This document shows, one piece after another, positions 1 to 64,000 of a stretch of DNA of 64,000 nucleotides. The notes under the pieces are model-generated. The model did no database searches and was not told the DNA's origin. It worked only from the letters and a program-made list of their open reading frames with translations. The stretch covers positions 613-64,612 of the forward strand of contig JAJYIV010000002.1 of assembly GCA_021789915.1 (NCBI GenBank), in the 5' to 3' direction. Source of the stretch: a bacterium (GTDB taxonomy: Bacteria; Patescibacteriota; Patescibacteriia; UBA9934; GWF2-40-263). Every line of letters begins with the position of its first letter. Position 1 is the first letter of the stretch. The position numbers and the translations under genes were made by a program.

Positions 1-1502
1 GCACGGACGCCGCGCGCACGCAGGTGAAGGATCCGGCGAACTGCCCGGCCGGCTCGGCGGCGCAGACGAAGTACGTCTGCACGAACGGTCAGACGGTCGA
101 CGACCCGTCCGCGTGCGAGCACGTCTGCCGCGGCGGGTACGCGCTCGACGAATCGACCGGCGCGTGCGTGAAAGTCTGCCCCGAAGGGCAGACGCTGGAT
201 TACGCTGGCGACTGCGAACCGCTGCCGCCGAACGACTGCCATGCGGACGCGGACTGCAGCGCCGGCGAGCGCTGCAACGTGAATGGCCACTGCGTCGTCC
301 CGTGCCATCGGGACGCGGATTGTCATGATCCGTCGCTCTGGTGCAACGCGCCGACGATCGTCGGCGACGACACGATGGGAAGCTGCCAGCCCGCCCCGTC
401 GGAAACGACGGGGACGGGGAAGCTCACCGTCACGACGGACGGAACGTCGCCGAAGTCGTCCATCGTGCTCGGCGGCAGCACGAGCGTTCCCGCCGCCGTG
501 TACGCTTTGGAAGCGACGAACAAGAACGCGACGATCCGCGGTCTGACGCTGTTCAACTGCGTCGGCATGCAGCCGGAACCGAAAGACGACTGCAGCGGCG
601 CAAACGAAAGCCACGAGGACGACGCGGCCGTCGAGGCCGTGTATCTGCACTACTTCGGAGCGGACGGGAATTCCGTAACCAAAACGGGGTTCCTGCAGTT
701 CGGCAAGGTGACGTTCGTCGGGCTCGACATGCCGGCGAACGTCGACGTGCACACGCTGCTGACGGTGACGGTGGACGCCGGCCTTGTTTCGTCCGTGAAC
801 GGCGTGCCGTCCGGCACGAAGTTCCAGCTGAACCTCGTCGCGACGGACTTCGATGCCGTCGCAACGGACGACGGGACGCCGATCCAGGCGACGTTCACGG
901 CCGCCGGCGACGCACAAGCGGTCGCCAGTCCGATGACGTTGCGCAAGACCAAGCCGACCGTGACGCTCGCCTCGGGTTCCCCGAGCGGCGCCGGAGTGCC
1001 CGGGTTCTCCGAGGTGCTTCGGTACAACGTGTCGGCGGCGTCGACCGGCTTCGTCGGCCTCGACATGATCACGTTCAAGCTCACGTCGACGGACATGGCT
1101 GGCAGCGGCTGGAACACGGACGCCCGGCTTGAGGGCAAGTTCCAGTTGTACGACATGGCGGATCCGTCGGCAGCAATCGGCGCGGCCGTGTGGCTGCACA
1201 ACTCCACCGGTGCGGTGGCGGGGCCGAATGACGTTGTGACCTACGTCACGTTCGTCTTCGACCCGGGCGAAGTACAAGTCTCCGCCGGCATGACGTCCAC
1301 CTTCTCGCTGAAGATGGACACGACGGGCGCGAACTCCGCGGACAACGACATCATCCGCATCGACATCCCGGCCCAGAGCGAGCTCGACCAGCTCGCGACG
1401 CCGCAGACATCGATCCGGTGGGAAGATGATATCGAAGCGCAAAGCCTCGACGGGACGCTCGTCAACAATCTTCCGATGACGGGCGGAACGATCGTCTTCT
1501 AA
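1..1502 (+). CDS. Secreted/surface protein, 5'-partial: Cys-rich N-terminal region followed by beta-rich repeats
   Basis: The frame is open from base 3, upstream of the GTG at 24. There are many CxxxC-type Cys pairs followed by T/S/V-rich repeats. GC3 is high. No homolog recognised. Confidence 0.55.
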   Translation, partial: TDAARTQVKDPANCPAGSAAQTKYVCTNGQTVDDPSACEHVCRGGYALDESTGACVKVCPEGQTLDYAGDCEPLPPNDCHADADCSAGERCNVNGHCVVPCHRDADCHDPSLWCNAPTIVGDDTMGSCQPAPSETTGTGKLTVTTDGTSPKSSIVLGGSTSVPAAVYALEATNKNATIRGLTLFNCVGMQPEPKDDCSGANESHEDDAAVEAVYLHYFGADGNSVTKTGFLQFGKVTFVGLDMPANVDVHTLLTVTVDAGLVSSVNGVPSGTKFQLNLVATDFDAVATDDGTPIQATFTAAGDAQAVASPMTLRKTKPTVTLASGSPSGAGVPGFSEVLRYNVSAASTGFVGLDMITFKLTSTDMAGSGWNTDARLEGKFQLYDMADPSAAIGAAVWLHNSTGAVAGPNDVVTYVTFVFDPGEVQVSAGMTSTFSLKMDTTGANSADNDIIRIDIPAQSELDQLATPQTSIRWEDDIEAQSLDGTLVNNLPMTGGTIVF

Positions 1503-1510
1503 GGCGCGAA

Positions 1511-1565
1511 CCCCTCCGCCTGCCAAAAAGGAAGCCAGCAGGCATCCTCCCCTTGGCAGGGGAGG
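1511..1565. repeat. GC-rich double-hairpin repeat, intergenic copy
   Basis: CCCCTCCGCCTGCC..GCCAGCAGGC..CCTCCCCTTGGCAGGGGAGG. It is the reverse complement of the copies at 15583 and 63803. Confidence 0.85.
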
Positions 1566-1586
1566 TTCTGCCGCGGACACTCTCTG

Positions 1587-1632
1587 CCGGCTCACGTGCG
1601 TGCAACGCGCGCGTGGGCCGGTTTTTCTTTTT
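1587..1632 (+). terminator. Rho-independent terminator
   Basis: 14-bp stem CCGGCTCACGTGCG/CGCGCGTGGGCCGG (2 G.U pairs) followed by TTTTTCTTTTT. Confidence 0.7.
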
Positions 1633-1696
1633 GCCCACGTCAGTCTTGCCAATCGCCCTTTTTCCGGCTACATTTCCGTCCGTTCCCGCCTTGCGT

Positions 1697-1767
1697 TCGG
1701 GGGTCGTCTAACGGCAGGACAGCAGCCTTTGAAGCTGTGAATCGTGGTTCGATTCCACGCCCCCGAA
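1697..1767 (+). tRNA. tRNA-Gln (anticodon TTG)
   Basis: Hand-folded cloverleaf: acceptor TCGGGGG/CCCCCGA (U1:A72), anticodon loop CTTTGAA, T-loop TTCGATT. CCA is not encoded. Confidence 0.85.
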
Positions 1768-1782
1768 CGTAGAGCAGGAACG

Positions 1783-1812
1783 CATCCGACCGGACAACCG
1801 GCCGGATGTTTT
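1783..1812 (+). terminator. Terminator after tRNA-Gln
   Basis: Stem CATCCG..CCGG/CCGG..CGGATG with loop ACAA, followed by TTTT. Confidence 0.6.
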
Positions 1813-2040
1813 CGTCGCCTGTTGATATCTCGCGCCGACGGGAAAAATGCGGCTTGTGGATAAGGTCGCCGACCGTCCGTTTTTCAAGCATTGACGGCAC
1901 GTTGAGAGGTTGCACGCGCGGCGGTATCCTAAAGAGTGTTCGATGCGATGACGCCCCGTCGTCCGATGGCCGCTGCCGCTCATGCGTGTTTCCCGCCGAG
2001 GAACGCCGCGGAGCGTTGGCTTGAAATCGCCCAGGGAGGC

Positions 2041-2078
2041 ACCGCGAAGGTTCCCCTTGTTCCTCTGGCGGTTTTTTT
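2041..2078 (+). promoter_or_regulatory. Hairpin plus T7 run in the nrdD leader (possible attenuator)
   Basis: ACCGC..GCGGT stem followed by TTTTTTT, 40 nt upstream of the nrdD ATG, at the end of a ~300-nt leader. Confidence 0.3.
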
Positions 2079-2117
2079 GCGCCGCCGATTCCCCTTTTTT
2101 CCGCGTTTATTCATCGT

Positions 2118-3944
2118 ATGTCCACCCAGACCCTCGTCCATCAAGACCCCGTCGTCTGCTCCATCGACCCGATCTCGACCATTGACGAGTATATCCACCA
2201 GGCCGACTGGCGGGTCAACGCGAACGCCAACCAGGGGTATTCGCTGGGCGGCATGATCCTGAACACCGTCGGCAAGGTGGTGGCGAATTACTGGCTTAAC
2301 AAGATTTACACCAAGGACATACGCGACGCGCATGTCCAGGGGGATTTTTACATCCACGATTTGGACGTGTTCGCCGGCTACTGCGCGGGGTGGAGCCTGC
2401 GCCAGCTGCTGGAGGAGGGCTTCAACGGCGTGCCGGGCAAGGTGGAATCGCTGCCGCCCAAGCACTTGGAGACGGCCGTGGCGCAGATGGTGAACTTCTT
2501 CGGCACGCTGCAGAACGAATGGGCGGGCGCCCAGGCGTTCTCCTCGTTCGACACGTACCTGGCGCCCTTCGTGAAGAAAGACCAGATGACCTACGAGGGC
2601 GTGAAGCAGTGCATCCAGCAATTCGTCTTCAACCTCAACGTCCCGTCGCGCTGGGGCACGCAGACGCCGTTCACCAACATCACGCTGGACTGGGTGTGCC
2701 CGGAGGACATGCGCGAGCGCCATCCGCTGGTCGGCGGCGAAGAGCAGCCGTTCACGTACGGCGATTGCCAAAAGGAGATGGACGCCATCAACAAGGCCTT
2801 CATCGAAGTCATGATCGCAGGCGACGCCAAGGGCCGCATCTTCACCTTCCCCATCCCGACCTACAACATCACGCGCGATTTCGACTGGGAAAACCCGAAT
2901 GTCCAGGGCCTGTTTGAAATGACGGCCAAATACGGCACGCCGTACTTCCAGAACTTCATCAATTCCCCGCTCAATCCGAGCGATGTGCGCAGCATGTGCT
3001 GCCGCCTGCAGCTCGACCTGCGCCAGCTGCGGCAGCGCGGCGGCGGCCTCTTCGGCTCGGCGGAGATGACGGGCTCCGTCGGCGTCGTCACCATCAACAT
3101 GGCGCGCCTGGGCCACGTTTCCAAGTCGAAAGAGGAGTTCTTCACGCGGCTGGACCGGCTGATGAAGCTGGCGAAAGAATCGCTGGAGCTCAAGCGCGAG
3201 ACGGTGGAGGACAATGTCCGACGCGGCCTGCTGCCGTTCACGCGCCGCTACCTGCCGTCGCTGCACAATCATTTTTCGACGATCGGCTTGAACGGCGTAA
3301 ACGAGGCGTGCCGGAATTTCTTCGGCGGCGACACGGACATCGCTTCGCCGGAAGGCAAGCAGTTCGCCGCGGACATCCTGGACTTCATGCGCAAGCGCTT
3401 GGCCGATTTCCAGGAAGAGACGGGGCACTTCTACAATCTCGAGGCCACGCCGGCGGAGGGCACGACGTACCGCTTCGCCAAGGAGGACCAGAAGCGCTTC
3501 CCCGACATCATCCAGGCCGGCACGACGGAGAATCCGTACTACACCAATTCGACGCACCTGCCCGTGACGCACACGGACAATCCGCTGGAAGCGCTGGACC
3601 ACCAGGACAGCCTGCAGACGATGTACACCGGCGGCACCGTGCTGCACCTGTTCCTCGGCGAACGCGTGCAGGATTGGAAGACGTGCCGCGCATTCGTGAA
3701 GAGCGTCGCCTACGGCTACCGCCTGCCGTATTTCACGATCACGCCGACGTTCAGCGTCTGTCCGTCGCACGGCTACCAATCCGGCGAACACCAGTGCTGC
3801 CCCACCTGCGGAGCCACCTGCGAAATCTGGTCGCGCATCGTCGGCTATTTCCGCCCTGTCGACCAGTGGAACCGCGGCAAGAAAGGCGAGTATGCCGAAC
3901 GCAAGGAATACGCGGTGCCGAACGCGTGCGAGACCTGCGTATGA
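2118..3944 (+). CDS. nrdD: Anaerobic ribonucleoside-triphosphate reductase (class III)
   Basis: 608 aa. C-terminal Zn-Cys cluster CPSHG..CCPTCG and glycyl-radical motif SRIVGYFRPV. nrdG follows directly. Confidence 0.95.
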   Translation: MSTQTLVHQDPVVCSIDPISTIDEYIHQADWRVNANANQGYSLGGMILNTVGKVVANYWLNKIYTKDIRDAHVQGDFYIHDLDVFAGYCAGWSLRQLLEEGFNGVPGKVESLPPKHLETAVAQMVNFFGTLQNEWAGAQAFSSFDTYLAPFVKKDQMTYEGVKQCIQQFVFNLNVPSRWGTQTPFTNITLDWVCPEDMRERHPLVGGEEQPFTYGDCQKEMDAINKAFIEVMIAGDAKGRIFTFPIPTYNITRDFDWENPNVQGLFEMTAKYGTPYFQNFINSPLNPSDVRSMCCRLQLDLRQLRQRGGGLFGSAEMTGSVGVVTINMARLGHVSKSKEEFFTRLDRLMKLAKESLELKRETVEDNVRRGLLPFTRRYLPSLHNHFSTIGLNGVNEACRNFFGGDTDIASPEGKQFAADILDFMRKRLADFQEETGHFYNLEATPAEGTTYRFAKEDQKRFPDIIQAGTTENPYYTNSTHLPVTHTDNPLEALDHQDSLQTMYTGGTVLHLFLGERVQDWKTCRAFVKSVAYGYRLPYFTITPTFSVCPSHGYQSGEHQCCPTCGATCEIWSRIVGYFRPVDQWNRGKKGEYAERKEYAVPNACETCV

Positions 3945-4627
3945 GGATCGCTGGGTTCCAGCCGCTGTCCCTGCTCGATTTCCCCGAACGCCCCTGCGCC
4001 GTCGTCTTCACGCAAGGGTGCCCCTTGCGCTGCCCGTTCTGCCATAATCCGGGGCTCATCCCGAACGGCCCGGGGAAGATGCGCGCGGACGAGGTCCTTT
4101 CCGAGCTGGAACGCCACGCGAACACCGTCGCCGCCGTCTGCGTCACCGGCGGCGAGCCGACCGTGCAGCCGGACCTTCCGGCCTTTTTGCGCCTGCTCAA
4201 GCTGCGCGGCTTCGCCGTGAAGCTTGACACCAACGGCGTGCACCCGCGCATGGTCGCCCGCCTGCTCTCCGACCGTCTGGTCGACTACGTCGCCATGGAT
4301 TTCAAACACCGGTGGAGCGCCTACGCGGGGCTTACGAAGGCCGCGGCGCCGGCCGTCGAACACATCCGCCGGACGTTTTCCCTGCTGCAGCAAAGCGGCG
4401 TTCCGCACGAGTTCCGCACGACCGTCGTCCCCGCCTTCCACACGGCGGAAGACCTTGAACGCATGGCCGTGGAGCTTGCGCCGGGAACGTCGTGGGCCTG
4501 GCAGCCGGTGCGCTACGGCATCACGTACGATCCGAACCTCCCGAAGGGGGAAATGCCGCCGCTGGAAGAGATCCGCAGCCGCATCCTGGCGGCGCATCCC
4601 GATCTCTCGATTACGATTCGCCGCTGA
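3941..4627 (+). CDS. nrdG: Anaerobic RNR activating protein (radical SAM)
   Basis: ATGA overlap with the nrdD stop. Radical-SAM motif CPLRCPFCHN near the N-terminus. Confidence 0.9.
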   Translation: MRIAGFQPLSLLDFPERPCAVVFTQGCPLRCPFCHNPGLIPNGPGKMRADEVLSELERHANTVAAVCVTGGEPTVQPDLPAFLRLLKLRGFAVKLDTNGVHPRMVARLLSDRLVDYVAMDFKHRWSAYAGLTKAAAPAVEHIRRTFSLLQQSGVPHEFRTTVVPAFHTAEDLERMAVELAPGTSWAWQPVRYGITYDPNLPKGEMPPLEEIRSRILAAHPDLSITIRR

Positions 4628-4658
4628 CAAAAACGGATCCGCGCGCGGATCCGTTTTT
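4628..4658. terminator. Bidirectional terminator between convergent nrdG and ftsX
   Basis: Perfect palindrome AAAAACGGATCCGCGCGCGGATCCGTTTTT. Confidence 0.85.
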
Positions 4659-4666
4659 GTTGCCTT

Positions 4667-5584
4667 TCACACCCGCAGGTACCGCCGCATGGCAAGCGAC
4701 GTCGCGATCAGGTTCAGGATGGCGAGCGCGGCGAATTGCCCGCCGAAGATGAGCAGCCAGTTCTGCTGGAAATACGCGACGAGCCCCGTCTGGTAGCCGG
4801 CGCCGAGGAACACGTCGAGCTTCGGCTCCATCACGGCCACGGTCGGCAGCACGATGGCGACGACCACGAGCGTCGCGAGCAGGCTGTAGAACACGGCCTC
4901 GGCCAGGAACGGCCCCTTGACGAAGCGATCGGTGGCGCCTACCAGCTTCATGATGCCGATTTCCTCGCGGTGGATGAAAATGCCCATGCGCACCGTGTTG
5001 AACACGATGAGGACGGCGATCGCGAGGAACAACGCGGCGATGCCGATGCCCAGCGCGCGCGCCCGGTCCGTCAGGAAGCGGATGCGGTCGATGAGCTGGG
5101 AATAATTGCCGAAGTCCTTCTCGCGGATCTGGTCCTGGAATTGCGGATCCTGCAGCGCCTGGAGGATCACCGGAAAATCGTCCGCCGCGCGCGCCTTGAC
5201 GATGAGCGACGGCCCGAACGGATTGCCGCCCACTTCCGCGAGCGATTTCATGATGGCGTCCTCGCCGGCGTGCCGCGCCTTGAACTGGGCCAGGGCCTGA
5301 TCCGCCGTGACCGTCTCCACGTCCCGCACCTGCGGCAGGTTGCGCAGCTGCCCGGCGGCGGCCGTCAACTGGTCCGTCGTCACCTCCGGCTTGAAGTATA
5401 CGGACACTTCGACGCGGTCCTCGACCGCCTGGATGGCTTTCTGCGCCACGTGGTTCAGGACGACGAGGATGTTCACTGACAGAAGCGTCAGGGCAAGCAT
5501 GCTGACGGTGACGACGGACAGCCAGAAATTGCGCCAAAAGTTCTGGAACGCGAATTTCAGCACGCGCAGGAGGGGCGCCGTCAT
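4667..5584 (-). CDS. ftsX: Cell division permease FtsX
   Basis: 305 aa. N-terminal FQNFWRNFWLS motif and 4 TM segments. Overlaps the ftsE stop. Confidence 0.85.
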   Translation of the reverse strand: MTAPLLRVLKFAFQNFWRNFWLSVVTVSMLALTLLSVNILVVLNHVAQKAIQAVEDRVEVSVYFKPEVTTDQLTAAAGQLRNLPQVRDVETVTADQALAQFKARHAGEDAIMKSLAEVGGNPFGPSLIVKARAADDFPVILQALQDPQFQDQIREKDFGNYSQLIDRIRFLTDRARALGIGIAALFLAIAVLIVFNTVRMGIFIHREEIGIMKLVGATDRFVKGPFLAEAVFYSLLATLVVVAIVLPTVAVMEPKLDVFLGAGYQTGLVAYFQQNWLLIFGGQFAALAILNLIATSLAMRRYLRV

Positions 5585-6261
5585 AGTCGGTATTTTCCCT
5601 CTTCGACGTCCGAGACGATCCGGCCGCCGTCGAGGGCGATCACGCGCTTTTTGAGGCCGTTCACGACTTCGCGATTATGCGTCACCAGCACGACCGTGGT
5701 GCCGAACTCGTTGATCTTGCGCAGCAGCTCCATGATTTCGCGCGTGTTGATGGTGTCCAGGTTGCCGGTGGGCTCGTCGGCCAGCAGGATTTTGGGGCGG
5801 TGGACGAGCGCGCGGGCGATCGCGATGCGCTGCTGTTCGCCGCCGGACAGCTGCCTGGGGAAACGGTCGGCCTTGTCCTGAAGGTTCACGATGCGCAGGA
5901 CCTGCGGGACGATGTCGCGCACGCGCTCCAGCGGCAATCCGGAGACTTCCAGCGCGAACGCGATGTTCTCCGCCACCGTTTTGCGCTGGAGGAGCTTGAA
6001 ATCCTGGAACACGACGCCGATCTGCCGGCGCAGGAGCGGAACGTCGCGCTCGCGGATGCGGGTGATGTCCCAGCCGCCGACCACCACCTGACCTTCCGTC
6101 GGATGCTCCTCCGCGAACATGAGCTTGGCGAGCGTCGTCTTGCCCGTGCCGCTTTGGCCCACGATGGAAACGAATTCCCCGGCCTTGATATGCAACGAGA
6201 CGTCGCGCACGGCCGCGACGTTCGGATGGTAGATTTTGGTGACGTTCTTGAAGCGGATCAT
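5581..6261 (-). CDS. ftsE: Cell division ATP-binding protein FtsE
   Basis: Start set at MIRFKNVTKIY. Walker A GQSGTGKTT and LSGGEQQR signature. The longer ORF to 6348 would overlap tRNA-Gly. Confidence 0.9.
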   Translation of the reverse strand: MIRFKNVTKIYHPNVAAVRDVSLHIKAGEFVSIVGQSGTGKTTLAKLMFAEEHPTEGQVVVGGWDITRIRERDVPLLRRQIGVVFQDFKLLQRKTVAENIAFALEVSGLPLERVRDIVPQVLRIVNLQDKADRFPRQLSGGEQQRIAIARALVHRPKILLADEPTGNLDTINTREIMELLRKINEFGTTVVLVTHNREVVNGLKKRVIALDGGRIVSDVEEGKYRL

Positions 6262-6311
6262 GCCGTCTTGCGATTGGTCGGAACGTCGGCTATTATAGCG
6301 CACGCCATCGC

Positions 6312-6385
6312 GCAGGTATAGTTTAGTGGCAAAACGACTGCTTCCCAAGCAGTAGTCGCGGGTCCGATTCCCGCTACCTGCTCCA
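6312..6385 (+). tRNA. tRNA-Gly (anticodon CCC)
   Basis: Acceptor GCAGGTA/TACCTGC, anticodon loop TTCCCAA, discriminator U73, CCA encoded. Confidence 0.85.
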
Positions 6386-6413
6386 AAAATCCCCGACTTG
6401 GTCGGGGATTTTT
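6386..6413 (+). terminator. Terminator after tRNA-Gly
   Basis: AAAAATCCCCGAC-TTG-GTCGGGGATTTTT. Confidence 0.8.
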
Positions 6414-6510
6414 GCTTGTAAACGGGATGGGGGGCGCAAAAAACGCCGCCTGTTCCAAGAGGGGAACGGGCGGCAGCGTCAGTCGGCGGAGGGCGGCGGC
6501 CGCAGAAACG

Positions 6511-7686
6511 CTATGGTTCGCCGCGCGGGCGCAACAGCCACAGGACGGCGGCGACAGCCGCGAGCAGCGCGCCGCAAACCGTCCATGTCAATCGGATCGT
6601 GTCCGGCCCGTCGAGAAAGCGGCGGTCGGCAAGCCACAAGACAAGCGGCACGACGGTGAAACCGGCTTTCGCGGCGAATGAATGAAGCGATCCGGCGGTG
6701 GCGCGGTAGGCGCTTTCCACGCGACGGTGGATGAAGCGGTCCGTAAGCGGTTGGAAGGATCCGCGCGGCAGCTCGTGCAGCGCGAGCAGCGCCAGGAAGC
6801 CGACGCGGCCGCCGGAGAGCGGCAAGGCCAGCATTGCCAGCCCTGCGACGCCCATCGATACCGCCGTCGCGGCCGCGTCGTGCATGCCGGCGTCGGCCAA
6901 CCGCGGCATCAACAGGCCGCCGATGGAAGAGGCGAGGCACATTCCCGCAAAGACCAGGCCCAGGCGCGCGCGGCCGAACAGCCGTTCGGCATACGGCGCC
7001 CAAAAATAATTGATCCCGGCCACGAGGCCAAACGCGAACAGGCAGGCGGCGATCCATCGCAGCGCGCGCTGCGCGCGCAGGGCGCCGATCGCGCGTGCGA
7101 ACGCCTCCGTGCATGGCAGGCGATGCGCCGGATCGCCACGTCCGCGCATGCGCGTGCGCACGAACGCGACGAGTACGGGCGCGCACAAGAGTTCGGGAAC
7201 CCAGATCGCCCGTAGATGCCATGCGCCCAGCCAGCCGCCAAACGCGCCACCGGCCATCATGGCCAGGCCGCGCGCCGCGGACGCGCGGCCAAGAACGCCG
7301 CCGATATTTTCTCCATGGCCTTCGGCATGCAGCGTATCTACGAGCCATGCCTGCAGCGCGCCCGACTCGAACGCGAGACCGGCGCCTAGGACGATCTCCG
7401 CCGTCAGCGCCGAACCGAGCCCGCGCGCCAGCAGGTACGCGAGCGCGCCGGCGAACCGGATGACAGCACCCACGGCTAGCGTTCGCGCGCGCCCGAAACG
7501 ATCCGCCGCGAGACTCGTCGGAACGTCCATGGCAATCACGGCCGCACTGAAGAAACCGTTGATGAGCGCCACCTGGCCCAAGGTCAGGCCGATGGATCGC
7601 AGGAACGGCACGTAGTCCGCCATGGACATGGCAATGCCGAACGTGCTCAAGAATGCGAACGTCACGTACGTGCGCGCAGCGCGCAT
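6511..7686 (-). CDS. MFS transporter
   Basis: 391 aa with ~12 hydrophobic segments. DRFGRAR loop motif between TM2 and TM3. Confidence 0.7.
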   Translation of the reverse strand: MRAARTYVTFAFLSTFGIAMSMADYVPFLRSIGLTLGQVALINGFFSAAVIAMDVPTSLAADRFGRARTLAVGAVIRFAGALAYLLARGLGSALTAEIVLGAGLAFESGALQAWLVDTLHAEGHGENIGGVLGRASAARGLAMMAGGAFGGWLGAWHLRAIWVPELLCAPVLVAFVRTRMRGRGDPAHRLPCTEAFARAIGALRAQRALRWIAACLFAFGLVAGINYFWAPYAERLFGRARLGLVFAGMCLASSIGGLLMPRLADAGMHDAAATAVSMGVAGLAMLALPLSGGRVGFLALLALHELPRGSFQPLTDRFIHRRVESAYRATAGSLHSFAAKAGFTVVPLVLWLADRRFLDGPDTIRLTWTVCGALLAAVAAVLWLLRPRGEP

Positions 7687-7883
7687 GGTTCCTCCTTGGA
7701 AGGATCAAAAACGGCCGGGGGGTTTCCCGGCCGTTCGGGTCCTGATGCGCGTCACGCGCCCATCAGACCCCTGCCGCCGGGAAACGAAAAACACATAGAC
7801 GGGCGTCAAGAAGAATGGTCAGATCTCTCAAACGGCCCTTGTCCGACCGGACGTTTCTTGATATGGTGCCCGCGCTCAAGACG

Positions 7884-7905
7884 GGTCAGTATATACATAC
7901 TGACC
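7884..7905. promoter_or_regulatory. 22-bp palindrome with an AT-rich core upstream of tRNA-Lys
   Basis: GGTCAGTATATACATACTGACC, 60 nt upstream of the tRNA. It may be an operator or part of a promoter. Confidence 0.25.
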
Positions 7906-7965
7906 TCTCGTCGTTCGGGCACGACTAATGCGTTTAGAACGCATTGGTCGCACCGCTCACTCCTT

Positions 7966-8040
7966 GGGTCAGTAGCTCAGTGGTAGAGCCAGGGCCTTTT
8001 AAGCCCGCGGTCGTGGGTTCGATCCCCACCTGACCCACCA
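7966..8040 (+). tRNA. tRNA-Lys (anticodon TTT)
   Basis: GGGTCAG..CTGACCC acceptor, D-arm GCTCAGTGGTAGAGC, anticodon loop CTTTTAA, T-loop TTCGATC, CCA encoded. Confidence 0.92.
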
Positions 8041-8041
8041 G

Positions 8042-8165
8042 AAAACCGCCTAAAGCAGCGATCTATCGGCTCAGGCCTCGCGTGCTCGCTCACCGTACAT
8101 ATCAGTACGGCTCGCTGCGCCCGCTTCGGCCTTCACCGATATCTCATCTGCTTTAGGCGGTTTTT
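8042..8165. repeat. ~124-nt imperfect long hairpin directly 3' of tRNA-Lys
   Basis: Outer arms AAAACCGCCTAAAGCAG / CTGCTTTAGGCGGTTTT are perfect. Inner arms are imperfect around GTACATATCAGTAC. Confidence 0.8.
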
Positions 8166-8402
8166 AAGATGGGATCGAACCGGAAGCCGGAGAATGGTCG
8201 AGTCTTGCAACGGTCTCAGTGCAGAAGCTTGACGGAATCCTCATTCCTGGTATCTTTCGTCCTTGCTCTTTTTATGTTTTCAACGTTTGATTGAGCCATG
8301 AGGCAAGCGTTTTTCCGATCTTTTCGAAGGCCGGCAAGCCGCTTGTCTCATGGAAATGAGTCAGCCGCACCGGGAGTCCCCCGACTGCGAAACAAAAGGA
8401 GA

Positions 8403-9296
8403 ATGACGATGCCGGCCACGCCGATCACGTCACCTCAGAAGCGCAAGATCGCAGCCCTCGTCTCCGAAGCGACCGAGAAGGTCATCGAGGAGATGGGACT
8501 CGACAAGGAAGGCGCACAGTGGGTCATAGAGATGAACGGCGACGAATTCGCCGCCGCCGTGCGCGAGAAGGTTCGCGAGCTGCTCACCCGTCTCTCCGTC
8601 TCCGACCAGTTCGCCGACGAGGAAGTCGCCTCGAACTACGGCTATCTCTCCGGCTACAAGCAGCCGAAAGGGATCACCGAGCAGACCAACCGCCTGCGTG
8701 AGCTGATCCGAGGCGTCGGGTTCGCGGACGAGAAGTTGGCGGAGCTCCCTCTGCCGAAGCTCGCGGAAGGCTTCTTCGCCATCCCGAAGTGGGAGACGGT
8801 CGCCCCGACCTACGGCGAGGCCGTCCAGAAGGTGCAGGATCTCCTGAGGGCCCAGCGCGGCGGCAAGTTCTACAGCTACCGCGAAGGCCAGCTCGGACCC
8901 CTGCACCTCCGGCAGAGCGCCCGCTCCGTCGCGTTCTGGAAGCGGCTCGCCGACGCGCAGAAGGGCTACGACATCCTCGTCGTTCCCGCTCAGTTCGGCA
9001 AGCGCGACGGGATCTCTCGTTCCGTCCGCCGCTCTCGTGTGGTCTTCACGGCGCAGGAGTTCGGTCTCGGGGCGTTCGCTTCCGGGATCATGCTCCTCAC
9101 CCACCCGGAGCGTCTGCAGCACTACGACGATCTCTGGATCGACTGTGCCGGAGACGAGTACGCTCCGGGGGCTGACGACCAATTCGTCAACGCGCCGTAC
9201 TTCTACTTCGACGTTGACGGGCTCGAGTTCGACGCGTTCGGTGTCGGCAGCTACTACGACTTCTGCGGGTCTGCGTCGGCCTTCTCCCCGGAGTAG
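8403..9296 (+). CDS. Hypothetical protein
   Basis: Start MTMPAT, chosen for the AAGGAG RBS at 8394-8399. Balanced composition. No family recognised. Confidence 0.6.
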   Translation: MTMPATPITSPQKRKIAALVSEATEKVIEEMGLDKEGAQWVIEMNGDEFAAAVREKVRELLTRLSVSDQFADEEVASNYGYLSGYKQPKGITEQTNRLRELIRGVGFADEKLAELPLPKLAEGFFAIPKWETVAPTYGEAVQKVQDLLRAQRGGKFYSYREGQLGPLHLRQSARSVAFWKRLADAQKGYDILVVPAQFGKRDGISRSVRRSRVVFTAQEFGLGAFASGIMLLTHPERLQHYDDLWIDCAGDEYAPGADDQFVNAPYFYFDVDGLEFDAFGVGSYYDFCGSASAFSPE

Positions 9297-9362
9297 AGTC
9301 CTCGTCCCTCAGTTCCTTTGTTACTCTTTCCGTTCTTTCCGTCTTGTCCCTTTTCGGGACAC

Positions 9363-9401
9363 TACCGGCGTTCGTTTCAACAAACGCCGGTATTTCTTTT
9401 T
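9363..9401 (+). terminator. Rho-independent terminator
   Basis: TACCGGCGTT..AACGCCGGTA stem followed by TTTCTTTTT. Confidence 0.75.
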
Positions 9402-9439
9402 CTTCGGCGGGGATCGGAGAGTGTTGTAAATCTCCTTTT

Positions 9440-9553
9440 CTCGTCATTGCGAGGAGCTGGTCCCAGTCGTGGCGACGAAGCAATCCTGCAGTTTCCTTCG
9501 AGAACGGAAGGATTGCTTCGCTCCGGCCTCCGGCTTTCGCTCGCAATGACGAG
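9440..9553. repeat. Nested palindromic element (GTCATTGCGAG type)
   Basis: Perfect 14-bp terminal inverted repeat CTCGTCATTGCGAG / CTCGCAATGACGAG, plus an inner inverted repeat CGAAGCAATCC / GGATTGCTTCG. Confidence 0.85.
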
Positions 9554-9659
9554 TTTTGCAACGGTCTCTGATCGAACGCTTGACGCGGCGCTTGACGCTC
9601 CCTTCCCTCCCGTTCAACGTCCTTTATAATGAAGGGATACTCAATCATCCTTTCATCCT

Positions 9660-9797
9660 ATGAACGATTTCGGGACGTGCGAAAACTGCGGTGCGGAAGA
9701 TCAGGAGCTTGACGAGAACGGCCTGTGTCCGGACTGCAGCGCGCAGGGACACACGGAGCGCGGCCCCGACATGGGCGACGAAGAAGAGAGCGCCTAG
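9660..9797 (+). CDS. Candidate 45-aa zinc-ribbon microprotein (below the ORF-track cutoff)
   Basis: MNDFGTCENCGAEDQELDENGLCPDCSAQGHTERGPDMGDEEESA. CxxC-14-CxxC pattern, high GC3, TATAAT at 9625-9630. No SD sequence. Confidence 0.4.
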   Translation: MNDFGTCENCGAEDQELDENGLCPDCSAQGHTERGPDMGDEEESA

Positions 9798-10885
9798 CGT
9801 CCGGCCAGGGCGCGCACGCGTTCCGCCAGGCGTTCCGCGGCGCCTCCCGGGAACAGCGCCCCGATCCGTTCGGACAGGCGGCGCTGTTTTTCTTTGTCTC
9901 CGACAAGCGCCGCGACCTGCGCGACGAGCGCGGTCCCGCCGCGCGCCTGCTCCACGGCCACCGCCGCCCCGCGGCGCAGGACGGCGCGCGCGTTTTCCTC
10001 CTGCGGCGAGCGCGGCAGCGGCACGAGCACGCACGGCTTGCGCAGCGCCGAGAGCTCCGCAAGCGTGCCCATGCCGGCGCGCGCGACCACGACGTCGGCA
10101 GCCGCCAAGGCGTCGGCCAAATCGCGGCCAAGGAGCAGCTCCACGGCGGCGTAGCCGGGCCCGGCCGCGCGCAGGCCCTCGGTGACTTTCCCGCGGCCCG
10201 TCACGTGGATGACGTCGGCGACGGCGCGCATGCGCTCCATCCCCGCCTCAAACGCCCGGTTGATCCACGCCGATCCGCCCCCGCCGCCCAGCACGAGCGC
10301 CACCGGACGCGCGCCGGAAAAGCCGTAGCGCGCGCGGGCGGCCGACGCATCGCCGCGCAGGATCGACGGCCGCACGGGCTGGCCGACGACGAGCGTTTTG
10401 TCCTTCGGGAACGCCGCGGCCGTCTCGGGCCACGCGACGGTGATGAGCGACGCGGCGCCCGCACACAGGCGGTTGGACAAGACCGGCCGCACGTCGGGCT
10501 GATGGATCCACGACGGAATCTTGAACCGGCGAGCCAGCAGGACGAACGGCACGCCGGTGAAGCCGCCGGCCGAGGCGACGACGTCCGGCCGTTCGCGGCG
10601 GAGCAGGCGCCACGCGGCGAACAGCGCCGCGGCGGCTTTGAACGGGAACACCAGCCACTCGGCGGACGCGTAGCGCGTCAGGCGCGCCACGGGCACGGCG
10701 TGGAACGGAATGCCCGCCTGCTCCACCAGCGCGCGCTCCGGCCCGCGCGCCGTTCCCGCCCACGCGAACGACGCGTCCGGATCGGACGCGCCATGCCTGT
10801 CGGCAGGCAGGCGCAACGCTTCGGCGACGGCGAGCAGCGGCGTGACGGGACCAAGCGTTCCTCCGCCGGCAAAGAGGATTTTCAT
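9794..10885 (-). CDS. murG: UDP-N-acetylglucosamine--N-acetylmuramyl-(pentapeptide) pyrophosphoryl-undecaprenol GlcNAc transferase
   Basis: Start MKILFAGGGTLGPV, the typical MurG N-terminus. dcw context. Confidence 0.9.
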   Translation of the reverse strand: MKILFAGGGTLGPVTPLLAVAEALRLPADRHGASDPDASFAWAGTARGPERALVEQAGIPFHAVPVARLTRYASAEWLVFPFKAAAALFAAWRLLRRERPDVVASAGGFTGVPFVLLARRFKIPSWIHQPDVRPVLSNRLCAGAASLITVAWPETAAAFPKDKTLVVGQPVRPSILRGDASAARARYGFSGARPVALVLGGGGGSAWINRAFEAGMERMRAVADVIHVTGRGKVTEGLRAAGPGYAAVELLLGRDLADALAAADVVVARAGMGTLAELSALRKPCVLVPLPRSPQEENARAVLRRGAAVAVEQARGGTALVAQVAALVGDKEKQRRLSERIGALFPGGAAERLAERVRALAGR

Positions 10886-10892
10886 AGCGGTA

Positions 10893-10917
10893 AGCCAACA
10901 GCCGTCAGCCGTCAGGG
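10893..10917. repeat. Heptamer array (GCCGTCA units)
   Basis: AGCCAACAGCCGTCAGCCGTCAGGG. Inverted relative to the array at 11322-11353. Confidence 0.85.
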
Positions 10918-11280
10918 ATTGGCCTTCGGCCTCGAAGAACACAAGACGTTCAACATACGCAAAACTTCATGCAAGAGACAGTCGGCTCGATCGTAATCGA
11001 GTGAACCGGTTCTCGGAAGCCGCCGAGCGATCGAGAGTTGCGTCTGAAGCTCGGCCGCCGAACCGTAAGCGATCGAGAGGAACCTGGCAAACTCATTGTC
11101 GTAGCCGCGCATCTTCCCTTCCGCGATATTCGATGGAATGGAAACCGCTGCTCGTCTCATTTGGCTTGTTAAACCGAATCGTTCGTCCGTCGGGAAAGAG
11201 TCGGTCAAGAGGTAAATCTCAAGGGAAAGATCCATGGCTTTTTGCCAGACAATGAGATCTTCGTATGGTCCTGTCGACAT
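10912..11280 (-). CDS. Four-helix-bundle protein (23S rRNA intervening-sequence protein family)
   Basis: YEDLIVWQKAMDL...IPSNIAEG...FLSIAYGSAAELQTQL is the family signature. The start could also be at 11292. Confidence 0.8.
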   Translation of the reverse strand: MSTGPYEDLIVWQKAMDLSLEIYLLTDSFPTDERFGLTSQMRRAAVSIPSNIAEGKMRGYDNEFARFLSIAYGSAAELQTQLSIARRLPRTGSLDYDRADCLLHEVLRMLNVLCSSRPKANP

Positions 11281-11321
11281 ATTGGTTCGCATGGTTGGCG
11301 TCAAATACGCGAGACGCTCGT

Positions 11322-11353
11322 GCCTGATGGCTGATGGCTGACGGCTGACGGCC
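11322..11353. repeat. Heptamer array (GCTGAYG units)
   Basis: GCCTGATGGCTGATGGCTGACGGCTGACGGCC. TGA recurs every 7 nt. Confidence 0.9.
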
Positions 11354-11360
11354 CGCCCCA

Positions 11361-12479
11361 TCACGCTATCTTCCGATGCTTCGAAATGTTCAGCACGACG
11401 CCGATCGCCGAGAGCAGCACCGCCAGCGACGTGCCGCCGTAGGAGACGAACGGCAGCGTAATGCCCGTCATCGGCATGATGGCGAGCATGGAACCGACGT
11501 TCACGAAGGCCTGCACGATGATCCACGCGGCGATGCCGACCACAACGTATTTCGAAAACGCGTCCGGCGCGCGCTTCGCCACCGTCAGCAGGCGCTGGAA
11601 CAGCAGGAGGAACAGGCCGATCAGGACCGCGCAGCCGATCAGGCCGAGCTCCTCGCCGATGACGGCGAAGATCGAGTCGCTGACGGCTTCCGGCAGGTAC
11701 TGGAATTTCTGGCGCGAATGGCCGTAGCCGAGCCCGAAGACGCCTCCGGAACCGATGGCCAAGAGCGCCTGGTTGACGTGATAGCCGATGCCCTGCGGAT
11801 CGAGCTGCGGGTTCAGGAACGTCATCAGGCGCGCGGCGCGGTACGGCGCGATCTTTATGAGCAGCGCCAGGCCGGAGGCGCCGGAAACCACCAGCCCCGC
11901 GATATACGGCAGCGGCGCGCCGGCGACGAAATACACCGCCAGGGCCTGCACGACGACGACGGACATCGTCCCGATGGCCGGTTGCGCGATCAGCAGGAGA
12001 AGGACGGCGCCGAGCGCGACGAGGAAGGGGACGAGGCCCGTGGAAAAACGGCGCATGCCGTCGGCGCCGCGGCGCTCGAGCCAGGCGGCGAGATAAAACA
12101 GAAAGGTCAGCTTGACGATTTCCGACGGCTGGAAGGAAAACCACGGACCGATGGAAATCCAGCTGTGCGCGCCGTTGATGTTGCCGGAGGAAATACCCGG
12201 GACGAAGACGAGCACGAGGAGTCCGAGCGAAGCCGCGAAGATCTTCATGGCGTGCCGGCGCCAGAACGTGTACGGCACGCGGCTGCACGCATACAGGCCG
12301 ATCAGCCCCGGCAGCAGGCCGAACACGAACTGGTGCTTGACGTAATAGGACGCGTCGCCGAACTGGTCGAGCCCCATGCCCGTGCCCGCCGACGCGAGCA
12401 TCAGCAATCCGAAAAGAAGGAGCGCCGCGACCAGGGCGAGCAGGACATAATCGACGCGATGAGGATCTTTCAGCGGCAT
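11361..12479 (-). CDS. ftsW: Peptidoglycan glycosyltransferase FtsW (SEDS family)
   Basis: Multi-TM SEDS-like sequence between mraY and murG. Start set at MPLKDPHRVDY because the upstream 19 codons are encoded by a heptamer array. Confidence 0.85.
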   Translation of the reverse strand: MPLKDPHRVDYVLLALVAALLLFGLLMLASAGTGMGLDQFGDASYYVKHQFVFGLLPGLIGLYACSRVPYTFWRRHAMKIFAASLGLLVLVFVPGISSGNINGAHSWISIGPWFSFQPSEIVKLTFLFYLAAWLERRGADGMRRFSTGLVPFLVALGAVLLLLIAQPAIGTMSVVVVQALAVYFVAGAPLPYIAGLVVSGASGLALLIKIAPYRAARLMTFLNPQLDPQGIGYHVNQALLAIGSGGVFGLGYGHSRQKFQYLPEAVSDSIFAVIGEELGLIGCAVLIGLFLLLFQRLLTVAKRAPDAFSKYVVVGIAAWIIVQAFVNVGSMLAIMPMTGITLPFVSYGGTSLAVLLSAIGVVLNISKHRKIA

Positions 12480-12510
12480 GAGAACGGAAAGATGCTGAAC
12501 AGGCTCTTGG

Positions 12511-12534
12511 GCGTTGGCTAATGGCGAACGGCTC
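12511..12534. repeat. Degenerate heptamer array
   Basis: GCGTTGGCTAATGGCGAACGGCTC, between the mraY stop and the ftsW start. Confidence 0.6.
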
Positions 12535-12543
12535 ATGACTTTT

Positions 12544-13602
12544 TCAAATCAGCGCGTCCAGCAGGGCAAGGGCGACGCCCAGCGCCGCGGCGACATACGC
12601 GACGACCCACAGGCGCATGACGATTTGCGGCTCCGGCCAGCCGCGCGCTTCCAAATGATGGTGGAACGGCGCGGACAGGAAGAGCTTGCGCTTGAACAGG
12701 CGCCGCCAGGCAAGCTGGAGCAGCACGGACAGCGATTCCAGCACGAACACGAATCCGATCACCGGCAACAGCAGGGCGGCGTTCGTCAGCATGGCGATGA
12801 CGCCCAGCGTGATGCCGAGCGACATGGATCCCGTATCGCCCATGAAGAAACGCGCCGGGTGGATGTTGAACCACAGGAAGGCGAGCAGGCCGCCGATGAC
12901 GGCGGCGCAGAAGACGGCCAAATCGTATTTGCCCTGCGCGAACGCGATCAAGGCGTAGGCGGCATAGGCGGGAAACAGGACGCCGCCGGCCAGGCCGTCC
13001 AGGCCGTCCGTCTCATTGACGGAGAAGGCCGTCGCGATGAGGACGGCCATGAAGACCGGCACGTACCACCAGCCGATGTCGAAGGTGCCGAAGAACGGCA
13101 CGTGCAGGATGCGCCAATCGAGCTTGACCGTGAACCACCAGGCGCCGACGGCGGCGATGGCCGCGTAAATGAGCAGGCGGTGGCGGGCGCGCAATCCGCC
13201 GCCATGCGCGCCGATGCGGCGGATGTTGAAATAATCGTCCACCAGGCCGACCAGCGCCGAGGCGACGAGGGCGCCGAGCGGCAGCAGCGTCTGCGCGCGC
13301 GTCAGGAAAGACAGCCGCGCGAACGCCGAATCCGGCAGCAGCCAGCCGAGCAGCGCGCACAGGAGGATCACGGCGAGCACCGTTCCCCACACGAGCAGCC
13401 CGCCCATGGTGGGCGTGCCCGCCTTCCTGGCATGCAGCCTGGCATAGACCGGCGTCTCTTCCGCCAGACGGATCGATTTGCCCATCTTGTGCGATTCCAG
13501 CCAATGCAGCAGCGCCGGCGCCCACAGGAACGCCAGCAGGAACGTAAGCGAGGCGATGACCAGAAGGCGGATCAGCTGGAAAGACGCGAGAGGGAGAGTC
13601 AT
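12544..13602 (-). CDS. mraY: Phospho-N-acetylmuramoyl-pentapeptide transferase
   Basis: 352 aa. Conserved MraY motifs NxxNxTDGLDGL and HHHxE (APFHHHLE). Confidence 0.95.
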   Translation of the reverse strand: MTLPLASFQLIRLLVIASLTFLLAFLWAPALLHWLESHKMGKSIRLAEETPVYARLHARKAGTPTMGGLLVWGTVLAVILLCALLGWLLPDSAFARLSFLTRAQTLLPLGALVASALVGLVDDYFNIRRIGAHGGGLRARHRLLIYAAIAAVGAWWFTVKLDWRILHVPFFGTFDIGWWYVPVFMAVLIATAFSVNETDGLDGLAGGVLFPAYAAYALIAFAQGKYDLAVFCAAVIGGLLAFLWFNIHPARFFMGDTGSMSLGITLGVIAMLTNAALLLPVIGFVFVLESLSVLLQLAWRRLFKRKLFLSAPFHHHLEARGWPEPQIVMRLWVVAYVAAALGVALALLDALI

Positions 13603-13609
13603 ACACGCT

Positions 13610-13722
13610 GAGACCCCTGAAAAACCGATGGGTGTTCGTTGTCCGCCGGAGGCGGATCCGGCTCTGCCGGAAATGGACTGCGGAACCCGCGAGACGAACA
13701 GGCGCGATTTTGCAGAGGTCTC
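13610..13722. ncRNA. Candidate structured RNA or MITE-like nested-hairpin element, copy X
   Basis: It fills the whole gap between two minus-strand genes. Closing stem GAGACCCCTG/CAGAGGTCTC. Homologous to 24253-24411 with compensatory changes. Confidence 0.35.
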
Positions 13723-14116
13723 ACAGGTTAAGCAGCACCATGAAGGTGGACGCGATGAGCAAGACGGTTTCGACGAACACGGTCAGGCCGAGAAAAAACA
13801 AGGCGATGAGGCGCTCGCGGCGGAAGGCCCAGGCGCCCACGGCGACATTCACCGCAAGGACGGCCAAGCCGAAGGCGGCCGGCGTGAAGAGCCGCCACCA
13901 CGGCCCGAACTGGTCCACGCCGAAATAAACCGTGCCGTGCAGCGGCACGTACATGCCCGGCGTCGCGCGCGGAAAGACTTTCCAAAACGGCAGGAAGGCC
14001 GTGAGCGCGACAAGCAGGAGAGAGACGGCGGTCAACCACCGGTAGGCGCGCGAACGGGCGAACAGATCGCGGAGAGAGGCGGCAGCGGCCCCCGACGCGT
14101 GACGGAGCGCGCGCAT
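13721..14116 (-). CDS. Hypothetical membrane protein
   Basis: 131 aa with 4 hydrophobic segments. Packed 1 nt after the nifU-like stop. Confidence 0.5.
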   Translation of the reverse strand: MRALRHASGAAAASLRDLFARSRAYRWLTAVSLLLVALTAFLPFWKVFPRATPGMYVPLHGTVYFGVDQFGPWWRLFTPAAFGLAVLAVNVAVGAWAFRRERLIALFFLGLTVFVETVLLIASTFMVLLNL

Positions 14117-14117
14117 A

Positions 14118-14402
14118 CTACTCGGCCGCAGGGATTTTTCGCCCGGCAGGGCCCGGGATGCCGACGTCTTCCGCCGTGGCCGACGCCGTCACTTCCTTCA
14201 CCCACGGCAACGCTTCCTGCAGCGCCATCTCAACGCCCATCCTGAGCGTGATCGCCGACATCGGGCAGCCGTGGCAAGCGCCCTGCAGGCGGACGCGCAC
14301 GACGCCCGTGGATTCGTCGAAATCGACCAGTTCGATGTCGCCGCCGTCCATGCGGAGCGCCGGCCGCACCCGTTTCAAGATTTCCTCGATTCGTTCGCGC
14401 AT
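14118..14402 (-). CDS. NifU-like Fe-S cluster assembly domain protein
   Basis: Start MRERIEEIL. Motifs RPALRMDGGDIELV and GACHGCPMS. Confidence 0.8.
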   Translation of the reverse strand: MRERIEEILKRVRPALRMDGGDIELVDFDESTGVVRVRLQGACHGCPMSAITLRMGVEMALQEALPWVKEVTASATAEDVGIPGPAGRKIPAAE

Positions 14403-14444
14403 AGGCGTGCAGAGTATAGCCCGAGGCGGGTCTTTGGCGCAATC

Positions 14445-14481
14445 AAAACGCCCCGTCTGCATGCAGGCGGGGCGCGTTTTT
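14445..14481 (-). terminator. Terminator after rpmA
   Basis: CGCCCCGTCTGC-AT-GCAGGCGGGGCG, flanked by A and T runs. Confidence 0.7.
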
Positions 14482-14482
14482 C

Positions 14483-14761
14483 TTACTTCGTTTCGACGCG
14501 GGCGAAGGTGCGCGTCTGCAGCTTGCCGGCGAAATTCGGCATGCGCTTCTTGGCGAACTTCACGATGCCGTCGACGGCCGCATACAGCGTGTCGTCGCCG
14601 CCTTGGCGCATGTTGGCGCCGGGATGGATCTTGGTGCCGCGCTGGCGCACCACGATCTGGCCGGCCTTGGTGACCTGTCCGTCGGCAATCTTCACGCCCA
14701 GGCGCTGACCATGGGAATCGCGGCCAAGGGTTGTGGAACCTGTCGCTTTTTTGTGAGCCAT
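14483..14761 (-). CDS. rpmA: 50S ribosomal protein L27
   Basis: [24 protein letters not shown]... is the canonical L27 sequence. Confidence 0.96.
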
Positions 14762-14769
14762 AAAGGAAA

Positions 14770-14800
14770 GCTTTTAGCCATTAGCCTTTAGCCATGAGCC
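14770..14800. repeat. Heptamer array (TTAGCCA units)
   Basis: GCTTTTAGCCATTAGCCTTTAGCCATGAGCC. TAG at offsets 6, 13 and 20 on plus; TAA at 11, 18 and 25 on minus. Confidence 0.9.
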
Positions 14801-14885
14801 GGAAAAACCGACAGACTGGCAAGCGAATGCGGGCAGTGTAGAGGAAGGACGGCCGGACGTCAAGGCACAACCTTAGAGCACAACC

Positions 14886-16211
14886 TTAGAGCCTGTTCAT
14901 CCGGCAGACGAAGCTCTTCAAATACGCCGCCTCGGGGAAATACACGGACAACGGATGATCCGGGCTCTGACGCACGACCTCGAGCACCTGCAGGTCGACG
15001 CCCGCCTGCACCGACGCGCGGCGCAGCAGGAAGACCAAGTCCTCCTCCGGCAGGAAATGCGAACAGCTGGACGTGATGAAGATGCCGCCGTCCTTCACGA
15101 GCTTGAGCGCGGCGCGGTTCAGGAAATGATAGGCCTTCTTCCCTTCCTCGGCGTCCTTCATCGACTTGATGAGCGCCGGCGGATCCATAACGACGACGTC
15201 GAAAGCGCCGGCAACCCCCTCAGACTCCCCCTTGGCAAGGGGGAGATGGTGCGGGTTGGCGAGCCACTGGAAGACGTCCGCTTTCTCCGTCGCGCAGACC
15301 TCGTCGGACAAGCCGGCCGCCGCCGCCTGCGCGCGCAGCGATGCCAGCGCTTCCTCGGATCCGTCGACGTTCAGGACGGATTTCGCCCCGCCGGCGAAAG
15401 CGGCGAAGGACGTGGCACCGGTGTATGAAAAGAGATTCAGAACCGTCTTCCCTTGCGCGAGCGCGGCGACCCGGTCGCGCAGGTCCTTCTGGTCGAGGAA
15501 GAATCCCGTCTTTTGTCCGTGAAGAGGATCGGCGACGCAACGCCGGCCGTGCTCGAGAAATTCGACTTGACCCAATGCGCGTCCTCCCCTTTCCAAGGGG
15601 AGGCTGCCTGCTGGCCGCTTTTCAGCAGGCGGAGGTGTTGCCGGCGTGTGAATTCTGACGACCGCCTCCAGGTTCTCCTCGCGCCGGCTCGGCATGTCGC
15701 TGCGCTCGACGATCGCGCGCGGCTTGAACGTCTCTTCCAGCGCGGCGACGACGTCGTCACGCAGCGCGTCGAGACCGGCGGTTGCGATCTGGCATACGAG
15801 CACGTCGCCGTAGCGGTCGACGACCAAGCCCGGAATCCCGTCGGACTCGCCGAACACGCAGCGGTAGCCGGTCGTGAACTTCTCCCCCTTTTCAAGGGGG
15901 AGACTCTGCTCCAGAGGGGGTCGAGGGCCGTATCCCATCAAAACCCGTTTCTGGTGCGCATCCGCGATCTTGGCCGCCAGCCAGGCGCGGTCGATGACGG
16001 CCTCTTTGAACGCAAACACGCGCACGGCGATGGACGAGCTGGCGGAGTACGTCCCCGTGCCGATGATGCGCCCCTGGCGGTCCGCGACGTGCACGAGGGC
16101 GCCATGCTCGGGTTTCTTCTGACCGTCGGCCAGCGCGCGCGAAAAAATCCACGGATGGCGGAAGCCGACATTGGCCTCCTTCCCTTCTTTGAGCTTCAGG
16201 ACGGGGTACAT
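14886..16211 (-). CDS. Class I SAM-dependent rRNA methyltransferase (RlmI/RlmK-like, PUA plus MTase)
   Basis: Start MYPVLKLKEGKE..FRHPWIF. VLNLFSYTG and VVMDPP motifs. The long 706-aa ORF prefix is R-rich shadow sequence. Confidence 0.75.
   Translation of the reverse strand: MYPVLKLKEGKEANVGFRHPWIFSRALADGQKKPEHGALVHVADRQGRIIGTGTYSASSSIAVRVFAFKEAVIDRAWLAAKIADAHQKRVLMGYGPRPPLEQSLPLEKGEKFTTGYRCVFGESDGIPGLVVDRYGDVLVCQIATAGLDALRDDVVAALEETFKPRAIVERSDMPSRREENLEAVVRIHTPATPPPAEKRPAGSLPLERGGRALGQVEFLEHGRRCVADPLHGQKTGFFLDQKDLRDRVAALAQGKTVLNLFSYTGATSFAAFAGGAKSVLNVDGSEEALASLRAQAAAAGLSDEVCATEKADVFQWLANPHHLPLAKGESEGVAGAFDVVVMDPPALIKSMKDAEEGKKAYHFLNRAALKLVKDGGIFITSSCSHFLPEEDLVFLLRRASVQAGVDLQVLEVVRQSPDHPLSVYFPEAAYLKSFVCRMNRL
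15225..15245. repeat. GC-rich hairpin repeat, in-frame within a CDS
   Basis: CTCCCCCTTGGCAAGGGGGAG, translated as PLAKGE. Confidence 0.85.
15583..15636. repeat. GC-rich double-hairpin repeat, in-frame within a CDS
   Basis: CCTCCCCTTTCCAAGGGGAGGCTGCCTGCTGGCCGCTTTTCAGCAGGCGGAGG. About 50/55 identical to 63803-63857. Confidence 0.9.
15881..15925. repeat. GC-rich hairpin repeat, in-frame within a CDS
   Basis: TCTCCCCCTTTTCAAGGGGGAGA.., translated as SLPLEKGEKF. Confidence 0.85.
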
Positions 16212-16333
16212 AGGAAATTCGTGAAGATAGATGCGCGAGAAGAAAGCGAGTATGACAGAACGCCGCCGTCTTGTCGAGGAGAAGGCCGCGCCAAGAAAAA
16301 GCCCTCGTCCAGCGCTGGACGAGGGAGAGTCTT

Positions 16334-18100
16334 TCAAGTGGCGTTCCCGATGTTGTGCCGGCAGTGATCCGGCAGCATCGGCTGCAGCTTCCTGCGGAAG
16401 GCGGACGGCACGCGCTGCCACAGCAGGCGCGCCGCTTCGGGCTCGGCGGCGAGTCCCCAGAAGAGATCCTTCCATCCGTCGAGGCCGACGCCCTTCACGA
16501 AATCGTCCGGCTGGTCGCGGGTAAGGAACGCGAGCAGCCACGCCAGGAAGCGGAAGTCCCCGCCCCACCGGACGCCGAATCCCGGACCGACGGCCTGTAC
16601 AAGTCGGTGCGGCGTCAGAGATCCGTCGAACGCGCCGGACGCGAACAGCGCGAGGATGCCGTCGCGCAGCGGTTGTTCGCCGGCTTCCCACGCGTGCATC
16701 CAGAACCCGAGATCGAGGCGCTTGTTGTCGGGCCGCAGAATTTCCGGACCGAGATGACGCACCGCCACGTTGAGGCACGCGTGCACATCCGACGGCGGCA
16801 GATCGCTCGCGATGACCGCCGCCCACGGATACTCGTCTCGCATGCGCCGCTTCACGTCCGACGGCCATCGTTCGGCCCCGCCGAGGTATTGGCGCAGCAG
16901 CTTGGGCGGCAGTCGCAGCAGCACGTTCGCGTCCGCCGTCGCGACGACCAGGTCGGCGATCGTGCGCGACGCGCCGACGCCGTGGACGAAGATCCAGGCC
17001 GACCACGTGCGCAGCACTTCCTCTTCGCCCACGTCGATGTCGTCGCTCGCGAGAAACCGCGCCTTCACGGCGTCCACGAACGCGAGGAACGACTCCCTGG
17101 CGAACGCGACGAACGCGTCTTCGTCGCGCGAATCGTCCAACGGAACCTTGTCAAAGATGCGCTCCGGTTCCATGCACACGGTCGACAGCCGCAGCCATCG
17201 GCGCAGCGCGTCGACGGCCGCCGGCAATCGGCGCGCCACGGCCTGCGGCTCGAAGAACGTCCGCTCGACCAGATCCTTGAGCGCCAGCGGCTCGACCTGG
17301 AAGTTCAAATCCATGAAGCGGTCGAGGGACGTGCCGAGCCCGCCCGACACCGGGAGGAACAACGCATCCGGAAGCGTGAGCGCCCGGACGAAGTAGCTGC
17401 GGACGAACAGGTCCAGCAAGCCGCCGTGCGGGCACGGCGCGTCGACAGCCGGACGCCGGAACAGCCGGCGGACGTACACGTTGATGATGTCGTCGCCGCT
17501 GAACCAGCCTCGGATCGGGAACTGCTCCGCCGCCCGGCGCAGCAGCCGTTCGTTCTCGTCGCACGAAGCGACAGCGGCCAGGTACGCGGCGCGATCGGAC
17601 GGCGCGGACGCGCCGCGCGCGAGCGAGGCCAGCGCCTGCTCGCGCCCGACGCTCAGAAGCCCGAAGGCCGAGCCGCTGAGTACGACGACGTTCCGCCGCG
17701 ACAGGGACGCGGCGCGCACGGCGAGCTCCGAAAGGAGCGCGGCGCCGACACCGTACATCTCGAACAGCGACGCGGCACGCAGCATCACGACCGCGGCGTC
17801 CGCGTCGCCCTCCGCCGCTTCTTCGAGGCCGAGCGACAGGCACGCGCCGACGCGTTCCATGGCGGCGCGCCGGCCGTCCGGCTGCAGGAGATCGAGCTTC
17901 CGCTCGGCCGCCGCCTGAACAAGGCAGGCCTGCACGGCGTCCGCATCCGCGTCGCGCGCGGCGAGCTCCGCGTCCTGCCGGGCCCGCGCGTACGCGGCGC
18001 GGAAGAACGCGGAGGCGGTGCCCGGCTCTCGGCATTCGGCGCTCGGCGCGCGGAACGACCGCGCGAGCGCGCCTCCCGCTTGAACAATCGCCGTGTTCAC
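16334..18100 (-). CDS. Hypothetical protein (588 aa)
   Basis: GTG start at 18100 forms a GTGA overlap with the upstream stop. Balanced W/F/Y/D-containing composition. No family recognised. Confidence 0.6.
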   Translation of the reverse strand: MNTAIVQAGGALARSFRAPSAECREPGTASAFFRAAYARARQDAELAARDADADAVQACLVQAAAERKLDLLQPDGRRAAMERVGACLSLGLEEAAEGDADAAVVMLRAASLFEMYGVGAALLSELAVRAASLSRRNVVVLSGSAFGLLSVGREQALASLARGASAPSDRAAYLAAVASCDENERLLRRAAEQFPIRGWFSGDDIINVYVRRLFRRPAVDAPCPHGGLLDLFVRSYFVRALTLPDALFLPVSGGLGTSLDRFMDLNFQVEPLALKDLVERTFFEPQAVARRLPAAVDALRRWLRLSTVCMEPERIFDKVPLDDSRDEDAFVAFARESFLAFVDAVKARFLASDDIDVGEEEVLRTWSAWIFVHGVGASRTIADLVVATADANVLLRLPPKLLRQYLGGAERWPSDVKRRMRDEYPWAAVIASDLPPSDVHACLNVAVRHLGPEILRPDNKRLDLGFWMHAWEAGEQPLRDGILALFASGAFDGSLTPHRLVQAVGPGFGVRWGGDFRFLAWLLAFLTRDQPDDFVKGVGLDGWKDLFWGLAAEPEAARLLWQRVPSAFRRKLQPMLPDHCRHNIGNAT

Positions 18101-18939
18101 GGCCGCTCCTTCTCCGCGACGACCGCCTGCGCACGCAGCCGCTCGATGAGCGACTTCGCACTGACGGCGCTCGTGCGCGTCTTCGCTTCCTCCTGCGTCC
18201 GGCGCAGCAGCGCGGCGGCGCCCTCGGTCACCTCGACCGTCGCCGGGTGCGCGTCGAGCCAGTCGAACCGCTCTTCGAGCACGTGCAACGCGAGCGTCTG
18301 CCGATCGCCGGTGTTCATCCAGTAGACCACGGCGGAAGCGGCATTGAACGCCGCGGCGGCGATCTGCGTCACCCGCTCTTCCGCGTCTTCCGCGTCCAGC
18401 AAGGCGAGCGCCCAGTACTCGGCAGGCATCGCCTCGAGCGCCGCGCGCTTCCACGCGGCGTCGTTGCCGCTGTCCAGGACGGCGACGAGACGCTCGTACG
18501 CCTCGCTCGCGCGCACCTGGCACGGAAAGTTGCGGACGCCCCACAGCGTCACGGACGTCCCGACTGGATTGAAGTGGAGCGGGACGAGCCGGTTCCCCAG
18601 CGTCTTCACGAGCCCGCGCGCCTTGAGCGCCGCGTACTCCGCCGCCGACAGCTCGAAGTACCCGCCGTCCGCCAGCTCGTCGCCAAACCGGCCGAAGACC
18701 GGATCGAACACGTGCGCATCGCGCCGCAACACCTCTGGCACCTGCCCGGTCGCAAGCGCGGCGATGACGGCGCTGCGCGCGCTGCGCGTCGGCAGCGTCA
18801 GGAGCGCGGCGGCGACCTGCACGGCCGGCAGCGACGCGACGGCCGCCAAGCCTTGCGGCGTGTCGAGCCGAACGATCGAAACCGGCACGCCCGCCGGACG
18901 CGCGAGAGCTTCCGTCTGGTTTTGAAGGGTCTCACCCAT
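18097..18939 (-). CDS. Hypothetical protein (280 aa)
   Basis: Start MGETLQNQ, with a GGAGGA RBS 6 nt upstream. No family recognised. Confidence 0.6.
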   Translation of the reverse strand: MGETLQNQTEALARPAGVPVSIVRLDTPQGLAAVASLPAVQVAAALLTLPTRSARSAVIAALATGQVPEVLRRDAHVFDPVFGRFGDELADGGYFELSAAEYAALKARGLVKTLGNRLVPLHFNPVGTSVTLWGVRNFPCQVRASEAYERLVAVLDSGNDAAWKRAALEAMPAEYWALALLDAEDAEERVTQIAAAAFNAASAVVYWMNTGDRQTLALHVLEERFDWLDAHPATVEVTEGAAALLRRTQEEAKTRTSAVSAKSLIERLRAQAVVAEKERP

Positions 18940-19007
18940 CTGTCTTCCTCCGAGGAAGCCTGGGCACCCGGGAATCGGATGCGCAGGCGGCCGAAGGAAG
19001 ACGGCGG

Positions 19008-19036
19008 ACCATAACAATAAAACCGCCGCGTGTCAA
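19008..19036 (-). promoter_or_regulatory. Sigma70-like promoter
   Basis: On the minus strand: TTGACA-17 nt-TATGGT, about 70 nt upstream of the 18939 start. Confidence 0.45.
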
Positions 19037-19051
19037 TCAAAAGCCGTCCGC

Positions 19052-19477
19052 TTACGACGCCAGCCCGAGCTTTGCCTCGACGACCTGCAAACGCCCCTCG
19101 AAGCGATCCATCCGCAAGGTCGGCGCGACCAGCTCCTGCTCGATCGTCAGCTGCAGCCGCGCCACCTGGTCGCTCACGGCAAGGACTTCCTGACGAACGT
19201 CTTGAAGATCCTCCTTTGTCGCGAAACGGTCGAAATCGTCTTTCGTGGCAAAGTTCTGCAGATCGTCTTTCGTGGCAAAGTTCTGCAGATCGTCTTTCGT
19301 GGCAAAGTTCTGCAGATCGTCTTTCGTGGCAAAACGGTCGAAATCGGCCTTCATTGCCACATTCTCCTTTACGAAACCGATGAATTCGTGCATTTCCGAC
19401 GTTAAACCTTCGACCTTCCGTTCAAGGCCATCGAACTTCTGCGCCAGCTGATTTGTCGTCAGGTGTTCCTCACTCAT
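19052..19477 (-). CDS. Coiled-coil protein with tandem FATKDDLQN repeats (DUF1640-like pattern)
   Basis: 141 aa. Five 9-aa repeats flanked by heptad-like helices. Confidence 0.7.
   Translation of the reverse strand: MSEEHLTTNQLAQKFDGLERKVEGLTSEMHEFIGFVKENVAMKADFDRFATKDDLQNFATKDDLQNFATKDDLQNFATKDDFDRFATKEDLQDVRQEVLAVSDQVARLQLTIEQELVAPTLRMDRFEGRLQVVEAKLGLAS
19208..19345. repeat. 27-bp tandem repeat (3 perfect and 2 degenerate units) inside a CDS
   Basis: ATCGTCTTTCGTGGCAAAGTTCTGCAG x3 at 19235-19315, with diverged flanking units. Confidence 0.9.
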
Positions 19478-19489
19478 ATATCGCTTCGA

Positions 19490-19518
19490 AGTATACGTCC
19501 TGAATTAAATCGCTTCAA
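19490..19518 (-). promoter_or_regulatory. Sigma70-like promoter giving a near-leaderless mRNA
   Basis: On the minus strand: TTGAAG-17 nt-TATACT. The -10 ends 12 nt before the ATG at 19477. Confidence 0.5.
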
Positions 19519-19521
19519 ACG

Positions 19522-19559
19522 AAAAGATCCCGCGTCTGTTTCAGACAGGGGATCTTTTG
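19522..19559 (-). terminator. Terminator after the methyltransferase gene
   Basis: AAAAGATCCCGCGTCTG..CAGACAGGGGATCTTTT. Confidence 0.65.
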
Positions 19560-19595
19560 TCTCTGTGTGCATTTAAGCGGAAAAAACGGGTTTCG

Positions 19596-20252
19596 TCAAT
19601 CGTCGTGTGTGGATATCTTCCGCTCCTTCAACAAGATAAGCGCCCGTCCAGACAACGGATTCTTAAGAATGCCTTCGATCTTCCACGCCGCCTCCTTGAA
19701 ATGAATGCCTTCCCCTTCCAATTGCTTCTTCCATCGAGTGAGCGGCACCGCATGCAGTCCGCCGTCTAAAGCGGCGGCAGGCGCATCGATTTCTTCCAGG
19801 TCCATCACGTGAATGGCGATGCCGCCTTCCCGTAACGCATTCCATGAATTCATCAGGACGTCCCACTGCTTTTCCGTCTCGATGAACTTCAAGAAGACGT
19901 GCGCGTACGTGATGTCGTACGGCCCGCCGGGGAAAGGTTTTGTCGCGTCATGTCGAATGACGCCAGGCGCCCCAGCAAGATGCTCGATAGCAATGTCCGA
20001 GGTCGTGAGATCGACGTCTCGACCCAACAATGACGAAAAGATGCGACGATGGTGATCGATGAAGCGCCTGTCCCCGCATCCGACGACGAAGATGCGAACG
20101 TGTTCATGCGCAGGATGACAAGGAACAACCGAAAAGATAGTTTTCAATTCCCGTTCCTTGATGTCTGCTCGGCGTTGAATTTCCGCATCGGACAGCGCCG
20201 CATACTTTTTGTGATAGTCGGAGAGGGCCATATGAATTTTTCTATTGCGCAT
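19596..20252 (-). CDS. Class I SAM-dependent methyltransferase
   Basis: VVGCGDRR motif I. Visibly more AT-rich than the neighbouring genes. Alternative start at 20231. Confidence 0.6.
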   Translation of the reverse strand: MRNRKIHMALSDYHKKYAALSDAEIQRRADIKERELKTIFSVVPCHPAHEHVRIFVVGCGDRRFIDHHRRIFSSLLGRDVDLTTSDIAIEHLAGAPGVIRHDATKPFPGGPYDITYAHVFLKFIETEKQWDVLMNSWNALREGGIAIHVMDLEEIDAPAAALDGGLHAVPLTRWKKQLEGEGIHFKEAAWKIEGILKNPLSGRALILLKERKISTHDD

Positions 20253-20253
20253 T

Positions 20254-21864
20254 CTATTTCGCGACCGCCTTCAGGAACGCCCTGAACAGCGGATGCGGCT
20301 TCAGGGGCGAAGACTGGAACTCGGGATGGAATTGCACGCCGACGAAAAACGGATGATCCTTCAGCTCGATGATCTCCACGAGCTGACCGTCCGGAGACGT
20401 GCCGGCGACCACCAGCCCCGCCTTCGTCAGCGTCTCGCGGTACGCGTTGTTGAACTCGTAGCGGTGGCGGTGGCGTTCGCGGATCGCCGCCGTCCCGTAG
20501 GCGTGGCGGCTCACCGTCCCGGGCTTCAGCGCGCAGTCCCAGCTGCCCAGGCGCATCGTCGCGCCGTATTCGCGGTTCAACAGCTTTTTTTCCTGATCAG
20601 GCATGATGTGGACGACGGCGTGCGGCGCCTGCGGATCGATTTCCGTCGTATGCGCGCCCTTCAGTTCGCACGCGTCGCGGGCGAATTCGACGGCGGCCAG
20701 CTGCATGCCGTAGCAGAGGCCGAAGTACGGAACTTTTTTCTCCCGCGCGTAACGGATCGCCGCGATCACGCCTTCGATGCCGCGCGAACCGAAGCCGCCC
20801 GGCACCAGGACGCCGTCATAGCCCGCAAGGATTTTCTCCGCTCCGTGCTTTTCGATGTCCGCCGCGTCGATCCACGTGATCGCCGGCTTGCGGCTGATGG
20901 CCCACGCGGCGTGCTTCACCGCTTCGATGACGGAGATGTACACGTCGGAAAGCATGAAATCGCCGACGGCGAAATACTTGCCGACGATGGCGATCTTCAC
21001 GTCCCTCTTTGCGCGCCGGATCGCGTCGACGACGTCGCGCCACGGCTTCAAATCGGCGCGCTTCGGCTTGAGGCCGAGCCGCGCGAGCAGCCGCTGCGCG
21101 AAGCGCTGGTCTTCCAGGATGAGCGGCACCTCGTAGATCGATCCGCAATCCGGGTTGCTGATGACGTCCTCCTTGGCGACGTTGCAGAACAGCGCGATGC
21201 GCTCCTTGCGGCGGCCGTCCATCGCCTGCGACGAGCGGCCGACGACGAAATCCGGCTCGATGCCCATGCCGTTCAGCATGCGGACGCTCTGCTGCACCGG
21301 CTTCGTCTTCATCTCGCCCAGCGCGCCGGGAATCGGCAGGTACGCGACATGCACGTGCGCGACGTTCTTCGGCTCGCGGCGGCCGAGCAGGCGCGCCGCC
21401 TCGAAGAAGATGCCGTTCTGGTACTCGCCGACGGTGCCGCCCAGCTCGACGACGCAGATGTCGGCGCCCTGCCCGCCCAGCTTGAAGCGGCGGATGATCT
21501 CGTCGGTGACGTGCGGAATCGCCTCGACATCTTCGCCTTCGTAGGCAAACGCGCGCTCGCGGCGCAGCACTTCCGCGTACACCTGGCCCGTCGTCGCGTA
21601 CTGCGCGCGATGCAGCGGCCGGCCGATGAAGCGCTCGTAGTTGCCCAGGTCCTGGTCGGTTTCCAACCCGTCTTCCGTGACGAACACTTCCCCGTGTTCC
21701 GAAGGGCGTATGGTGCCGGCGTCCTGGTTCAGGTACATGTCCACCTTCATCGGCGCGACGCGGTAGCCGCGCGCTTCCAAGAGCGCCGACAACGACGCGG
21801 CGGTGATGCCTTTGCCGAGGCCGGAGATGACGCCGCCGGAGACGAACACGTACTTGGTGGGCAT
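20254..21864 (-). CDS. pyrG: CTP synthase
   Basis: MPTKYVFVSGGVISGLGKGI.., with a GATase domain containing GLCYGMQ. Confidence 0.97.
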   Translation of the reverse strand: MPTKYVFVSGGVISGLGKGITAASLSALLEARGYRVAPMKVDMYLNQDAGTIRPSEHGEVFVTEDGLETDQDLGNYERFIGRPLHRAQYATTGQVYAEVLRRERAFAYEGEDVEAIPHVTDEIIRRFKLGGQGADICVVELGGTVGEYQNGIFFEAARLLGRREPKNVAHVHVAYLPIPGALGEMKTKPVQQSVRMLNGMGIEPDFVVGRSSQAMDGRRKERIALFCNVAKEDVISNPDCGSIYEVPLILEDQRFAQRLLARLGLKPKRADLKPWRDVVDAIRRAKRDVKIAIVGKYFAVGDFMLSDVYISVIEAVKHAAWAISRKPAITWIDAADIEKHGAEKILAGYDGVLVPGGFGSRGIEGVIAAIRYAREKKVPYFGLCYGMQLAAVEFARDACELKGAHTTEIDPQAPHAVVHIMPDQEKKLLNREYGATMRLGSWDCALKPGTVSRHAYGTAAIRERHRHRYEFNNAYRETLTKAGLVVAGTSPDGQLVEIIELKDHPFFVGVQFHPEFQSSPLKPHPLFRAFLKAVAK

Positions 21865-21872
21865 AGGGGGAA

Positions 21873-21914
21873 GCGGTTAGCCATTAGCTGTTAGCCGTTA
21901 GCTTCTAACTGTTG
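21873..21914. repeat. Heptamer array (TTAGCYN units)
   Basis: GCGGTTAGCCATTAGCTGTTAGCCGTTAGCTTCTAACTGTTG, directly upstream of the pyrG start. Confidence 0.9.
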
Positions 21915-21950
21915 ACGAGAAACGGAAACACCTGCGGCGAGCGCAGGTGG
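21915..21950 (-). terminator. Terminator-like hairpin after rplI
   Basis: CACCTGCG-GCGA-GCGCAGGTG, followed on the minus strand by a T-rich tract. Confidence 0.5.
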
Positions 21951-22397
21951 TCAAGGAGACGGTTCGACAATGAGGGTGAATGAGGCTTCCGCCGTCGGGG
22001 CGAGGCGTGCGACGATCTTCGAGGTACCGGCGTTCTTCACGGGCTTGAACCCGGCGAGCGCGTGCTCGGGAACGGCGAACCCGGCTTTCGCGAGCGCCTC
22101 CGCGACCGTGCGCGGCGTGACGGCAGCGTAGAGATGTCCGGTTTCGGTGGCGGATTCCTTGAGGACGAGGCGGAACCCGTTCAGCCGCCGCGCCGTCTGC
22201 TGCACGGTCCCCGTCGCCTGCTTTGCCCGGCGGGCTTCGGCGTCCTTCTTTTCCTTGAGTCGGCGCCGCGCGTCCGCCGATGCCGGCACGGCCGCGCCCG
22301 AGGGGAGCAGCTGGTTGCGCGCCTGGCCGTCGGAGACCGTCACCATGTCCCCGGCCCGACCCAATCCTTTGACGGCCTTCACGAGAATGACATCCAT
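21951..22397 (-). CDS. rplI: 50S ribosomal protein L9
   Basis: MDVILVKAVKGLGRAGDMVTVSDGQARN.. is an L9 N-terminal domain. Confidence 0.9.
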   Translation of the reverse strand: MDVILVKAVKGLGRAGDMVTVSDGQARNQLLPSGAAVPASADARRRLKEKKDAEARRAKQATGTVQQTARRLNGFRLVLKESATETGHLYAAVTPRTVAEALAKAGFAVPEHALAGFKPVKNAGTSKIVARLAPTAEASFTLIVEPSP

Positions 22398-22484
22398 AGC
22401 ACGGCGGCAGTATACGCCCGCGCGGCGTCAGCGGGAAATCGCGGGCGGTGGATAACGCGGACGGGGACAGTTCTATTTCCGTTT

Positions 22485-22652
22485 GACATCTGCGTGTTCG
22501 CCGGTCTTCCCGCCTTCTGTACATCCGAGAAGGACGGCATGGTCGTCACCCTCCCCTACCCGTTAGCGAACGGTCGGGAGAATTCTGTCAGCTTCCGACT
22601 CCGCGGGAAGACAACGGTCCTCGCCGCGCCGCACATCGTCTACGTCCACTGA
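22485..22652 (+). pseudogene. 3' fragment of a paralog of the 24824..25207 gene
   Basis: DICVFAGLPAFCTSEKDG..APHIVYVH aligns with KACVFGGLPAICETSKRG..APHIIYVP. No N-terminal part or start is present. Confidence 0.45.
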
Positions 22653-22706
22653 CGCACGCGCGTCCGCGCGGTTCGTGAGCCCGACGCTCACGGCCGCCGC
22701 GGGCGC
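22626..22706 (+). repeat. 81-bp direct repeat, copy A
   Basis: 78/81 identical to 25181-25261. Covers the last 8 codons, the stop and hairpins. Confidence 0.9.
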
Positions 22707-22749
22707 GATCTTTTTTGTAAACCAAACCCCGCCAGGTTTCTTTTTTGCC

Positions 22750-23205
22750 TCATGTCACTTCGTCGCGAACCGCCGCCAGCAAATCTTCCAACCGCGCGAA
22801 CAGCGGCAACCGGAACCGGTCGCAAACCATCTCGACGTTTCCCTTGCGCCAGAATCCGTCCGGGCAGCACACCAGGACGTGCTTGTCCTTCACCAAGCCG
22901 AGCTCGAGCAGGCTGATCGGACTCTTGGTCGCCGGATCGAAATAAAACGCGACGACGTCCGCCCGGTCGAGTCCGTCCATCTCCCACGTGACCTGCCGGT
23001 TGAACTCGGGGTTCGCCATGGATTGCTTCCAGGAGGCGTCCCATGCGGCACGCCGCGGATTCAGCACGGTCGCGTCGGTGTCCGCGAGCGCGGCGACCGC
23101 TTTCGCCTGCCAGGGTTCGGCGGCCCCCATCTCGATGCTGCCGGCGAGGAAGACGACGGGGGACGCGGCGTCGGCGAAGGAATCGGGCGGCTGGATGTGG
23201 CGCAT
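22750..23205 (-). CDS. Nucleoside 2-deoxyribosyltransferase-like protein
   Basis: 151 aa. VFLAGSIEMG..NPRR..VTWE..ADVV..SPISLLELGL..GFWRKGNV pattern, recalled from the Nuc_deoxyri_tr2-type family. Confidence 0.6.
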   Translation of the reverse strand: MRHIQPPDSFADAASPVVFLAGSIEMGAAEPWQAKAVAALADTDATVLNPRRAAWDASWKQSMANPEFNRQVTWEMDGLDRADVVAFYFDPATKSPISLLELGLVKDKHVLVCCPDGFWRKGNVEMVCDRFRLPLFARLEDLLAAVRDEVT

Positions 23206-23343
23206 AGGAAGGAGACGGCCGTCTTTGTACCACGGCGCCCCGATCGGCGCGAGCCGCGGATGGCAGGCGGCGATTGACAAGGTGCGAAAAAAGACCGAAG
23301 GTACCCGCGGTTCATCGCGGCCGCAAGCCGCACGGAGGGAACC

Positions 23344-24144
23344 ATGATTTCCGAGACGAAGATCGAGATCGTCACGCACGTAACGATAGAGGAACAGCCC
23401 GGCCGGAACGTCTGCGCGAACGACTATCGCAGCATTCTGCCACGACCCAACGACGACGGCATCCTGCTCGACCGGGAGACGGTCGAGCGCTTGTTCGCCG
23501 CGACGGATCTCGATGCGTTCCTCTCGTCCCTGCCGGGAATCTCGACGGATACGTGGCACCGTCACGCCGTCCTCGCGAACGTCATCAAGTTCTCGGAACC
23601 GACGGACGGAAACGCGTTCGGCATCGTCCTCGCCTGGACGACGAAGCGCCACCCCGCCTTCGGCGGCGATCCGACGAGCATGATGGATTACGCCATCGGC
23701 GTGCTCCCCGTGCCGACCGAAACGGCGGCGGTGGCCGCGAAGCTCTTCGCGCGCCGCTCGCTCCTGGCGGACTTGAAACTCGACGACCGCGGCCAGCGCG
23801 AACGGCAGGAGGAAATCCTGAAGGCCATCGGATGGGACGACGGAGCCGAGACCGCGCAGGCGCTGCGCGCGCTGCGCGAGGAGATGATGAGACGCTTGGA
23901 CGAGCTCACAAAAGCGCTCGAGGCGCGCGAGCGGGCGCGGGTGCAGGCCGTCCTCGGCTTGGCCGGCGTGTCGAGCGCTCAGCTCGACGCGCGCGTCGCG
24001 GACGTCGATGGTCAGCTCGACGCGGCGTTCAATGCGATGGCGACGGATCCGAAGCGGCTCGAACCTACGGCGCTCGCGAAGTGCGAGCTCGACATCTACG
24101 GCGCCGTTCCGCCCATCCTGCACGCAAGACTCACGGCCCAATAG
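23344..24144 (+). CDS. Hypothetical protein (266 aa)
   Basis: GGAGGGA RBS 5 nt upstream of the ATG. Balanced composition with a coiled-coil C-terminal half. Confidence 0.65.
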   Translation: MISETKIEIVTHVTIEEQPGRNVCANDYRSILPRPNDDGILLDRETVERLFAATDLDAFLSSLPGISTDTWHRHAVLANVIKFSEPTDGNAFGIVLAWTTKRHPAFGGDPTSMMDYAIGVLPVPTETAAVAAKLFARRSLLADLKLDDRGQRERQEEILKAIGWDDGAETAQALRALREEMMRRLDELTKALEARERARVQAVLGLAGVSSAQLDARVADVDGQLDAAFNAMATDPKRLEPTALAKCELDIYGAVPPILHARLTAQ

Positions 24145-24153
24145 CCGTTCTCG

Positions 24154-24180
24154 ACGCCTCTCCGCGAGGCGTTTTTCTTT
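24154..24180 (+). terminator. Rho-independent terminator
   Basis: ACGCCTC-TCCGC-GAGGCGT followed by TTTTCTTTT. Confidence 0.7.
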
Positions 24181-24252
24181 TCGGGTTCGAAAAAGCTCCA
24201 ACGGGATCGCCACCGCGGCGGGTATCGCTTTCTTTGGAGCTAAAGAAAGATT

Positions 24253-24411
24253 GAGACCTCTGAAAAACTGATGGATTTTCGTTGTCAGCCAAAGGCTGAT
24301 CAGCCTCTGGCTGAAATGGGCTGCCGAGCCCCGCGAACCCTACTGAAACGTAGGGAGAGCGGGGTCGGCGGGCGCCCATGAAACGAAAAGACGCCGTTTT
24401 GCAGAGGTCTC
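24253..24411. ncRNA. Candidate structured RNA or MITE-like nested-hairpin element, copy Y
   Basis: Perfect closing stem GAGACCTCTG/CAGAGGTCTC. Same hairpin order as copy X, with an extra ~45-nt insertion. Confidence 0.35.
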
Positions 24412-24420
24412 GATTCTTTG

Positions 24421-24452
24421 CAAACCAAACCCCGCCTGGCCTGCAGGCGGGG
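24421..24452 (-). terminator. Terminator of the tRNA-like RNA
   Basis: On the minus strand: CCCCGCCTGCAGGCCAGGCGGGG followed by TTTGGTTTG. Confidence 0.65.
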
Positions 24453-24469
24453 CGGTTGGTCCCGGGTCG

Positions 24470-24545
24470 TGGTGGACCTGATGGGAGTCGAACCCACATC
24501 TTATGGTGCTAACTCAGGCGAGGTTACCGTTTCCTCCACAGGCCC
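24470..24545 (-). ncRNA. tRNA-like RNA (tRNA-Ala-like, degenerate anticodon stem)
   Basis: GGGCCTG-TG-GAGG-AAACGGTAA-CCTC..GTGGG-TTCGACT-CCCAT-CAGGTCC-ACCA. G3:U70 is present. The anticodon arm CCTGA/GTTAGCA/CCATA does not pair. Confidence 0.5.
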
Positions 24546-24654
24546 CTATCCCTTCCCCGGGTCATTGGATAACGAAAAATCCCTCAGGCCCTTTCGGACC
24601 ATGGGGGATTCTTCTAGCACCAGGAGCAAGCCGTATGCTCACCTGAGTGACTCA

Positions 24655-24683
24655 AGTAAAACAGATATTTCCGTATTTGTCAA
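24655..24683 (-). promoter_or_regulatory. Sigma70-like promoter of the tRNA-like RNA
   Basis: On the minus strand: TTGACA-17 nt-TTTACT, about 105 nt upstream of the tRNA-like 5' end. Confidence 0.5.
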
Positions 24684-24823
24684 TCGTCGCGTGTGGACAA
24701 AATGGCGGGCGGAGGTTGACAAATGACTGGGAAGGGGCCATGTTTATGCGTCCCACGCTCGGCGTTCGGGACGAACAAGCCACCTTCCGGCCCTGCGGGG
24801 GCCTCACACAGAAGGAGAAAGCC

Positions 24824-25207
24824 GTGATCCACAGAATCGTGATTGGAACAGTCGTCGCCGTCGGTGTTCTCTACCTCGCAAAGCCCATCGTCGGGTACTT
24901 CCACGAACAGGACGTGAAGGTACGCGCCGAGACCGACGTCGTGTGCGCGCACGTGACCCCGGCCAACTGGGGCGGCGAGGACAGCGCAACCTGCCGTAAG
25001 CTCGTGGCCAAGTTCATCAACATCGACCTCAAGCCGAAGGCCTGCGTCTTCGGCGGACTCCCGGCCATTTGCGAGACGTCGAAGAGGGGCACCGATGTCG
25101 CCGTGTTCCTCAAACGAAAAGACGGGCCGCTCCAGTACAGCCTGCTGCCCATCATGACCAAGGAACAGCTGGCGAACTCGGCGCCGCACATCATCTACGT
25201 CCCCTGA
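24824..25207 (+). CDS. Small membrane-anchored or secreted protein (127 aa)
   Basis: GTG start 7 nt after AAGGAG. N-terminal TM segment IVIGTVVAVGVLYL. Four Cys residues. Confidence 0.6.
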   Translation: MIHRIVIGTVVAVGVLYLAKPIVGYFHEQDVKVRAETDVVCAHVTPANWGGEDSATCRKLVAKFINIDLKPKACVFGGLPAICETSKRGTDVAVFLKRKDGPLQYSLLPIMTKEQLANSAPHIIYVP

Positions 25208-25261
25208 CGCACGCGCGTCCGCGCGGTTCGTGAGCCCAACGCTCACGGCCGCCGCGGGCGC
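25181..25261 (+). repeat. 81-bp direct repeat, copy B
   Basis: 78/81 identical to 22626-22706. Confidence 0.9.
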
Positions 25262-25604
25262 TTCTTTATTTTGAATCGAGAGATCCCTTCGGCGCCATGC
25301 TCCGTCCGCCGTATCATTCAGTCCCGCGGCACCATTGCCCCGCGGACGGAACGGGCCCGGCACAAGCGAGCCGTTCAGAGCCGCATCGGCCCGGCTCGCG
25401 ATGACGGAGACCGTCCGGCCAAGCGGGGCCTGGTGCCAAGATCTTTCTTTCTCCGGTTTCTTGGGATCGGCCAAGAAACCGGACCGCCGGAGGCTTCCGG
25501 CTTAAGAGGGTCTCGTGATCCCTCGCCCCGCCTGCATGCAGGCGGGGTCGGGACGACACAAGAAGGATGGCGCGCGTCGCCGGAGGCCTCCGGCGAAAAA
25601 AGAT

Positions 25605-26861
25605 TTATTCATACCGCAGCGCCTCGACGGGATCCAGGCGCGCGGCGTTGCGCGCGGGCAGGACGCCGAACACGATGCCGATGGCGGCGGAGACGCCGAC
25701 GCCGAGCAGGATGGCGGAAGGCGGGACGGCGAAGGTCCATGCCAACTGGTTGGCGCGCGCCACGGCGGCCACGATCCACCCGAGCAGGGCGCCCCAGGCG
25801 ATGCCCAAAGAGCCGCCGAGCACGGTCAGCAGCACGGCTTCCAGCAGGAACTCGCGCAGGATGGCGCCGCGCGTGGCACCGACGGCCTTCTTGAGGCCGA
25901 TCTCCGCCGTCCGTTCCGTCACGACGACGTACATGATGTTCATGATGCCCACCCCGCCCACCAGCAGCGAGATGGCGGCGATCGCGATCAGCAGGGCCGT
26001 GATGCCACTGAAGATCACGTTGAACGTATCAAGCGCCTGCGTCTGCGTCTGCACCTCGAAATCGTCCTTCGCCGGATCCGTGATCCGGTGATTGCGCTCC
26101 AGCGTGCTCCGGATTTCCGCCGCCGTCGCGTCGCCGAGCGACGTGTCGCGCATCTGCACGATGCCGACCGAGAGATAGTCGATGCCGAGCATCTTCTTCT
26201 GCGCCGTGGCGAGCGGGATGTAGGCGGAGCTGTCCGCCGTTCCGCCGAACGCCAGCCCGCCCTGCGGGGCGTACACGCCGATCACCTGGAAATTCAGCGT
26301 GCCCAGACGCACCAGCCGGCCGACCGGCTCGTTCTGGCCGAAGAGATCCTTGGCCAGGTCGCTGCCGAGGATGATGACCTGCGCCGCGCCCGCATCCTCC
26401 GCGGGCGTGTAGAAACGCCCTTCCTGCAGCGTGTGCTGGTCGATGCGGAAGCGCTCGGCCCCGGCGCCGTAGTAGATGACGCTTTTCTGATGGTTGCCCT
26501 CGCTGGCCTCCGCCTGGCCCGTCACCATGCCGTAGGCGTCCACGACATTCGGCAAACGGCGGATATCGTCCAAATCGCGCGTCTTGAACGTGTTGATGAC
26601 GATGCCCGTCACGCCGCCGCCCACGCCGGCCGAGAACTTCTGCGCGCGGCTCTTCGTCGTCGGCGGCACGCGCGTGCTGACGAACAGCGTGTTGCTGCCC
26701 AGGGCGTTCACCTGCGACGTGACGAGGCTGCGGAAGCCCGCGCCCGCGGACAGCACCAAGATCACCGTCGAAATGCCGATGACGATGCCGAGGGTCGTCA
26801 AGACCGTCCGGACGGGATTGGACGCGAGGCCGCGGAGGGATTGGCGAAAGGCGGGGAACAT
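25605..26861 (-). CDS. ABC transporter permease (MacB/FtsX-like)
   Basis: 418 aa. N-terminal TM segment, a large extracytoplasmic domain and a C-terminal FtsX-type 3-TM bundle. Confidence 0.85.
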   Translation of the reverse strand: MFPAFRQSLRGLASNPVRTVLTTLGIVIGISTVILVLSAGAGFRSLVTSQVNALGSNTLFVSTRVPPTTKSRAQKFSAGVGGGVTGIVINTFKTRDLDDIRRLPNVVDAYGMVTGQAEASEGNHQKSVIYYGAGAERFRIDQHTLQEGRFYTPAEDAGAAQVIILGSDLAKDLFGQNEPVGRLVRLGTLNFQVIGVYAPQGGLAFGGTADSSAYIPLATAQKKMLGIDYLSVGIVQMRDTSLGDATAAEIRSTLERNHRITDPAKDDFEVQTQTQALDTFNVIFSGITALLIAIAAISLLVGGVGIMNIMYVVVTERTAEIGLKKAVGATRGAILREFLLEAVLLTVLGGSLGIAWGALLGWIVAAVARANQLAWTFAVPPSAILLGVGVSAAIGIVFGVLPARNAARLDPVEALRYE

Positions 26862-26865
26862 AGAT

Positions 26866-26896
26866 GGCTGTAGGCTTTTAGCTTTTAGCTGTTAGC
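26866..26896. repeat. Heptamer array, left arm of an imperfect inverted pair
   Basis: GGCTGTAGGCTTTTAGCTTTTAGCTGTTAGC. Confidence 0.85.
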
Positions 26897-26913
26897 CGAA
26901 ATAGTTCCCATCC

Positions 26914-26945
26914 GGCCAGTAGCCAATGGCTAATGGCCAAAAGCC
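26914..26945. repeat. Heptamer array, right arm of an imperfect inverted pair
   Basis: GGCCAGTAGCCAATGGCTAATGGCCAAAAGCC. Confidence 0.85.
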
Positions 26946-26949
26946 TCGA

Positions 26950-28212
26950 TCATTCATATCTCAGCGCCTCGATCGGATCCAGCCGCGCGGCCTTGAGCGC
27001 CGGATACAATCCGAAGCCGACGCCGGTCAGGACGGAGATGACCAGCGCCAGGACGACGGAAAACGGCGAGACGACATACGCCCACTCATAGCCCAGCGCG
27101 TGCATGACGAGAGCGGCTGCGAGCGCGATCGCGGCCCCGAGCGCGACGCCGACGAGCCCGCCTGCGCCCGTGAGCGCCGCGGCCTCCAGCAGGAATTGCC
27201 GTGCGATGGCGCCGTTGGTGGCGCCGACGGCCTTGCGCAGCCCGATCTCGCGCGTGCGCTCGGCCACCGTCACCAGCATGATGTTCAGGATGCCGACGCC
27301 GCCGACCACCAGCGAGATGGCCGCCATCGCGGCAAGGAACAGGCTGAGAGCCGACGTGATGGATGACAGGATGTTCATGATGTCGGCCTGGCTGCGCACC
27401 GTGAAATCCTCCTGGTCCTGCGTCCGCACGTGATGGCGTTCGTCCATCACCCGCGTGACGTCCGCGATGGCCTGCGGCACGTGCGCGGCGGCGTCGACCT
27501 TCAGGTCGATGAGCTGCAGATGGCGGATGCCGAGCAGCTGCTGCTGGCCGATCGGCAGCGGGAGGAAGACCTGGTCGTCCATGTTCACCACGGCGATGTT
27601 GCCGCGCGGATTGATCACGCCGACGACGCGCAGCGGCACGCCGCCGGCTTGCGCCTGCGCCGCGTTGCGCACCTTGATGACCTGCCCCACCGGATCCACG
27701 CCGCGGCTGCCGAACAATTCGTCGGCCACGGTGGAGCCGAGCACGGCGACGTTGGCGCCTGCGTCCGCCTGGGCGACGCTGAAATACGTCCCTTCGCGCA
27801 TGGTGAACGTCAGCACGTCCGGATGATAGCCGTCCGTGCCGAAAAAGTTGGTGTCGATGCTCTGATTGCCCCACGTCACCGTGGCCGTCCCGAGCACCAT
27901 CGCATCCGCCGCCTTGATGTGAGGCACGCGGCGCAAGGCGTCCGCGTCCGCGTTCGTCAGCGTCGTGACGACGATGCCGAAGAGCTGGACGGGCGGGCCC
28001 TTCTCGTTGCTCTTGCCCGGCTGCACGCTGAGCAAGTCGCTCCCAAGCTTGGTCACCTGCCCCAGGATGAGAGACTGCGCGCCGGCGCCCAATGCCAAAA
28101 TCACGATGACGCCGGAGACGCCGATCACGATGCCGAGCATGGTCAGCAAGGACCGCCCCTTGCGCGCCAACAGGGTGCGGGAGACGAGGCCGAACGTGTC
28201 GCGGACGTTCAT
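26950..28212 (-). CDS. ABC transporter permease (MacB/FtsX-like), second copy
   Basis: 420 aa with the same architecture as 25605..26861. Confidence 0.85.
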   Translation of the reverse strand: MNVRDTFGLVSRTLLARKGRSLLTMLGIVIGVSGVIVILALGAGAQSLILGQVTKLGSDLLSVQPGKSNEKGPPVQLFGIVVTTLTNADADALRRVPHIKAADAMVLGTATVTWGNQSIDTNFFGTDGYHPDVLTFTMREGTYFSVAQADAGANVAVLGSTVADELFGSRGVDPVGQVIKVRNAAQAQAGGVPLRVVGVINPRGNIAVVNMDDQVFLPLPIGQQQLLGIRHLQLIDLKVDAAAHVPQAIADVTRVMDERHHVRTQDQEDFTVRSQADIMNILSSITSALSLFLAAMAAISLVVGGVGILNIMLVTVAERTREIGLRKAVGATNGAIARQFLLEAAALTGAGGLVGVALGAAIALAAALVMHALGYEWAYVVSPFSVVLALVISVLTGVGFGLYPALKAARLDPIEALRYE

Positions 28213-28225
28213 AGACAGGAGTCAA

Positions 28226-28939
28226 CTATTTTCCCAACTCCCCTCGGTCCCCTGCCCGCGTGCGCTTTTTCACGACGACGTCCGAAACGACGAGGCCGTC
28301 CTTGAGGCGGATGATGCGCTTGGCGTGGTTGGCGGTGTCCGTCTCGTGCGTCACCAGGATGATCGTGCGTCCCTGGTCGTTCAGCGTCTGCAGGATGTCC
28401 ATCACGACGTTGCCGGATTTGGAGTCCAGATTGCCCGTCGGCTCGTCGGCGAAGATCACGGCCGGATCGCCCACGAGCGCGCGGGCGATCGCCACGCGCT
28501 GCTTCTCGCCGCCGGAGAGCTGGTTGGAGAGATGGCCCAGCCGATGCGTCAGCCCGACCGCCTCCAGCGCCCGGCGCGCCAGCGCGTCTTGGTTCCTCTT
28601 CGTCCCGTACAGCAGCGGCAGGCGCACGTTGTCGAGCACGGTCGTGCGCGGCAGCAGGTTGAACGCCTGGAACACGAAACCGACCCGCTCGTTGCGCAAG
28701 CGGGCCAGCTCGGCGTCCGTGAACGTGCGCGTGTCGCGGCCTTCGAAGAAATACGCGCCCGCCGTCGGGCGGTCCAGGAACCCGAGGATGTGCATCAGCG
28801 TGGATTTTCCAGAACCGGACGGTCCCATGACGGCGAGAAATTCGCCCGGCTCCACGGTGAAGCTGACGCCGTGGAGCACGGGCGTCACGACGTCCCCGTT
28901 GACGTAGTCCTTGCGCAGGTTTTCGACGCGGATGAGCAT
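28226..28939 (-). CDS. ABC transporter ATP-binding protein (MacB/LolD type)
   Basis: Walker A GPSGSGKST, LSGGEKQR signature, Walker B IIFADEPTGNLD. Confidence 0.93.
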   Translation of the reverse strand: MLIRVENLRKDYVNGDVVTPVLHGVSFTVEPGEFLAVMGPSGSGKSTLMHILGFLDRPTAGAYFFEGRDTRTFTDAELARLRNERVGFVFQAFNLLPRTTVLDNVRLPLLYGTKRNQDALARRALEAVGLTHRLGHLSNQLSGGEKQRVAIARALVGDPAVIFADEPTGNLDSKSGNVVMDILQTLNDQGRTIILVTHETDTANHAKRIIRLKDGLVVSDVVVKKRTRAGDRGELGK

Positions 28940-28947
28940 GGGGGGAG

Positions 28948-30501
28948 TCAGTCAATCGCCACCACGACCGTCTGCCCTTCCGACAGGCCGCGGACAATCT
29001 CGTCCAGACCGTCGTCGGCCATCAAGCCGACCGTCACCGGCACCTCGTGGTAGGCGCCGCGCGCGGCATCGTCCACGACGCGCACGACCTGGGAGCCGTT
29101 GCGGTCGATCACCGCCGCCGACGGCACGGCCAGAACCTGCGAACGCTCGGCCGTGAGCACCGTCAGGTTGGCGGTCATGCCCGGCTTGATGTCCGGCGCA
29201 CCCTCGATGGACGCCTTCACCTTGTAGTCCACCACGCCCGCGATCACGGTCGAAGCGGGATTGATGGACGTGACGACGCCGGAGAAGTGCCGGTCCGGGC
29301 CGAGCGCGTCGAACGTGTCGTCGACGCTCTGGCCGACCGCAAGCGACGCGATGTCGGCCTCGCTGACCTGCGCTTCGGCGTACAGGTCGCCCACGTCCTG
29401 CAGCACCATCGCCTCCTGCAGCGCCGTCGCCTGCTCGCCCGCCTTCACGCTGACCGACGTGATCGTGCCGTCCGCCGGCGAGGCCAGCACCGTGTTGTCG
29501 AGCGCGGATTGCGCCGTCTCCACCTGGCCCTGGGCCGACAGCACGGCGGCGGCGGCCGCGGCGAGATCCGCCTGCGTCGGCGCCGCCTGCGCCTGCGCGA
29601 GCGACGCCTGCGCCTGCGCGCGCGACGCCTGGGCGGCGTTCACGCTCGCCTGCGCCGCGGCGACCTGCGTGTCGCGCGTCTTCTGCGCCGCGTCATACGC
29701 GTTCCTGTTCGTCACGTACGAGGCGTCCGTCGTGTTCGGCACGGCGATGGTCCAGGTATCGTTCGAGGAAGGCGACGACGTGCTGAATTTGATGAACAGC
29801 CCGTGCGTGCCGAGCGCCACCGGCTGCGTGCTGACGAATCCGTTGGCCGTCTCGAGGCCGGTCGCGTTGAATTGGATGCCGTTGCCGGTCTGGTACAGGA
29901 CGACGTCGTACGTCCCCTGCGCGGTACCGGCGTACGTGCCGCTCACGGTGATGGCCGCGCCGTCCGCATTGGCCGTGCCCGGCACGGCGGTGAACGTCGT
30001 GTTCATCAGCGCGGCTTGCGCGTTGGCGACGGCCGTGTCCTGCTGCGCCTGGACGGCCGCCAGATTGTCCTGCGCGTTTTGCAGCGTCACGTTGGCCGCA
30101 TCGACGGCTTTCTGCGCCACGGCGATCTGCTCGCTCGTACTGCCTTGCCGCACCTTCTCTTCGTTCGCCTGGGCCTGGGCGAGCGCGCCTTGCGCCGTGG
30201 TCAGCGCCGCGTGCGCGGACGCCTGGTCGATCACGGCGAGCGTCTGTCCCTTTTTCACGCGGTCGCCTTCGGCCACGTCGACCTCCCGCACCAGGCCGCT
30301 CGTCTGAAACGCCAGCGACAAATCAACCGTGCTCGTCACCTGTCCGGTGGCGAGAACCGTCGCGCGCAAATCCTGCCGCGTCACGGCGGCCGTCTGCAGC
30401 TTCGGCGCCTTTCCGCGGCGCGCCCAAGCGGCGATGCCGCCGCCGGCGACAAGGACGACGAGCATCCAAAACCACCAACGCTTGAGGAAGGAGAACTTCA
30501 T
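28948..30501 (-). CDS. HlyD/MacA-family periplasmic adaptor with a long Ala/Gln coiled coil and an inserted beta-rich segment
   Basis: N-terminal TM segment, biotinyl-lipoyl-like VREVDVAEGDRVKKGQTLAVID, and C-terminal barrel motifs. The start could be at 30516. Confidence 0.75.
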   Translation of the reverse strand: MKFSFLKRWWFWMLVVLVAGGGIAAWARRGKAPKLQTAAVTRQDLRATVLATGQVTSTVDLSLAFQTSGLVREVDVAEGDRVKKGQTLAVIDQASAHAALTTAQGALAQAQANEEKVRQGSTSEQIAVAQKAVDAANVTLQNAQDNLAAVQAQQDTAVANAQAALMNTTFTAVPGTANADGAAITVSGTYAGTAQGTYDVVLYQTGNGIQFNATGLETANGFVSTQPVALGTHGLFIKFSTSSPSSNDTWTIAVPNTTDASYVTNRNAYDAAQKTRDTQVAAAQASVNAAQASRAQAQASLAQAQAAPTQADLAAAAAAVLSAQGQVETAQSALDNTVLASPADGTITSVSVKAGEQATALQEAMVLQDVGDLYAEAQVSEADIASLAVGQSVDDTFDALGPDRHFSGVVTSINPASTVIAGVVDYKVKASIEGAPDIKPGMTANLTVLTAERSQVLAVPSAAVIDRNGSQVVRVVDDAARGAYHEVPVTVGLMADDGLDEIVRGLSEGQTVVVAID

Positions 30502-30596
30502 AATGAATGCGCCCATTCTAGGCCGGCGGGCGGCCAAAAACAAGACGCCGGATCGCTCCGGCGCCTTGGGAATCCGTTCTTCTTCGTCCTGCGCGC

Positions 30597-33353
30597 TCAC
30601 GGCCTGACATTGCGGCTTTCCAACGCCTGCGAAAGCGTACGGATGTTCCGTTCGTTCATGTCCACCAGGTTTTGCCAGTCGGCCTTCAGGGTGAATGGAG
30701 CGGATGCCAGGGATCGTTGCGCTTGAGCCAATTGCTGATGGGCCGTCTCCAATGCCTGTTGGAGATGCGGCACCGTCCATGCGGAGATGTCTTCGCCGGT
30801 GCGCTGAGTGATGTCGGTAACCCCCATGGCCTGTTCCGCACCGCTTGACGTCTGCGTCTCGACGACCTTGTCGCCTGACACGCGTGACACAGCCGTTGGG
30901 CGTTCGAAGAATGAAGAGCTGGCGGCATGTCCAGCTGCTGTGTGCGCGGCCGCGGTTTCGGCGACAGGATGCGCGGCGGCAACCGTCTCCGCGGCGGTCT
31001 GCGCGCGCGCCGCGACCGCGGCGGCCGCCTGTTCGTGGAACGGCGCGACGGCGGGAATGCGCGCCAGCCTGTCCTGCCATCCTTGCGGAAGCAGACGGCC
31101 GAACGGCCCATGTTGCAGCGCGAGGACTTGCTGCGTCAAGGCATCGACCAACGGTTCCCTTTGACCAGGCGCGGCGGCAGTGGCCTGCTCCAGCGTTTCG
31201 CGGACCTCCATGAGCTGTTTTCCGAAGGCGGCCTGATCCGCGGCGGACAGATGCTCGAACGCGTTCTTCCCCAGCATCGCCTCGCCCGCGGCATGCTCGT
31301 GCGCGGCGACCTGCGCCAGCACTTCCGCGTGGTGCTGCGCGAGCTGCGCGGCTTCCGCAGCCTGGTCAATGGCCGCGTGCGGCACGGGCGCCGCCGTCTC
31401 TACGGCTGCATGCGTGGCCGTTGCTGTTTTCGCCGCCGTCTCCACGGCTGCCTGCGCGTGCGTTCCGACGGCCGCCGCCGCTTCGGCCGCGTGGCCTTGG
31501 AGTTCCGCCAGGGTCTTCCCCGGCGCCAGGAATCCTTCCTTGACCGCTTCGGCGACGCTCATGCGGACGCCCTTGGCCGATTCCAGCACCAGCTTGCCGC
31601 CGACTTCGCCGACTTGGAAATTGCCGATCGCCTTGCTCGTGAGAAACAGGTCCGGCACGCCGCCTTTGCCCCACGCGCCGGCCGCTTCGACGACGTCGTG
31701 CGCGTGCTGCGCCGCGTCGATGTCCGTCGGATGCAGGCGCTCGATGATGCCGCTCAAGCTGTCGCCCTTGTGCACCATGACGAAGCCCTGGGCGCCCGCC
31801 TCGACATGCGCGCCCGCCGCGGCCGCGCCGGCCTCCGCGGCATGATGCGCCGGCGCACCGGCCGCCGCACCCGCCTCGCGGGTGTGACCCAGCAGACGAT
31901 GAAGCGTGTCGCCCAAAACGCCGCCGCCGACGAAGAGGCCCATCATGGTGCCGAAGAGCTTGGCGCGGCGTTCGTTGACGTTGTTCTTTTCACGCAAATC
32001 CGCCATCTGCCCGTCGGTTCTGTTCATCGCCTCGGTCATCTGTCTTTCGGTGCCCTGGAATGTTTTTTCCGCGAGCGCTTGTTCGAGTTTCCTGTACTGG
32101 GCGCGGAAATGTTCCTGGGTTGCATCGACTTTGCCTTCAAGGCCTTCTTTTGGTTCCCCAAGACTTACACCGTCGAAAACCGCGCGCTCGTTCATCCGCG
32201 TGAGCCGCGTCATGATGTCCTCGGCGCTCATCTTTGAGATATCCGCATCGGTAAACTTCTCGGCGTCGCGATTTTCGCCCGCTCTGCGGACGGCGTCCAT
32301 GCTGCCGTAGCCCATGCCGAGCCCGGAAGCGGCGCGGTTCATGGCCATGATGCCTCCCGTTACCGCAAGTCCGGCGCCGCTCACGGCAGCAGCGCCCATG
32401 AGTCCGTAGGTAATTGCCGTGCGCGCGTTCAAGGCCTTCTCACTGATTTTCGTGATGCCGTATCGAAGCGCTTGCGCGTACATGAGCGGATTGAACCAGC
32501 TCTTTTCCCTGATATCCGCCCGCACGTTCCGCATGCTCTCCTCGTACAGTTCCTTCTGTCTCTTTCCAAACAAATTCGAAATATTGAACGCACCGAGCTT
32601 GCGATAGCCCTCGTAGAATTTGCGGCCGAATCCTTTGTCCTTGCTCAATTTCCCGGCACGGACATCCGCGAGTTCGCGCAGTTCTTCGGTAAACTTTTTG
32701 GCATCGGCGCCAATCGCTTCCGAGCGCATGCCGAGATATTCCTGGCGCGCCGCCTCGAGCTCCGCTTGCGCCTGAACGTATCCCTTTTTCGTCTCTGAGA
32801 AAATGCCTCGGCGCACGCCGCCGGTTACGCCGCCGTATGTCTTTTCCATCTGGGCAAGCAACGTCGCATAGCGGTCGCGAGCGTTGGAAAGACTTTCACG
32901 CGACGGCTTGGGGGGTTCTCCCTCAATGACGTCCACATATCCAGGCGGATGCGGATCGCGCCCACCTCCAGGGGTCGTCTCTCCACCTCCGCCTTGCGGC
33001 TCGACAATGGTTGGCGGCTCTGTCTCTCCGCCTCCGCCTGGCGGCGTAGGTTCATCTTGTTTCAACGCCGACTTTTCCCGCGCCGTGGCAATCTCATCAT
33101 CGATTTTGGCAAGCGCAATTTCATAGCTCAGCACGTCCTTGAACAGTTCCGTGTGTCCGTAGATCTCCTGTCGCCGCTTGTTCAATGCATCCATTTTCGC
33201 CTTGATGGCGTCTGTCGAATCCTTCGGCCTTTCCGCTTCGTCCGCCTTAAGATCCGGCGCTTCCACGCCGTTCAACTCCCGCGGATCCCCGAATTTCCTT
33301 CCGGGCTCCAAATCCGGGGCCATCCCCATGTTCGGTCCCTCGTACCCTGCCAT
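30597..33353 (-). CDS. Large hypothetical protein (918 aa): coiled coil, two hydrophobic segments, a LysM-like motif and a His/Ala-rich C-terminal half
   Basis: Long ORF with coding-like composition. GGGGET repeats. VMVHKGDSLSGIIERL resembles LysM. Confidence 0.6.
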   Translation of the reverse strand: MAGYEGPNMGMAPDLEPGRKFGDPRELNGVEAPDLKADEAERPKDSTDAIKAKMDALNKRRQEIYGHTELFKDVLSYEIALAKIDDEIATAREKSALKQDEPTPPGGGGETEPPTIVEPQGGGGETTPGGGRDPHPPGYVDVIEGEPPKPSRESLSNARDRYATLLAQMEKTYGGVTGGVRRGIFSETKKGYVQAQAELEAARQEYLGMRSEAIGADAKKFTEELRELADVRAGKLSKDKGFGRKFYEGYRKLGAFNISNLFGKRQKELYEESMRNVRADIREKSWFNPLMYAQALRYGITKISEKALNARTAITYGLMGAAAVSGAGLAVTGGIMAMNRAASGLGMGYGSMDAVRRAGENRDAEKFTDADISKMSAEDIMTRLTRMNERAVFDGVSLGEPKEGLEGKVDATQEHFRAQYRKLEQALAEKTFQGTERQMTEAMNRTDGQMADLREKNNVNERRAKLFGTMMGLFVGGGVLGDTLHRLLGHTREAGAAAGAPAHHAAEAGAAAAGAHVEAGAQGFVMVHKGDSLSGIIERLHPTDIDAAQHAHDVVEAAGAWGKGGVPDLFLTSKAIGNFQVGEVGGKLVLESAKGVRMSVAEAVKEGFLAPGKTLAELQGHAAEAAAAVGTHAQAAVETAAKTATATHAAVETAAPVPHAAIDQAAEAAQLAQHHAEVLAQVAAHEHAAGEAMLGKNAFEHLSAADQAAFGKQLMEVRETLEQATAAAPGQREPLVDALTQQVLALQHGPFGRLLPQGWQDRLARIPAVAPFHEQAAAAVAARAQTAAETVAAAHPVAETAAAHTAAGHAASSSFFERPTAVSRVSGDKVVETQTSSGAEQAMGVTDITQRTGEDISAWTVPHLQQALETAHQQLAQAQRSLASAPFTLKADWQNLVDMNERNIRTLSQALESRNVRP

Positions 33354-33385
33354 AGGACAAGAACATTAAAAAGTAAGGTCTGCTC

Positions 33386-33721
33386 TCAGACGGCCGGATG
33401 ATGTTCGGCGTTTTCCACCAGTTCGGCCTTGACCTTTTCGGTTTCTTCGGACAGGAGTCTTGGCATGTCGAACCTTTCGCTTAAAAATGCCATGAGCTTA
33501 TCCGAATCATCCGACAGATCCTCGGCTTTTTTGGCGTCCGCCCCATCGAGCTGGGTCATGACGTCCAGCATCACCCGCTTAAGGACGAGATCGGCCATCT
33601 GATCCAAAAGAGCGACTTTCTTCTCATCTGGCAAGGCCTCAATTCCGAGCAAAGCAATGATGTTTTGGTTTTCCGTGCTCGTTTGTTCGGTCATAAAATG
33701 AGAGAGTGAATAAGTTTCCAT
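33386..33721 (-). CDS. Small acidic hypothetical protein
   Basis: LLGIEALPDEKKVALLDQMADLVLKRVMLDV pattern. The start is at 33721 or 33694. Confidence 0.5.
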   Translation of the reverse strand: METYSLSHFMTEQTSTENQNIIALLGIEALPDEKKVALLDQMADLVLKRVMLDVMTQLDGADAKKAEDLSDDSDKLMAFLSERFDMPRLLSEETEKVKAELVENAEHHPAV

Positions 33722-33833
33722 TAAGATTAAACTGGCACATTGTCGGGAAACGTTAAGAATGCCCGTATGGTAAAACAGCCGCGCGGACTTCGCAATGGAA
33801 AAGACGCAAACGGCGGCGCACGGCGGTCTTCCG

Positions 33834-34736
33834 TCACGCCTTGGTCGCGTGCCCGCCGAATTGGCCGCGCAGCGCGGAGAGCAGCCGGCCGGCATAGCTC
33901 GGCGCGGCGGCGGAATCCTTGCGGAATTGCAGGGCGTCCGCAATGACGGGCACGGGCACGCCAAGATGCCTTGCCGCCTCGACCGTCCATGCGCCTTCGC
34001 CCGTGTGCGCGACGGAGCCCGTGACGCCTTCCATGTCCGGTCCGTAGGTTTCAAAAGCGGACTTCATCCAGCCAACGAGGCGCGACTCGACGACGCTGCG
34101 GTGCTGGTACACGTCGGCGACGCGGGCCAAGTCGAGCTGGAACGGCGCGGCTTTCATGACGGCGAAGCCTTCGGCGATGGCCTGCATCATGCCGTACTCG
34201 ATGCCGTTGTGGACCATCTTCACGAAATGCCCGGCGCCGGCCCCGCCGAAGAATCGATAGCCGTCCGGCACGGCCGCGTCCTTGAACAACGGTTCGAGTT
34301 CCGCGAACGCCGCGCGGTCGCCGCCGATCATGAGACAGGCGCCGGCGCGCGCGCCGCCGGGGCCGCCCGACGTGCCGCAATCCAGAAAGCGTATGCCTTC
34401 GGCCGCAAGCGCCGCGGCATGGCCCGCGTCATCGGCGTAATGCGTGTTGCCGCCGTCGACCACCGTGTCGCCGGGCGCGAGCAGCTCCGCCAGTTCCGCG
34501 ACCGCCTCGTCCGTCGGGGCGCCCGCGGGCAGCATGAGCCAGACGGTGCGCGGCGCTCCCAGAGCGGCGACGAGATCCTGCGGCGTACGCGCGGGGACGA
34601 GCCCTTCCGCCGCCATGCCTTCGGCGACCGTGAACGTGCGGTTCCATCCGATAACGCGCCAGCCCCGTTCCATCCAATGCCGCGCGAGGTTCGCTCCCAT
34701 CTTTCCGAGGCCGATGATGCCAAGTTCTTTGCGCAT
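33834..34736 (-). CDS. gnd: 6-phosphogluconate dehydrogenase (decarboxylating, short form)
   Basis: Start MRKELGIIGLGKMGANLA, a Rossmann fold. HFVKMVHNGIEYGMMQ motif. Confidence 0.85.
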   Translation of the reverse strand: MRKELGIIGLGKMGANLARHWMERGWRVIGWNRTFTVAEGMAAEGLVPARTPQDLVAALGAPRTVWLMLPAGAPTDEAVAELAELLAPGDTVVDGGNTHYADDAGHAAALAAEGIRFLDCGTSGGPGGARAGACLMIGGDRAAFAELEPLFKDAAVPDGYRFFGGAGAGHFVKMVHNGIEYGMMQAIAEGFAVMKAAPFQLDLARVADVYQHRSVVESRLVGWMKSAFETYGPDMEGVTGSVAHTGEGAWTVEAARHLGVPVPVIADALQFRKDSAAAPSYAGRLLSALRGQFGGHATKA

Positions 34737-34779
34737 AGGTTCTGACAGGACCTGTCGGTCCAAGAGGTTTACGTCTCTC

Positions 34780-36015
34780 TCACACCGGTTCCGTTCCGGG
34801 CGCATACGTCCCCAGCGGCGTTTCGTTATTCCTCCACGCGCGCTCGATCGGATCCGTCCATGCCCACAATGCGTCGATTTCCTCCACGCTCAGGAACGGC
34901 GTCTGGTCGCCCGCGAAGGCGGCGAGGAACAGGGATTCGTACTCAACGACGTATTGCGCCCGCGCCTGCCTGGAATAGTCGAAGTCGAAGGTCTTGGACG
35001 AGCCGTCCTTGAAGGTGACGACGACGTCCTTTCTGGTCTCCGGCATGCGCTTGCCGGCTTCCAGGATGATCTCGACGCCCTGCCAGCGGCGCGGCGACAG
35101 CCAGGTCTTCGCGCGGAAATACGTTTCCGTGTCCGAGGCCGGGTCGACGCCGACGATGGCGCGGTAGCCTTCGTACTGCGCGCGGAACGTCTCGGCCGGC
35201 TGCGGCGGGACGAGGCCGCGCAGCAGTTCCACGCGCCGCGCGCGGACGGGGGCCGCGTCGAAGGACGCGGGCTTTTCCATCGTCGCGTACGCCAGCATTT
35301 CCAGCAGATGGTTCTGGCCGACGTCGCGCAGCGCGCCGAGGCGGTCGTAGAAGGCGCCGCGCTTCTCCACGCCGAGCGTCTCCCACAGGCGCACGCGGAT
35401 GCGCGCGACGCGCTCCGCATTCCAGCGCGGCTCGCCAGGGCCGTCCGCGAAACGGAAGCCGGCGAGCGCGCGCAGGGCGTCCTTGGCCAGATAGTGGTCG
35501 ACGCGGTAAATCTGCTCCTCCGCGAAGCAGCCGGCGAGCGCGGCGTCGAGGGCGCGGGCGCTCTCGCCGTCCCAGCCGATCGGCTTCTCCAGCATGACGC
35601 GCGTCCATGCGCCCGGCCGCCGCCCGATGCACAAGCGGGAGAACTGGGACAGGATCGGCGGCACGGACGCCGTCGGGACGGACAGGTACAGCAGCGCGTT
35701 CTGCCCCTGGATGTCCCGCCGCAGGCGGTCATATCCCTCCGGCGCTTCAAAATGCCCGCGGACATACGCGCACCGCCCCAGGAACGCATCGACGCTTTCC
35801 GCATCCGCCCGGGGCGCATGGCCGCGGAGGATGCCGCGCACGTGGACGCGGAAATCCTCGTCCGACCAGTCGCGGCGGGCGAAACCGATCAGCCGGAAAT
35901 CCGCCGGCAGGCGATGTTCCGCGTGGAGCTGGAACAAGGCGGGGGCGATTTTTCTGGCCATGAGGTCGCCGGTGGCGCCGAATACGACGAAAGCGGTGGG
36001 CAAAGAGGCAGACAT
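34780..36015 (-). CDS. zwf: Glucose-6-phosphate 1-dehydrogenase
   Basis: FVVFGATGDLMARK, EKPIG and RVDHYLAK (RIDHYLGK-type) motifs. Confidence 0.9.
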   Translation of the reverse strand: MSASLPTAFVVFGATGDLMARKIAPALFQLHAEHRLPADFRLIGFARRDWSDEDFRVHVRGILRGHAPRADAESVDAFLGRCAYVRGHFEAPEGYDRLRRDIQGQNALLYLSVPTASVPPILSQFSRLCIGRRPGAWTRVMLEKPIGWDGESARALDAALAGCFAEEQIYRVDHYLAKDALRALAGFRFADGPGEPRWNAERVARIRVRLWETLGVEKRGAFYDRLGALRDVGQNHLLEMLAYATMEKPASFDAAPVRARRVELLRGLVPPQPAETFRAQYEGYRAIVGVDPASDTETYFRAKTWLSPRRWQGVEIILEAGKRMPETRKDVVVTFKDGSSKTFDFDYSRQARAQYVVEYESLFLAAFAGDQTPFLSVEEIDALWAWTDPIERAWRNNETPLGTYAPGTEPV

Positions 36016-36598
36016 AGGCGAGAAGATGATGGGAACATCGAACCGAAACGGCATGAACGCCGGATGAAGCGGCGGAACCATTCTACCTTGCGATACGGCG
36101 GCGTCGAGGGATGAAAAACGCCCGGAAAAACCAGGCGAGACGTCCGTCGAGATACGGCGCGGCCAAGATCAGACCGGCGAGCGCATCCGCCTGGACACAG
36201 ATGAACAAAGCGTCCGGCAGGCCGGCGACGCCTCGCAAGCAGCCGCGGACGTATCGTGCAGGACGTCCACCGGCTTTTCCGGAGCGTTCGTCGATCCTCC
36301 TTGCTCCGCACGATGACGAAGCGCCCCGACCCTATGCCGTGCGCCGGGAAAAGAAAAAGCGCCGGGAACCCTTGCGGGAACCCGACGCAAGAAGCGTCGC
36401 GGCGTGAAGCGCCTAGAACTTCGGACCGCGCGGCGGGACGCCCTCCTCGCCGAAGGCGTCGCGGCGCGAACGGCCAACGGACGGCCTCGGCGGCGCGCCG
36501 GTTCCGACGAGCGCCGCCCACGGGATGGTCGCGCCGACCTGGCGCACGCCGATGACGGCAGGAAGGCCCGCTTCTTCTTCGTCGCCGAGGAAGGCCAC

Positions 36599-37354
36599 AT
36601 GGTGTGGTTCGACCTCAACCCGAATGCCGATGGTCCCCACGAGGTGGCCGCGCTTGTCTCGGCCCGGGGCGTCAACGCTCTCACGGGCCAGCGCCTGACC
36701 CCGCCGCCGCGATTGGAGCAGTACGCGCACCAGTGTCCCGTGCACGCCGTGCCGTTCACGCGCGTGGGGACGGAAACGAAGTTCTGCCCGACCTGCAACT
36801 TCGGCTGGGCGCCCCAGAACTACTTCTCGACCACGTCGGTCGGCCGCGGCCTCTTCTGGCGCGACGGCTTTCGCGGCCCCGACGGGAACACGCGCGAATT
36901 CGTCTTCACCGCGGAGCGGAATCGCGGCGTCGCGCGCGCCGTGATCGGCGACGACGCCGTGGACGCGTTCGGCGTCGCGCTGTTTCGCTCCGCGAAGTCC
37001 AAGGCGCCGCCCGTCGCATACCGCACGCCGTACGCGTTCAAGGGTTCGCCCTTTTCATTCGGAGGCGAATTCGGCGGCGTCCGACTCGAATCGTCCGCCA
37101 GTCACCGTCGGCACCTCGGGATTGCCGAACGGAACGAAGCGCTCGAGGTAGCCGCCGGCGCCGTCGTCGATCAGGGTGTCAGGCCGGACGAACACCGGCT
37201 CGACTTTTGGAGGGAAGCGCCCGACGCCTGCCTCATCCTGTACTACGTCGGACCGCATGCCTTCCGCGACATCGCCGGTTTCGACGGCACGGAAAATCCC
37301 GCCGACGAAGGCTGGCTCGGCAAAGCCGGCGTGCCGGTGGGCAACGACGCGTAG
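36599..37354 (+). CDS. Hypothetical protein (251 aa) with a CPxH..CPTC motif
   Basis: Start MVWFDLNP, with a GAGGAAGG RBS. W/F/Y-rich composition. Confidence 0.6.
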   Translation: MVWFDLNPNADGPHEVAALVSARGVNALTGQRLTPPPRLEQYAHQCPVHAVPFTRVGTETKFCPTCNFGWAPQNYFSTTSVGRGLFWRDGFRGPDGNTREFVFTAERNRGVARAVIGDDAVDAFGVALFRSAKSKAPPVAYRTPYAFKGSPFSFGGEFGGVRLESSASHRRHLGIAERNEALEVAAGAVVDQGVRPDEHRLDFWREAPDACLILYYVGPHAFRDIAGFDGTENPADEGWLGKAGVPVGNDA

Positions 37355-37371
37355 AGCCTGTTCTCCCTTCC

Positions 37372-37398
37372 GCCCGTGCCATGTGCACGGGCTTTTTT
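37372..37398 (+). terminator. Rho-independent terminator
   Basis: GCCCGTGC-CATGT-GCACGGGC followed by TTTTTT. Confidence 0.8.
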
Positions 37399-37703
37399 AG
37401 AGCCTGTCCAGCATCTTTCTTCCAGGGACATTCGGATGACGTTTTGTGCGAAACATGTGATGGCTGACGAAGCGTAGCCAACGCTACGGTGAGGAGGCCA
37501 GCGCATGTTGCAGCCAAAACGGCGCCAAATGGAGCCGGGAGAGGAGATGTTGAACAGGCTCTTACGGACGCGCAAGACCGAAGGCTTGCCCTATGCGCGC
37601 CGATGCGCCGGCCCGCGAAGCTGCCATGGGCCGTACGGGATCGACCCGCCGCCCTTCTCTTCTCTTCCGCCGCCTCTTCCGGACCGGCGGTTTTCAGATA
37701 ACG

Positions 37704-37735
37704 AAAGGCACCCTCTCGCACGAGAGGGTGCCTTT
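37704..37735. terminator. Bidirectional terminator
   Basis: AAAGGCACCCTCTCG-CA-CGAGAGGGTGCCTTT. Confidence 0.8.
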
Positions 37736-37741
37736 GACAGG

Positions 37742-38857
37742 CTAGGATCGTGGCGCGGCCGCGGCTTTCACGGCGGCGTCGCGCGTCGAGCGCGCGGAGG
37801 CGAGGGCGGCTTGCTCATCGCCGTATGCCTTGGCCAAGGCCTGGCGATACGACGCCTGCGCCGACCTCACGGCGGCGAGATAGGCCTGGAGGGCGGCCTT
37901 CCGGGAAGCGGCGTCCTTCGCGGATGCGCGCGCGGCGGCCAGGGCCGTGCGGGCGGATGCGAAGGCCTGCTGTCGGGCCGAAAGAGCGGAGGCGTCGGCG
38001 CTGCGACGAGCGCTCACGGCCGCGGCGACCGCCTTTTCGAAGGCGCCGTGCGCCGCCTGAAGCGCGGCTTTGCGAGCTTGGACGGCGGCGGCAGCGGCCG
38101 TCTTTGCGGAAGCCACGGCCGCCTGCAGCGCCTGCTTCGCGGAAGCGACGGCGGCGTCATAGGCGTCCTGCGCGGCCTTCAGCGCGGCGCCGCGGGCCGT
38201 ACGGGCGGAGGCGAGCGCGGCCTGCTCGTCGCTTTGGGCTTTGGCGACGGCCTGTTGGAAAGCCGTCTGCGCCGCCTTCACCGCGGCGAGATAGGCCTGG
38301 CGCGCCGTCGTTTGAGCGGACGCGTCCGTTCCGGCGCAGGCGCTCTGCCAGGCGGCGAGCGCGGCGTCCACGGCATCTCGGCGGGCCTTCAAAGCCGCAT
38401 CCACGGCATCTCGGCGGGCGCTGACCGCGGCGTCCTGCGCCGCGCGGAACGCGTCGACGGCCGTCTTCACGGCTGCCTCGCGCGTCTGCGCCGCCGACTG
38501 GACGGCCGCCTGAAAGGCGGACACGGCCTCTCCGACGGAGGCCGGCGCCTTCGACGTCTCCCGTTTCTGCCACGCCGCCGTCAGGCGTTGCGCCAGCTTC
38601 GCGGGCGCATCCGCCGAACGCGCGTCCGCGGCTTCACGCGCCGACGCGATCCTCGCGTCGATGTCCGCGCGCCGCGACGCGAGCTTGGCGTCGGCGTCCG
38701 CGCGGGCGGCGTCAAGCGCATGTTCGCGATTCATCAGAGCCGACGGACAGGCGGCCGGAACCCTGGATGGCGCGCGCCCGGGCGGGGCCGCAAAGGCGGG
38801 AACGGCGAGCGACAGCACGGACGAAACCGTCACGATGGAAGCAAGGAGCTTCTTCAT
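37742..38857 (-). CDS. Secreted alanine-rich repetitive coiled-coil protein
   Basis: Signal peptide MKKLLASIVTVSSVLSLAVPAFA. Long internal repeats (..AYLAAV(K/R)(A/S)AQ..DEQAALASAR..). Confidence 0.7.
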   Translation of the reverse strand: MKKLLASIVTVSSVLSLAVPAFAAPPGRAPSRVPAACPSALMNREHALDAARADADAKLASRRADIDARIASAREAADARSADAPAKLAQRLTAAWQKRETSKAPASVGEAVSAFQAAVQSAAQTREAAVKTAVDAFRAAQDAAVSARRDAVDAALKARRDAVDAALAAWQSACAGTDASAQTTARQAYLAAVKAAQTAFQQAVAKAQSDEQAALASARTARGAALKAAQDAYDAAVASAKQALQAAVASAKTAAAAAVQARKAALQAAHGAFEKAVAAAVSARRSADASALSARQQAFASARTALAAARASAKDAASRKAALQAYLAAVRSAQASYRQALAKAYGDEQAALASARSTRDAAVKAAAAPRS

Positions 38858-38932
38858 AGAAAGATGGAAACGGCCCGAAACGGGCGTATGCCATATGATA
38901 CCCGTCCCGCCGCCAAAACGTTACTGAGACCT

Positions 38933-39523
38933 CTACCGTCGGTTCCGATCTTTCGGAACGGAGGAACTTTTCAACAGCGTGGCGTCGGGCCGAGGCCCGC
39001 GATCCGGCTTCTCAAGACGGCGCCGGATGCGCACTTCGAGATCGGCCGTCGCCGGGTCGTCCCGGTCAAGCTTCGCGGAAACCGTGCGCAATCGCGTCTT
39101 GAGGGATTTGATCTCGGCTTCCGTCATGCGCGTCGATTTATGTTCGATCCGTTCCACGACGGCCTCCGATTCGCGCTTCCGTATCGTCTTCAAATAGAAT
39201 TCCGCCTTGGCATTCGGCGTGCGCTGCAGACGCTCCTCGACGGTTTCGATCTGGCGTTTGACCGGATACAGGATGGAATCGGGCCCGACCGTCGGACTGG
39301 CATAGGCGTATGCGCCCGTGGCAAAGCTCGCGCAGACGGCCAGCGAGGAAAACGAGGATATGGCCAGGCGGAAGCCGCGCGTGCGGTACCAGACGGACGA
39401 CGGCACGCGCCGCGCCTGCAGGGTCGCCGAAAGACGCCCCCACAGACGGCGGCGGAACGGGCGGGACGGGACGGCGCGGCGGCGGGCGAGCCGGAGGCGC
39501 GCGCGGAACAGCCAGGAGTTCAT
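38933..39523 (-). CDS. Putative anti-sigma factor or membrane protein (DUF5667-like)
   Basis: ATGA overlap with the sigma gene stop. One TM segment. PDSILYPVKRQIE motif. Confidence 0.5.
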   Translation of the reverse strand: MNSWLFRARLRLARRRAVPSRPFRRRLWGRLSATLQARRVPSSVWYRTRGFRLAISSFSSLAVCASFATGAYAYASPTVGPDSILYPVKRQIETVEERLQRTPNAKAEFYLKTIRKRESEAVVERIEHKSTRMTEAEIKSLKTRLRTVSAKLDRDDPATADLEVRIRRRLEKPDRGPRPDATLLKSSSVPKDRNRR

Positions 39524-40035
39524 ACGGAAGACCGAAGGCGCTTCAAGGCGCGGTGGACGGCGACTTTGACGGCCGTCTCCGTCATGCCGACGGCGGCGGC
39601 GACGTCCTTGTATCCATACCCGTCCAGATAGTGCATCGTTACAAGTTCGCGGTCTTTCGCGGGCAGGAGGCCCAGCAGCCAGGCGAGTTCGCGGACGGCC
39701 ACGTCGCGGGACTGGTGCAGCAGGCTGCGGGCCAGCAAAAGCCGGTCGGCCTCCAGGATCGCCTCTTCCCCGTCCGTCTTTTCCTCAACCAGGGACAAGG
39801 TCTCCTTGCGCGCGCGCCAAAAATTGATGAGATGGTTGCGCGCGATCGTCATGATCCAGGCGCTGCGGCTGATGGACGGATCATAGGCGTCGAAATGATC
39901 CAGGGCCTTCAAGAAAACGTCGGAGGTCAAATCCTCGGCTATGGCCCGGTCCTGCCCGCAGCGGAAAAACAGGAACCGATACACGCGGTCCATGTGGCGG
40001 CGATAAAACGCTTCGAACTCGCGGGCGTCGCGCAT
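39520..40035 (-). CDS. ECF-type RNA polymerase sigma factor
   Basis: Region 2 (YRFLFFRCG..AEDLTSDVFLKA) and region 4 HTH (YKDVAAAVGMTETAVKVAVHRA). Confidence 0.85.
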   Translation of the reverse strand: MRDAREFEAFYRRHMDRVYRFLFFRCGQDRAIAEDLTSDVFLKALDHFDAYDPSISRSAWIMTIARNHLINFWRARKETLSLVEEKTDGEEAILEADRLLLARSLLHQSRDVAVRELAWLLGLLPAKDRELVTMHYLDGYGYKDVAAAVGMTETAVKVAVHRALKRLRSSV

Positions 40036-40080
40036 GCCGACGCATGGTCGAGGAAACATCCGGATCCGTCAAGGACGGAC

Positions 40081-40106
40081 CAAAACCCCGCCGTCTCCGG
40101 CGGGGT
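40081..40106 (-). terminator. Terminator after rpmB
   Basis: CCCCGCCG-TCTC-CGGCGGGG, with a T-run on the minus strand. Confidence 0.75.
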
Positions 40107-40114
40107 CGGCGGCC

Positions 40115-40348
40115 TCAAGCCTTGGCCATCTTTGCCAGGTCGTATGTCTTTCCCTCCGCGTCCCACTTTTTGAGCGTGCGCAATCCGCGGGACGTAATGA
40201 ACACGCGGACCATCCGGCCGGTGGCCGGATTGCGCAATCTCCGCTGCTGCAAATTCGGATACAAGCGGCGCTTTGTGTGGCGGTTGCTATGGCTCACGTT
40301 GAAGCCCGTGGTGACTTTCTTGCCGGTGACGACGCAGGATTTGGTCAT
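40115..40348 (-). CDS. rpmB: 50S ribosomal protein L28
   Basis: MTKSCVVTGKKVTTGFNVSHSNRHTKRR is the canonical L28 sequence. Only the last 77 codons of the 617-aa ORF are L28. Confidence 0.93.
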   Translation of the reverse strand: MTKSCVVTGKKVTTGFNVSHSNRHTKRRLYPNLQQRRLRNPATGRMVRVFITSRGLRTLKKWDAEGKTYDLAKMAKA

Positions 40349-40470
40349 AAACGTGGAACGTAGAGCGTAGAACGGCGGGACGGGGAACGGGGATGTTCGC
40401 GAATGAGATGGCGGAAGGATAACAAGAAGGAAAAAACTTGGCAAGGGGAGCAGAGATGTGAGACAGGCTC

Positions 40471-41595
40471 TCAGGAGACGAGGGGACGCGCGATCGCGGC
40501 GGCGAGCGCTTCCATCCCCTGCCCCGTCGCCGCGGACACCGGCGCCACGGCCGCGAAGGCCCCCGCGTCGAACGCCGGGCCAAGGCGTCGCCGCCAATCG
40601 GCGCCGGCGGCGTCGATCTTGTTCACCGCGAGCACGCGCGGCGTTTCCGCGGCGCCCAAGCGCTTCAGGATCTCGTCCACCACGCGCAGATGGTCCGCCG
40701 CATGCGCGTCGGCGGCATCCACGACCTGCACGAGCACGTCGGCGTCCGCCGCCTCCGAGAGCGTCGATGCGAACGCGTTCAAGAGCTCGGGCGGCAGATT
40801 TTGGATGAAGCCGATCGTGTCGGAGACGAGCACCTGGCGCGGCGGCTCGTTCTCTTTCCTTGCGACGTACAGCGAGCCAACGCGCGTGTCGAGCGTGGCG
40901 AAGAGCTCGTCGGCCGCATACTCGCGCCGGCGCGTGAGCCGGTTCAGCAGCGACGTCTTGCCGGCGTTCGTGTAGCCGACGAGCGCCGCCGTGGGCAGGC
41001 CCTGCCGCCGACGCCGTTCCTGGCGCGCGCGACGCATCGTCTGATACCGCGCGAGCTTCTCCCCGACCGCTTCGGCGCGCTCGCGCAGGTGCCGGCGCAT
41101 GATCTCCGTGTTCGTCTCGCCCTTGCCGCGCGTACCGGTGCCGCCGCCCTGGCGCGACAATTCCAGGCCCATGCCGTAGATGCGCGGGCCCATGTGCCGG
41201 ATGCCGGCCAACTCGATCTCCAGCCGCGCCTCCGTCGTGCGCGCGTGCTTGGCGAAGATCTTCAAGATGAGATCGAGGCGGTCCCACACCTGGAGGCCGG
41301 CCGGGCGCAGCGCTTCCGAGAGAAGATAGACTTGCCGCGGCTTGAGCCGGTCGTTGATGACCACGAGCGCCGCCCCGAGCCGCTTCCCTTCCTCGGCCAG
41401 CTGCTCGATCTTTCCCGTACCGAGGAATGTCGCCGGATGCGGCGCCGCGCGGCGCTGATGCGTCTTCACGACGACGATGCCGCCGTACGTGCGCACGAGT
41501 TCTTCCAATTCCTGCAGCCGATCCAAACTCTCCGCCTTCGTGAGCCGCGGCGGGATCAGATCGACGAGAATGGTTTTGAGGAGACGGTCGGCCAT
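40471..41595 (-). CDS. hflX: GTPase HflX
   Basis: HflX N-domain followed by G1 GYTNAGKTSL and G3 DTIGF. Confidence 0.9.
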   Translation of the reverse strand: MADRLLKTILVDLIPPRLTKAESLDRLQELEELVRTYGGIVVVKTHQRRAAPHPATFLGTGKIEQLAEEGKRLGAALVVINDRLKPRQVYLLSEALRPAGLQVWDRLDLILKIFAKHARTTEARLEIELAGIRHMGPRIYGMGLELSRQGGGTGTRGKGETNTEIMRRHLRERAEAVGEKLARYQTMRRARQERRRRQGLPTAALVGYTNAGKTSLLNRLTRRREYAADELFATLDTRVGSLYVARKENEPPRQVLVSDTIGFIQNLPPELLNAFASTLSEAADADVLVQVVDAADAHAADHLRVVDEILKRLGAAETPRVLAVNKIDAAGADWRRRLGPAFDAGAFAAVAPVSAATGQGMEALAAAIARPLVS

Positions 41596-41634
41596 GCGGA
41601 GACAGCGTTTCAAAAAGATTGACGGGCGTCAAAC

Positions 41635-41668
41635 GAAAAAAGCCCGGCGGTTCGCTCAACCGCCGGGG
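41635..41668 (-). terminator. Rho-independent terminator
   Basis: CCCGGCGG..CCGCCGGG, with TTTTTT on the minus strand. Confidence 0.7.
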
Positions 41669-41694
41669 CGTGGACGTCGTCGCGGCGGTTTGCG

Positions 41695-42027
41695 TCATCT
41701 GCCGAACGCTCGACGCCGTTCCCGTGCCTGCGCGTTCAAAAGCGCCGTCAGCTCTTCGGCCATCGTACGATCGTCCTCGGCCACGACGGGGACTGACGCC
41801 GACGGCAGGTCCGGATGCCCCAAGTAATCGAGGAAGTGGGTTACGCCTCCGTCTCGCCGACGGACGACGGTTTCCCGCGGGACGAAAAACGTCTGCTTCG
41901 TCTTGCCCGTGCTTCGCCTCCTTTCTAGACGCGGATACGTGCCTGCACAAAGGTACCCGACGCAGCATGTTCCGACAAACTCGCGTCCGCGCCCATCAAA
42001 AATCCCCGCGCGAGCAGTGCCAAACAA
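41695..42027 (-). CDS. Possible small hypothetical protein (start uncertain)
   Basis: GC3 is ~75% in the C-terminal 65 codons and the ORF is followed by a terminator. Only a TTG start is available. Confidence 0.3.
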   Translation of the reverse strand: MFGTARAGIFDGRGREFVGTCCVGYLCAGTYPRLERRRSTGKTKQTFFVPRETVVRRRDGGVTHFLDYLGHPDLPSASVPVVAEDDRTMAEELTALLNAQARERRRAFGR

Positions 42028-42029
42028 AA

Positions 42030-42072
42030 AACGCTCCGTCCTTGTCCGGTGAGAGACGAGAACGGAGCCGTC
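42030..42072 (-). terminator. Rho-independent terminator
   Basis: On the minus strand: CGGCTCCGT..ACGGAGCG followed by TTTTTT. Confidence 0.65.
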
Positions 42073-42074
42073 GT

Positions 42075-42731
42075 TTAATCAGCCATGAAGACGCGGACTG
42101 TCTCGGCCAGAGACCGGCAGTCGTCCATGTCGGCGAGCCCGTACAACCGATGCCCAGTCCGCAAAACAATCAGGCAGTGGGCGTACACGTTCCCGCGCGG
42201 GCCTTGGAAACCGGGAGCGAAGTAATCACAGCTCCGATCGACCGGTTCGAGTCCCCTCGGGAACATCTCGCTCTCGAACAGCGCCCGCAGGACGTTGGAA
42301 GGCAGGCAGCGCGGCGAGCGCAGCGCCTTCACGAAGACGTCCAAGTCGAACCGACGGAGTCCCTTCGCATCGTCGAAGGGGTTGCGGGGCCAATACGCCT
42401 TGCCGTCGATGCTCACGCCAGTTTTGCCTGGCCCGATGGATTGAACGGCGACCCAGTGCGGCTCTTTCACTGGCTCATCCGGCGGATGCGGCGAACCGAC
42501 GACGGTTTCGTCGAACCACTGCGGACAATTCAGATCGACTTCCACCGTCTCCGCATCCGCGAGCCGCCACCTGGGAAAGAACTCGCGCTGAAGCGCGGCG
42601 AGCGCGCGTTCCACGCCATTCCTCCGGCGGATCTCACGGCCAAGCGCGGCCGTGAAACGGAAGTCGTGCACGAGCTGCACAACCGTTTCGAGCCCTTCGC
42701 CGAAGGGCCTGTCGAGCAGGCGTGCCGTCAT
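42075..42731 (-). CDS. Hypothetical protein (218 aa)
   Basis: Start MTARLLDRPF, with an AAGGAAGAGAGG RBS. No family recognised. Confidence 0.55.
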   Translation of the reverse strand: MTARLLDRPFGEGLETVVQLVHDFRFTAALGREIRRRNGVERALAALQREFFPRWRLADAETVEVDLNCPQWFDETVVGSPHPPDEPVKEPHWVAVQSIGPGKTGVSIDGKAYWPRNPFDDAKGLRRFDLDVFVKALRSPRCLPSNVLRALFESEMFPRGLEPVDRSCDYFAPGFQGPRGNVYAHCLIVLRTGHRLYGLADMDDCRSLAETVRVFMAD

Positions 42732-42871
42732 GGCGTACCTCTCTTCCTTTGCGCATGCCGTCGGCGTACCACGGACGAGACGCATTCCCGTCGAGGTGGC
42801 GTACCCGTTTGTTGAATACGGCACCAACGTCGTATCACGACCGTGAACCTGCGTCAAGAATCGCGTCCATC

Positions 42872-42899
42872 AAAAATCCCCGCATGCGCGGGGATTTTT
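42872..42899. terminator. Bidirectional terminator
   Basis: AAAAATCCCCGC-ATGC-GCGGGGATTTTT. Confidence 0.85.
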
Positions 42900-42909
42900 C
42901 TGTCGACGT

Positions 42910-43191
42910 TTACAGCAGCGCGTCCTTGGCGGCCTTCGCGACGCGGAACTTCACCACCGTCTTGGCCGGGATCTGGATCGTGGCGCCCGTGGCCGGGTTG
43001 CGGCCCTGGCGCGCGGCGCGATGGACCTTCACCAGCTTGCCAATGCCAGGCAGGGCGAACTCGCCGGAAGACTTCACTTCCTTGTACGCCAGGTTGACGA
43101 GCTTCTCCATGAACATCGCCACGTCTTTTTTCGACATGCCGGACGCGTCCGCGAGAGCGCTCATCACCTGACTCTTCGTCATCTTGGCCAT
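42910..43191 (-). CDS. hup: DNA-binding protein HU
   Basis: MAKMTKSQVMSALA..FALPGIGKL..RNPATGATIQIPA is the HU/IHF signature. Confidence 0.93.
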   Translation of the reverse strand: MAKMTKSQVMSALADASGMSKKDVAMFMEKLVNLAYKEVKSSGEFALPGIGKLVKVHRAARQGRNPATGATIQIPAKTVVKFRVAKAAKDALL

Positions 43192-43262
43192 AAAGGCTGT
43201 GGATAAGATTAATTTTACGCAAATAGTATAGCAAGGCCTCTGAAAACGGGCCAGAAACGCCG

Positions 43263-43844
43263 TCAAGAGGATCTCGAGGGAACGGCCTTCCGATGCCCGA
43301 AGACGTATTCCATGCCCTTGCGCAGGATCGGGATCATGTCCGAATAACTGGAGGCCTGCAGAACCCGCTTGGCATTGACCCATCGCGCTTCGTACGCATG
43401 CTGGGTCGGATCCGGATGCAAGGCCGCCTGTTCCGGAGCCTCGAACAGATAATAATGAATGTCCTTGTGGACAAGGGCGCCGTGCTTCTCGAAGCGATCC
43501 CTGAACCAGATGTCAATCTTGCCCAGGTATTCCAGCAGGCGTATCTGCTCGAGGCCGAGCTCTTCCAAGGTCTCGCGCGCCGCGGCCTCCTCCAGCGTCT
43601 CCCCGTTTTCCACGCGGCCCTTCGGGAAGGCCCACTTGCCGTAGGAGTCGAGCATCACGGCGAAAAACACGCCGCGGGAAGTGCGCTTGAAGACGACGCC
43701 GCCTGCCGACACTTCCTGCACCGCCCGCTCGCCCGCCTGCCGGCCGCCGGACGGGCGGCCGGACAAGGAACGATCAACGCTTCCCGGCAAGGGCGGCCTG
43801 GATGATCGCAACGGCTTTTTCCTTTTGTACATCCCGCTTGTCAT
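43263..43844 (-). CDS. NUDIX hydrolase
   Basis: Nudix box GKWAFPKGRVENGETLEEAARETLEELG. The start may instead be the GTG at 43721, which avoids a 70-nt overlap. Confidence 0.8.
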   Translation of the reverse strand: MTSGMYKRKKPLRSSRPPLPGSVDRSLSGRPSGGRQAGERAVQEVSAGGVVFKRTSRGVFFAVMLDSYGKWAFPKGRVENGETLEEAAARETLEELGLEQIRLLEYLGKIDIWFRDRFEKHGALVHKDIHYYLFEAPEQAALHPDPTQHAYEARWVNAKRVLQASSYSDMIPILRKGMEYVFGHRKAVPSRSS

Positions 43845-45042
43845 GAATGTCCTTGTCCGTGAGGGCGACGACGACGTCCGGCGTGATGCCCGTGCCGTTG
43901 ATGCTGCGGTCTTTCGGCGTGTGCCACGCGGCGATGGTGACTTTCACCGCCGAGCCGTCGGAAAGGTCGATGAGATCCTGCACGGAGCCCTTGCCGAAGG
44001 TCTGCGTGCCCACCAGGGTCGCGAAGCCGTCATCCTGCAGGGCGCCGGCGACGATTTCGGACGCGGATGCGGATCCGCCGTCCACCAGGACGACGGTCGG
44101 CAACCCTGCCAGGCGCGCCGGCCCGTGGCCGTCGTATGTCTGGTCGTCGTTCGGCCCCTTCTCGCGCACGACGGTCCGGTCGCCCACCCAAGCGGACGCC
44201 ACGTCGATGGCGTCCGTGAGCAAGCCACCCGGATTGCCGCGCACGTCGAGGATGACGCCCTTCGCTCCCTGGGCCAGGGCGTCGGTCACCGCTTTGGAAA
44301 ACAGCGATGGCGTATCCGGCCCGAAGATGGAAATGGTGATGGTGGCGATCCCGTGATCCACGTTCGACGTCACGCTGTCCACCGTGATCGTGGCGCGGGT
44401 GATCGCGACGTCCTTCGGCGCCTCCTTGCCATGGCGCACCGTCAGGGTCACCTGCGTCCCGGCCTGGCCGCGGATCTTGCTCACCGCCTCGTCGACGGAC
44501 ATGCCCTGCGTGGACGCCTTGTCGATGGCCAGGATGGCGTCCCCGGCCGCCAGGCCGGCGCGCATCGCCGGCGTGTCCGGCAGCGGGGCGATGATCTGCA
44601 GCTGGCCGTTCTTGACGCCGATCTCGGCGCCGATGCCGTCGAAGGCGCCGTCCAGATCGTCCGTGAACTGCTTCGCTTCGTCCGGCGTCATGAACAGCGT
44701 GTAGGGGTCGCCGGCGCCTGCCACCAGCCCCTTGACGGCGCTGTCGTACAGGTTCTTGTCATCGAGCGGTTTGTAGAACCGCTGTTTCAGGATGCCCCAC
44801 ACCTCCCAAAACTGGTTGAAATCGACGTCTTTGCCGAGATGCAGGGAGGCCGGAGCCGATGCGCCCTGATTCGCGACGTCCGACGGGCGGGCGGAGGCGG
44901 GGGGCGCTTCCCCGCGGCCGACGACCATGCCGCTTGCGAATGAAAGCCCGACGGCAAAAAGGACGATCAGGGCGAGGAGCGCGCGCGGGAACGGCGGGCG
45001 CGGGCGTGGAAGGAAGGCGGAGTCGGGCATGGGCCACAGCAT
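43774..45042 (-). CDS. Carboxyl-terminal processing protease (S41)
   Basis: N-terminal TM segment, PDZ domain (GIGAEIG..AGLAAGDAILAID), and GNPGGLL with a catalytic Ser region. Confidence 0.9.
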   Translation of the reverse strand: MLWPMPDSAFLPRPRPPFPRALLALIVLFAVGLSFASGMVVGRGEAPPASARPSDVANQGASAPASLHLGKDVDFNQFWEVWGILKQRFYKPLDDKNLYDSAVKGLVAGAGDPYTLFMTPDEAKQFTDDLDGAFDGIGAEIGVKNGQLQIIAPLPDTPAMRAGLAAGDAILAIDKASTQGMSVDEAVSKIRGQAGTQVTLTVRHGKEAPKDVAITRATITVDSVTSNVDHGIATITISIFGPDTPSLFSKAVTDALAQGAKGVILDVRGNPGGLLTDAIDVASAWVGDRTVVREKGPNDDQTYDGHGPARLAGLPTVVLVDGGSASASEIVAGALQDDGFATLVGTQTFGKGSVQDLIDLSDGSAVKVTIAAWHTPKDRSINGTGITPDVVVALTDKDIHDKRDVQKEKAVAIIQAALAGKR

Positions 45043-45108
45043 ACCGGAACGGACGCGCTTCCGTCAAAAACTTCTCTTCTTCCCGCCGGCGCGTTACACT
45101 GCCTCGGT

Positions 45109-46440
45109 ATGTCCACGGGGATGCGCCGCGGCCTGGCTTGGGCGTTTGTCATCCTGTTCCTCATCAGCGCCCCGGTTGTCGTCCTGTACACGGCCGGGTA
45201 CCGGCTCAACCTCCCGTCCGGCCGCCTCGTGCAGACCGGCATCCTTTCCATCAGCAGCGTCCCGTCCGGCGCGCGGGTGCTGGTGGACGGCGTTTTGTCC
45301 GGCACGACGTCGGCGCTCGTCAAGAATCTGCTGCCGGGATCCCACCGCGTCGAGCTGCGCAAGGACGGCTATCTGCCGTGGAGCAAGACGCTGCCGATCG
45401 AAAGCCAGCGGACGACGTTCGTGCAGAACGCCGTCCTGAACGCGGACAAGCCGGCCGTGCTGCAACGCGCGGCTTCGGCCGGCGCGGGCGCGTTCGCCCG
45501 CGCGACGGGAAACGCCGCGTACGTGCGGCAGGGCAAGGTCTGGAATGAGATCTGGTCCTATCAGCCGCAGGACGGCGGCGACCGTTTGGTCGCGCGGCGG
45601 CCGTCTTCCGACGGCATGCCGGCGCTCGCCTGGTCGCCGGACGGCACCACGCTGGCGATTTCAACGGGTTCCGGCCCGTCGCGTTCCGTCTCGCTGGTCA
45701 ACGTGGACGACGGACGGCGCTTCGACCTTCCCGCCAAATCGGGAACGCCCGCCGGCTGGGATGCGGGCACGGGCGCGGCGTATCTTCTTTCGGCGAAGGA
45801 CGGGATCTCGAGCGCGGACGTGGACGGCGACGTGGTTTCCATCGCGCCGTCGCCCGCCCTGGCGCTCGAAACGTCCGCGGACGGCTCCTATGCCATCGTG
45901 GCGGCGGAAGGCGAGCGCCTTGCCGTCGTCCATCGGCAGGCGAACGGCGTTTCGCTGGTCGGCTATGTCCCGATGGGGAATTACCGGTTCGCGCCGGCGC
46001 CGGACGGCTGGCTTGCGCTGGACGACGCCGACCGCCAATCGCTCATCGTCCTGGACGGAAACGGATCGGGGGCCGCCGTGCTGACGGCGAATGCGTCGCA
46101 ATGGCAGTGGGAGCCGAAGGGACGCCGCCTGCTGTACACCGACGGACATGAGTTGCACCTGTTCGATCCGCTCGGCGGCGGAGACGAGACCTTGACCCGC
46201 GTCTCGGATCCCATCACCGGCATCGCCTGGCGCGTCGGGCTTGACGCCGCCTTGTACGCGCAAGGGGCGCAGCTCGTTTCGATCGAGTTCGACCGGCGCG
46301 ACGGGCGCGAAACGGCGACGCTGGCGCAAGGCAACGGCTTCCAAAGCCTGTGGACGGACCCGTCGGGAAAGACGGCATTCACGTTCGGAAGCTTGGACGG
46401 CGGAAAGACGAGCGGGCTGATCAGCCGGGGGCTGGAGTGA
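45109..46440 (+). CDS. PEGA-domain protein with a beta-propeller-like C-terminal region
   Basis: TM segment followed by a PEGA-like motif (SVPSGARVLVDG..GSHRVELRKDGYLPW). Confidence 0.65.
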   Translation: MSTGMRRGLAWAFVILFLISAPVVVLYTAGYRLNLPSGRLVQTGILSISSVPSGARVLVDGVLSGTTSALVKNLLPGSHRVELRKDGYLPWSKTLPIESQRTTFVQNAVLNADKPAVLQRAASAGAGAFARATGNAAYVRQGKVWNEIWSYQPQDGGDRLVARRPSSDGMPALAWSPDGTTLAISTGSGPSRSVSLVNVDDGRRFDLPAKSGTPAGWDAGTGAAYLLSAKDGISSADVDGDVVSIAPSPALALETSADGSYAIVAAEGERLAVVHRQANGVSLVGYVPMGNYRFAPAPDGWLALDDADRQSLIVLDGNGSGAAVLTANASQWQWEPKGRRLLYTDGHELHLFDPLGGGDETLTRVSDPITGIAWRVGLDAALYAQGAQLVSIEFDRRDGRETATLAQGNGFQSLWTDPSGKTAFTFGSLDGGKTSGLISRGLE

Positions 46441-46590
46441 TGGAGTCAGAAGTCAGAAGTCAGAAGTCAGGGCGGAGGAGTAGCCAGGAGCATGTAGTTC
46501 GTAGTCAGGGCGAGACACGCGGGCTAAAGCCTAACACCTGCCGAATGCCGAATGCCGCCGGCTGAAACCTAGAACCTGAAACCTAAAGCC
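46441..46590. repeat. Mosaic of 7-nt-periodic repeats
   Basis: AAGTCAG x4, CTAAAGC/CTAACAC, CCGAATG x2, then TGAAACC-TAGAACC-TGAAACC-TAAAGCC. Confidence 0.85.
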
Positions 46591-46601
46591 CAACGCCTCA
46601 C

Positions 46602-46643
46602 AAAAAATCGCCCCGCCTCCTCGTCGTGAGGAAGCGGGGCTTT
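46602..46643. terminator. Terminator hairpin between convergent genes
   Basis: GCCCCGCCTCCTC..GAGGAAGCGGGGC, flanked by A6 and TTT. Confidence 0.6.
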
Positions 46644-46659
46644 GCGTTGGAGCGCCGGT

Positions 46660-47520
46660 CTAGACGAGCGGCGGGAACACGTCGGGCTGCCGCGCGACGG
46701 CGCGCGTGTAGCGGTGCAGAGCCGCGAGCGTGAAGCCGTCGTAGAACGCGCCGCGCTCCTCGAGTTCGTCCGCCTGCGCCTGCGTGAAGTACTGCACACG
46801 CAGGATGGCCTCGTTGGGGTCGGTCATGTCCGGCGGCAGCGTGCGGGACGGATCGACGACGGCCGCCATCAAGTCCACGAGGTGGACCGACTGGCCGGTG
46901 TTGTCGCAGACCTGGCCGAGCGAACCGACGACGCGCACGGCCGTCCCCATCTCCTCCTGCGCCTCGCGGACGGCCGCGTCCGTACCGGCCTCGCCCGCCT
47001 TGGCGTAGCCGCGCGGGATTTCCCAGACCTCGCGGCCGAGCACGTCGCCGACGAACAGGCCGTCGAACGCCCGTCGAAACGCGCCGGCGGCGTACGCTCC
47101 GTTCTGCGAATCCGCAGCGAACGCCTTGGCGAAGGAGGAAAACCCTCCGGCCATCGCGAAATCGGCCAGCTCGCGCTTGAAACGCGCCCAAGCCGCGCGC
47201 ACGTCTTCCTCGCGCTCGGGCTTGATCTGGTAGCGCACGCGCTTCTGCAGGCCGAGCAGGCCGCCCGCTCGCACGTCGGCCTGGTCGATGAGTTTGACGA
47301 CGAGGGTCGCGCCGCCGCCGGCCTCGAGCCGCATGAGGTGCCTGTACTTGTGGCGCTCCACGCCGTCGGCACCGACGTCCACGAAGTCCAAACCGAGATA
47401 CCCCACCGGCACGGCGGGCTTCAGCAGGAGCAGAGCGGAGTCCACCCCCTCAGGACACAGCACCCACTCAGGCTTGTCGAAGAACGCATTGCCGCGAACT
47501 GCCTTGATTGCTTCCGTCAT
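46660..47520 (-). CDS. NUDIX-domain protein with an N-terminal extension
   Basis: Start MTEAIKAV, with a GGGAGGA RBS. Nudix-like box GYAKAGEAGTDAAVREAQEEMG. Confidence 0.6.
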   Translation of the reverse strand: MTEAIKAVRGNAFFDKPEWVLCPEGVDSALLLLKPAVPVGYLGLDFVDVGADGVERHKYRHLMRLEAGGGATLVVKLIDQADVRAGGLLGLQKRVRYQIKPEREEDVRAAWARFKRELADFAMAGGFSSFAKAFAADSQNGAYAAGAFRRAFDGLFVGDVLGREVWEIPRGYAKAGEAGTDAAVREAQEEMGTAVRVVGSLGQVCDNTGQSVHLVDLMAAVVDPSRTLPPDMTDPNEAILRVQYFTQAQADELEERGAFYDGFTLAALHRYTRAVARQPDVFPPLV

Positions 47521-47655
47521 CGTTCCTCCCGTTCCATCCGGACCCCATGTCAGGACTCGGCCTGCCACTCAGGGCAAAACCGAGGCGGTACTTTAGCAAG
47601 CACGCCGAATCCGTCAATGGACAGGATGCGAGAGCATTGTTAGCATGGCCGGGCT

Positions 47656-48579
47656 ATGCGCATCATCCTTCTCGGCGCCGACGGGCGGCTCGGCACGGCG
47701 CTGCGGCGCGTGCTGCCGCAGTATGCGTGGATCGCGCCGACACGCGAGGCGCTCGACGTCCTCGACCGCGCGGCGGTCGACGCGTATCTTGCGGCGCATC
47801 CCGCGGACGTGCTCGTGAACGCGATCGCGGACAACCGCGTGGACGATGCGGAGACGGATCCGGCGCCGGCGCAGCGGCTCAACGCCGACCTTCCCGGCCT
47901 GCTCGCGGAAGCCGCGGCCGCGCACGACATGCCGTTCGTCCACTTCTCGACGGACTACGAGTTCGACGGGACGAAGCGCGACGGCTATGTCGAGAGTGAC
48001 GAACCGCATCCGCTCAGCGTCTACGGCCGCACGAAAGCGGAAGGGACGAAACGCGCGCTCGGAAAAAATCCGCGCGCGTACGTCGTCCGCCTCTCGCGTC
48101 TCTACGGCGAGCCTGGGACGTTCCCGGGCGCGAAGCGCAGCTTCGTGGAAATCATCCTGGACCAGGCCTCGCGCGAAGCGCGCTTCGAGGTGAACGACGC
48201 GGAAGTTTCCGCGCCGACGTGGGTGGATGACGTCGCGCGGCATTTGGACCAGTACATCCTGCAGCCCTCGTCCCTTCTACCCACTACCCACGACCCAAGA
48301 CCCCTTTCCCCCGGCCTCTACCACATGGCCAATCAAGGCGGCGCCACATGGTACGAGTGGGCCAAGGCGATCATCGAGCTGAAGGGGTTGCCCAACGAGA
48401 TCGTGCCGCGCGCGCCGACGGCGCGGCCGGCCAAGCGTCCGGCGTTTTCCGCGCTGCGCTCGACGAAGATTCCGCCCATGCGTCCGTGGCGCGAAGCGCT
48501 TGAGGAGTATCTTTGTTGTCATCCCGAGGGAGCACAGCGACCGAGGGATCCGCTAGATTCTTCGCTTTGCTCAGAATGA
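47656..48579 (+). CDS. rfbD: dTDP-4-dehydrorhamnose reductase
   Basis: MRIILLGADGRLG.., STDYEFDG and YGRTKAEG motifs. The last ~20 codons and the stop are supplied by a palindromic repeat. Confidence 0.85.
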   Translation: MRIILLGADGRLGTALRRVLPQYAWIAPTREALDVLDRAAVDAYLAAHPADVLVNAIADNRVDDAETDPAPAQRLNADLPGLLAEAAAAHDMPFVHFSTDYEFDGTKRDGYVESDEPHPLSVYGRTKAEGTKRALGKNPRAYVVRLSRLYGEPGTFPGAKRSFVEIILDQASREARFEVNDAEVSAPTWVDDVARHLDQYILQPSSLLPTTHDPRPLSPGLYHMANQGGATWYEWAKAIIELKGLPNEIVPRAPTARPAKRPAFSALRSTKIPPMRPWREALEEYLCCHPEGAQRPRDPLDSSLCSE

Positions 48580-48580
48580 C
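48518..48580. repeat. Palindromic element (GTCATCCCGAG..CTCAGAATGAC type)
   Basis: Terminal inverted repeat GTCATCCCGAGG / GCTCAGAATGAC. Contains the rfbD stop codon. Confidence 0.8.
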
Positions 48581-48588
48581 AAAGGATT

Positions 48589-49152
48589 ATGCCCATTCTT
48601 CCTCCCATCGAACTCGGCATCGCCGGCTGCCGGCTGGAACCCCAGCCGCTGTTCGGCGACGCGACCGGCGGCGTGCAGCACATTCTTTCCGGCGGCGAGA
48701 AAAACCCGCAATGGTTCGGCGGACCGATTCTCGACGTCTACGCCTGCTTCAGCACGCCCGGTACGTCGCGCGGCGGGCATTATCATCCCGTCCTAAACGA
48801 GCTGTTTGAAACGGTGTCCGGCACGTCGTTGTGGATCGTTTCCGATTTCCGAGACGATTCCCCGACCAAGGGGAAGACCGCCGCGTGCATCATAGGATGG
48901 AAGAAGCCGGCGGACGCGCACGGGCTTCCCTGCCACACGTTCGAAGGCGAAGGATCGCTCGCGCGCCTGCGCATCCCCGCCGGCGTGTATCACGCCGTCT
49001 TCGCGCTCGGCACCGGGCCTTCCTTGTCCGTGGCGCTCGGCACCACCGGCTTTGACGCGAACGATTACCGCTACCCCGCTCCCGAGGACGTCCCCGGCAT
49101 GAAAGAAATCCTGGACCGTTTCGGCCTGAAGATGCCGGCGAAGAAAACATAA
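48589..49152 (+). CDS. Cupin-fold sugar epimerase/isomerase (RmlC/FdtA-like)
   Basis: AAAGGA RBS. RGGHYHP..ELF..SG cupin motif. Adjacent to rfbD. Confidence 0.55.
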   Translation: MPILPPIELGIAGCRLEPQPLFGDATGGVQHILSGGEKNPQWFGGPILDVYACFSTPGTSRGGHYHPVLNELFETVSGTSLWIVSDFRDDSPTKGKTAACIIGWKKPADAHGLPCHTFEGEGSLARLRIPAGVYHAVFALGTGPSLSVALGTTGFDANDYRYPAPEDVPGMKEILDRFGLKMPAKKT

Positions 49153-49181
49153 AAACCGCGTCTCTGACGATTGAGACGCGG
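49151..49181 (-). terminator. Terminator for the minus-strand gene 49199..50092
   Basis: CCGCGTCTC..GAGACGCGG, with TTTTT on the minus strand. Confidence 0.65.
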
Positions 49182-49198
49182 GGAGGTTCATCGACGAG

Positions 49199-50092
49199 TC
49201 AGCCGGCGATTTTTTCGTCCGCGGACCGAACCTCGAGACGCTGCACCTCGAACAGTTCCGCTGTACGGGGACAGCGCTTCCACAGATCACTGATCAATGC
49301 GCACACATCCTCACCCTCACGGAAGAGGAGGTACGGCGGAGCGCCGTAGCGCCAGCGGCAGGCGATGATACCCGTCGTATGCCCGTGAACCGGCTGATGA
49401 CGCCGCCAACTCGTGTAACAGTAACTGTCCCAGTGTGCCTTCCGTCCATCATGCTCCGAGAGCTGTTCGACCGTCTTCTCCGGATCGCCGTCGTCGGCGC
49501 CCTGTTCCGGCAGATCGACGGCTTCGACATGCAGTTCCTCCGACGTCGGGTGCTCCACGGGCGGCGGGACGTTCAGGCTGCACACCGCGAACAGCTTGGC
49601 CGTGCGGGGGCAAAGCCTCCACAGCTTTTCGTACACTTCGTCGGGACTTTCGCCGAAAAGGAGAAACGGCGGGGCCCCGTAACGCCACCGACAGGCGAAC
49701 CATCCTTCCGCGTGTCCGTTGATCGGCCGTTGATCTCGCCACGACGCGTACTCCCTGCTGAGGTAAAGCACGCGCGTGCCGTCCTCCAAGAGCTGCTCGG
49801 TCGTCCTCTGCGGATCGCCCCTGTCGCCGCCCATGTCTGGAAGATCGACGGCTTCGACATCCATGGCATGAGCATCGTTCACGTTCACCGGCAGGCTTAC
49901 CTCGTCGCACTCGAGCCTTTCGCCCGTTCTGTGCGCCGTAAGGAAGACGCGCCAGCGCAGAACATCGACGGCGCTGTCGAGGTTTCCTTCCCTTCGCCAC
50001 ACCTCCATCATGGCCGTAACGAGGCTCTTGGTGAACCTCTTCTCGAAGAAGAGCGCCCAGAAAATCCTGACCTTCCAAAAGAACGCTCGCAT
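49199..50092 (-). CDS. Hypothetical protein with an internal ~100-aa tandem duplication
   Basis: Two copies of VEAVDLP..GDP..EQL..SWR..GH..ACRWRYGAPP.LLF..LW..CPRTA.LF. Confidence 0.6.
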   Translation of the reverse strand: MRAFFWKVRIFWALFFEKRFTKSLVTAMMEVWRREGNLDSAVDVLRWRVFLTAHRTGERLECDEVSLPVNVNDAHAMDVEAVDLPDMGGDRGDPQRTTEQLLEDGTRVLYLSREYASWRDQRPINGHAEGWFACRWRYGAPPFLLFGESPDEVYEKLWRLCPRTAKLFAVCSLNVPPPVEHPTSEELHVEAVDLPEQGADDGDPEKTVEQLSEHDGRKAHWDSYCYTSWRRHQPVHGHTTGIIACRWRYGAPPYLLFREGEDVCALISDLWKRCPRTAELFEVQRLEVRSADEKIAG

Positions 50093-50235
50093 GACGGCCT
50101 CCAGACCGCCGGATGGCGGTCGAATCCTTCGGCTGTCGGACGACGCGCCGACCGCCTGGCCATACCGTAGAAAAAGGCGGCGGCCCTGTCAATCCGCGTC
50201 GCTTCGGTGTCGCTTCGGCCTGCCGCTGCCGGTGT

Positions 50236-51348
50236 TCACCACCTTACGATCGCCAGCACCAGCGCCTTGAAGGCCGCCAGCAGCGGATCGACCAGCGCGC
50301 GCTTCCAGGCGGGCGACACTTGCGCGGATTCCACCGTCGACGCCATCAGGCGCAGGAGATCGCGGTCAGGCACGGTGCGGATCTGCGCGGCCAGCGCCCG
50401 ACGCTCGGCGATCCACGCCCACGTACTCGGCTTCCAAAAGAACGCCCACGCCCGCAGTTTCTTGCCCGCCCAGCCGGAACGCAGCGCGAAGAGAAACGTC
50501 ACGGCGTCCGCCGCGAGCATCGGCAGCAGCAGCACGGCGAGCGTCTTCGCCTTGAGATTGGACAGCGCGCACACCCAGCGGTTGCGCTCCATCCAATAGA
50601 ACTTCTTCATGCTGCGGTTGAACTCGTAGTGATGGGACACGACCGACCGGTCCGCATAGCCGATGCCGAGCCCCGCAAGCCGCGCGCGCCACGAGAGGTC
50701 CGTGTCCTCGTGGTACATGTAGTAGCGCGCGTCGAAAATCCCGCCGATCTTTTCGAGCGCGGACATCCGCACCAGCACCGCGGCGCCGGACGCGTAGAAT
50801 ACGGGCGCCTGCCTGCCGGCAGGCAGGTCTTTGATCTTCGCCGCCGCCTCGGGCGTCAGGTTTTCGCCAAGCGCATAGCCGTAGCCCAGGATCTGCAGCG
50901 CGTTGCCGATCGAGTTGAGCTTCTCCGGATCCTGCAGCAGCATGAGACGCGACTGGATGACGGCGTCCTGGGGATGCATTTCCGCGTACGCGACAGCCTC
51001 GCGCAGAAACCCAGGATCCACCGCCGTATCCTGGTTGAGCAGATAGACGTACTCGGCGCCCCAGGCACGCGCGTGCTCCACGCCGACGACGTTCGCGCCG
51101 GCGTAGCCGAGGTCGCGCACGTTCGGATGCAGCTCCATCTCCGGCAACGTCTTCCCTGCTTTGGGCAGCCAGTCGCTCGTGAGGAATGGGATGGACGCCC
51201 CGTGCGGCGACGGATTCTCCACGTCGATGATGCGCCAACATTCCTTTGGGTAATCGACATGCTCGAGCGACGCCAAACATCGCCCGATTTCCTCCGGCGA
51301 GCTCGGCGTGTAGTACGAAAGGTAGATGACGGCGACCTTGGGAGGCAT
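50236..51348 (-). CDS. Glycosyltransferase family 2
   Basis: Start MPPKVAVIYLSYY. DxD-type YLLNQDT and YMYHEDTDLSWR motifs. Confidence 0.85.
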   Translation of the reverse strand: MPPKVAVIYLSYYTPSSPEEIGRCLASLEHVDYPKECWRIIDVENPSPHGASIPFLTSDWLPKAGKTLPEMELHPNVRDLGYAGANVVGVEHARAWGAEYVYLLNQDTAVDPGFLREAVAYAEMHPQDAVIQSRLMLLQDPEKLNSIGNALQILGYGYALGENLTPEAAAKIKDLPAGRQAPVFYASGAAVLVRMSALEKIGGIFDARYYMYHEDTDLSWRARLAGLGIGYADRSVVSHHYEFNRSMKKFYWMERNRWVCALSNLKAKTLAVLLLPMLAADAVTFLFALRSGWAGKKLRAWAFFWKPSTWAWIAERRALAAQIRTVPDRDLLRLMASTVESAQVSPAWKRALVDPLLAAFKALVLAIVRW

Positions 51349-51349
51349 A

Positions 51350-53398
51350 TCACCGCACGCGCGTCCGGAACAGCTCGTCCGGCCACTTGGCGAAATACTT
51401 GAGGAAGCTGATCGAGTGCGCGCGGGCCATCCGGTTGACGAGCAGCGTGCGCAGCAGGCTGCCCTGGCGCACCGATCCCTTGCCGTAGGCATGCTGCAGC
51501 GCCGCATCGGCCACATAGTACACCGGCCGGTGCATCGCCCACGAGCGGCGGCACAGATCCACGTCCTCGAAGTACATCCAGAAGCGCTCGTCGAAGCCGC
51601 CCAGCGCGCGCCAGTGCTCCATCGGCAGGAACAGCGCGGAGCCCTGCGCCCAATCCACCATGCGCGTTTCGCCTGGCGGCGTGTCGCGCATCAGGAAACG
51701 ATGGAGGTAGCGGCGGCCGAAGGCCGTGCCGCCGAGCGTCGTGCGCTGGACGAGCGGCAGCGGCCACGACGGGAAGCGGCGCACGGTTTCCTGCGCCTGT
51801 CCGTCGGGATAGACGATCTTGGGCGCGGCGATGCCGGCGCGCGGATGCGCGCGCATGAACGCGACGAGCTTGGCGAAGAGCCGATCGTCGACGAGTTCCG
51901 TATCCGGGTTCAGCACGAAGAGGAACTCGGCGTCGAGCTCGGCGGCGCCGCGGTTCACGGAGCTGCCGTAGCCGGCGTCCCAGTTGCGCTGGACGACCAC
52001 GCCGTCGGGAATCGCGTCCCACAGCACGGCCGCGGCATCGTACGCCGTCGACGCGTTGTCCACGACGACGACGCCGACGCGCAGGCCGGACGCCTTGCGC
52101 GCGCGATCGAGCGAACGCAGACACGCGGCGCTCAAATCGTCGTGCGAGACGATGACGACGGCGATGTCGAGGTAAGTAGCTGGCGGCTGGGGGCTGGCGG
52201 CTGGGGGAGAAAACGGGAGCGGGGCCTGCGCGCGCGCCGCGTCCGCGGGCGACGGCACGGCGCGAACCGCGCCGAACCGCGCGGCGTACGCGCGCCGCTT
52301 CGTGATCAGCTCATGCCGATGCTCCCACGTTTCCCGCCACGCCTCGGTGCACACGCGCGGCCGCATGACGAGCCAATATGCCGCCTTCGCCGCCTCATAC
52401 GGAAGCACGGCCCATGCGCGCGCCGGCGCCGAACGGAACTCCCCCTGGCTCCCTCTTGAAAAGAGGGGGAAGTGCATCGCCAGCGTCCAAAGATGGTTGC
52501 GGTACGAGTGGAACACCGGCCGCCAGGTTTGCGCGGTGCGGCCGATTCCCCCCCTGCCTGCCTCGCATACCCCCCGCCTGCCAAAATGCGGCCAGCAGGC
52601 AGCCCCCCTTGGCAGGGGGGCAATCCTGGCCGTGCCGAAGCTGCGGCGATGGTACGCGACGGCGTCGGACACGACGCCGGAGGCGAAGCCCGCGCGGCGC
52701 AATCTCCACGCAAGCTCGACGTCTTCCTTGTACGAGACGAACGACGGGTCAAACAAATTCCCGTCCAACGACGCCGCCTCTACCGCCGCACGGCGATACA
52801 TCGGCAGGCAGCCCGACACCCCGAACGCCTCGTGCACGCCCTCATGCAGCTGCGCCGTCGAAACACGCTCCCCTGCTCCGATGTCGCGCACGGCGCCCGT
52901 TGCCGACATCGCCAAGCCGAAACTGTCGATCACGTCCGTGCGCCCGCCGGACCCCTCTGCCCAGCTGAGCTGGGCCGTCCCCCCTTGGCAGGGGGGGACG
53001 ACACACGCCGCCCGATCGAAATCCCATCGATACACGCGCCCGGCGACGGACCCGAGCCGCGCGTCCGCGTCCAGCGCGGCGACGAGCCGCTCGAGATACG
53101 CCGGTTCCAGGATCGCATCGTCGTTGTGCAGCATCACGTACGCCGCCTGATGCTTGGAGAACAGCAGGTTATGCGCGCCGGCAAAGTCGACGTTGCGCGG
53201 CCCGACGTCCACGTACACGGCGCGGTCGCCGAGTTCCCGCGCGAACGCGCGCACCGCCTCGGCCTGCACGGGATCCGACGCATTGTCCGTCACGTACAGC
53301 GTCCAATCGCGGAACGTCTGCGCGCGCAGGGACGCCAAAATATGCGGCAGGTACCGCGCGCCGTCGTAGCAGGAAAGTTGGATGGCGAGTTTGGACAT
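51350..53398 (-). CDS. Fused double GT2 glycosyltransferase (682 aa)
   Basis: Two GT2 modules (LSCYDGARYL..HNDDA and VIVSHDD..LNPDT..YFEDVDLC). Carries two repeat inserts. Confidence 0.8.
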   Translation of the reverse strand: MSKLAIQLSCYDGARYLPHILASLRAQTFRDWTLYVTDNASDPVQAEAVRAFARELGDRAVYVDVGPRNVDFAGAHNLLFSKHQAAYVMLHNDDAILEPAYLERLVAALDADARLGSVAGRVYRWDFDRAACVVPPCQGGTAQLSWAEGSGGRTDVIDSFGLAMSATGAVRDIGAGERVSTAQLHEGVHEAFGVSGCLPMYRRAAVEAASLDGNLFDPSFVSYKEDVELAWRLRRAGFASGVVSDAVAYHRRSFGTARIAPLPRGAACWPHFGRRGVCEAGRGGIGRTAQTWRPVFHSYRNHLWTLAMHFPLFSRGSQGEFRSAPARAWAVLPYEAAKAAYWLVMRPRVCTEAWRETWEHRHELITKRRAYAARFGAVRAVPSPADAARAQAPLPFSPPAASPQPPATYLDIAVVIVSHDDLSAACLRSLDRARKASGLRVGVVVVDNASTAYDAAAVLWDAIPDGVVVQRNWDAGYGSSVNRGAAELDAEFLFVLNPDTELVDDRLFAKLVAFMRAHPRAGIAAPKIVYPDGQAQETVRRFPSWPLPLVQRTTLGGTAFGRRYLHRFLMRDTPPGETRMVDWAQGSALFLPMEHWRALGGFDERFWMYFEDVDLCRRSWAMHRPVYYVADAALQHAYGKGSVRQGSLLRTLLVNRMARAHSISFLKYFAKWPDELFRTRVR
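52548..52621. repeat. GC-rich double-hairpin repeat (G6 subfamily), in-frame within a CDS
   Basis: ..CCCCCCGCCTGCCAAAATGCGGCCAGCAGGCAGCCCCCCTTGGCAGGGGGG. Reverse complement of the 60812 copy. Confidence 0.9.
52959..52999. repeat. GC-rich hairpins, in-frame within a CDS
   Basis: GCCCAGCTGAGCTGGGC plus GTCCCCCCTTGGCAGGGGGGGAC, translated as PPCQGGTAQLSWA. Confidence 0.85.
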
Positions 53399-53411
53399 AG
53401 ATCGCTGGCAA

Positions 53412-53530
53412 CCCCTCCGCCTGCCGATGGTCGGCCAGCAGGCAGCCTCCCCTTGGGGGGGCGCGTTTTTCCGCGTCCCCTCTTTTCCAAGAGCCTGTCC
53501 TGAGCGAGCGGAGCGAGTCGAAGGAAGGGG
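53412..53530. repeat. Composite repeat filling an intergenic gap
   Basis: Double-hairpin copy (53412-53461) plus a CCTGTCCTGAGCGAGCGGAGCGAGTCGAAGGAAGGGG module. Confidence 0.85.
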
Positions 53531-53551
53531 TCAAGGGGTGGTTGCCGCATT

Positions 53552-54418
53552 TTACGCTCTCGCCTTTCCCTTCAGGCCGAGCTCGTCCACGACGCAGGCG
53601 CCCAAGATCATCGGCCATCGCAGCGCGGCGAAGACGGCCGCCTGCCACCACGGATGCCACTTCGCAAAGTAGTGGACCATGCTGGCGGTGAAGATCGCCT
53701 GGGTTTCCGCGCGCGGCATCTTGGACGTGCCGCGGCCGACCAAGTCGTGGCAGGACACGTCCGCCAGATAACGGACGCGCAGCCCCGCTTCCTTCGCGCG
53801 CCGGCAATAGTCCACTTCCTCGAACCAAATGAAGTAGCCTTGGTCGAGATAGCCGACGCGGTTCAGCATCTCGCGCCGGAAGGCGAAGAACGAGCCGCGC
53901 ACCGCGTCGACGTCCTGCGATTTCGCGTAGTCGAAATCCGCCGGGATGTAGCGATCCAGCGCGTGCGGAAACAGATGCGGGATCTTGAGCAGCGTGACGA
54001 GCTGGTCGGCGAAGCCGGGAAAACGGCGGACCGACTTCAGCGGCTTGCCTTCCGCGTCGTTGAGCCGCACGCCGAGCACGCCGATGTCGCGCGCGGCCGT
54101 CAGCGTCTCGTACGCCGCATCCACGGCGCCGTCGCCCACGATCATGTCGGGGTTCAGCAGGATGACGACCTCGCCTTGAGCCAACCGCAACGCCTGGTTG
54201 TTCGCGTGCGAAAATCCGCTCCCCCAATCGTTTTGGACGTACTTTACCTGCGGAAATTCCTCGCGCACCATCTTCCCCGTCCCGTCGGCGGACGCGTTGT
54301 CCACCACGAAAACCTCAAAGGAATGCCGCGGCGGGTGCGCAAACAACCGGGCCAGGTTTTCGCGCAAATGCTCCCGGACGTTCCAGCTCACGATGACGAT
54401 CGAAATGTCCTTGACCAC
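53552..54418 (-). CDS. Glycosyltransferase family 2
   Basis: ISIVIVSWNVREHL, VVDNASADGT and LLNPDMIV motifs. Confidence 0.87.
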   Translation of the reverse strand: MVKDISIVIVSWNVREHLRENLARLFAHPPRHSFEVFVVDNASADGTGKMVREEFPQVKYVQNDWGSGFSHANNQALRLAQGEVVILLNPDMIVGDGAVDAAYETLTAARDIGVLGVRLNDAEGKPLKSVRRFPGFADQLVTLLKIPHLFPHALDRYIPADFDYAKSQDVDAVRGSFFAFRREMLNRVGYLDQGYFIWFEEVDYCRRAKEAGLRVRYLADVSCHDLVGRGTSKMPRAETQAIFTASMVHYFAKWHPWWQAAVFAALRWPMILGACVVDELGLKGKARA

Positions 54419-54463
54419 AAAGGTGTTTGGCGTCTAGGATAAGCCTGTTATCGTCCGAATCCT

Positions 54464-55273
54464 ATGGAAACAGCCGCCGTCCGTCAACCCGTGCCCGTCG
54501 TCATTTTCTGCGGCGGCAAAGGCTCGCGCCTGAAGGAAGAAACCGATTTCCGCCCGAAGCCGATGGTCACGATCGGCGGCCGGCCCGTCCTCTGGCACAT
54601 CATGAAGGGCTTCGCCCGCCACGGGCACAACCGGTTCATCCTGGCGCTCGGGTACAAGGGCCAGATGATCAAGGAATATTTCCTGAACCACCGGCTGCTG
54701 GCGTCGGATTTTCACCTGGAAACCGGCAACGGCTTCGTGACGCTGCCGCACGGGTCGGCGCGGGATGATTTCCAGATCACCTTCGCCGACACCGGCGAGG
54801 AGACGCTGACCGGCGAGCGCCTGCTCAAGGTGATGAAATACATCCCGGGCGACCGCTTCATGGCGACGTACGGCGACGGCGTGACGGACTTGGACATCAA
54901 TGTCCTGCTCGCGCACCACGAGGCGCAGCGCACGACATACGGCACCGTCGGCATCGTCACGGGCGTGCATCCGCGCTCCAAGTACGGCCTGGTGCAGACG
55001 GACGAGCGCGGCGTCATCCGCGAGTTCCGCCAATATCCGGTGATGAAGGAATACACCAACGGCGGCTTCATGGTGTTCGAGAAGGCGGGCATCCTGCCGT
55101 ACCTCAAGGAGGGCGAGATGGTCGAGGACGCGCTGATGCGCATGGCGGCGGACGGCAAGCTCGCCCTGTACAACCATGACGGCTATTGGCACTGCATGGA
55201 CACGTACCAGGACATGAAGGAGCTCAACGCGCAGTGGGAAAGCGGGCCGAAGTGGAAAACGTGGACGGAGTAA
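54464..55273 (+). CDS. rfbF: Glucose-1-phosphate cytidylyltransferase
   Basis: VVIFCGGKGSRLKEET..PKPMV.IGGRP.LWHIMK is the RfbF signature. Confidence 0.9.
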   Translation: METAAVRQPVPVVIFCGGKGSRLKEETDFRPKPMVTIGGRPVLWHIMKGFARHGHNRFILALGYKGQMIKEYFLNHRLLASDFHLETGNGFVTLPHGSARDDFQITFADTGEETLTGERLLKVMKYIPGDRFMATYGDGVTDLDINVLLAHHEAQRTTYGTVGIVTGVHPRSKYGLVQTDERGVIREFRQYPVMKEYTNGGFMVFEKAGILPYLKEGEMVEDALMRMAADGKLALYNHDGYWHCMDTYQDMKELNAQWESGPKWKTWTE

Positions 55274-55319
55274 AACAACACCGCCTCTCTTCCGTGTCAC
55301 AGGGAGAGGCGGTGTTTTG
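55274..55319. terminator. Bidirectional terminator
   Basis: AACACCGCCTCTC..GAGAGGCGGTGTT, flanked by A and T runs. Confidence 0.8.
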
Positions 55320-55757
55320 TCATTCCAGCGGCCAGGTTTCCAGCGGCAGGTTCACGCTTTCGTCCGGCTCCCAGGCGACGGTCGCCCCGTTGCAGACGAT
55401 CGCGGCGCCTTCGCCGGCGCAGCGCCACGCATAGGCCACGCCCGGCGGGATCGTCAGCAGGAAGGACTTCCCTTCCGCCGGCGCCAGCTCGTACGTCTCC
55501 GCCGCGCCCCTGGCCGGCGAACCGTCGCGCTCGTCGCGGATCCAGAAGCGCATCGCGCCGGAGACGACCGCCATGTTGGACGTGGAACGGGCGTGCCGTT
55601 TCCATCCTTTCGTCACGCCCGGGTTCACGGTCGAAAAATACACCTCGCCGAAGCGCGTGAACGGCGCGCGCCCCTCGCGCAGGAAATGCATCACGCTTCC
55701 CCGCTCGTCGCGGACGATCTTGAGGGGCGTCAGCAGGACGCCGGGAATGGAGGACAT
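55320..55757 (-). CDS. Sugar-nucleotide 3,5-epimerase-like cupin (RmlC family)
   Basis: 145 aa. DERGSVMHFLRE..GEVYFSTVNPG..KGWKRH pattern. Confidence 0.7.
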   Translation of the reverse strand: MSSIPGVLLTPLKIVRDERGSVMHFLREGRAPFTRFGEVYFSTVNPGVTKGWKRHARSTSNMAVVSGAMRFWIRDERDGSPARGAAETYELAPAEGKSFLLTIPPGVAYAWRCAGEGAAIVCNGATVAWEPDESVNLPLETWPLE

Positions 55758-55761
55758 AGAA

Positions 55762-55788
55762 GTTCGCCGTTAGCCGTTAGCCGTTAGG
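55762..55788. repeat. Heptamer array (GCCGTTA units)
   Basis: GTTCGCCGTTAGCCGTTAGCCGTTAGG. Confidence 0.9.
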
Positions 55789-55810
55789 AAAAAGGACGCG
55801 CAGCCCCCCA

Positions 55811-55835
55811 AAGCCAAAGGCTAATGGCTAATGGC
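55811..55835. repeat. Heptamer array (GGCTAAT units), inverted partner
   Basis: AAGCCAAAGGCTAATGGCTAATGGC. Confidence 0.9.
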
Positions 55836-55840
55836 TTTTT

Positions 55841-56884
55841 CTACGACATCAGCGCGTCCGGGCTCGCGACCGCCGCGTGGTCCTGCGCGCGGAAATAATT
55901 CTTGTACCACTCGACCGTCTCGGCCAATCCTTCCTCCAGCGTATACGACGGCTTCCAACCGAGCAGCCGGCCGGCCTTCTCGCTGGAGAGCGTCTGGTCG
56001 TGGATTTCCGCCTTGGCCTGGTTCAGGATGACGGGCTGCAAGTCCGAACGGCCGACGGCGCGCAGGACGGCGCCGACGATCTCCGTCACCTTCATCCCGT
56101 TGCCCGTGGACAAATTGAACGCCTGGCCGGCGATTTCCGGACGATCCATGTTCTCGGCGATCGTGAGATAGCCGAGCGCCGCGTCGCGCATGAAGAAATA
56201 GTCGCGCACGAAGGTGCCGTCGGAACGAATGACCGGCGCCTCGCCGGCGAGCGCGTGCTTGATCGTCTCGGGCACCACGCGGCTGAAATTCAGGTCGCCA
56301 GGGCCGTAAAGATTGCCGCAGCGCGTGACGCACACGGGCAGCTTGTAAGTTTTGACGTACGCCTGCGCCAACAGATCGGCGCAGGACTTGGAGACGTCGT
56401 ACGGATGCCGCCCCTGCAGCGGCGCGTCCTCCGTGTACGGCAGCACCGGCTGGTCGCCGTAGGCCTTGTCGGAGGAAGCGACGAGCACGCGCTTCACCGT
56501 CGGCGCCAGGCGCGCGGCTTCCAGTACGTGGGCCGTGCCCAGGATGTTCGTGCGCAGCGTCGGCAGCGGCGCGCGGTTGGCGATCGGGGCGATGGCCTGC
56601 GCGCCCACGTGGAAGACCGTCTCGATCTCGTAGTCCGCGAGCGTGCGCAGGACGAGATCGAAATCCTCGAAGTCGCCGCGCACGACGGCGACCTCGCCGT
56701 GCGCGCCCGTCTCGAACAGGCGGCTGGTCGGGACGTGGTCGCGCTGCAGCACGACGACGGCGGCGCCGCACTCGACGAGGAACTCCGTGATGGTGGAGCC
56801 CAGCAGCCCGAAGGCGCCGGTCACGAACGCGCGCCGGCCGTTCCAGAACGCCATCCGCTCCTTGGTTTTGAACGCGGGTTTCAT
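55841..56884 (-). CDS. rfbG: CDP-glucose 4,6-dehydratase-like NAD-dependent dehydratase
   Basis: FW.GRRAFVTGAFGLLGS Rossmann fold and YDVSK catalytic motif. rfbF is nearby. The start could be at 56890 or 56932. Confidence 0.8.
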   Translation of the reverse strand: MKPAFKTKERMAFWNGRRAFVTGAFGLLGSTITEFLVECGAAVVVLQRDHVPTSRLFETGAHGEVAVVRGDFEDFDLVLRTLADYEIETVFHVGAQAIAPIANRAPLPTLRTNILGTAHVLEAARLAPTVKRVLVASSDKAYGDQPVLPYTEDAPLQGRHPYDVSKSCADLLAQAYVKTYKLPVCVTRCGNLYGPGDLNFSRVVPETIKHALAGEAPVIRSDGTFVRDYFFMRDAALGYLTIAENMDRPEIAGQAFNLSTGNGMKVTEIVGAVLRAVGRSDLQPVILNQAKAEIHDQTLSSEKAGRLLGWKPSYTLEEGLAETVEWYKNYFRAQDHAAVASPDALMS

Positions 56885-56971
56885 GGGCATAGGAAGAAAG
56901 GAGAGTCCAACCTTAAACCAGCGGGCCGGCATCCGTCAAAAAAACGCCGCCCATCCAGAGGGAACGAGCGG

Positions 56972-57382
56972 CTAGGGATCGAAGAGCACCAGGCGCACGG
57001 CAAACTCCCACCGCTTCGGCGCTGGATCCGCGCCGGATTCCGGCGGCGGCGCGGGCGGCGTGGCATCGGCGAGCTTGAGGCGGCCGTACAGGACGGCGGC
57101 GGCGAGCCGCACGGCCGCGTCGCCGACGAGCCAGGCGAGATGGAACTCCTGGTGCGCGTCGAACGTCACGCCGGGCGGAAAGACGAAGTCGGTGTTTTCC
57201 CTCAGCACGTGGTCGAGCGCCACGTCATTGCCGCCCCCGTCCACGCGTTTCTGGACCTGCGCGTCCAGCCGCGCAAGAAAGGAGCTGAGAACGGCGAAGC
57301 GATGCCGCGCGTTTTCGATGCGTTCCTTGGCCGTGCTCCCGTACGGCGTCCCCGGGACGGGCGTGCCTTTCGTCGCGATCAT
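56972..57382 (-). CDS. Hypothetical protein (136 aa), paralog A
   Basis: GGAGGAAG RBS. Starts MIAT and ends VRLVLFDP. Paralogous to 57474..57857. Confidence 0.6.
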   Translation of the reverse strand: MIATKGTPVPGTPYGSTAKERIENARHRFAVLSSFLARLDAQVQKRVDGGGNDVALDHVLRENTDFVFPPGVTFDAHQEFHLAWLVGDAAVRLAAAVLYGRLKLADATPPAPPPESGADPAPKRWEFAVRLVLFDP

Positions 57383-57473
57383 GTCTTCCTCCTTCCGGAT
57401 CGTCTGGAAACCGGCGGACGGCATCGTGCCGCAGACGTAAAAAGACGTCAAGAAAAAACCGCCCGAAGGACGG

Positions 57474-57857
57474 TCAAGGCTCCTGGTAGAAGACGATGCG
57501 GACGGTGAAACAGCGTCCGATCGGCGTCGCTCCTTCGTCGACGAACTCCACGGCCCCGAAGAGCTGCGCCGCCGCGAGCCGAATGCGGGCAGCGGCGTCG
57601 AAGATCCACGACGGGTCGAACGCATCCTCGTCGTCGATCAGCGTCCCGTCCGGGAATCGGAAATCGACGGTCTCGATGAGGCGGAACACGTCGGCATGCG
57701 CGCGGCCTTCCTGTTGGGCGCTCTCGACGGCCCGACCAAACGTCTGGGCCGCATGGAGAGCCGTCAAGCGGCGGCGGCGCGCCTCGGCTTTGCGCTCGTC
57801 GAGCGTGGCGTCGCGCGGCAGGTCTCTCCCTCCCGGCAGAACGTGCGTGGCGATCAT
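57474..57857 (-). CDS. Hypothetical protein (127 aa), paralog B
   Basis: GAGGGA RBS. Starts MIAT and ends VRIVFYQEP. Confidence 0.6.
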   Translation of the reverse strand: MIATHVLPGGRDLPRDATLDERKAEARRRRLTALHAAQTFGRAVESAQQEGRAHADVFRLIETVDFRFPDGTLIDDEDAFDPSWIFDAAARIRLAAAQLFGAVEFVDEGATPIGRCFTVRIVFYQEP

Positions 57858-57943
57858 GGCGTCCCTCGTTTGCCGACAGCCGGCCGTCATGGCGGGCTGA
57901 TCGGAACACCCTAGAGAAAAATCCGGCCGCCGTCAATCGGCGT

Positions 57944-58354
57944 TCACGCGAGCGCGGCGCGGATCTTCGCGGCGACGTCGGATAAATGATGATCCCCTTC
58001 CGGCCCGTGCCACATCTTGTATCCGTCGGCGGCGAAACGCGGCATGAAATGGAAATGCGTGTGGAAGACGAGCTGCCCCGCCGCGCGGCCGTTGTTGGCC
58101 GTGAAGTTGAACGCATCGGCGCCGACGGCCTTCAGAATGGCCGGCGAGAGCGTCTGCGCCGCGCGCATCACCGCCGCCACGTCCTCCGGCGGCGTCACGG
58201 CGAAGGAATCGCTGTGGCGTTTCGGGATGATCAGCGTGTGGCCGGGATTGATCGGATGAATGTCGAGAAAGGCCAGCGTGCCGTCATCCTCGTATACGAT
58301 TTCGGCTGGAATTTCCCTGGCGATGATTTTGCAGAAGAGACAATCAGAGGGCAT
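57944..58354 (-). CDS. HIT-family (histidine triad) protein
   Basis: CLFCKII N-terminal motif and HIT motif HTHFHFMPR. Confidence 0.9.
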   Translation of the reverse strand: MPSDCLFCKIIAREIPAEIVYEDDGTLAFLDIHPINPGHTLIIPKRHSDSFAVTPPEDVAAVMRAAQTLSPAILKAVGADAFNFTANNGRAAGQLVFHTHFHFMPRFAADGYKMWHGPEGDHHLSDVAAKIRAALA

Positions 58355-58370
58355 AGGTTTCCTATATCGC

Positions 58371-58419
58371 GTGATCCTTCGACTTCGCTCGCCTTCGGCT
58401 CGCTGCGCTCAGGATGACA
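58371..58419. repeat. Palindromic element (GTCATCCTGAGCG type, reverse orientation)
   Basis: GTGATCCTTCGACTTCGCTCGCCTTCGGCTCGCTGCGCTCAGGATGAC. Supplies the stop of the 58409..58624 ORF. Confidence 0.8.
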
Positions 58420-58624
58420 CAGGGACGGGCTCTTCGTGAAGAGCCCCCCACCACGAGGCAAAGACGATCGCGGCGAGCAAAAACCAATGCACGGAAAAAT
58501 AATCCGAGACGAAGCCGGCGCGGATCGCGTCGCAGGCCCAGAAGACCGCGTATGAAACGATCGACGCGTAAAACCCGGTGCGGGCGACGGCTTGCTGGGC
58601 AGGGCTATCAAGGTGCAAGGTCAT
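58409..58624 (-). CDS. Small membrane protein (71 aa)
   Basis: ATGA overlap with the upstream stop. Two hydrophobic segments. Confidence 0.5.
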   Translation of the reverse strand: MTLHLDSPAQQAVARTGFYASIVSYAVFWACDAIRAGFVSDYFSVHWFLLAAIVFASWWGALHEEPVPVSS

Positions 58625-59460
58625 ACGTGCAGGAGCGTTTTCAGCGTGTCGGCAAGATTCGGCCGCGTCATCGTCACGTCCATGCGGTGGATGACGAAGG
58701 AAATTGGGGGCAGGGGGGGATTCGCCACGCCGGGCACCGACAGGACGATCTTCCATGCGCCGTTCTGCCGCAGGGCCGTCTTCGGGTTCACGGTGAACGT
58801 CGCAACCGTCCAGCCGTCCACCGTCCGCGGCGTCGCGTAGCGCGCGATCACGAAATCGATTCCCGCCGCGTCCAGATCCAAGCTCGGCAGCAGGCGCGAC
58901 GCGCCGGCGGGCAGCAAGCCGTCGTAGCGGTACTGCGCCATGCGGCTCCCCGCCGGCGGATGCGCGAGGAAATCCGCGATCGACGCGTACGTCGGCGTGC
59001 GCTGCAGCAGCACGAGGCCGTCCGCATCCAGCCGATGCCACGGCGAATCGTCGATCAGGGTGTTTTCCAGCGGTTGCAAATCATACTGCTCGTCCGGTCC
59101 TGGCTTCGTCAATGCGCCCGCCTCGACGATCGGCACGCCGGCATCCTTGAACCACACGTTGACCGTGACCGCGTCGAAGCGGCGCAGCGGATGCACGAAC
59201 GTGTATACCGGATCGCCGACGACGGCCTGCGCCGCAAGATTTCCCCCCTGCCAAGGGGGGAACGCCCGGCCCGGCTGGGCAAGGGGGGTCGGTGCCTGAA
59301 CGCGCTGGTCCGGCCGCAGCGGATCGACGAAGGCGCTGCGTTCTCCCGGCTCCCAGGAGACGCGGAACGTTCCCGTCGGCACGAGGAATTGCCAGCCCAA
59401 CCAGCCGAAGATCGCGATCGGCACGGCGATGATCAGGATTTGGAACGGACGTGGGGACAT
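58621..59460 (-). CDS. Hypothetical membrane-anchored protein (279 aa)
   Basis: N-terminal TM segment ILIIAVPIAIFGWLGW. Carries a repeat insert, FPPWQGGN. Confidence 0.6.
   Translation of the reverse strand: MSPRPFQILIIAVPIAIFGWLGWQFLVPTGTFRVSWEPGERSAFVDPLRPDQRVQAPTPLAQPGRAFPPWQGGNLAAQAVVGDPVYTFVHPLRRFDAVTVNVWFKDAGVPIVEAGALTKPGPDEQYDLQPLENTLIDDSPWHRLDADGLVLLQRTPTYASIADFLAHPPAGSRMAQYRYDGLLPAGASRLLPSLDLDAAGIDFVIARYATPRTVDGWTVATFTVNPKTALRQNGAWKIVLSVPGVANPPLPPISFVIHRMDVTMTRPNLADTLKTLLHV
59241..59262. repeat. GC-rich hairpin repeat, in-frame within a CDS
   Basis: TTCCCCCCTGCCAAGGGGGGAA. Confidence 0.85.
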
Positions 59461-59465
59461 GGGAA

Positions 59466-59495
59466 GCGTTTAGCCATTAGCCGTTAGCCTTTAGC
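59466..59495. repeat. Heptamer array (TTAGCCN units)
   Basis: GCGTTTAGCCATTAGCCGTTAGCCTTTAGC. Confidence 0.9.
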
Positions 59496-59506
59496 ATGTG
59501 TCTCTC

Positions 59507-59530
59507 GCCTGACGGCTGACGGCTAATGGC
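59507..59530. repeat. Heptamer array (GGCTGAC/GGCTAAT), inverted partner
   Basis: GCCTGACGGCTGACGGCTAATGGC. Contains the stop codon of the 59523..61409 ORF. Confidence 0.9.
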
Positions 59531-61409
59531 TTGCAATGACATACAGCGTCTCGATCCCGAACGTCTGCACCGGCACGAACGTAAGGCCGTCGGCCTTCAG
59601 TTTGTCCGTGTTGAGATAGTTCAGATCTTGCGCCGGCAGCGTGATGCCGAAGTAGTACGTCGGCGCGTGCGCGACGAGCGCGGGCAGCAGCGCATAGGTC
59701 CGCGGATCGCGCAGCGGATAGCGCACGGCGCGATCCGGAAAGAAGATTTTGTCGTCGCGGTCAACGACGATGACGGCGTCCGCCGGCGTCAGGCGCATCA
59801 CGGCGTCATGCACGGCGCGCTCTTGCGCCAACACCTGCGCCTCAGCGAACAAGCCGTCCTCCGGGGTCAGGAACGCCGTGCGGAACCCGAGCGCCGCCCA
59901 GGCGACCCAGCCGACGACGAGCACGACGGAGCCGAGGCGCTTCGCACGCGCGGCAAGCTCGTCGAGCGCCACGGCCGCGAGCGGCACCCAGGCGACGAAG
60001 ATCGGCAGCCAGTACCGCACGTGCGAATTGCCGACGGTGATCTGCGTCGGATCCGGATTGTCCGTGAACGTCCAGCTGCCGTACATCAGCACGAGCCAGA
60101 CCGTCACGACGAGGGCGACGAGGAGATAGGGCCAAAAGCAGCTGGCAGCTGGCAGCTGGCAGCTGGGGGAAGAACCGCGACGGCGCTTCGACAAGACGCG
60201 GACGGCCAACAAGATGATGCCGAGCGCCGCCAGGACGAACTCCCACCAGAACATCCTCAAGCCATAGGCGACGAACTGCCGCCAGGCCAGGCGCGGATGG
60301 ATGCCGAAGGGAAAGACGAAGGAGAGCGCTCGCTCCATGGCGCGCCGCCACGCGGGCATGGAGGCTCCGGGGGCGAGCGCTGCCGCAGACGTGGATGATT
60401 CCCCCCCTGCCAAGCCTGTCCTGAGCGAAGTCGAAGGAGGGGGGCTGCCGGCTGACTCCATGACGGCCGGCGGGGGGGTATGCGCCACGGCTATGGCCGG
60501 CACGGAGACGAGATCGCCGCCGGACGCGTCCGCCGCCGCCTGGTAGCCCGTCGTCCACGGCGAACCGTACAGACGCTGGTTCAAAAACGGCATGGGCGAG
60601 AGGACGACGAGGAACCCAAGCACGCCGGCGGCGACGAAGCGGCGATCCAGCTGCCGCCATTGCCAGGCGAAGGCGGCCGCCGCGGGAACGACCAACCACA
60701 CGGCTTCCGACGCGCGGATGAAGAGCGCGAGCCCCAGCAGCGCGCCCGCGGCGAAACCGTCGAGCGCATGGTGCCAGCGCCCCGCGGATGCACGGGAAGC
60801 GCCCGCGAGGATTGCCCCCCTGCCAAGGGGGGCTGCCTGCTGGCCGTCATGCGGCAGGCGGGGGGTATGCGAGGTGGACGTGGTGGAAGCGTTTTGAAAC
60901 GGCCGCGCGAGGAAAAACCAGAAGGCGAAGCCCACGCATGCGAGGAACGGCACATTGGGCATGAGCGAGCGGGCCGTGTAGAACCACCACGCCGGCTGCA
61001 GCGCGAGCAGCGCGCCCGCGATCCATCCCGCGCGCCGGCCGAACAGGCGCCCGAAGACGGCCGCCCACGCGAGCACGCCGAGCGCGGAGAGCAGGATCGG
61101 CACGTACGGGATCGCCCGGGCGCCGAACGCCTTCGCCGCGACGCCGAGCGCGAGCGGCAAGCCGAGGAAGCTCGCGGGAACGAGCGCGCCGCGCGTCGCA
61201 AGCACGCTGCGCGGATGCAGCGCGTCGCCGAGCGCGGCGGCGAGCGGCTCGGGCGCGGACAGCGTCGACGTCGCCGCGTACGCCCCGGCGAAGAACGACA
61301 CGGCCGTTTCGTCCGGCGACACGAAGATGGCTCCCGACGCGCGCAGCGCGAGGGAACCGAGGACGAGCAGCAGGCAGGAAGAGGCGAGCAGCCAGCGGAC
61401 GGGGTTCAT
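59523..61409 (-). CDS. Polytopic membrane protein, probable ArnT/PMT-like glycosyltransferase
   Basis: 628 aa with more than 10 TM segments and a soluble C-terminal domain. Sits in a glycosylation cluster. Two repeat inserts. Confidence 0.5.
   Translation of the reverse strand: MNPVRWLLASSCLLLVLGSLALRASGAIFVSPDETAVSFFAGAYAATSTLSAPEPLAAALGDALHPRSVLATRGALVPASFLGLPLALGVAAKAFGARAIPYVPILLSALGVLAWAAVFGRLFGRRAGWIAGALLALQPAWWFYTARSLMPNVPFLACVGFAFWFFLARPFQNASTTSTSHTPRLPHDGQQAAPLGRGAILAGASRASAGRWHHALDGFAAGALLGLALFIRASEAVWLVVPAAAAFAWQWRQLDRRFVAAGVLGFLVVLSPMPFLNQRLYGSPWTTGYQAAADASGGDLVSVPAIAVAHTPPPAVMESAGSPPPSTSLRTGLAGGESSTSAAALAPGASMPAWRRAMERALSFVFPFGIHPRLAWRQFVAYGLRMFWWEFVLAALGIILLAVRVLSKRRRGSSPSCQLPAASCFWPYLLVALVVTVWLVLMYGSWTFTDNPDPTQITVGNSHVRYWLPIFVAWVPLAAVALDELAARAKRLGSVVLVVGWVAWAALGFRTAFLTPEDGLFAEAQVLAQERAVHDAVMRLTPADAVIVVDRDDKIFFPDRAVRYPLRDPRTYALLPALVAHAPTYYFGITLPAQDLNYLNTDKLKADGLTFVPVQTFGIETLYVIASH
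60399..60485. repeat. Composite GC-rich repeat, in-frame within a CDS
   Basis: TTCCCCCCCTGCCAAG plus CCTGTCCTGAGCGAAGTCGAAGGAGGGGGG plus CTGCCGGC..GCCGGCGGGGGGGTATGCG. Confidence 0.85.
60812..60874. repeat. GC-rich double-hairpin repeat (G6 subfamily), in-frame within a CDS
   Basis: TTGCCCCCCTGCCAAGGGGGGCTGCCTGCTGGCCGTCATGCGGCAGGCGGGGGGTATGCGAGG. Confidence 0.9.
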
Positions 61410-61430
61410 ACCATCACTCCACCACTTTTC

Positions 61431-62012
61431 TCACAACCCATACGTGAACAAGCTGATCACGGCCAGCATGAGGGCGATCACGAGGATGGCGACGGACCAG
61501 GCGAACAGCATGGCGTTGCCCGCCCACACGGACACCAGCAGCAAACTGACGCCGAGCGCCTGCGCGAACATCTTGGCCTTGCCGAAGACGTTCGCGCGCA
61601 TGTGGCGGCCGTGCCGTTTGCCCCAATAGCCGCCCAGCGCGATCAGCACGTCCACGCCGAGGATGGACAGCGCGAAGCGCATGCCGACATAACGGGCCAC
61701 GATGAGCAGGATGACGGAGCCGATGAGAAGCTTGTCGGCGACGGGATCGTAAAACGACCCCCAGTCCGTGATCTGGCGGCGGACGCGCGCGAGGGAACCG
61801 TCCAGCGCATCCGTCAATGCCGCAAAGACGAAGAGCGGCACGCCCCAAGCCCATCGTCCGGCGACAAGCAGCGCCAGGACGATCGGCGTCAGCGCGAAAC
61901 GCAGCCCCGTGACCATGTTCGGCGTCACCGAGTCCGGAATGAACGGCAAGATCGTGCGCGCCAGCACCCGGTCGTGCGGATACAGGGCGCGCGGGTCTCG
62001 TTGCAATGGCAT
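61431..62012 (-). CDS. CDP-alcohol phosphatidyltransferase family protein
   Basis: Start MPLQRDP. Motif DALDGSLAR-x8-G-x3-DPVADK. Confidence 0.85.
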   Translation of the reverse strand: MPLQRDPRALYPHDRVLARTILPFIPDSVTPNMVTGLRFALTPIVLALLVAGRWAWGVPLFVFAALTDALDGSLARVRRQITDWGSFYDPVADKLLIGSVILLIVARYVGMRFALSILGVDVLIALGGYWGKRHGRHMRANVFGKAKMFAQALGVSLLLVSVWAGNAMLFAWSVAILVIALMLAVISLFTYGL

Positions 62013-62040
62013 ACGACGGACGTGATACACTCTTTGCGCT

Positions 62041-64000
62041 ATGCCTCGCGGACGGTTTGTCGTTAAATCTACCACCATTTGGACGATTTTTCCATTCGTT
62101 TTTGCCGTGAACGCGCTTTGGGTGAAAAACGCGGCCCTGGGCCTCGTACTGCTTGCGGCGTTTTTGGCGCTGCTCGGCTCGGCCGTCGGGCGCGCGGCGG
62201 CGCCCGAGGAGGGACGCGCGGTGCGCTGGTGGCTGGGCGTCTGGCAGCTGCTGTCCGCCCTCATCATTGTCGCCGCAGCGATGTATTATGCCATGCCGTT
62301 TTCGCCGGCGGCGGCCGATGTGCTCGTCATCCTCGCCCTCGCCGCTGCCTGGACGATCCGCGGGCGCGCGAAGACGCCGCCGCCTCGCCGGGCGGACGCT
62401 CCGGCGCAGCGCGGATGGCCTTTGGCCGCCGGGCTCGCCGCGCTCGCGGGTTTCGCCTCCACGCTGTTCCTGCTGCGCGCCTCCGCGACCGTCCGCGCGG
62501 TCGCGTCGCCGTGGGACGTCGTGTCCCCGTGGACATTCGTCGCGTTCGGCGCGGGTGTCTTGGCGCTGTCCGCTCTCTGGTTCCAGGGCCGCGGACGCGC
62601 GTCCGTTCCTCCGCCGGGATCGCCCCCCTGCCAAGGGGGGCTGCCTGCTGGCCTTGCCCCCCTGCCAAGGCCTGTCCTGAGCGAAGTCGAAGGAGGGGCT
62701 GCCCGCTGTCCGCACGGCGCCGGGCGGGGGGTTCCGTCGGCAGGCGTGGGGTTCATCGTCCCGCTCACGATTCTGGCGCTGTTCGTCTTTCTCAGCGTGA
62801 ACCTCGCCGTCTTCCCGCTGGGCGCCGGCTTCGACGCCTTCATCCATCGCGCGACGGAAGCGCACATCGCCGCGACCGGCAGCATCACGCCCAAGCCGCT
62901 TTACTACGCCGGCCAGTACGCGCTCGTCGTCCTCCTGCACCACGCCTTCGCGCTGCCCGTGGACGCCGTCGATCTCTGGCTGCTGCCGCTGCTCGCCGCG
63001 TTCCTGCTCCCGTCGGCGTGGACGGATGCGGCCGACCGTCTTCTTCCCGAGCGCCGCTGGGCGCCGTTCACGCTCGCGCTCCTGTTCCTGCTGCCGCTCG
63101 GCGCGTTCGCCACGACGACGCCGCAAGGTCTGGCGGATCTTTGGATTCTGCTGCTCGTGCTGGCAAGCGTGCCGCTGCTGGCGGCGTCTCCGCTTGACGG
63201 CCCGGCGCGGCGGCGGCGCCTGTGGCTGCTCGCGCTCTCCGCGCTGGCGACCGCGGCCATTCATCCGCTCGCCGGACTGCCCGCGCTTGCCTTCGTCGCG
63301 TATCTTGCCGCCGCGCGCACGCGATGGTTGCGCCGCGCGATCATCGCCGTCGGCGCGCTGCTGCTGCCCGTCAGCTTCCTCGTGGAGAACCGCGGCCTGG
63401 GCGGACGCGGGCTGGATCTTGCCGGGCTCTGGACGAAGCTCGCCGCGCTGTTCCCCGCCCCGCCCGCGCTGGGCGCGCCGTACCATCCGGCGCTGGATTT
63501 CGCCGCGGCGCTCGGCTGGGCGGCGGGATGGATCGTCCTGCTGCTGGCCATCCTCGGCTGGCGGCGCGCGCCGAACCGCCTGCGCTGGGCGGCGGCGGCG
63601 ATGGCGGGCCTGTTGCTGGCGGATTACGTGTTACTCGGCACCATCGTGGATTTTTCGTACCTGATCGACTATGAACGCGCGAGCTATGCCGCGCGCCTGC
63701 TGCCGCTCGCGCTGTTCTTTCTCGCGCCGCTCGCCATGGTCGGGTTGGGACGGATCCGGCAGCGGCTGGATGGATTCCCCCGCGCACGGGAGTCTGCCTC
63801 GTCCTCCCCTTTCCAAGGGGAGGCTGCCTGCTGGCCGCTTTCTGGCAGGCGGAGGGGTTGCCGGCGCAGCGAACAGGAAGGAAGGAAAGCGCCGCGCGCG
63901 GTGCGCTGGTTCGCCGTCGCGCTCGCCGCGGGAGCCGTGCTCGGCGCGTGGTATGCCGCCTATCCGCGCGACGACGCCTATCTCAAAGGCCACGGCTACA
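62041..64000 (+). CDS. Large polytopic membrane protein, 3'-partial (absent from the ORF track)
   Basis: I read all 653 codons from the ATG at 62041 to the window end and found no stop. There is an in-frame TGA at 62023. Many L/A/W-rich TM segments. Confidence 0.7.
   Translation, partial: MPRGRFVVKSTTIWTIFPFVFAVNALWVKNAALGLVLLAAFLALLGSAVGRAAAPEEGRAVRWWLGVWQLLSALIIVAAAMYYAMPFSPAAADVLVILALAAAWTIRGRAKTPPPRRADAPAQRGWPLAAGLAALAGFASTLFLLRASATVRAVASPWDVVSPWTFVAFGAGVLALSALWFQGRGRASVPPPGSPPCQGGLPAGLAPLPRPVLSEVEGGAARCPHGAGRGVPSAGVGFIVPLTILALFVFLSVNLAVFPLGAGFDAFIHRATEAHIAATGSITPKPLYYAGQYALVVLLHHAFALPVDAVDLWLLPLLAAFLLPSAWTDAADRLLPERRWAPFTLALLFLLPLGAFATTTPQGLADLWILLLVLASVPLLAASPLDGPARRRRLWLLALSALATAAIHPLAGLPALAFVAYLAAARTRWLRRAIIAVGALLLPVSFLVENRGLGGRGLDLAGLWTKLAALFPAPPALGAPYHPALDFAAALGWAAGWIVLLLAILGWRRAPNRLRWAAAAMAGLLLADYVLLGTIVDFSYLIDYERASYAARLLPLALFFLAPLAMVGLGRIRQRLDGFPRARESASSSPFQGEAACWPLSGRRRGCRRSEQEGRKAPRAVRWFAVALAAGAVLGAWYAAYPRDDAYLKGHGY
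62621..62740. repeat. Composite GC-rich repeat, in-frame within a CDS
   Basis: CCCCCCTGCCAAGGGGGGCTGCCTGCTGGCC plus CCCCCCTGCCAAGG plus CCTGTCCTGAGCGAAGTCGAAGGAGGGG.., translated as PPCQGGLPAGLAPLPRPVLSEVEGG. Confidence 0.9.
63803..63857. repeat. GC-rich double-hairpin repeat, in-frame within a CDS
   Basis: CCTCCCCTTTCCAAGGGGAGGCTGCCTGCTGGCCGCTTTCTGGCAGGCGGAGGGG, translated as SSPFQGEAACWPLSGRRRG. Confidence 0.9.

Follow-up and report, generated by a model that had tools for sequence, protein, structure and literature searches.

Analysis of a 64,000-nt stretch of bacterial DNA (the window; G+C 65.5%) showed a small gene lodged between ftsW and murG in the dcw operon and enclosed by two inverted arrays of 7-nt repeats. 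The segment at about 10886-11360 is probably a cassette of the intervening sequence (IVS) type, consisting of a functional 4HB gene and two inverted heptamer-array arms set in a dcw spacer. The name 4HB gene is used here for an ORF of PF05635 (23S_rRNA_IVP) or TIGR02436 ('four helix bundle protein'). IVSs are an already known kind of element, and the 4HB cassette is an IVS-type unit outside rRNA. The favoured reading is that of a passenger cassette, self-insulating and lodged in an intergenic hairpin.

The FtsW of the window was 63-64% identical to that of Candidatus Uhrbacteria metagenome-assembled genomes and, because of this likeness in sequence, the source is assigned to the high-GC Patescibacteria (CPR) as a Candidatus Uhrbacteria-like member. 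A profile search of the ORFs gave the minus-strand series mraY, ftsW, 4HB ORF and murG, with the following features:

12544-13602, minus strand: mraY
11361..12536, minus strand: ftsW, the upstream host gene (PF01098 at 3.9e-97)
11320..11353, minus strand: 5' arm in the transcript, CCGTCAG x2 then CCATCAG x2, containing the 14-mer at 11338-11351
11281..11319, minus strand: leader from the 5' arm to the 4HB start codon, as read from the sequence
10912..11280, minus strand: 4HB gene, 122 aa (PF05635 at 1.4e-37, TIGR02436 at 1.9e-35)
10893..10915, minus strand: 3' arm in the transcript, CTGACGG x2 then CTGTTGG, ending 7 nt before the murG ATG
9794..10885, minus strand: murG, the downstream host gene (PF03033 and PF04101), ATG at 10885
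10884..11369, minus strand: predicted long-range helix pairing 11329-11369 with 10884-10925 (MFE and centroid, z = -3.5)

The transcript thus runs from the ftsW stop codon through (CCGTCAG)2(CCATCAG)2, a 39-nt leader, the 4HB ORF, (CTGACGG)2CTGTTGG and 7 nt to the murG ATG. No Shine-Dalgarno-like motif was visible in the leader, and no minus-strand promoter-like or terminator-like sites and no known RNA family were found inside the cassette. The genes scanned around it included no transposase, recombinase or reverse transcriptase, and no target-site duplication was evident at the cassette. The N-terminus of MurG was 81% identical to the product of the gene downstream of the cassette in locus L161. 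The first 19 codons of the annotated ftsW ORF overlapped a further heptamer array (12515-12532) and its relatives could be aligned only from about residue 23; the true start of ftsW may be the Met at about 12479.

The 122-aa gene that the initial annotation had placed at 10912..11280 between ftsW and murG was confirmed by the ORF and its profile matches, which scored above both cut-offs (128.6 bits vs 33.8 for PF05635 and 121.4 bits vs 24 for TIGR02436). The protein contained GLTSQMRRAAVSIPSNIAEG, in agreement with the GxxRxxxSxxxNxxE motif described for the four-helix-bundle family in PMC3936711. An exact look-up of the protein sequence gave nothing on record; the closest solved structure, that of its close relative XCC0516 of Xanthomonas campestris (PDB 2gsc, E = 5e-25), is a four-helix-bundle pentamer. 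The GC3 of the 4HB gene was 0.59 (window) and 0.60 (L161), vs 0.86-0.89 in the flanking genes of the window and 0.85-0.89 over both loci, which gives the gene an apparently foreign base composition. Comparison with the L161 homologue gave a pN of 0.14 and a pS of 0.84 (saturated), and dN/dS ranged from 0.05 to 0.16 across eight pairs. Ratios in this range indicate that the 4HB protein is under strong purifying selection and argue for a functional protein.

The two arms contained a 14-bp inverted repeat, CCGTCAGCCGTCAG at 10902-10915 and CTGACGGCTGACGG at 11338-11351. The initial annotation had described this repeat as perfect and as embedded in heptamer arrays on both sides, and both statements held: the two copies were perfect reverse complements, and the arrays spanned 10899-10915 (period 7, 2.4 copies) and 11324-11352 (period 7, 4.1 copies with Tandem Repeats Finder). 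Complementarity of the arms extended to 22 nt at 86%, or to 35 nt at 77%, in the repeat search, and the inverted flank score of the window was 15 vs a shuffle 99th percentile of 10. A bracketed cassette was defined by mutually reverse-complementary arrays of 7 nt (rarely 8 nt) within about 100 nt of both ORF ends, and both arrays were present here. Only one further exact copy of the 14-mer occurred in the 64 kb (at 59509); with up to 2 mismatches there were 11 matches vs 1.24 expected, a number reached in 0 of 100 shuffles.

The 4HB stop codon, TGA at 10912-10914, lay within the first CTGACGG unit of the 3' arm. The earlier statement that the stop codon belongs to the array was therefore right, and its placing in the 'right-hand' array was right only in gene orientation, as the array is at the low-coordinate end (TGA 10914-10912). 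A stop codon supplied by the 3' array was also the usual arrangement among homologous loci. The 3' arm appears to offer TGA in all three sense-strand frames and so to end the 4HB ORF, while the 5' arm seems free of sense-strand stops; ftsW terminates shortly before it, at a TGA of its own. Most of the AT-rich homologues would have TAG, TAA or TGA in all three frames of each arm.

Units of the family T(T/C)AGCC(R) and their complement recurred across the window as gene-less hairpins and single arms:

59469..59531, minus strand: gene-less hairpin between two minus-strand genes, arms 59469-59497 and 59506-59531
55761..55839, minus strand: gene-less hairpin of TTAGCC/GGCTAA units, arms 55761-55789 and 55807-55839, z = -3.3
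26873..26940, minus strand: gene-less hairpin between two MacB/FtsX-like permease genes, z = -4.4
21876..21905, minus strand: single-arm array, GCTAAYN x4 in the transcript, between the rplI terminator-like hairpin and the pyrG start codon
14773..14795, minus strand: single-arm array, GGCTAAN x3 in the transcript
12515-12532: single-arm array in the opening codons of ftsW as annotated

The gene-less inverted heptamer pairs noted earlier at 26866/26914, 55762/55811 and 59466/59507 exist, with slightly different limits. They may be vacant sites, as that annotation suggested, or may descend from cassettes whose gene was lost. The hairpin at 59469..59531 held the third exact copy of CTGACGGCTGACGG and folded at -34.3 kcal/mol (z = -5.3), the one at 55761..55839 lay between a dTDP-sugar-epimerase-like gene and a dehydratase gene, and the arms of the one at 26873..26940 were 26873-26898 and 26920-26940. 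All three sat between co-directional housekeeping genes and, relative to transcription, shared the polarity of the cassette arms; the single arms at 14773 and 21876 immediately preceded start codons. Each of the two spacers beside the 4HB gene of the window carried one arm type only, vs both arm types at the gene-less sites. There was only one 4HB gene in the 64-kb window vs about 8 array sites; since arrays were far commoner than 4HB genes both here and in 864 kb of dcw loci, most arrays are without a cassette.

The predicted helix (folded as a 491-nt RNA) looped out the whole ORF and covered the ftsW stop and murG start codons, and the L161 RNA folded with the same topology. Such a structure could serve the host as an RNA-processing module, the second suggestion of the initial annotation, in which the stem would be a site for RNase III or another nuclease that cuts the mraY-ftsW-4HB-murG transcript; such a cut would let ftsW and murG be expressed separately and set a 4HB mRNA free. 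In favour of such a role are the MFE and centroid structures, in which a stem longer than 20 bp encloses the ORF and hides the murG start codon, and the compensated change of the arms between the window and L161. The stems of 23S IVSs with a homologous ORF are RNase III substrates, with cleavage in vitro in Coxiella and cleavage reported for Leptospira and Salmonella (PMC4990558). Against this, the stem mismatches in 38 arm pairs (G·U 21 vs A·C 27) had no G·U bias; the wobble signature of a sense-strand RNA was thus absent, and therefore there is no sign of selection on a sense RNA helix. The arms are, moreover, tandem repeats that also occur singly, and most relatives run the operon with ftsW and murG abutting. 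A processing module is improbable on this balance. The arms look like inverted repeats at the DNA level rather than a selected RNA helix, and they behave like sequences that concerted evolution, or transfer as one unit, has kept alike.

For the status of the gene as an insertion, 80 related dcw loci were examined with tblastn and a narrow HMM. No 4HB gene was detected between ftsW and murG in any of the 80, and one was found elsewhere in the 864 kb of dcw loci, away from the junction (L038); since the narrow HMM missed the divergent 4HB gene of L121, the 'no 4HB' results are to be read with these counts as lower bounds. About 25 of the 80 loci had an ftsW-murG gap of 21 nt or less, or an ATGA overlap. 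In about 15 of the loci the spacer held a gene-less hairpin whose periodic arms had lineage-specific units (L009, L012, L013, L016, L017, L020, L023, L047, L050 and L078 among them). These results support the view that the 4HB gene is an insertion relative to the usual adjacency of ftsW and murG. A different small ORF was observed at the junction in L003.

The nearest 4HB homologue (L161, 78% aa identity) occupied the same junction, and its inverted arrays were a compensated variant of those in the window: the units had changed from TCAGCCG/CGGCTGA to TTAGCCA/TGGCTAA, and the arms were still complementary. The comparison proposed in the initial annotation therefore gave absence of the cassette at the junction in the 80 dcw loci and presence in L161. 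With the same site occupied in two lineages about 20% apart at the amino acid level and saturated at synonymous sites, the cassette is a stable resident here and not an active mover, and the pair points to long vertical retention.

Transfer was clearest between L103 and L106, the one clear case of an identity island. Their cassettes were 96% identical in nucleotides (dS 0.16, pN 0.017), vs flanking DNA of 45-67% identity and flanking proteins of 50% and 42%, and the island stopped at the outer edges of the arrays. The cassette of this pair is thus far younger than its surroundings. Together with the atypical GC3, the L103/L106 island bears out the earlier proposal of a mobile IVS-like unit, in the sense of transferable behaviour.

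A metagenome scan gave 80 loci with close 4HB homologues, picked by similarity to the window protein only. In nearly all of them tandem 7-nt (sometimes 8-nt) units preceded the gene, typically as (NNTAGNN)n, and their reverse complement, (NNCTANN)n, followed it; units varied in sequence between loci, and the two arms of each locus stayed complementary. The upstream array was of the TAG type in 31 loci vs the CTA type in 5, and the downstream array of the CTA type in 27 vs the TAG type in 3, so that array polarity is fixed relative to the 4HB ORF. Spacers of periodic-arm inverted repeats were bimodal, either below 100 nt or 350-500 nt.

Strict period-7 detectors under-call these arrays, because the units differ at 2-3 positions and can be 8 nt long, and an inverted-complementarity score was used in their place. 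Of 57 distinct 4HB genes, 68% had an inverted flank score above 10; among 191 neighbouring ORFs the share was 5.8% (Fisher p = 8.5e-22, odds ratio 35). Gene starts were inferred, and the control-set ORFs were called by length. Scores above the 99th percentile of shuffles were found for 69% of 61 4HB genes vs 9% of non-cognate partners. A total of 1049 non-4HB ORFs in all loci were also scored for a bracket of inverted flanks. The strongest bracketed set comprised two GxxExxY genes (TIGR04256, PD-(D/E)XK nuclease superfamily), which were in a Falkowbacteria dcw locus with one between murD and ftsW, the divergent L121 4HB gene and two RAYT-like genes. Recovery of the RAYT-like genes with REP-like flanks served as a built-in positive control.

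Beyond the CPR, 14 plasmid-borne 4HB genes were sampled, and inverted periodic arms were present in 10 of the 14 homologues, for example (GTAGGGA)n and (TCCCTAC)n. The hosts were plasmids of Nostoc, Anabaena, Geminocystis, Stanieria, Picosynechococcus, Leptolyngbya and Riemerella, and the genes were wedged into operons such as nrdB/nrdA, cas6/cas4 and cmr2/cmr3. In Nostoc edaphicum the 4HB gene was antisense to the flanking nrd genes, and the polarity of the arms followed the 4HB gene and not the host operon. The Azospirillum lipoferum plasmid AZO_p2 (L173) carried a 4HB ORF within a gene for 23S rRNA (Rfam LSU match of 2140 bits); this insert is a classical 23S rRNA IVS, and its stem arms were heptamer arrays, (ACNGAGG)n and (CYGTCNT)n, with a fold z of -9.3. 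The initial annotation had likened the geometry of the cassette to that of 23S IVSs, and the heptamer-array arms of this IVS with a homologous ORF bear the likeness out. The order array, 4HB ORF, inverted array is family-wide, in Patescibacteria (CPR), Cyanobacteria, Bacteroidota and Alphaproteobacteria, and the classical 23S rRNA IVS shares it.

These surveys bear directly on the reading that heptamer arrays are generic to every intergenic spacer and that a small gene came to be flanked by chance. The window does hold about 8 array sites in 64 kb, several of them beside housekeeping genes, and non-cognate arms of different loci sometimes pair (9%). Chance flanking does not agree with spacers of one arm type on each side of the gene and both types at gene-less sites, nor with the odds ratio of 35 over neighbouring genes, the bracket in four phyla and an rRNA IVS, the atypical GC3 and the absence of the gene from the junction in relatives. 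Coincidence is very improbable, and is already contradicted by the bracket tests (69% vs 9%; odds ratio 35) and by the Azospirillum IVS.

A partnership of the RAYT/REP kind was also weighed, in which the 4HB protein would be a trans-acting partner that binds, maintains or disseminates heptamer arrays, and the gene-less arrays and hairpins would be its products or clients and not empty landing sites. Gene-less arrays of the cassette's own unit family are scattered through the intergenic regions of the window, as such a partnership would have it. Two very divergent 4HB genes of a single contig (L121) had different units, and two similar ones (L149) had units in common. RAYT-like genes with REP-like flanks were the only other strongly bracketed genes besides GxxExxY, and the taxa with heptamer arrays (Xanthomonas, Nostocales) carry 4HB genes beside arrays. 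The Avd protein binds nucleic acid and is a distant 4HB relative, which is a further point in favour.

The dispersal that such a partner should produce was weak: in the rest of the same loci exact arm 10-mers occurred at 0.052 vs 0.022 per kb, an enrichment of only 2.3-fold. Many dcw loci with arrays were, in addition, without any 4HB gene inside 13 kb. A bracket of this kind is also present at the unrelated GxxExxY genes, which fits arms that act as a platform better than arms that are a specific ligand. No catalytic activity is known for a pentameric 120-aa helical bundle, which counts against the partnership as well. On this evidence it is rather unlikely. As agent of the arrays, RAYTs themselves were rejected, since the RAYT-like genes found (L025, L158) had ordinary REP-like palindromes and not heptamer arrays on their flanks. 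A diversity-generating retroelement was likewise rejected, with no reverse transcriptase among the scanned genes and an Avd match (NF033474 at E = 6e-4) far below the cut-off (20 bits vs 80).

In the favoured reading of a passenger cassette nested in an intergenic hairpin, the cassette would be co-transcribed with mraY-ftsW-murG. The arms would pair as RNA or as single-stranded DNA, with the ORF looped out of the intergenic hairpin, and this looping out could make the insertion harmless to the host operon or rRNA. Spread may occur when a cassette replaces an empty periodic-arm hairpin, or its loop, by recombination within the arms; some activity of the 4HB protein would be an alternative route. 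Long vertical inheritance may follow insertion, as the window and L161 suggest.

Two puzzles that are decades old meet at this locus: the role of the conserved ORF of 23S IVSs and the way in which IVSs spread, and the reason why bacterial intergenic DNA is dominated by 7-nt tandem repeats. The two are connected by this locus and by the comparative data, in which the IVS ORF family is systematically nested between inverted heptamer arrays; this nesting holds in rRNA and in ordinary operons (dcw, accBC, nrd, cas/cmr) of at least four phyla. A wider proposition is that PF05635/TIGR02436 proteins are the missing partner that recognises, maintains or mobilises heptamer arrays, as RAYTs do for REPs, and that 23S IVSs are one landing site of cross-phylum hairpin-nested cassettes; taken whole, it is unlikely. 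For annotation, a small 'four helix bundle protein' gene that breaks up a conserved operon is to be seen as an inserted element and not as a member of the operon. Cultivable and genetically tractable hosts are at hand in Xanthomonas campestris (XCC0516) and Nostoc.

Among known systems, the 23S rRNA IVSs (Leptospira and Coxiella, PMC4990558; Azospirillum, L173) have an ORF of the same family as the cassette (S23p/PF05635). The cassette is about 475 nt long vs 428-444 nt for the Coxiella IVS (PMC4990558). Like an IVS, it lies inside a highly conserved transcription unit with a GC below that of the host, and its terminal inverted repeats are predicted to form a stem that loops out the ORF. RNase III cuts classical IVSs out of the precursor without religation. 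IVSs are located in a 23S rRNA helix loop (helix 9, 25 or 45), whereas the cassette is between protein-coding genes of an mRNA operon; no rRNA was found in the window, and the place of the cassette between ftsW and murG is not a 23S rRNA helix loop. The Coxiella S23p ORF is reported to be decaying and untranslated (PMC4990558), in contrast to the purifying selection indicated for the 4HB of the cassette.

RAYT/REP systems resemble the cassette in having one small gene between inverted repeat copies and a repeat that is also gene-less in many intergenic regions. Unlike a RAYT, the 4HB protein matches PF05635 only and not a Y1 (IS200-like) transposase; its arms are tandem heptamers, whereas REPs are imperfect palindromes, and dispersal of identical units near the cassettes is weak. 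The diversity-generating retroelement accessory protein Avd and the 4HB protein have a common four-helix-bundle fold family, with the weak NF033474 match. MITEs, foldback elements and integron cassettes are like the 4HB cassette in being short, hairpin-capable units with inverted-repeat bounds, gene-less derivatives and a promoterless ORF in an operon. The 4HB cassette differs from them in having no nearby transposase or integrase, no evident target-site duplication and no attC-type site, and its arms are tandem arrays and not the unique terminal inverted repeats of the MITE type.

The arms are also comparable with the intergenic heptamer repeats of Xanthomonas, Nostoc and Beggiatoaceae and with the cyanobacterial short tandemly repeated repetitive (STRR) sequences, which have a period of 7, are intergenic and are often near start codons. 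Like the cassette arms, the published heptamer repeats are often convergent (inverted) pairs with stops in all three frames. Heptamers are the most abundant intergenic periodic repeat in prokaryotes, with 'no clear clue' to their function (PMC6344855). The units are GGGAATC in Xanthomonas and GGGGA(C/T)T in Nostoc, of a function given as not known (PMC4692102), and TAACTGA in Beggiatoaceae (PMC4679880). These heptamer studies (PMC4692102, PMC4679880) draw no link to PF05635, whereas the arrays of the window bracket such a gene, and no published link of PF05635/TIGR02436 to heptamer or inverted arrays was found in the searchable literature. A total of 70 convergent heptamer pairs are described in Xanthomonas campestris (Xcc) (PMC4692102), and the supplement of the same paper places a GGGAATC array between accB (XCC0517) and XCC0516, where it overlaps the XCC0516 start.

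A plasmid locus of Azospirillum lipoferum 4B (AZO_p2, NC_016586.1 13189-15930) contained an unannotated four-helix-bundle ORF (~1146-1600 of the locus), which formed an intervening sequence of a 23S rRNA gene. The stem arms of this intervening sequence, of ~30 bp, were heptamer arrays, (ACNGAGG)n and (CYGTCNT)n.

Inverted arrays were also found around other genes. A Falkowbacteria contig contained two GxxExxY genes (TIGR04256, PD-(D/E)XK superfamily; 126-127 aa) at 5479-5949 and ~10100-10650, one of them enclosed by murD and ftsW. Inverted periodic arrays of TTACAAA-type units were found around each of the two, and therefore the same bracket is used by a small-ORF family unrelated to the four-helix-bundle proteins. 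Two CPR contigs had RAYT/Y1-transposase-like genes with REP-like palindromes on either side (L025, 11371-11919, and L158, 2705-3238); the L025 gene alone matched PF01797, and no Pfam family was matched by the L158 gene. REP/RAYT-type systems and heptamer arrays therefore coexist, with different repeats.

A Pseudanabaena galeata plasmid carried a four-helix-bundle gene (~1080-1660) with cas6 on one side and cas4 on the other, and with long flanking arrays that were direct repeats of each other and not inverted (~14 copies, AAAGCTA units upstream and AAAGCCA units downstream), which is an exception to the inverted-bracket rule. At another comparison locus (L142, 1001-2456), one four-helix-bundle ORF continued by read-through into pilin-like sequence, and a second ORF began with a four-helix-bundle-like N-terminus (MPKSYKKSIVWKKSIDLVEK), to which was fused an N-terminal segment resembling that of type IV pilins. 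Both ORFs may be decayed or fused cassettes.

One Uhrbacteria genome (L004) had a gene-less hairpin on either side of mraY, both with AAGTAAAATGTAAAA-type arms:
188-249, gene-less hairpin
1734-1820, gene-less hairpin
Hairpins at different spacers of one genome have units in common.

The ftsW-murG spacer of another Uhrbacteria relative (L003) was occupied by a different 169-aa ORF (7111-7620), which matched no NCBIfam model and lacked arrays on its flanks. Insertions seem to recur at the ftsW-murG junction. In the window, the annotated ftsW ORF overlapped a heptamer array with its initial 19 codons (12479-12536), and these codons were not conserved in relatives. The true start of ftsW is probably the Met near 12479, in which case the single-arm array would fall in the mraY-ftsW spacer.

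Other repeats in the window were as follows:
19235-19333, 27-bp unit ATCGTCTTTCGTGGCAAAGTTCTGCAG in 3.7 perfect tandem copies
46441-46597, several distinct period-7 arrays clustered between two convergent genes (AGTCAGA x4, TGCCGAA x2.7, AACCTRA x3)
48276-48303, period-7 array, CTACCCA x3
52179-52207, period-7 array, GCTGGSG x4
60136-60169, period-7 array, GCAGCTG x4
The units at 46441-46597 had no relation to the TYAGCC family, to which the cassette arms and gene-less hairpins of the window belong. The 27-bp repeat lay within or adjoining a small minus-strand ORF (19052-19477), and the last three arrays listed lay inside predicted coding regions or at their edge.

Follow-up and report, generated by a model that had tools for sequence, protein, structure and literature searches.

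The IS5-family element ISNme1 of Neisseria meningitidis, whose ends read GAGACCTTTGCAAAA and TTTTGCAAAGGTCTC (PMC4596501 Table 2), is the described system closest in its termini to the repeat family reported here, since its terminal repeat agrees with our GAGACCTCTGCAAAA at 14 of 15 positions (PMC4596501). ATR, a proposed MITE derivative of ISNme1, is short, non-coding and multi-copy and is thought to be moved in trans; the comparison with our family covers the ends. The host phylum differs, and the Uhrbacteria DNA examined yielded no transposase resembling that of ISNme1. BrickBuilt and MITEPgRS/MITE464 of Porphyromonas gingivalis are also MITEs with IS5-family ends (GAGACCTTTGCA and TGCAACGGTCTC, the latter being the MITE464 end; PMC4596501 and its Table 2), and a 4-bp duplication, GAAA, has been reported for one BrickBuilt copy (PMC4596501). 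The P. gingivalis MITEs contain internal tandem direct repeats (minisatellites), whereas the Uhrbacteria family consists of a single long imperfect hairpin.

The ERIC/IRU and Correia/NEMIS elements share with the Uhrbacteria family a length of 100-200 bp, terminal repeats, target-site duplications and intergenic positions inside operons (PMC2229807), but their duplication and terminal motif is TA instead of a variable 4-mer and their sequences are unrelated. Their transcripts fold into long stem-loops with A-G or U-U mispairs (PMC2229807) and effects on mRNA have been documented for them. Measured against the review of bacterial MITEs in PMC2229807, the Uhrbacteria family shows all the hallmarks save an identified partner transposase. 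REPINs, which are REP doublets moved by RAYT transposases, likewise form a hairpin of about 100 nt, but they lack target-site duplications and IS5-type ends. The REPIN hairpin is conserved. Our literature searches, which covered MITEs, insertion sequences and repeats of CPR bacteria, Uhrbacteria and Patescibacteria, turned up no account of the present family or of any MITE in these organisms.

Two homologous elements in the window

The window analysed here comprises 64,000 nt of contig JAJYIV010000002.1 (assembly GCA_021789915.1, positions 613 to 64,612). It belongs with the Uhrbacteria and related Patescibacteria that carry the family: its MraY and that of MAG GCA_027328745.1 are identical, and Uhrbacteria are its best named relatives. 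An initial annotation of the window, made from sequence, had described two homologous nested-hairpin elements, X (13610-13722, + strand) and Y (24253-24411, + strand), and every feature that it listed is in place: the closing stems GAGACC(C/T)CTG...CAGAGGTCTC, an A/T-run helix in both elements, the P2 helix (TGTTCGT/ACGAACA in X and TTTTCGTT/AACGAAAA in Y), a pair of tandem hairpins and a common AAATGG(A/G)CTG. The proposed homology holds as well, with 77% identity over aligned columns and a single 46-nt gap. The 46-nt segment that is present in Y and absent from X had been read as an extra branch of Y. It exists, but it was not gained by Y: it corresponds to the canonical long hairpin of the family, which X has lost.

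X is a degenerate copy of 113 bp. Its left terminal inverted repeat, GAGACCCCTGAAAAA (13610-13624, +), departs from the family consensus by one mismatch, and its right one is TTTTGCAGAGGTCTC (13708-13722, +). Y is a full copy of 159 bp with both terminal repeats intact, which amounts to a canonical 129-bp element plus a 30-nt two-hairpin insert after TTCGTTG; X has this insert and lacks the central hairpin. Relative to shuffled sequence, X has fold z-scores of -3.5 (+) and -5.05 (-), and Y reaches about -12 on either strand. Rfam 15 identified only tRNAs when the whole window was scanned at the gathering score, and Y and a canonical copy yielded merely sub-threshold miRNA, snoRNA and sRNA models at E values up to 10; X and Y thus match no Rfam family, in line with the failure of the initial annotation to place them in a known class.

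A dispersed non-coding family with IS5-type ends

Scanning species-representative genomes with the pattern GAGACCNCTGNAAAANNGATGG returned at least 50 stretches, about 30 of which are full elements. Nearly all of the stretches lie in MAGs named Candidatus Uhrbacteria, Parcubacteria or Patescibacteria, and two more MAGs are labelled Gammaproteobacteria (label as given). The family comprises at least some 33 copies in at least eight Uhrbacteria/Parcubacteria MAGs, plus the window and one metagenome contig, and these copy numbers are lower bounds; MAG JAHFHK01 harbors at least 11 stretches with at least 13 copies. A metagenome scan with a pattern specific to the X/Y subfamily matched one contig (L054), and a broader pattern would yield more copies. 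No match to the family was detected in a scan of viral contigs.

The canonical element measures about 129 bp (127-130 bp in alignment A3) and has no coding capacity. Stops close the forward-strand frames and, as read from the sequences of the copies, one reverse-strand frame is open across the element for about 43 codons, which is far too short for a transposase. Copies range from 113 to 192 bp and no transposase gene lies inside them. The 15-bp terminal inverted repeats GAGACCTCTG(A/C)AAAA, abbreviated as GAGACCNNTGNAAAA, delimit X, Y and about 30 other copies, and the pattern GAGACCNCTGNAAAA is enriched in the window, with 8 matches at up to 2 mismatches against 0.9 expected. These ends are unlike the R''/R' consensus of integron attC sites and the copies are not arrayed, which led us to reject an attC identity.

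We derived a covariance model (R1) from 27 copies of other genomes, leaving out X and Y. R1 recovers Y with 94.1 bits (E 6e-20) and X with 62.9 bits (E 3e-12) on the + strand, and scores about 31-32 bits on the - strand of the two elements (32.5 bits for X). In what follows, forward designates the strand reading GAGACC..GATGG.

The 30-nt module consists of two 6-bp stems with 3-nt loops. In X (13642-13671, +) it forms TCCGCC-GGA-GGCGGA at 13642-13656 and TCCGGC-TCT-GCCGGA at 13657-13671, and in Y (24285-24314) its hairpins occupy 24285-24299 and 24300-24314. The tandem hairpins are present as the initial annotation listed them, although they turn out to be an insert limited to this lineage and were seen only inside copies of this MITE. 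Two modules are carried by the 192-bp copy L054:10227-10419, each at a CGTT^GA(A/G)..GG site and in the opposite orientation to that of Y. All eight module hairpins observed are perfectly paired despite their differing sequences, which bears out the compensatory pattern noted between X and Y. In its behaviour the module resembles a very small site-specific insertion within the MITE.

Two 37-bp mini-derivatives, L008:4131-4167 and L051:933-969, retain little beyond both ends (for example GAGACCTCTGAAAAAGTGATGGATTTCCAGAGGTCTC) and may be deletion products or excision remnants.

Target-site duplications, an empty site and assembly breaks

The initial annotation had pointed to target-site duplications and empty sites as ways of examining a MITE origin. 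Of 34 copies, 14 have exact 4-bp direct repeats at their flanks (p ~1e-21), and 19 have them when up to one mismatch is allowed; mismatched flank pairs match at 0.7% and offset controls at 0. The duplicated 4-mers are AT-rich and follow no consensus. Y is flanked by GATT (24249-24252 and 24412-24415, +) and the L054 copy by AAAT, and no duplication is present at the flanks of X.

X occupies the whole gap between two genes, as had been proposed. Along the - strand, a NifU-like gene is followed by the gene for a 131-aa membrane protein (13721-14116), then by X, mraY (12544-13602) and ftsW. X shares its last two bases with the TGA stop (13721-13723, -) of the 131-aa gene, to which they give the GA, and the mraY start codon ATG (13600-13602, -) lies 7 nt beyond the left end of the element. 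The mraY assignment is supported by Pfam (Glycos_transf_4 and MraY_sig1) and by the alignment of its N-terminus with the MraY of relatives. The gap between the 131-aa gene and mraY spans only 4-15 nt in L055, L058 and L057, whose MraY proteins are 86%, 76% and 80% identical to that of the window, respectively, versus 118 nt with X, and the C-terminus of the 131-aa protein is kept in relatives (..MVLLNL* or ..MVLLNV*). The short gap and the preserved C-terminus indicate that X entered at the stop codon in the lineage of the window. X is probably old because it lacks a duplication and has undergone an internal deletion.

At the same junction in L056 (362-458; MraY 82% identical) we observed a 97-nt unrelated palindromic insert, AGGGTGTAGCGTGTAGG...CCTACGCCCTAAACACTACGCCCT. 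This junction has therefore been struck independently by another hairpin element.

Genome assemblies break at these repeats. Contig L059, from an independent assembly of the species, stops within Y; a second contig, L060, stops 138 nt past the 266-aa gene, which again places its end within Y. The match of MAG contig L001, from another assembly, to the window breaks off exactly at 9417, where a further small element has its edge; from there L001 runs on into a Y-like copy, reflecting either a chimeric join or a repeat-associated rearrangement. Assemblers commonly behave in this way at repeats.

At L023:298-458 and L050:1743-1903 there are elements that combine the ends of the family with unrelated interiors. 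Along with L023:4793-4914 from the same MAGs, they display the IS5-type ends GGGACCTCTGCAAAAG and GGACCCTTTGCAAAATAG. No autonomous element or transposase with the family ends was found in about 460 kb examined, where the only long end pairs were chance pairs or pairs formed by neighbouring MITEs, and an inverted-repeat search of the window revealed no IS. The assignment of the partner as IS5-type is made from end similarity and duplication length.

The dispersed copies, their duplications, the empty site for X and the IS5-type terminal repeats all favor the MITE origin that the initial annotation had offered as a second option. We conclude that X and Y are very probably copies of an undescribed non-coding MITE family of Candidatus Uhrbacteria and relatives.

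Setting relative to genes and to mraY

The position of X raises the question of a cis-regulatory leader (riboswitch, attenuator or terminator) that would control mraY and the cell-wall operon, as X fills the entire spacer, ends 7 nt before the mraY start and folds at -54.4 kcal/mol in the mRNA sense. The comparative data speak against such a leader, which we regard as highly improbable: the orthologous junction is empty in three relatives and holds an unrelated insert in the fourth (L056), and the other copies flank unrelated genes, which encode an ABC transporter, GGDEF, DUF4012, glycosyltransferase, peptidase M23, DnaJ and ThrRS proteins (Pfam-checked). Moreover, Y is upstream of no gene; its two neighbouring genes both point towards it, and it is bracketed by convergent terminator-like hairpins (24153-24173 on the + strand and 24453-24429 on the - strand) that fall outside Y. 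X contains no intrinsic terminator, nor any promoter-like or terminator-like site, and matches no Rfam family. The suggestion that X is a structured RNA tied to mraY accordingly finds no support.

Gene orientation around the copies was assessed with a codon log-odds gene caller, partly validated by Pfam. Among copies lying between co-directional genes, the mRNA carries the less stable strand in 17 and the opposite strand in 5 (binomial p = 0.017, from a small sample), a bias of 17 to 5 that we report as tentative. In the majority orientation class, the upstream stop codon is located within -2 to +8 nt of the element and is often completed by the G or GA of its end. We discarded an asymmetric target motif as the source of the bias, as the duplicated 4-mers show no clear consensus. 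A role of the end as a Shine-Dalgarno donor (through its AGAGG) was set aside too, since in most cases it lies too far from the start codon. The bias is not what a neutral transposon model would predict, which counts as a point against a MITE origin taken by itself.

Fold, covariation and strand asymmetry

The initial annotation had interpreted double substitutions in the helices of X and Y as the signature of a selected fold. This interpretation extends to the family, in which 24 of 48 pairs are compensatory and 96.4% of cells are paired (alignment A3). None of 500 shuffles reached the observed pairing and covariation, and sliding the partners by 1-3 columns lowered the paired fraction to 35-53%. 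The most conserved positions of the fold are the unpaired or mispaired ones. Three conserved 5'-GA/5'-GA oppositions occupy A3 columns 22-23/112-113, 32-33/102-103 and 53-54/75-76; these tandem G.A columns are conserved in 20-26 of 26 distinct copies per column, with at least 22 at the first two motifs, which are 10 nt apart. A CGGG bulge is conserved in the family as well. A C/D-box-like K-turn was considered and rejected, the snoRNA matches being sub-threshold at best.

The two strands of the element are not equivalent. When both are folded as RNA, the GATGG strand has the greater stability in 31 of 32 copies, with a mean difference of 15.5 kcal/mol and X as the sole exception. G.U cells outnumber A.C cells by 93 to 11 (68 to 11 once a conserved U.G pair is left out; 26 to 9 by column), although the states are inherited within subfamilies and independent events are therefore fewer than cells. 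We rejected a mutation bias as the origin of the G.U excess because the C-to-T bias usual on the coding strand would predict the opposite sign. The asymmetry is present in copies whatever their context, from which we infer that it was inherited from, and selected in, the source copies and is not a property of the position of X. Such selection would imply that propagation passes through a single-stranded state (RNA or ssDNA), as opposed to a local function at mraY.

X is the one copy of 32 in which the mRNA-sense strand folds better than the GATGG strand (-54.4 vs -50.5 kcal/mol). At its left end, a C at position 7 gives rise to a G.U pair in the mRNA sense. Changes acquired once X had been inserted in a transcribed setting might account for its reversed strand stability.

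Since DDE transposons of the cut-and-paste kind work on double-stranded DNA, a MITE origin leaves the strand-specific fold and the conserved G.A mismatches unexplained. One way to accommodate them is a REP/REPIN-type element moved as ssDNA by a RAYT or by an IS200/IS605-type tyrosine transposase, for which a conserved strand-specific hairpin with compensatory changes and an orientation bias relative to genes would be expected features. Elements of that type, however, have neither target-site duplications nor terminal inverted repeats, whereas 4-bp duplications are frequent here, and the ends of our family match the IS5 type, begin with GAGACC and bear no GTAG or CGTC tag, so that we judge this explanation very unlikely.

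Alternatively, the interior could be a functional single-stranded structure (RNA or ssDNA) on the GATGG strand, with the IS5-type ends serving merely as its vehicle; the three tandem G.A motifs and the CGGG bulge could bind a protein, for mobility or to act on the host. Covarying stems combined with conserved loops and mismatches agree with this idea, as do the excess of G.U over A.C cells and the steadier forward strand. The GA/GA dinucleotides are non-complementary between the arms, and symmetric binding to duplex DNA would not conserve them. In addition, a similar core is combined with quite different closing stems at 8042-8164 of the window and at L023:87-207. Conversely, there is no promoter-like site in or beside X or Y, most copies are antisense to the surrounding operon, no Rfam family matches and the G.U events are non-independent. 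Compensatory changes can furthermore arise without selection through hairpin-templated replication errors (template switching), and long stem-loops with A-G or U-U mispairs are ordinary in bacterial MITEs (PMC2229807). Weighing these observations, we view a functional interior as possible, if on balance unlikely. The fuller proposal of a strand-specific structured RNA or ssDNA with three tandem sheared G.A motifs, under selection in at least eight Patescibacteria species, is a doubtful one that we put forward tentatively.

Related elements and other repeats in the window

A third, divergent relative of the family was detected at 8042-8164 on the - strand (R1 64.9 bits, E 8.5e-13). It keeps the family core (GATGAGAT.., GAAGG.. 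and GAGCCGTAC-loop-GTACGGTGAG) and has a wholly different closing stem, AAAACCGCCTAAAGCAG/CTGCTTTAGGCGGTTTT. It lies 1 nt past the CCA end (8038-8040) of a tRNA-Lys gene and, on the tRNA strand, appears as a long hairpin followed by TTTTT. A variant similar to it, L023:87-207, is positioned 13 nt upstream of a tRNA gene.

The 152-bp element at 9417-9568 (+) is bounded by the IS5-type ends GAGAGTGTTGTAAAT ... TTTTGCAACGGTCTC and has a palindromic interior unrelated to the family (CTCGTCATTGCGAG... and CTCGTCATTGCGAGG...CTCGCAATGACGAG). GATCG occurs on both of its flanks, the right one being offset by 1 nt. A solitary end-like sequence, TCTTGCAACGGTCTC, is found at 8203-8217 (+), and no partner end was found for it; the MITE464 end is the same as this sequence and as the one at 9554-9568. 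At 8203-8240 and 9554-9590 alike, exactly 10 nt separate the end-like sequence TTGCAACGGTCTC from a CTTGACG behind it. The common spacing, which extends beyond the terminal repeat, could denote the -35 box of an outward promoter or a longer repeat unit.

Other repeats were recorded along the way. Heptamer-like runs (GCCGTCA / GCCATTA, TGACGGCTGACGGC) occupy short intergenic spacers, the mraY-ftsW spacer among them, at 10901-10935, 11318-11352, 12502-12533, 14769-14800 and 59472-59531. Two copies of a G+C-rich hairpin (AGACTCCCCCTTGGCAAGGGGGAGA / TCTCCCCCTTTTCAAGGGGGAGACT) lie at 15222-15246 and 15881-15905, inside a span called as a PUA/methyltransferase gene. ARAGORN called tRNA-Ala genes at 24470-24545 and 40523-40616; the tRNA-Ala whose anticodon is AGC, an unusual one, gets no more than 39.8 bits in Rfam, and the 94-nt tRNA-Ala(GGC) is not reported by the Rfam tRNA model at the gathering score.

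Proposed mobility and implications

The transposase family and the mechanism of mobility put forward here are inferred from the ends and the duplications. An IS5-family DDE transposase, encoded elsewhere, would bind both ends of the element, cut the target with a 4-bp stagger and paste the element in, thereby duplicating an AT-rich 4-bp target, and most insertions would fall in the few bases between genes. Y would represent a young intact copy, inserted between two convergent terminator-like hairpins and still marked by its GATT duplication. X would be an old copy, inserted at the stop codon of the 131-aa gene; two bases of its end (GA) now complete the TGA, and mraY was pushed 118 nt away from a gene that it nearly touches in relatives. 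X has since lost its central hairpin, and no duplication remains. The interior is a long imperfect, strand-specific hairpin whose pairing is upheld by compensatory changes.

Mobile DNA is little documented in the reduced (~1 Mb) genomes of CPR bacteria. The family is found on stop codons and within a few bases of the start codons of essential genes (mraY, dnaJ, thrS), and such insertion sites show that small transposons are tolerated in these genomes and reshape them. Recognition of the family explains MAG assembly breaks at such sites and, for annotation, guards against recording the element as a riboswitch-like leader of the cell-wall operon. Should an RNA or ssDNA step underlie the strand-specific covarying fold, this would be informative about the movement of mini-elements or their use by hosts. 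Were the interior indeed a selected structure, a DNA transposon would be spreading a functional structured module, as distinct from mere palindromic filler, which would serve mobility or be co-opted by its small-genome hosts.

What the first reader, a model, noticed from the sequence alone, without database searches (positions are those of the whole stretch)
15225..15925. Three copies of a stop-free GC-rich hairpin repeat sit in-frame inside one conserved rRNA methyltransferase gene (RPE-like behaviour)
The RlmI-like ORF (14886..16211, minus) contains three repeat copies:
- 15225-15245: CTCCCCCTTGGCAAGGGGGAG
- 15583-15636: CCTCCCCTTTCCAAGGGGAGG-CTGCCTGCTGGCCGCTTTTCAGCAGGCGGAGG
- 15881-15925: TCTCCCCCTTTTCAAGGGGGAGA...

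These belong to a family I found at 12 loci in this window. The other copies start at 1511, 52548, 52959, 53412, 59241, 60399, 60812, 62621 and 63803. The core is a perfect 7-8 bp C-run/G-run hairpin, often followed by a second hairpin GCCTGCTG..CAGCAGGC and a G-rich tail.

In this gene the copies are read through as PLAKGESEG, PAGSLPLERGGRALG and SLPLEKGEKF. Hand translation of the 15583 copy gives no stop in 5 of 6 frames. The ORF is 441 aa, compared with about 396 aa for E. coli RlmI, so the excess roughly equals the inserts.

Frame-preserving palindromic insertions are classically described for Rickettsia palindromic elements (RPEs). I do not know of an equivalent in a high-GC genome.
Basis: partly seen in the sequence, partly recalled or inferred. 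Interest (0 to 1): 0.78.

Follow-up and report, generated by a model that had tools for sequence, protein, structure and literature searches.

The report
Selfish hairpin repeats inside protein genes
A family of short GC-rich hairpin repeats has inserted itself, without breaking the reading frame, into surface loops of an rRNA methyltransferase and several other genes of a small-genome (Patescibacteria-like) bacterium; this is a new example of a phenomenon already known from Rickettsia and from REP elements, not a new kind of biology.

Summary
The 441-aa RlmI-like gene (14886..16211, minus) carries three members of a real repeat family. The copy at 15580-15646 is 94% identical to one in an unrelated gene at 63800-63866.

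- **Insertions, not ancestral loops.** Against 118 homologues, the only query-specific segments are aa 100-112, 194-213 and 319-330 (39, 60 and 36 nt). They coincide with the repeats and with the only low-confidence loops of an otherwise confident AlphaFold model.
- **Not specific to RlmI.** Twelve of 14 copies in the window lie inside five genes. QueA on a second contig of the same or a closely related organism carries four.
- **Signs of mobility.** Both orientations and several frames occur. One element sits nested in the loop of another.
- **Narrow distribution.** The two-hairpin form was found only in the window and that second contig.

Best reading: a REP/RPE-like selfish palindromic element. 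It is tolerated in coding DNA because its C-run/G-run palindrome encodes Pro/Gly-rich, stop-free loops. Only frame-preserving insertions at permissive loops survive.

Stop-freeness is mostly a GC-composition effect. Intragenic REPs in high-GC bacteria are already published (PMC3733652). Verdict: a new member of a known kind, of moderate interest.

The parts
14886..16211 (-). RlmI-like 23S rRNA m5C methyltransferase gene (441 aa) that hosts three repeat copies
   Evidence: Pfam PUA_3 plus Methyltrans_SAM. E. coli RlmI 3c0k, E = 5.8e-63. All 54 invariant family columns are kept, including DPP and SSCS. The core has GC3 of 0.83.
15193..15245 (-). Copy 1: hairpin 1 (CTCCCCCTTGCCAAGGGGGAG) + TCTGA + tail GGGGGTTGCCGGCG. 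Subfamily A element lacking hairpin 2. Read as LPLAKGESEGVAGA.
   Evidence: Sequence and codons. The query-only segment aa 319-330 (window 15222-15257) is absent from 118 homologues. The pLDDT dips to 67.
15580..15646 (+). Copy 2: full-length subfamily A element (hairpin 1 + hairpin 2 + G-rich tail). Read antisense as TPATPPPAEKRPAGSLPLERGG.
   Evidence: 94% identical to 63800-63866. nhmmer E = 2e-18. DNA fold z = -3.5. The 20-aa query-only segment aa 194-213 is absent from homologues. pLDDT is 53-65. The insert has GC3 of 0.55 and GC2 of 0.70, unlike the host gene.
15881..15930 (+). Copy 3: hairpin 1 (10-bp stem) + short hairpin 2 (CTCTGCTCCAGAG) + G-run. Read antisense as PLEQSLPLEKGEKF.
   Evidence: Folds. 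The 13-aa query-only segment aa 100-112 is absent from homologues. The pLDDT dips to 70.
1505..1568 (-). Full-length subfamily A copy. Intergenic, 3 nt after the stop codon of ORF 3..1502 and before tRNA-Gln.
   Evidence: E = 1.6e-15.
52451..52467 (.). Mini hairpin CCCTCTTGAAAAGAGGG inside the GT2 gene (FSRGSQGEF insert)
   Evidence: Hairpin. The 9-aa segment is absent from GT2 homologues.
52558..52630 (-). Full-length subfamily B copy inside GT2 gene 51350..53398 (-). Read as ARIAPLPRGAACWPHFGRRGVCEA.
   Evidence: The ~26-aa segment is absent from 10 homologues, including the 64%-identical P0122.
52950..53005 (-). Variant copy (hairpin 1 + GCCCAGC..GCTGGGC hairpin) inside the GT2 gene. Read as CVVPPCQGGTAQLSW.
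   Evidence: Fold z = -3.9. The 16-aa segment is absent from homologues.
53403..53466 (-). Full-length subfamily A copy. Intergenic, 5 nt upstream of the GT2 start codon.
   Evidence: E = 4.5e-16. The start codon at 53398 is fixed by the alignment to P0122.
59236..59295 (+). Variant copy inside ORF 58621..59460 (-). Read as QPGRAFPPWQGG.
   Evidence: The ORF has GC3 of 0.84.
60399..60480 (+). Copy whose hairpin-1 loop carries a 24-nt extra module (CCTGTCCTGAGCGAAGTCGAAGGA). Inside membrane ORF 59523..61409 (-).
60806..60875 (+). Full-length subfamily B copy inside ORF 59523..61409 (-). Read as HTPRLPHDGQQAAPLGRGAIL.
   Evidence: E = 1.1e-15.
62611..62750 (+). Nested composite. An outer subfamily B element is interrupted in its hairpin-2 loop by an inner element of the 60399 type. 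Lies in frame in the plus-strand membrane ORF 62041..>63999.
   Evidence: Sequence. The ORF reads through. Segments of 37 and 15 aa are absent from the L042 orthologue.
63800..63866 (+). Full-length subfamily A copy inside the plus-strand ORF. Read as SSSPFQGEAACWPLSGRRRGCR.
   Evidence: E = 1.6e-18.

Best explanation
The three segments are copies of a lineage-specific, non-autonomous, REP/RPE-like palindromic repeat.

**Architecture.** The full form is about 65-70 nt:
- a C-run/G-run hairpin with an 8-10 bp stem;
- a second hairpin, GCCTGCTGG..GGCAGGC;
- a G-rich tail.

Internally deleted forms of 40-55 nt also occur.

**Where it sits.** The family has spread through this gene-dense, 65% GC, Patescibacteria/Uhrbacteria-like genome. 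It is not excluded from coding DNA. In RlmI, one full copy and two shortened copies landed:
- in the PUA/central-domain linker;
- in the central-domain/methyltransferase linker;
- in the loop before strand beta-4 of the methyltransferase domain.

Each adds a multiple of three bases (39, 60 and 36 nt). Each is read through as a Pro/Gly-rich, probably disordered loop (LPLxKGE and similar). The catalytic fold stays intact.

**Why the copies persist.**
- A C-run/G-run palindrome gives Pro-x-x-Gly-type, stop-free peptides in every frame and in both orientations.
- Selection removes every insertion that shifts the frame or hits a structured part of the protein. Only permissive loops of tolerant, non-essential genes accumulate copies.

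No benefit to the host is needed.

**Shown.**
- The copies are homologous to one another across unrelated genes.
- They are absent from orthologues.
- The reading frame is preserved.
- They lie in loops.
- One element is nested inside another.
- The family has a narrow lineage distribution and clusters in a few genes.

**Inferred.**
- The mobilising enzyme and the insertion chemistry are unknown.
- I infer, without proof, that the inserts are translated.
- I infer, without proof, that they are near-neutral.
For: **Family identity**
- The 67-nt copies in unrelated genes are 94% identical.
- nhmmer finds eight full copies with E-values from 1e-13 to 1e-18, all in the window or in L044.

**Insertions relative to orthologues**
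- RlmI against 118 homologues.
- RlmI against syntenic relatives.
- The GT2 gene against 10 homologues.
- The membrane ORF against its L042 orthologue.
- QueA against PDB entry 1vky, with gaps of about 19, 11 and 39 aa.

**Structure**
- The AlphaFold model has a mean pLDDT of 92.6. Only the three insert blocks fall to 53-83.
- TM-score is 0.91 to E. coli RlmI.
- All invariant family residues are kept.

**Foreign composition**
- Insert 2 has GC3 of 0.55 and GC2 of 0.70. The gene core has 0.83 and 0.44.

**Mobility hallmarks**
- Both orientations and at least three reading frames are used.
- One element lies in the hairpin-2 loop of another, and a 24-nt module lies in the hairpin-1 loop of two copies.
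- An independent double-hairpin insertion sits at the same RlmI loop in a 59%-identical orthologue from another assembly.

**Distribution**
- 12 of 14 copies are intragenic, against a coding fraction of at least 81%.
- All downstream reading frames are intact.
- The 12 intragenic copies fall in only 5 genes. Simulation expects 10.5 genes, and none of 100,000 trials gave 5 or fewer.
- The better-conserved syntenic neighbours (CTP synthase, MraY, FtsW, L27, at 72-80% identity to orthologues) have no insert of 12 aa or more.

**Precedent**
- Intragenic REPs and RPEs are documented in PMC3733652 and PMC10969869.
Against: - No transposase or RAYT gene was found among about 25 window ORFs scanned. 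Only 85 kb of the genome was available.
- I could define no consistent target-site duplication and no clean terminal inverted repeats. The mechanism of spread is therefore open.
- No empty-site allele from a close relative exists in the databases. The nearest orthologue is 67% identical. Recent mobility is thus not shown directly.
- There are no expression or proteome data.
- The clustering in a few genes could reflect local spread or gene conversion rather than tolerance.
Confidence: 0.8

Rival explanations
1. The hairpins are functional nucleic-acid signals that the host has recruited. Possible roles are mRNA stabilisers or ribosome pause sites that help domain-wise folding, or DNA sites for a structural protein, as proposed for BIMEs.
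For: - The RNA hairpins are strong: -21.8 to -31.3 kcal/mol.
- Two of the three RlmI copies sit exactly at domain boundaries.
- The hairpin-2 stem keeps a conserved T.G position that pairs only in RNA.
Against: - Copies occur in both orientations relative to transcription and in several frames.
- They are absent from all orthologues, which work without them.
- They are found in unrelated genes and in intergenic DNA.
- Several fold z-scores are unremarkable, between -0.75 and -2.
Confidence: 0.08
2. The encoded Pro/Gly peptides (LPLxKGE and similar) are adaptive protein motifs acquired repeatedly, for example as interaction or flexibility modules.
For: - Hairpin 1 is read in the same frame (L-P-L-x-K/R-G-E/G) in all three RlmI copies, in one QueA copy and in the P0042 orthologue.
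- The same RlmI loop was hit independently.
Against: - At least eight other copies are read in other frames, giving PPCQGG, PPWQGG, APLPRGA or SPFQGE.
- The inserts are predicted to be disordered.
- The host proteins are functionally unrelated.
- Intergenic copies exist.
Confidence: 0.05
3. The segments are removed at the RNA level or bypassed during translation, like a tiny intron or a translational hop. In that case they never appear in the protein.
For: The structures are stable hairpins. There is no direct evidence of translation.
Against: - Every intragenic copy preserves the downstream frame and is stop-free in the frame used: 12 in the window and 4 in QueA. Under excision, neither property would be required. 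The chance of 16 out of 16 frame-preserving copies is (1/3)^16.
- There is no known splice or bypass signal, and no Rfam hit.
Confidence: 0.03
4. Assembly or amplification artefact, or ancient lineage-specific loops that happen to look palindromic.
For: The source is a metagenome-assembled contig. The RlmI protein has no close relatives in the databases.
Against: - The same family is present on a second contig (L044, ENA ERZ27233565).
- A related hairpin is present in a different assembly (L001, ERZ27254745).
- The protein is on record from both NCBI and ENA.
- 94% nucleotide identity between copies in unrelated genes cannot come from ancient independent loops.
Confidence: 0.02

Closest known systems
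Rickettsia palindromic elements (RPEs; Ogata et al. 2000, as summarised in PMC10969869)
   Same: - Palindromic repeats inserted in frame into unrelated conserved genes.
- Absent from orthologues.
- Located where the protein fold tolerates them.
- Several copies per gene are possible.
- No associated transposase is known.
   Different: - RPEs are about 100-150 bp, AT-rich and restricted to Rickettsia.
- These elements are 40-70 nt and GC-rich. They are built from two short hairpins plus a tail, and they sit in a Patescibacteria-like genome.
- I did not test sequence homology to RPEs.
CGTC- and GTAG-tagged REPs, including intragenic ones (Di Nocera et al. 2013, PMC3733652)
   Same: - A short stem-loop with an 8-10 bp stem and a 3-5 nt loop.
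- Some copies carry CGTC immediately 5' of the stem: 15580, 63800, 52976 and three in L044.
- Intragenic units that encode 10-30 aa, sometimes twice in one gene, are described, including in species I know to be high-GC.
- CGTC REPs have no dedicated transposase.
   Different: - The published CGTC families have A-T pairs at stem positions 1-2 and a CCA tail, and they mostly form head-to-head dimers. Here the stems are C-run/G-run, the CGTC tag is absent from most copies, and hairpin 1 is followed by a different second hairpin.
- Classical REPs are overwhelmingly extragenic. Here about 86% of copies are intragenic.
In-frame bacterial MITEs (Coxiella QMITE1, Anabaena MITEs, intragenic ERIC and BOX; PMC10969869, PMC5896051)
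   Same: Small non-autonomous repeats that can create translational fusions with host ORFs. The nested insertions seen here indicate mobility.
   Different: - MITEs are defined by terminal inverted repeats, target-site duplications and usually a parent IS. I could establish none of these here.
- These elements are shorter than most MITEs.

Membership tests
Rickettsia palindromic elements (RPE) | In-frame insertion into conserved protein genes, absent from orthologues | tested here: met
   RlmI against 118 homologues. GT2. QueA. Membrane ORF.
Rickettsia palindromic elements (RPE) | Insertion sites compatible with the protein fold (surface loops or linkers) | tested here: met
   Only the three inserts have low pLDDT in a model with mean 92.6. 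TM-score 0.91 to 3c0k.
Rickettsia palindromic elements (RPE) | Length of about 100-150 bp and sequence membership in RPE-1 to RPE-10 of Rickettsia | tested here: not met
   The elements are 40-70 nt and GC-rich. Direct sequence comparison with RPE consensus sequences was not possible with these tools.
CGTC-tagged REP super-family (PMC3733652) | Stem-loop with an 8-9 bp stem and a 4-5 nt loop | tested here: met
   Hairpin 1 has stems of 8-10 bp and loops of 3-4 nt.
CGTC-tagged REP super-family (PMC3733652) | Unpaired CGTC (or TGTC/CCTC) tag at one end | tested here: inconclusive
   CGTC precedes the stem in 15580, 63800, 52976 and three L044 copies. It does not in copies 1 and 3 of RlmI or in subfamily B, which have GATTG or GATCG.
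CGTC-tagged REP super-family (PMC3733652) | A-T pairs at stem positions 1-2, a CCA tail, and mainly head-to-head dimers | tested here: not met
   The stems begin with C/G runs. The element is followed by GCTGCC. The partner is a different hairpin, not an inverted copy.
Classical REP/BIME with RAYT (GTAG REPs) | GTAG tag and extragenic location | tested here: not met
   No GTAG or CTAC at the element ends. 12 of 14 copies are intragenic.
Classical REP/BIME with RAYT (GTAG REPs) | Associated RAYT (IS200/IS605-type) gene in the genome | not testable with these tools
   No transposase domain among about 25 window ORFs. The rest of the genome was not retrievable.
MITE | Terminal inverted repeats and target-site duplication | tested here: inconclusive
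   There is only weak similarity between the C-rich 5' end and the complement of the G-rich 3' end. No consistent duplication flanks the aligned copies.
MITE | Evidence of transposition (nested or polymorphic insertions) | tested here: met
   An element is inserted in the hairpin-2 loop of another at 62611-62750. A 24-nt module lies in the hairpin-1 loop at 60399 and 62654. No population polymorphism data are available.

The most novel reading that the evidence does not exclude
The family is currently mobile in a roughly 1-Mb genome that has no canonical transposase. It inserts preferentially into single-stranded hairpin loops, as the two nested cases suggest. It would then act as a general generator of new Pro/Gly loops and linkers in Patescibacteria proteins. 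Such a small gene repertoire could expose the long-sought enzyme that moves the 'orphan', CGTC-type REPs and RPEs. One candidate class is a reverse transcriptase like the retron-type gene on L044.
Probability: 0.12. Interest if true: 0.7.

Novelty: new member of a known kind. Interest (0 to 1): 0.45.

Why it matters
- **Reach of the phenomenon.** It shows that RPE-like colonisation of coding sequence is not a peculiarity of AT-rich obligate intracellular bacteria. It also occurs in a high-GC, gene-dense candidate-phyla-radiation-type genome, with up to 3-4 copies per gene. In my full-text searches I found no report of this for that group.
- **Annotation and modelling.** These repeats inflate protein lengths, create spurious 'lineage-specific loops' and can mislead annotation, alignment and structure prediction in metagenome-assembled genomes.
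- **Design principle.** A C-run/G-run palindrome encodes Pro...Gly and no stop codon in any frame.
- **Open question.** A small genome with nearly identical and nested copies is a good place to look for whatever mobilises transposase-less REPs.

Tried and rejected
- **Public genome and metagenome scans.** I scanned for the hairpin-1/hairpin-2 composite. Inspection showed only chance hits or conserved-gene hits.
- **Source contig look-up.** An exact look-up of the RlmI protein's contig failed.
- **Concatenated peptide search.** I searched the protein database with a six-frame concatenate of the element's translations. Sensitivity was too low: only two hits, one of them the RlmI query protein itself. 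It did lead to QueA and contig L044.
- **Covariance model.** I did not build one. Hairpin 1 is out of register between subfamilies A and B in the alignment. I used nhmmer plus a palindrome scan instead.
- **Rfam.** No family reached threshold. The only hit was a sub-threshold, composition-driven match to Mycobacterium B11, at 27 bits against a gathering score of 70.
- **Intrinsic terminator reading.** Rejected: there is no T-run and the hairpins sit inside ORFs.
- **Stop-freeness as evidence of selection.** Rejected as weak.
- **Membership in the published CGTC REP families.** Rejected on stem and tail features.
- **Target-site duplications and terminal inverted repeats.** The search was inconclusive.
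- **My crude GC3 gene caller.** It mis-called the RlmI region. I corrected this by hand before running the simulation.
Full report
**1. Observation**

The sequences are at the stated coordinates. CCCCTT-N(1-6)-AAGGGG occurs four times in the window, against none in 100 dinucleotide-preserving shuffles. Three of the four lie in the ORF 14886..16211 (minus). A palindrome scan gives perfect stems of 9, 9 and 10 bp at 15225, 15583 and 15881.

The repeat family is real:
- 15580-15646 is 94% identical over 67 nt to 63800-63866.
- It is 87% complementary to 53403-53456.
- A second subfamily links 52561-52630 and 60805-60874 at 91%.

**2. The host gene**

The ORF translates to 441 aa without a stop.
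- It has PUA_3 and Methyltrans_SAM domains.
- It matches E. coli RlmI (3c0k) at E = 5.8e-63 over its full length.
- The nearest database homologues are 62-67% identical and 390-403 aa long. Named ones include Candidatus Uhrbacteria and Patescibacteria.
- Gene order (RlmI, L27, NifU, a 131-aa protein, MraY, FtsW, MurG) is shared with relatives' contigs.
- The window is 65% GC.

**3. The three segments are insertions**

In an alignment with 118 homologues, the only query-specific runs (occupancy below 1%) are:

| Protein residues | Peptide | Length | Window coordinates |
|---|---|---|---|
| aa 100-112 | LEQSLPLEKGEKF | 39 nt | 15876-15914 |
| aa 194-213 | PPAEKRPAGSLPLERGGRAL | 60 nt | 15573-15632 |
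| aa 319-330 | NPHHLPLAKGES | 36 nt | 15222-15257 |

These are exactly the three repeat copies. They sum to 45 aa, which is the gene's whole length excess. BLASTP against syntenic relatives gives the same three gaps.

All 54 invariant columns of the family are conserved, including the DPP and SSCS catalytic motifs. The gene core has a strong coding signature (GC1/2/3 = 0.68/0.44/0.83). Insert 2 has GC2 of 0.70 and GC3 of 0.55, so it does not look like host coding sequence.

**4. Structure**

An AlphaFold2 model built on the 119-sequence alignment has a mean pLDDT of 92.6 and a pTM of 0.90. The only low blocks are residues around 95-112, 190-215 and 320-335. These are coil and correspond to the inserts. 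The model superposes on E. coli RlmI with a TM-score of 0.91, normalised on the crystal structure.

Inserts 1 and 2 lie at the PUA/central-domain and central-domain/methyltransferase junctions. Insert 3 precedes the beta strand that carries the DPP motif.

**5. Anatomy of the element**

The full form is about 65-70 nt:
- hairpin 1, a C-run/G-run palindrome with an 8-10 bp stem and a 3-4 nt loop;
- hairpin 2, CTGCCTGCTGGCC-N6-8-GGCAGGCGG;
- a G-rich tail.

Two subfamilies differ in their ends. Subfamily A runs CGTCCTCCCC...GGGGTTGCCGGCG. Subfamily B runs GGATTGCCCCCC...GGGGGGTATGCGAGG.

Copy 2 of RlmI is a full subfamily A element. Copy 1 is hairpin 1 plus the A tail in the opposite orientation (15193-15245), without hairpin 2. 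Copy 3 has a 5-bp mini hairpin 2.

Predicted DNA folds are better than shuffles for some copies (z = -3.5 and -3.9) but not all. As mRNA, the hairpins are worth -21.8 to -31.3 kcal/mol. No Rfam family matches.

**6. The behaviour is not specific to RlmI**

- **GT2 gene 51350..53398.** It holds copies at 52558-52630, 52950-53005 and 52451-52467. The corresponding 26-, 16- and 9-aa segments are absent from ten homologues, including one that is 64% identical.
- **ORFs with strong GC3.** ORF 58621..59460 holds one copy. ORF 59523..61409 holds two. The plus-strand ORF 62041..>63999 holds a nested pair and a full copy. The nested pair appears as insertions of 37 and 15 aa relative to the L042 orthologue.
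- **Intergenic copies.** There are only two: 1505-1568, just after a stop codon, and 53403-53466, just before the GT2 start.
- **Second contig.** A peptide search led to a 415-aa QueA on another contig (L044, 66% GC, ENA ERZ27233565). This contig carries the same subfamilies. QueA has four in-frame elements, seen as gaps of about 19, 11 and 39 aa against T. maritima QueA.
- **Control genes.** Among real-frame orthologue pairs in the window, every window-specific insertion of 12 aa or more is a hairpin element. CTP synthase, MraY, FtsW and L27 (72-80% identical to orthologues) have none.

**7. Statistics**

- Twelve of 14 copies are intragenic. My crude estimate of the coding fraction is at least 81%. 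Coding DNA is therefore not avoided, in contrast to classical REPs.
- The 12 intragenic copies fall in only 5 of about 52 genes. Random placement gives 10.5 genes on average and never 5 or fewer in 100,000 trials. Either a few tolerant genes accumulate copies, or spread is local.
- All 16 intragenic copies (window plus QueA) keep the downstream frame. This would not be required if they were excised from the RNA.
- The elements are stop-free in 5-6 of 6 frames. This is only slightly above background: 4.5 frames on average, and 54% of random 67-mers have at least 5.
- Frames and orientations vary (LPLxKGE, APLPRGA, PPCQGG, PPWQGG, SPFQGE). All give Pro followed by Gly, which follows directly from a C-run/G-run palindrome.

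**8. Signs of mobility and distribution**

At 62611-62750, an element of the 60399 type sits in the hairpin-2 loop of a subfamily B element. At 60399 and 62654, a 24-nt module sits in the hairpin-1 loop.

A 59%-identical RlmI orthologue from another assembly (P0042, L001) has two related hairpins, CCTCCCCTTGGTAAGGGGAGG and GTCCCCCTGCCAAGGGGGAC. They lie at the same loop as insert 3, while closer orthologues lack any insert there. I infer that this is an independent hit at a permissive site.

Full two-hairpin copies occur only in the window and L044. They are absent from 20-kb loci of three relatives. They were also not recovered from 185,579 representative genomes or from the JGI metagenome contigs, where inspection showed only chance matches.

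I found no transposase among about 25 ORFs. No clear target duplication or terminal inverted repeat could be defined.

**9. Comparison with what is known**

In-frame insertion of small repeats is documented for RPEs at high frequency. It is also documented for ERIC, BOX, Coxiella QMITE1 and Anabaena MITEs (PMC10969869).

Di Nocera et al. (PMC3733652) report the following:
- GTAG- and CGTC-tagged REPs occur inside genes in several species, including ones I know to be high-GC (Opitutus terrae, Thauera, S. maltophilia).
- They encode 20-30 aa and are sometimes found twice per gene.
- Different REPs lie at about the same site of recB in two Xanthomonas species.
- RPE-4 and RPE-6 are CGTC REPs.
- CGTC REPs lack a dedicated transposase.

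The present elements share the stem-loop size and, in some copies, a CGTC tag. They lack the A-T stem positions, the CCA tail and the head-to-head dimer organisation of those families. I therefore do not file them as members. Their length and composition also exclude them from the RPE families. My full-text searches for an equivalent report in the Candidate Phyla Radiation found none.

**10. Verdict**

It is a new family, in a new host lineage, of an already described kind of selfish intragenic palindromic repeat. Its density per gene is unusually high and it has a neat sequence logic. The mechanism of spread, and proof that the inserts are translated, remain open.

Noticed in passing
window 10883-10923, 14759-14799, 21862-21902, 26856-26896, 55755-55795, 59455-59495: Arrays of three to four heptamers (GGCTAAN on the coding strand) lie 10-15 nt upstream of the ATG of six minus-strand genes, including L27, CTP synthase and MurG. 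No Shine-Dalgarno sequence is visible. This may be a promoter or a short-leader signal.
   Followed up: partly
window 60415-60438 and 62668-62692: A 24-nt module, CCTGTCCTGAGCGAAGTCGAAGGA, is inserted in the loop of hairpin 1. It is read as PSTSLRTG or PVLSEVEG. It looks like a separate small repeat that rides inside the element.
   Followed up: partly
L044 10001-11248 (QueA) and L044 5446-5497: QueA on a second contig of the same or a very close organism carries four in-frame hairpin elements. One belongs to a further family (CGTCCCCTCCTTTCCAAGGAGGGGTTAGGGGTTGTTGCC). That copy is 90% identical to an intergenic copy 5.5 kb away.
   Followed up: yes
L044 5964-6860 (minus): A 298-aa reverse transcriptase has sub-threshold similarity to retron St85/Ec67-type RTs. 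It is followed by 560 nt of non-coding DNA that contains the intergenic hairpin copy.
   Followed up: partly
window 19196-19365: Five to six tandem copies of a 27-nt unit lie inside ORF 19052..19477 (minus). This would give a 9-aa protein repeat.
   Followed up: no
window 22626-22706 and 25181-25261: An 81-nt direct repeat, 96% identical, lies 2.5 kb apart. Each copy contains a short hairpin, CGTGAGCCC(G/A)ACGCTCACG.
   Followed up: no
window 40523-40616: ARAGORN calls a 94-nt tRNA-Ala(GGC) here. Rfam's tRNA model does not report it at the gathering score. It may be an intron-containing tRNA or a false call.
   Followed up: no
window 24430-24452, 25526-25547; L044 15744-15765: A hairpin of the form CCCCGCCTG..CAGGCGGGG recurs. 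The window copy at 24430 sits 18 nt from tRNA-Ala (24470-24545, minus), and the L044 copy is followed by tRNA-like sequence. It is distinct from the intragenic family and may be a terminator.
   Followed up: no
Homologues P0009, P0004, P0091 (alignment A1): Other Uhrbacteria-like RlmI proteins have small lineage-specific inserts at the same permissive places. P0009 has PLTKGEIELARETQV at site 3, with no hairpin left in the DNA. P0004 has an insert at site 1. P0091 has GSGQGTF near the N-terminus. These may be decayed older insertions.
   Followed up: partly
window 47656-63999: The repeat-rich third of the window is a cell-envelope glycosylation cluster: RmlD, three GT2 genes, a nucleotidyl transferase and large multi-pass membrane proteins without Pfam hits.
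   Followed up: partly
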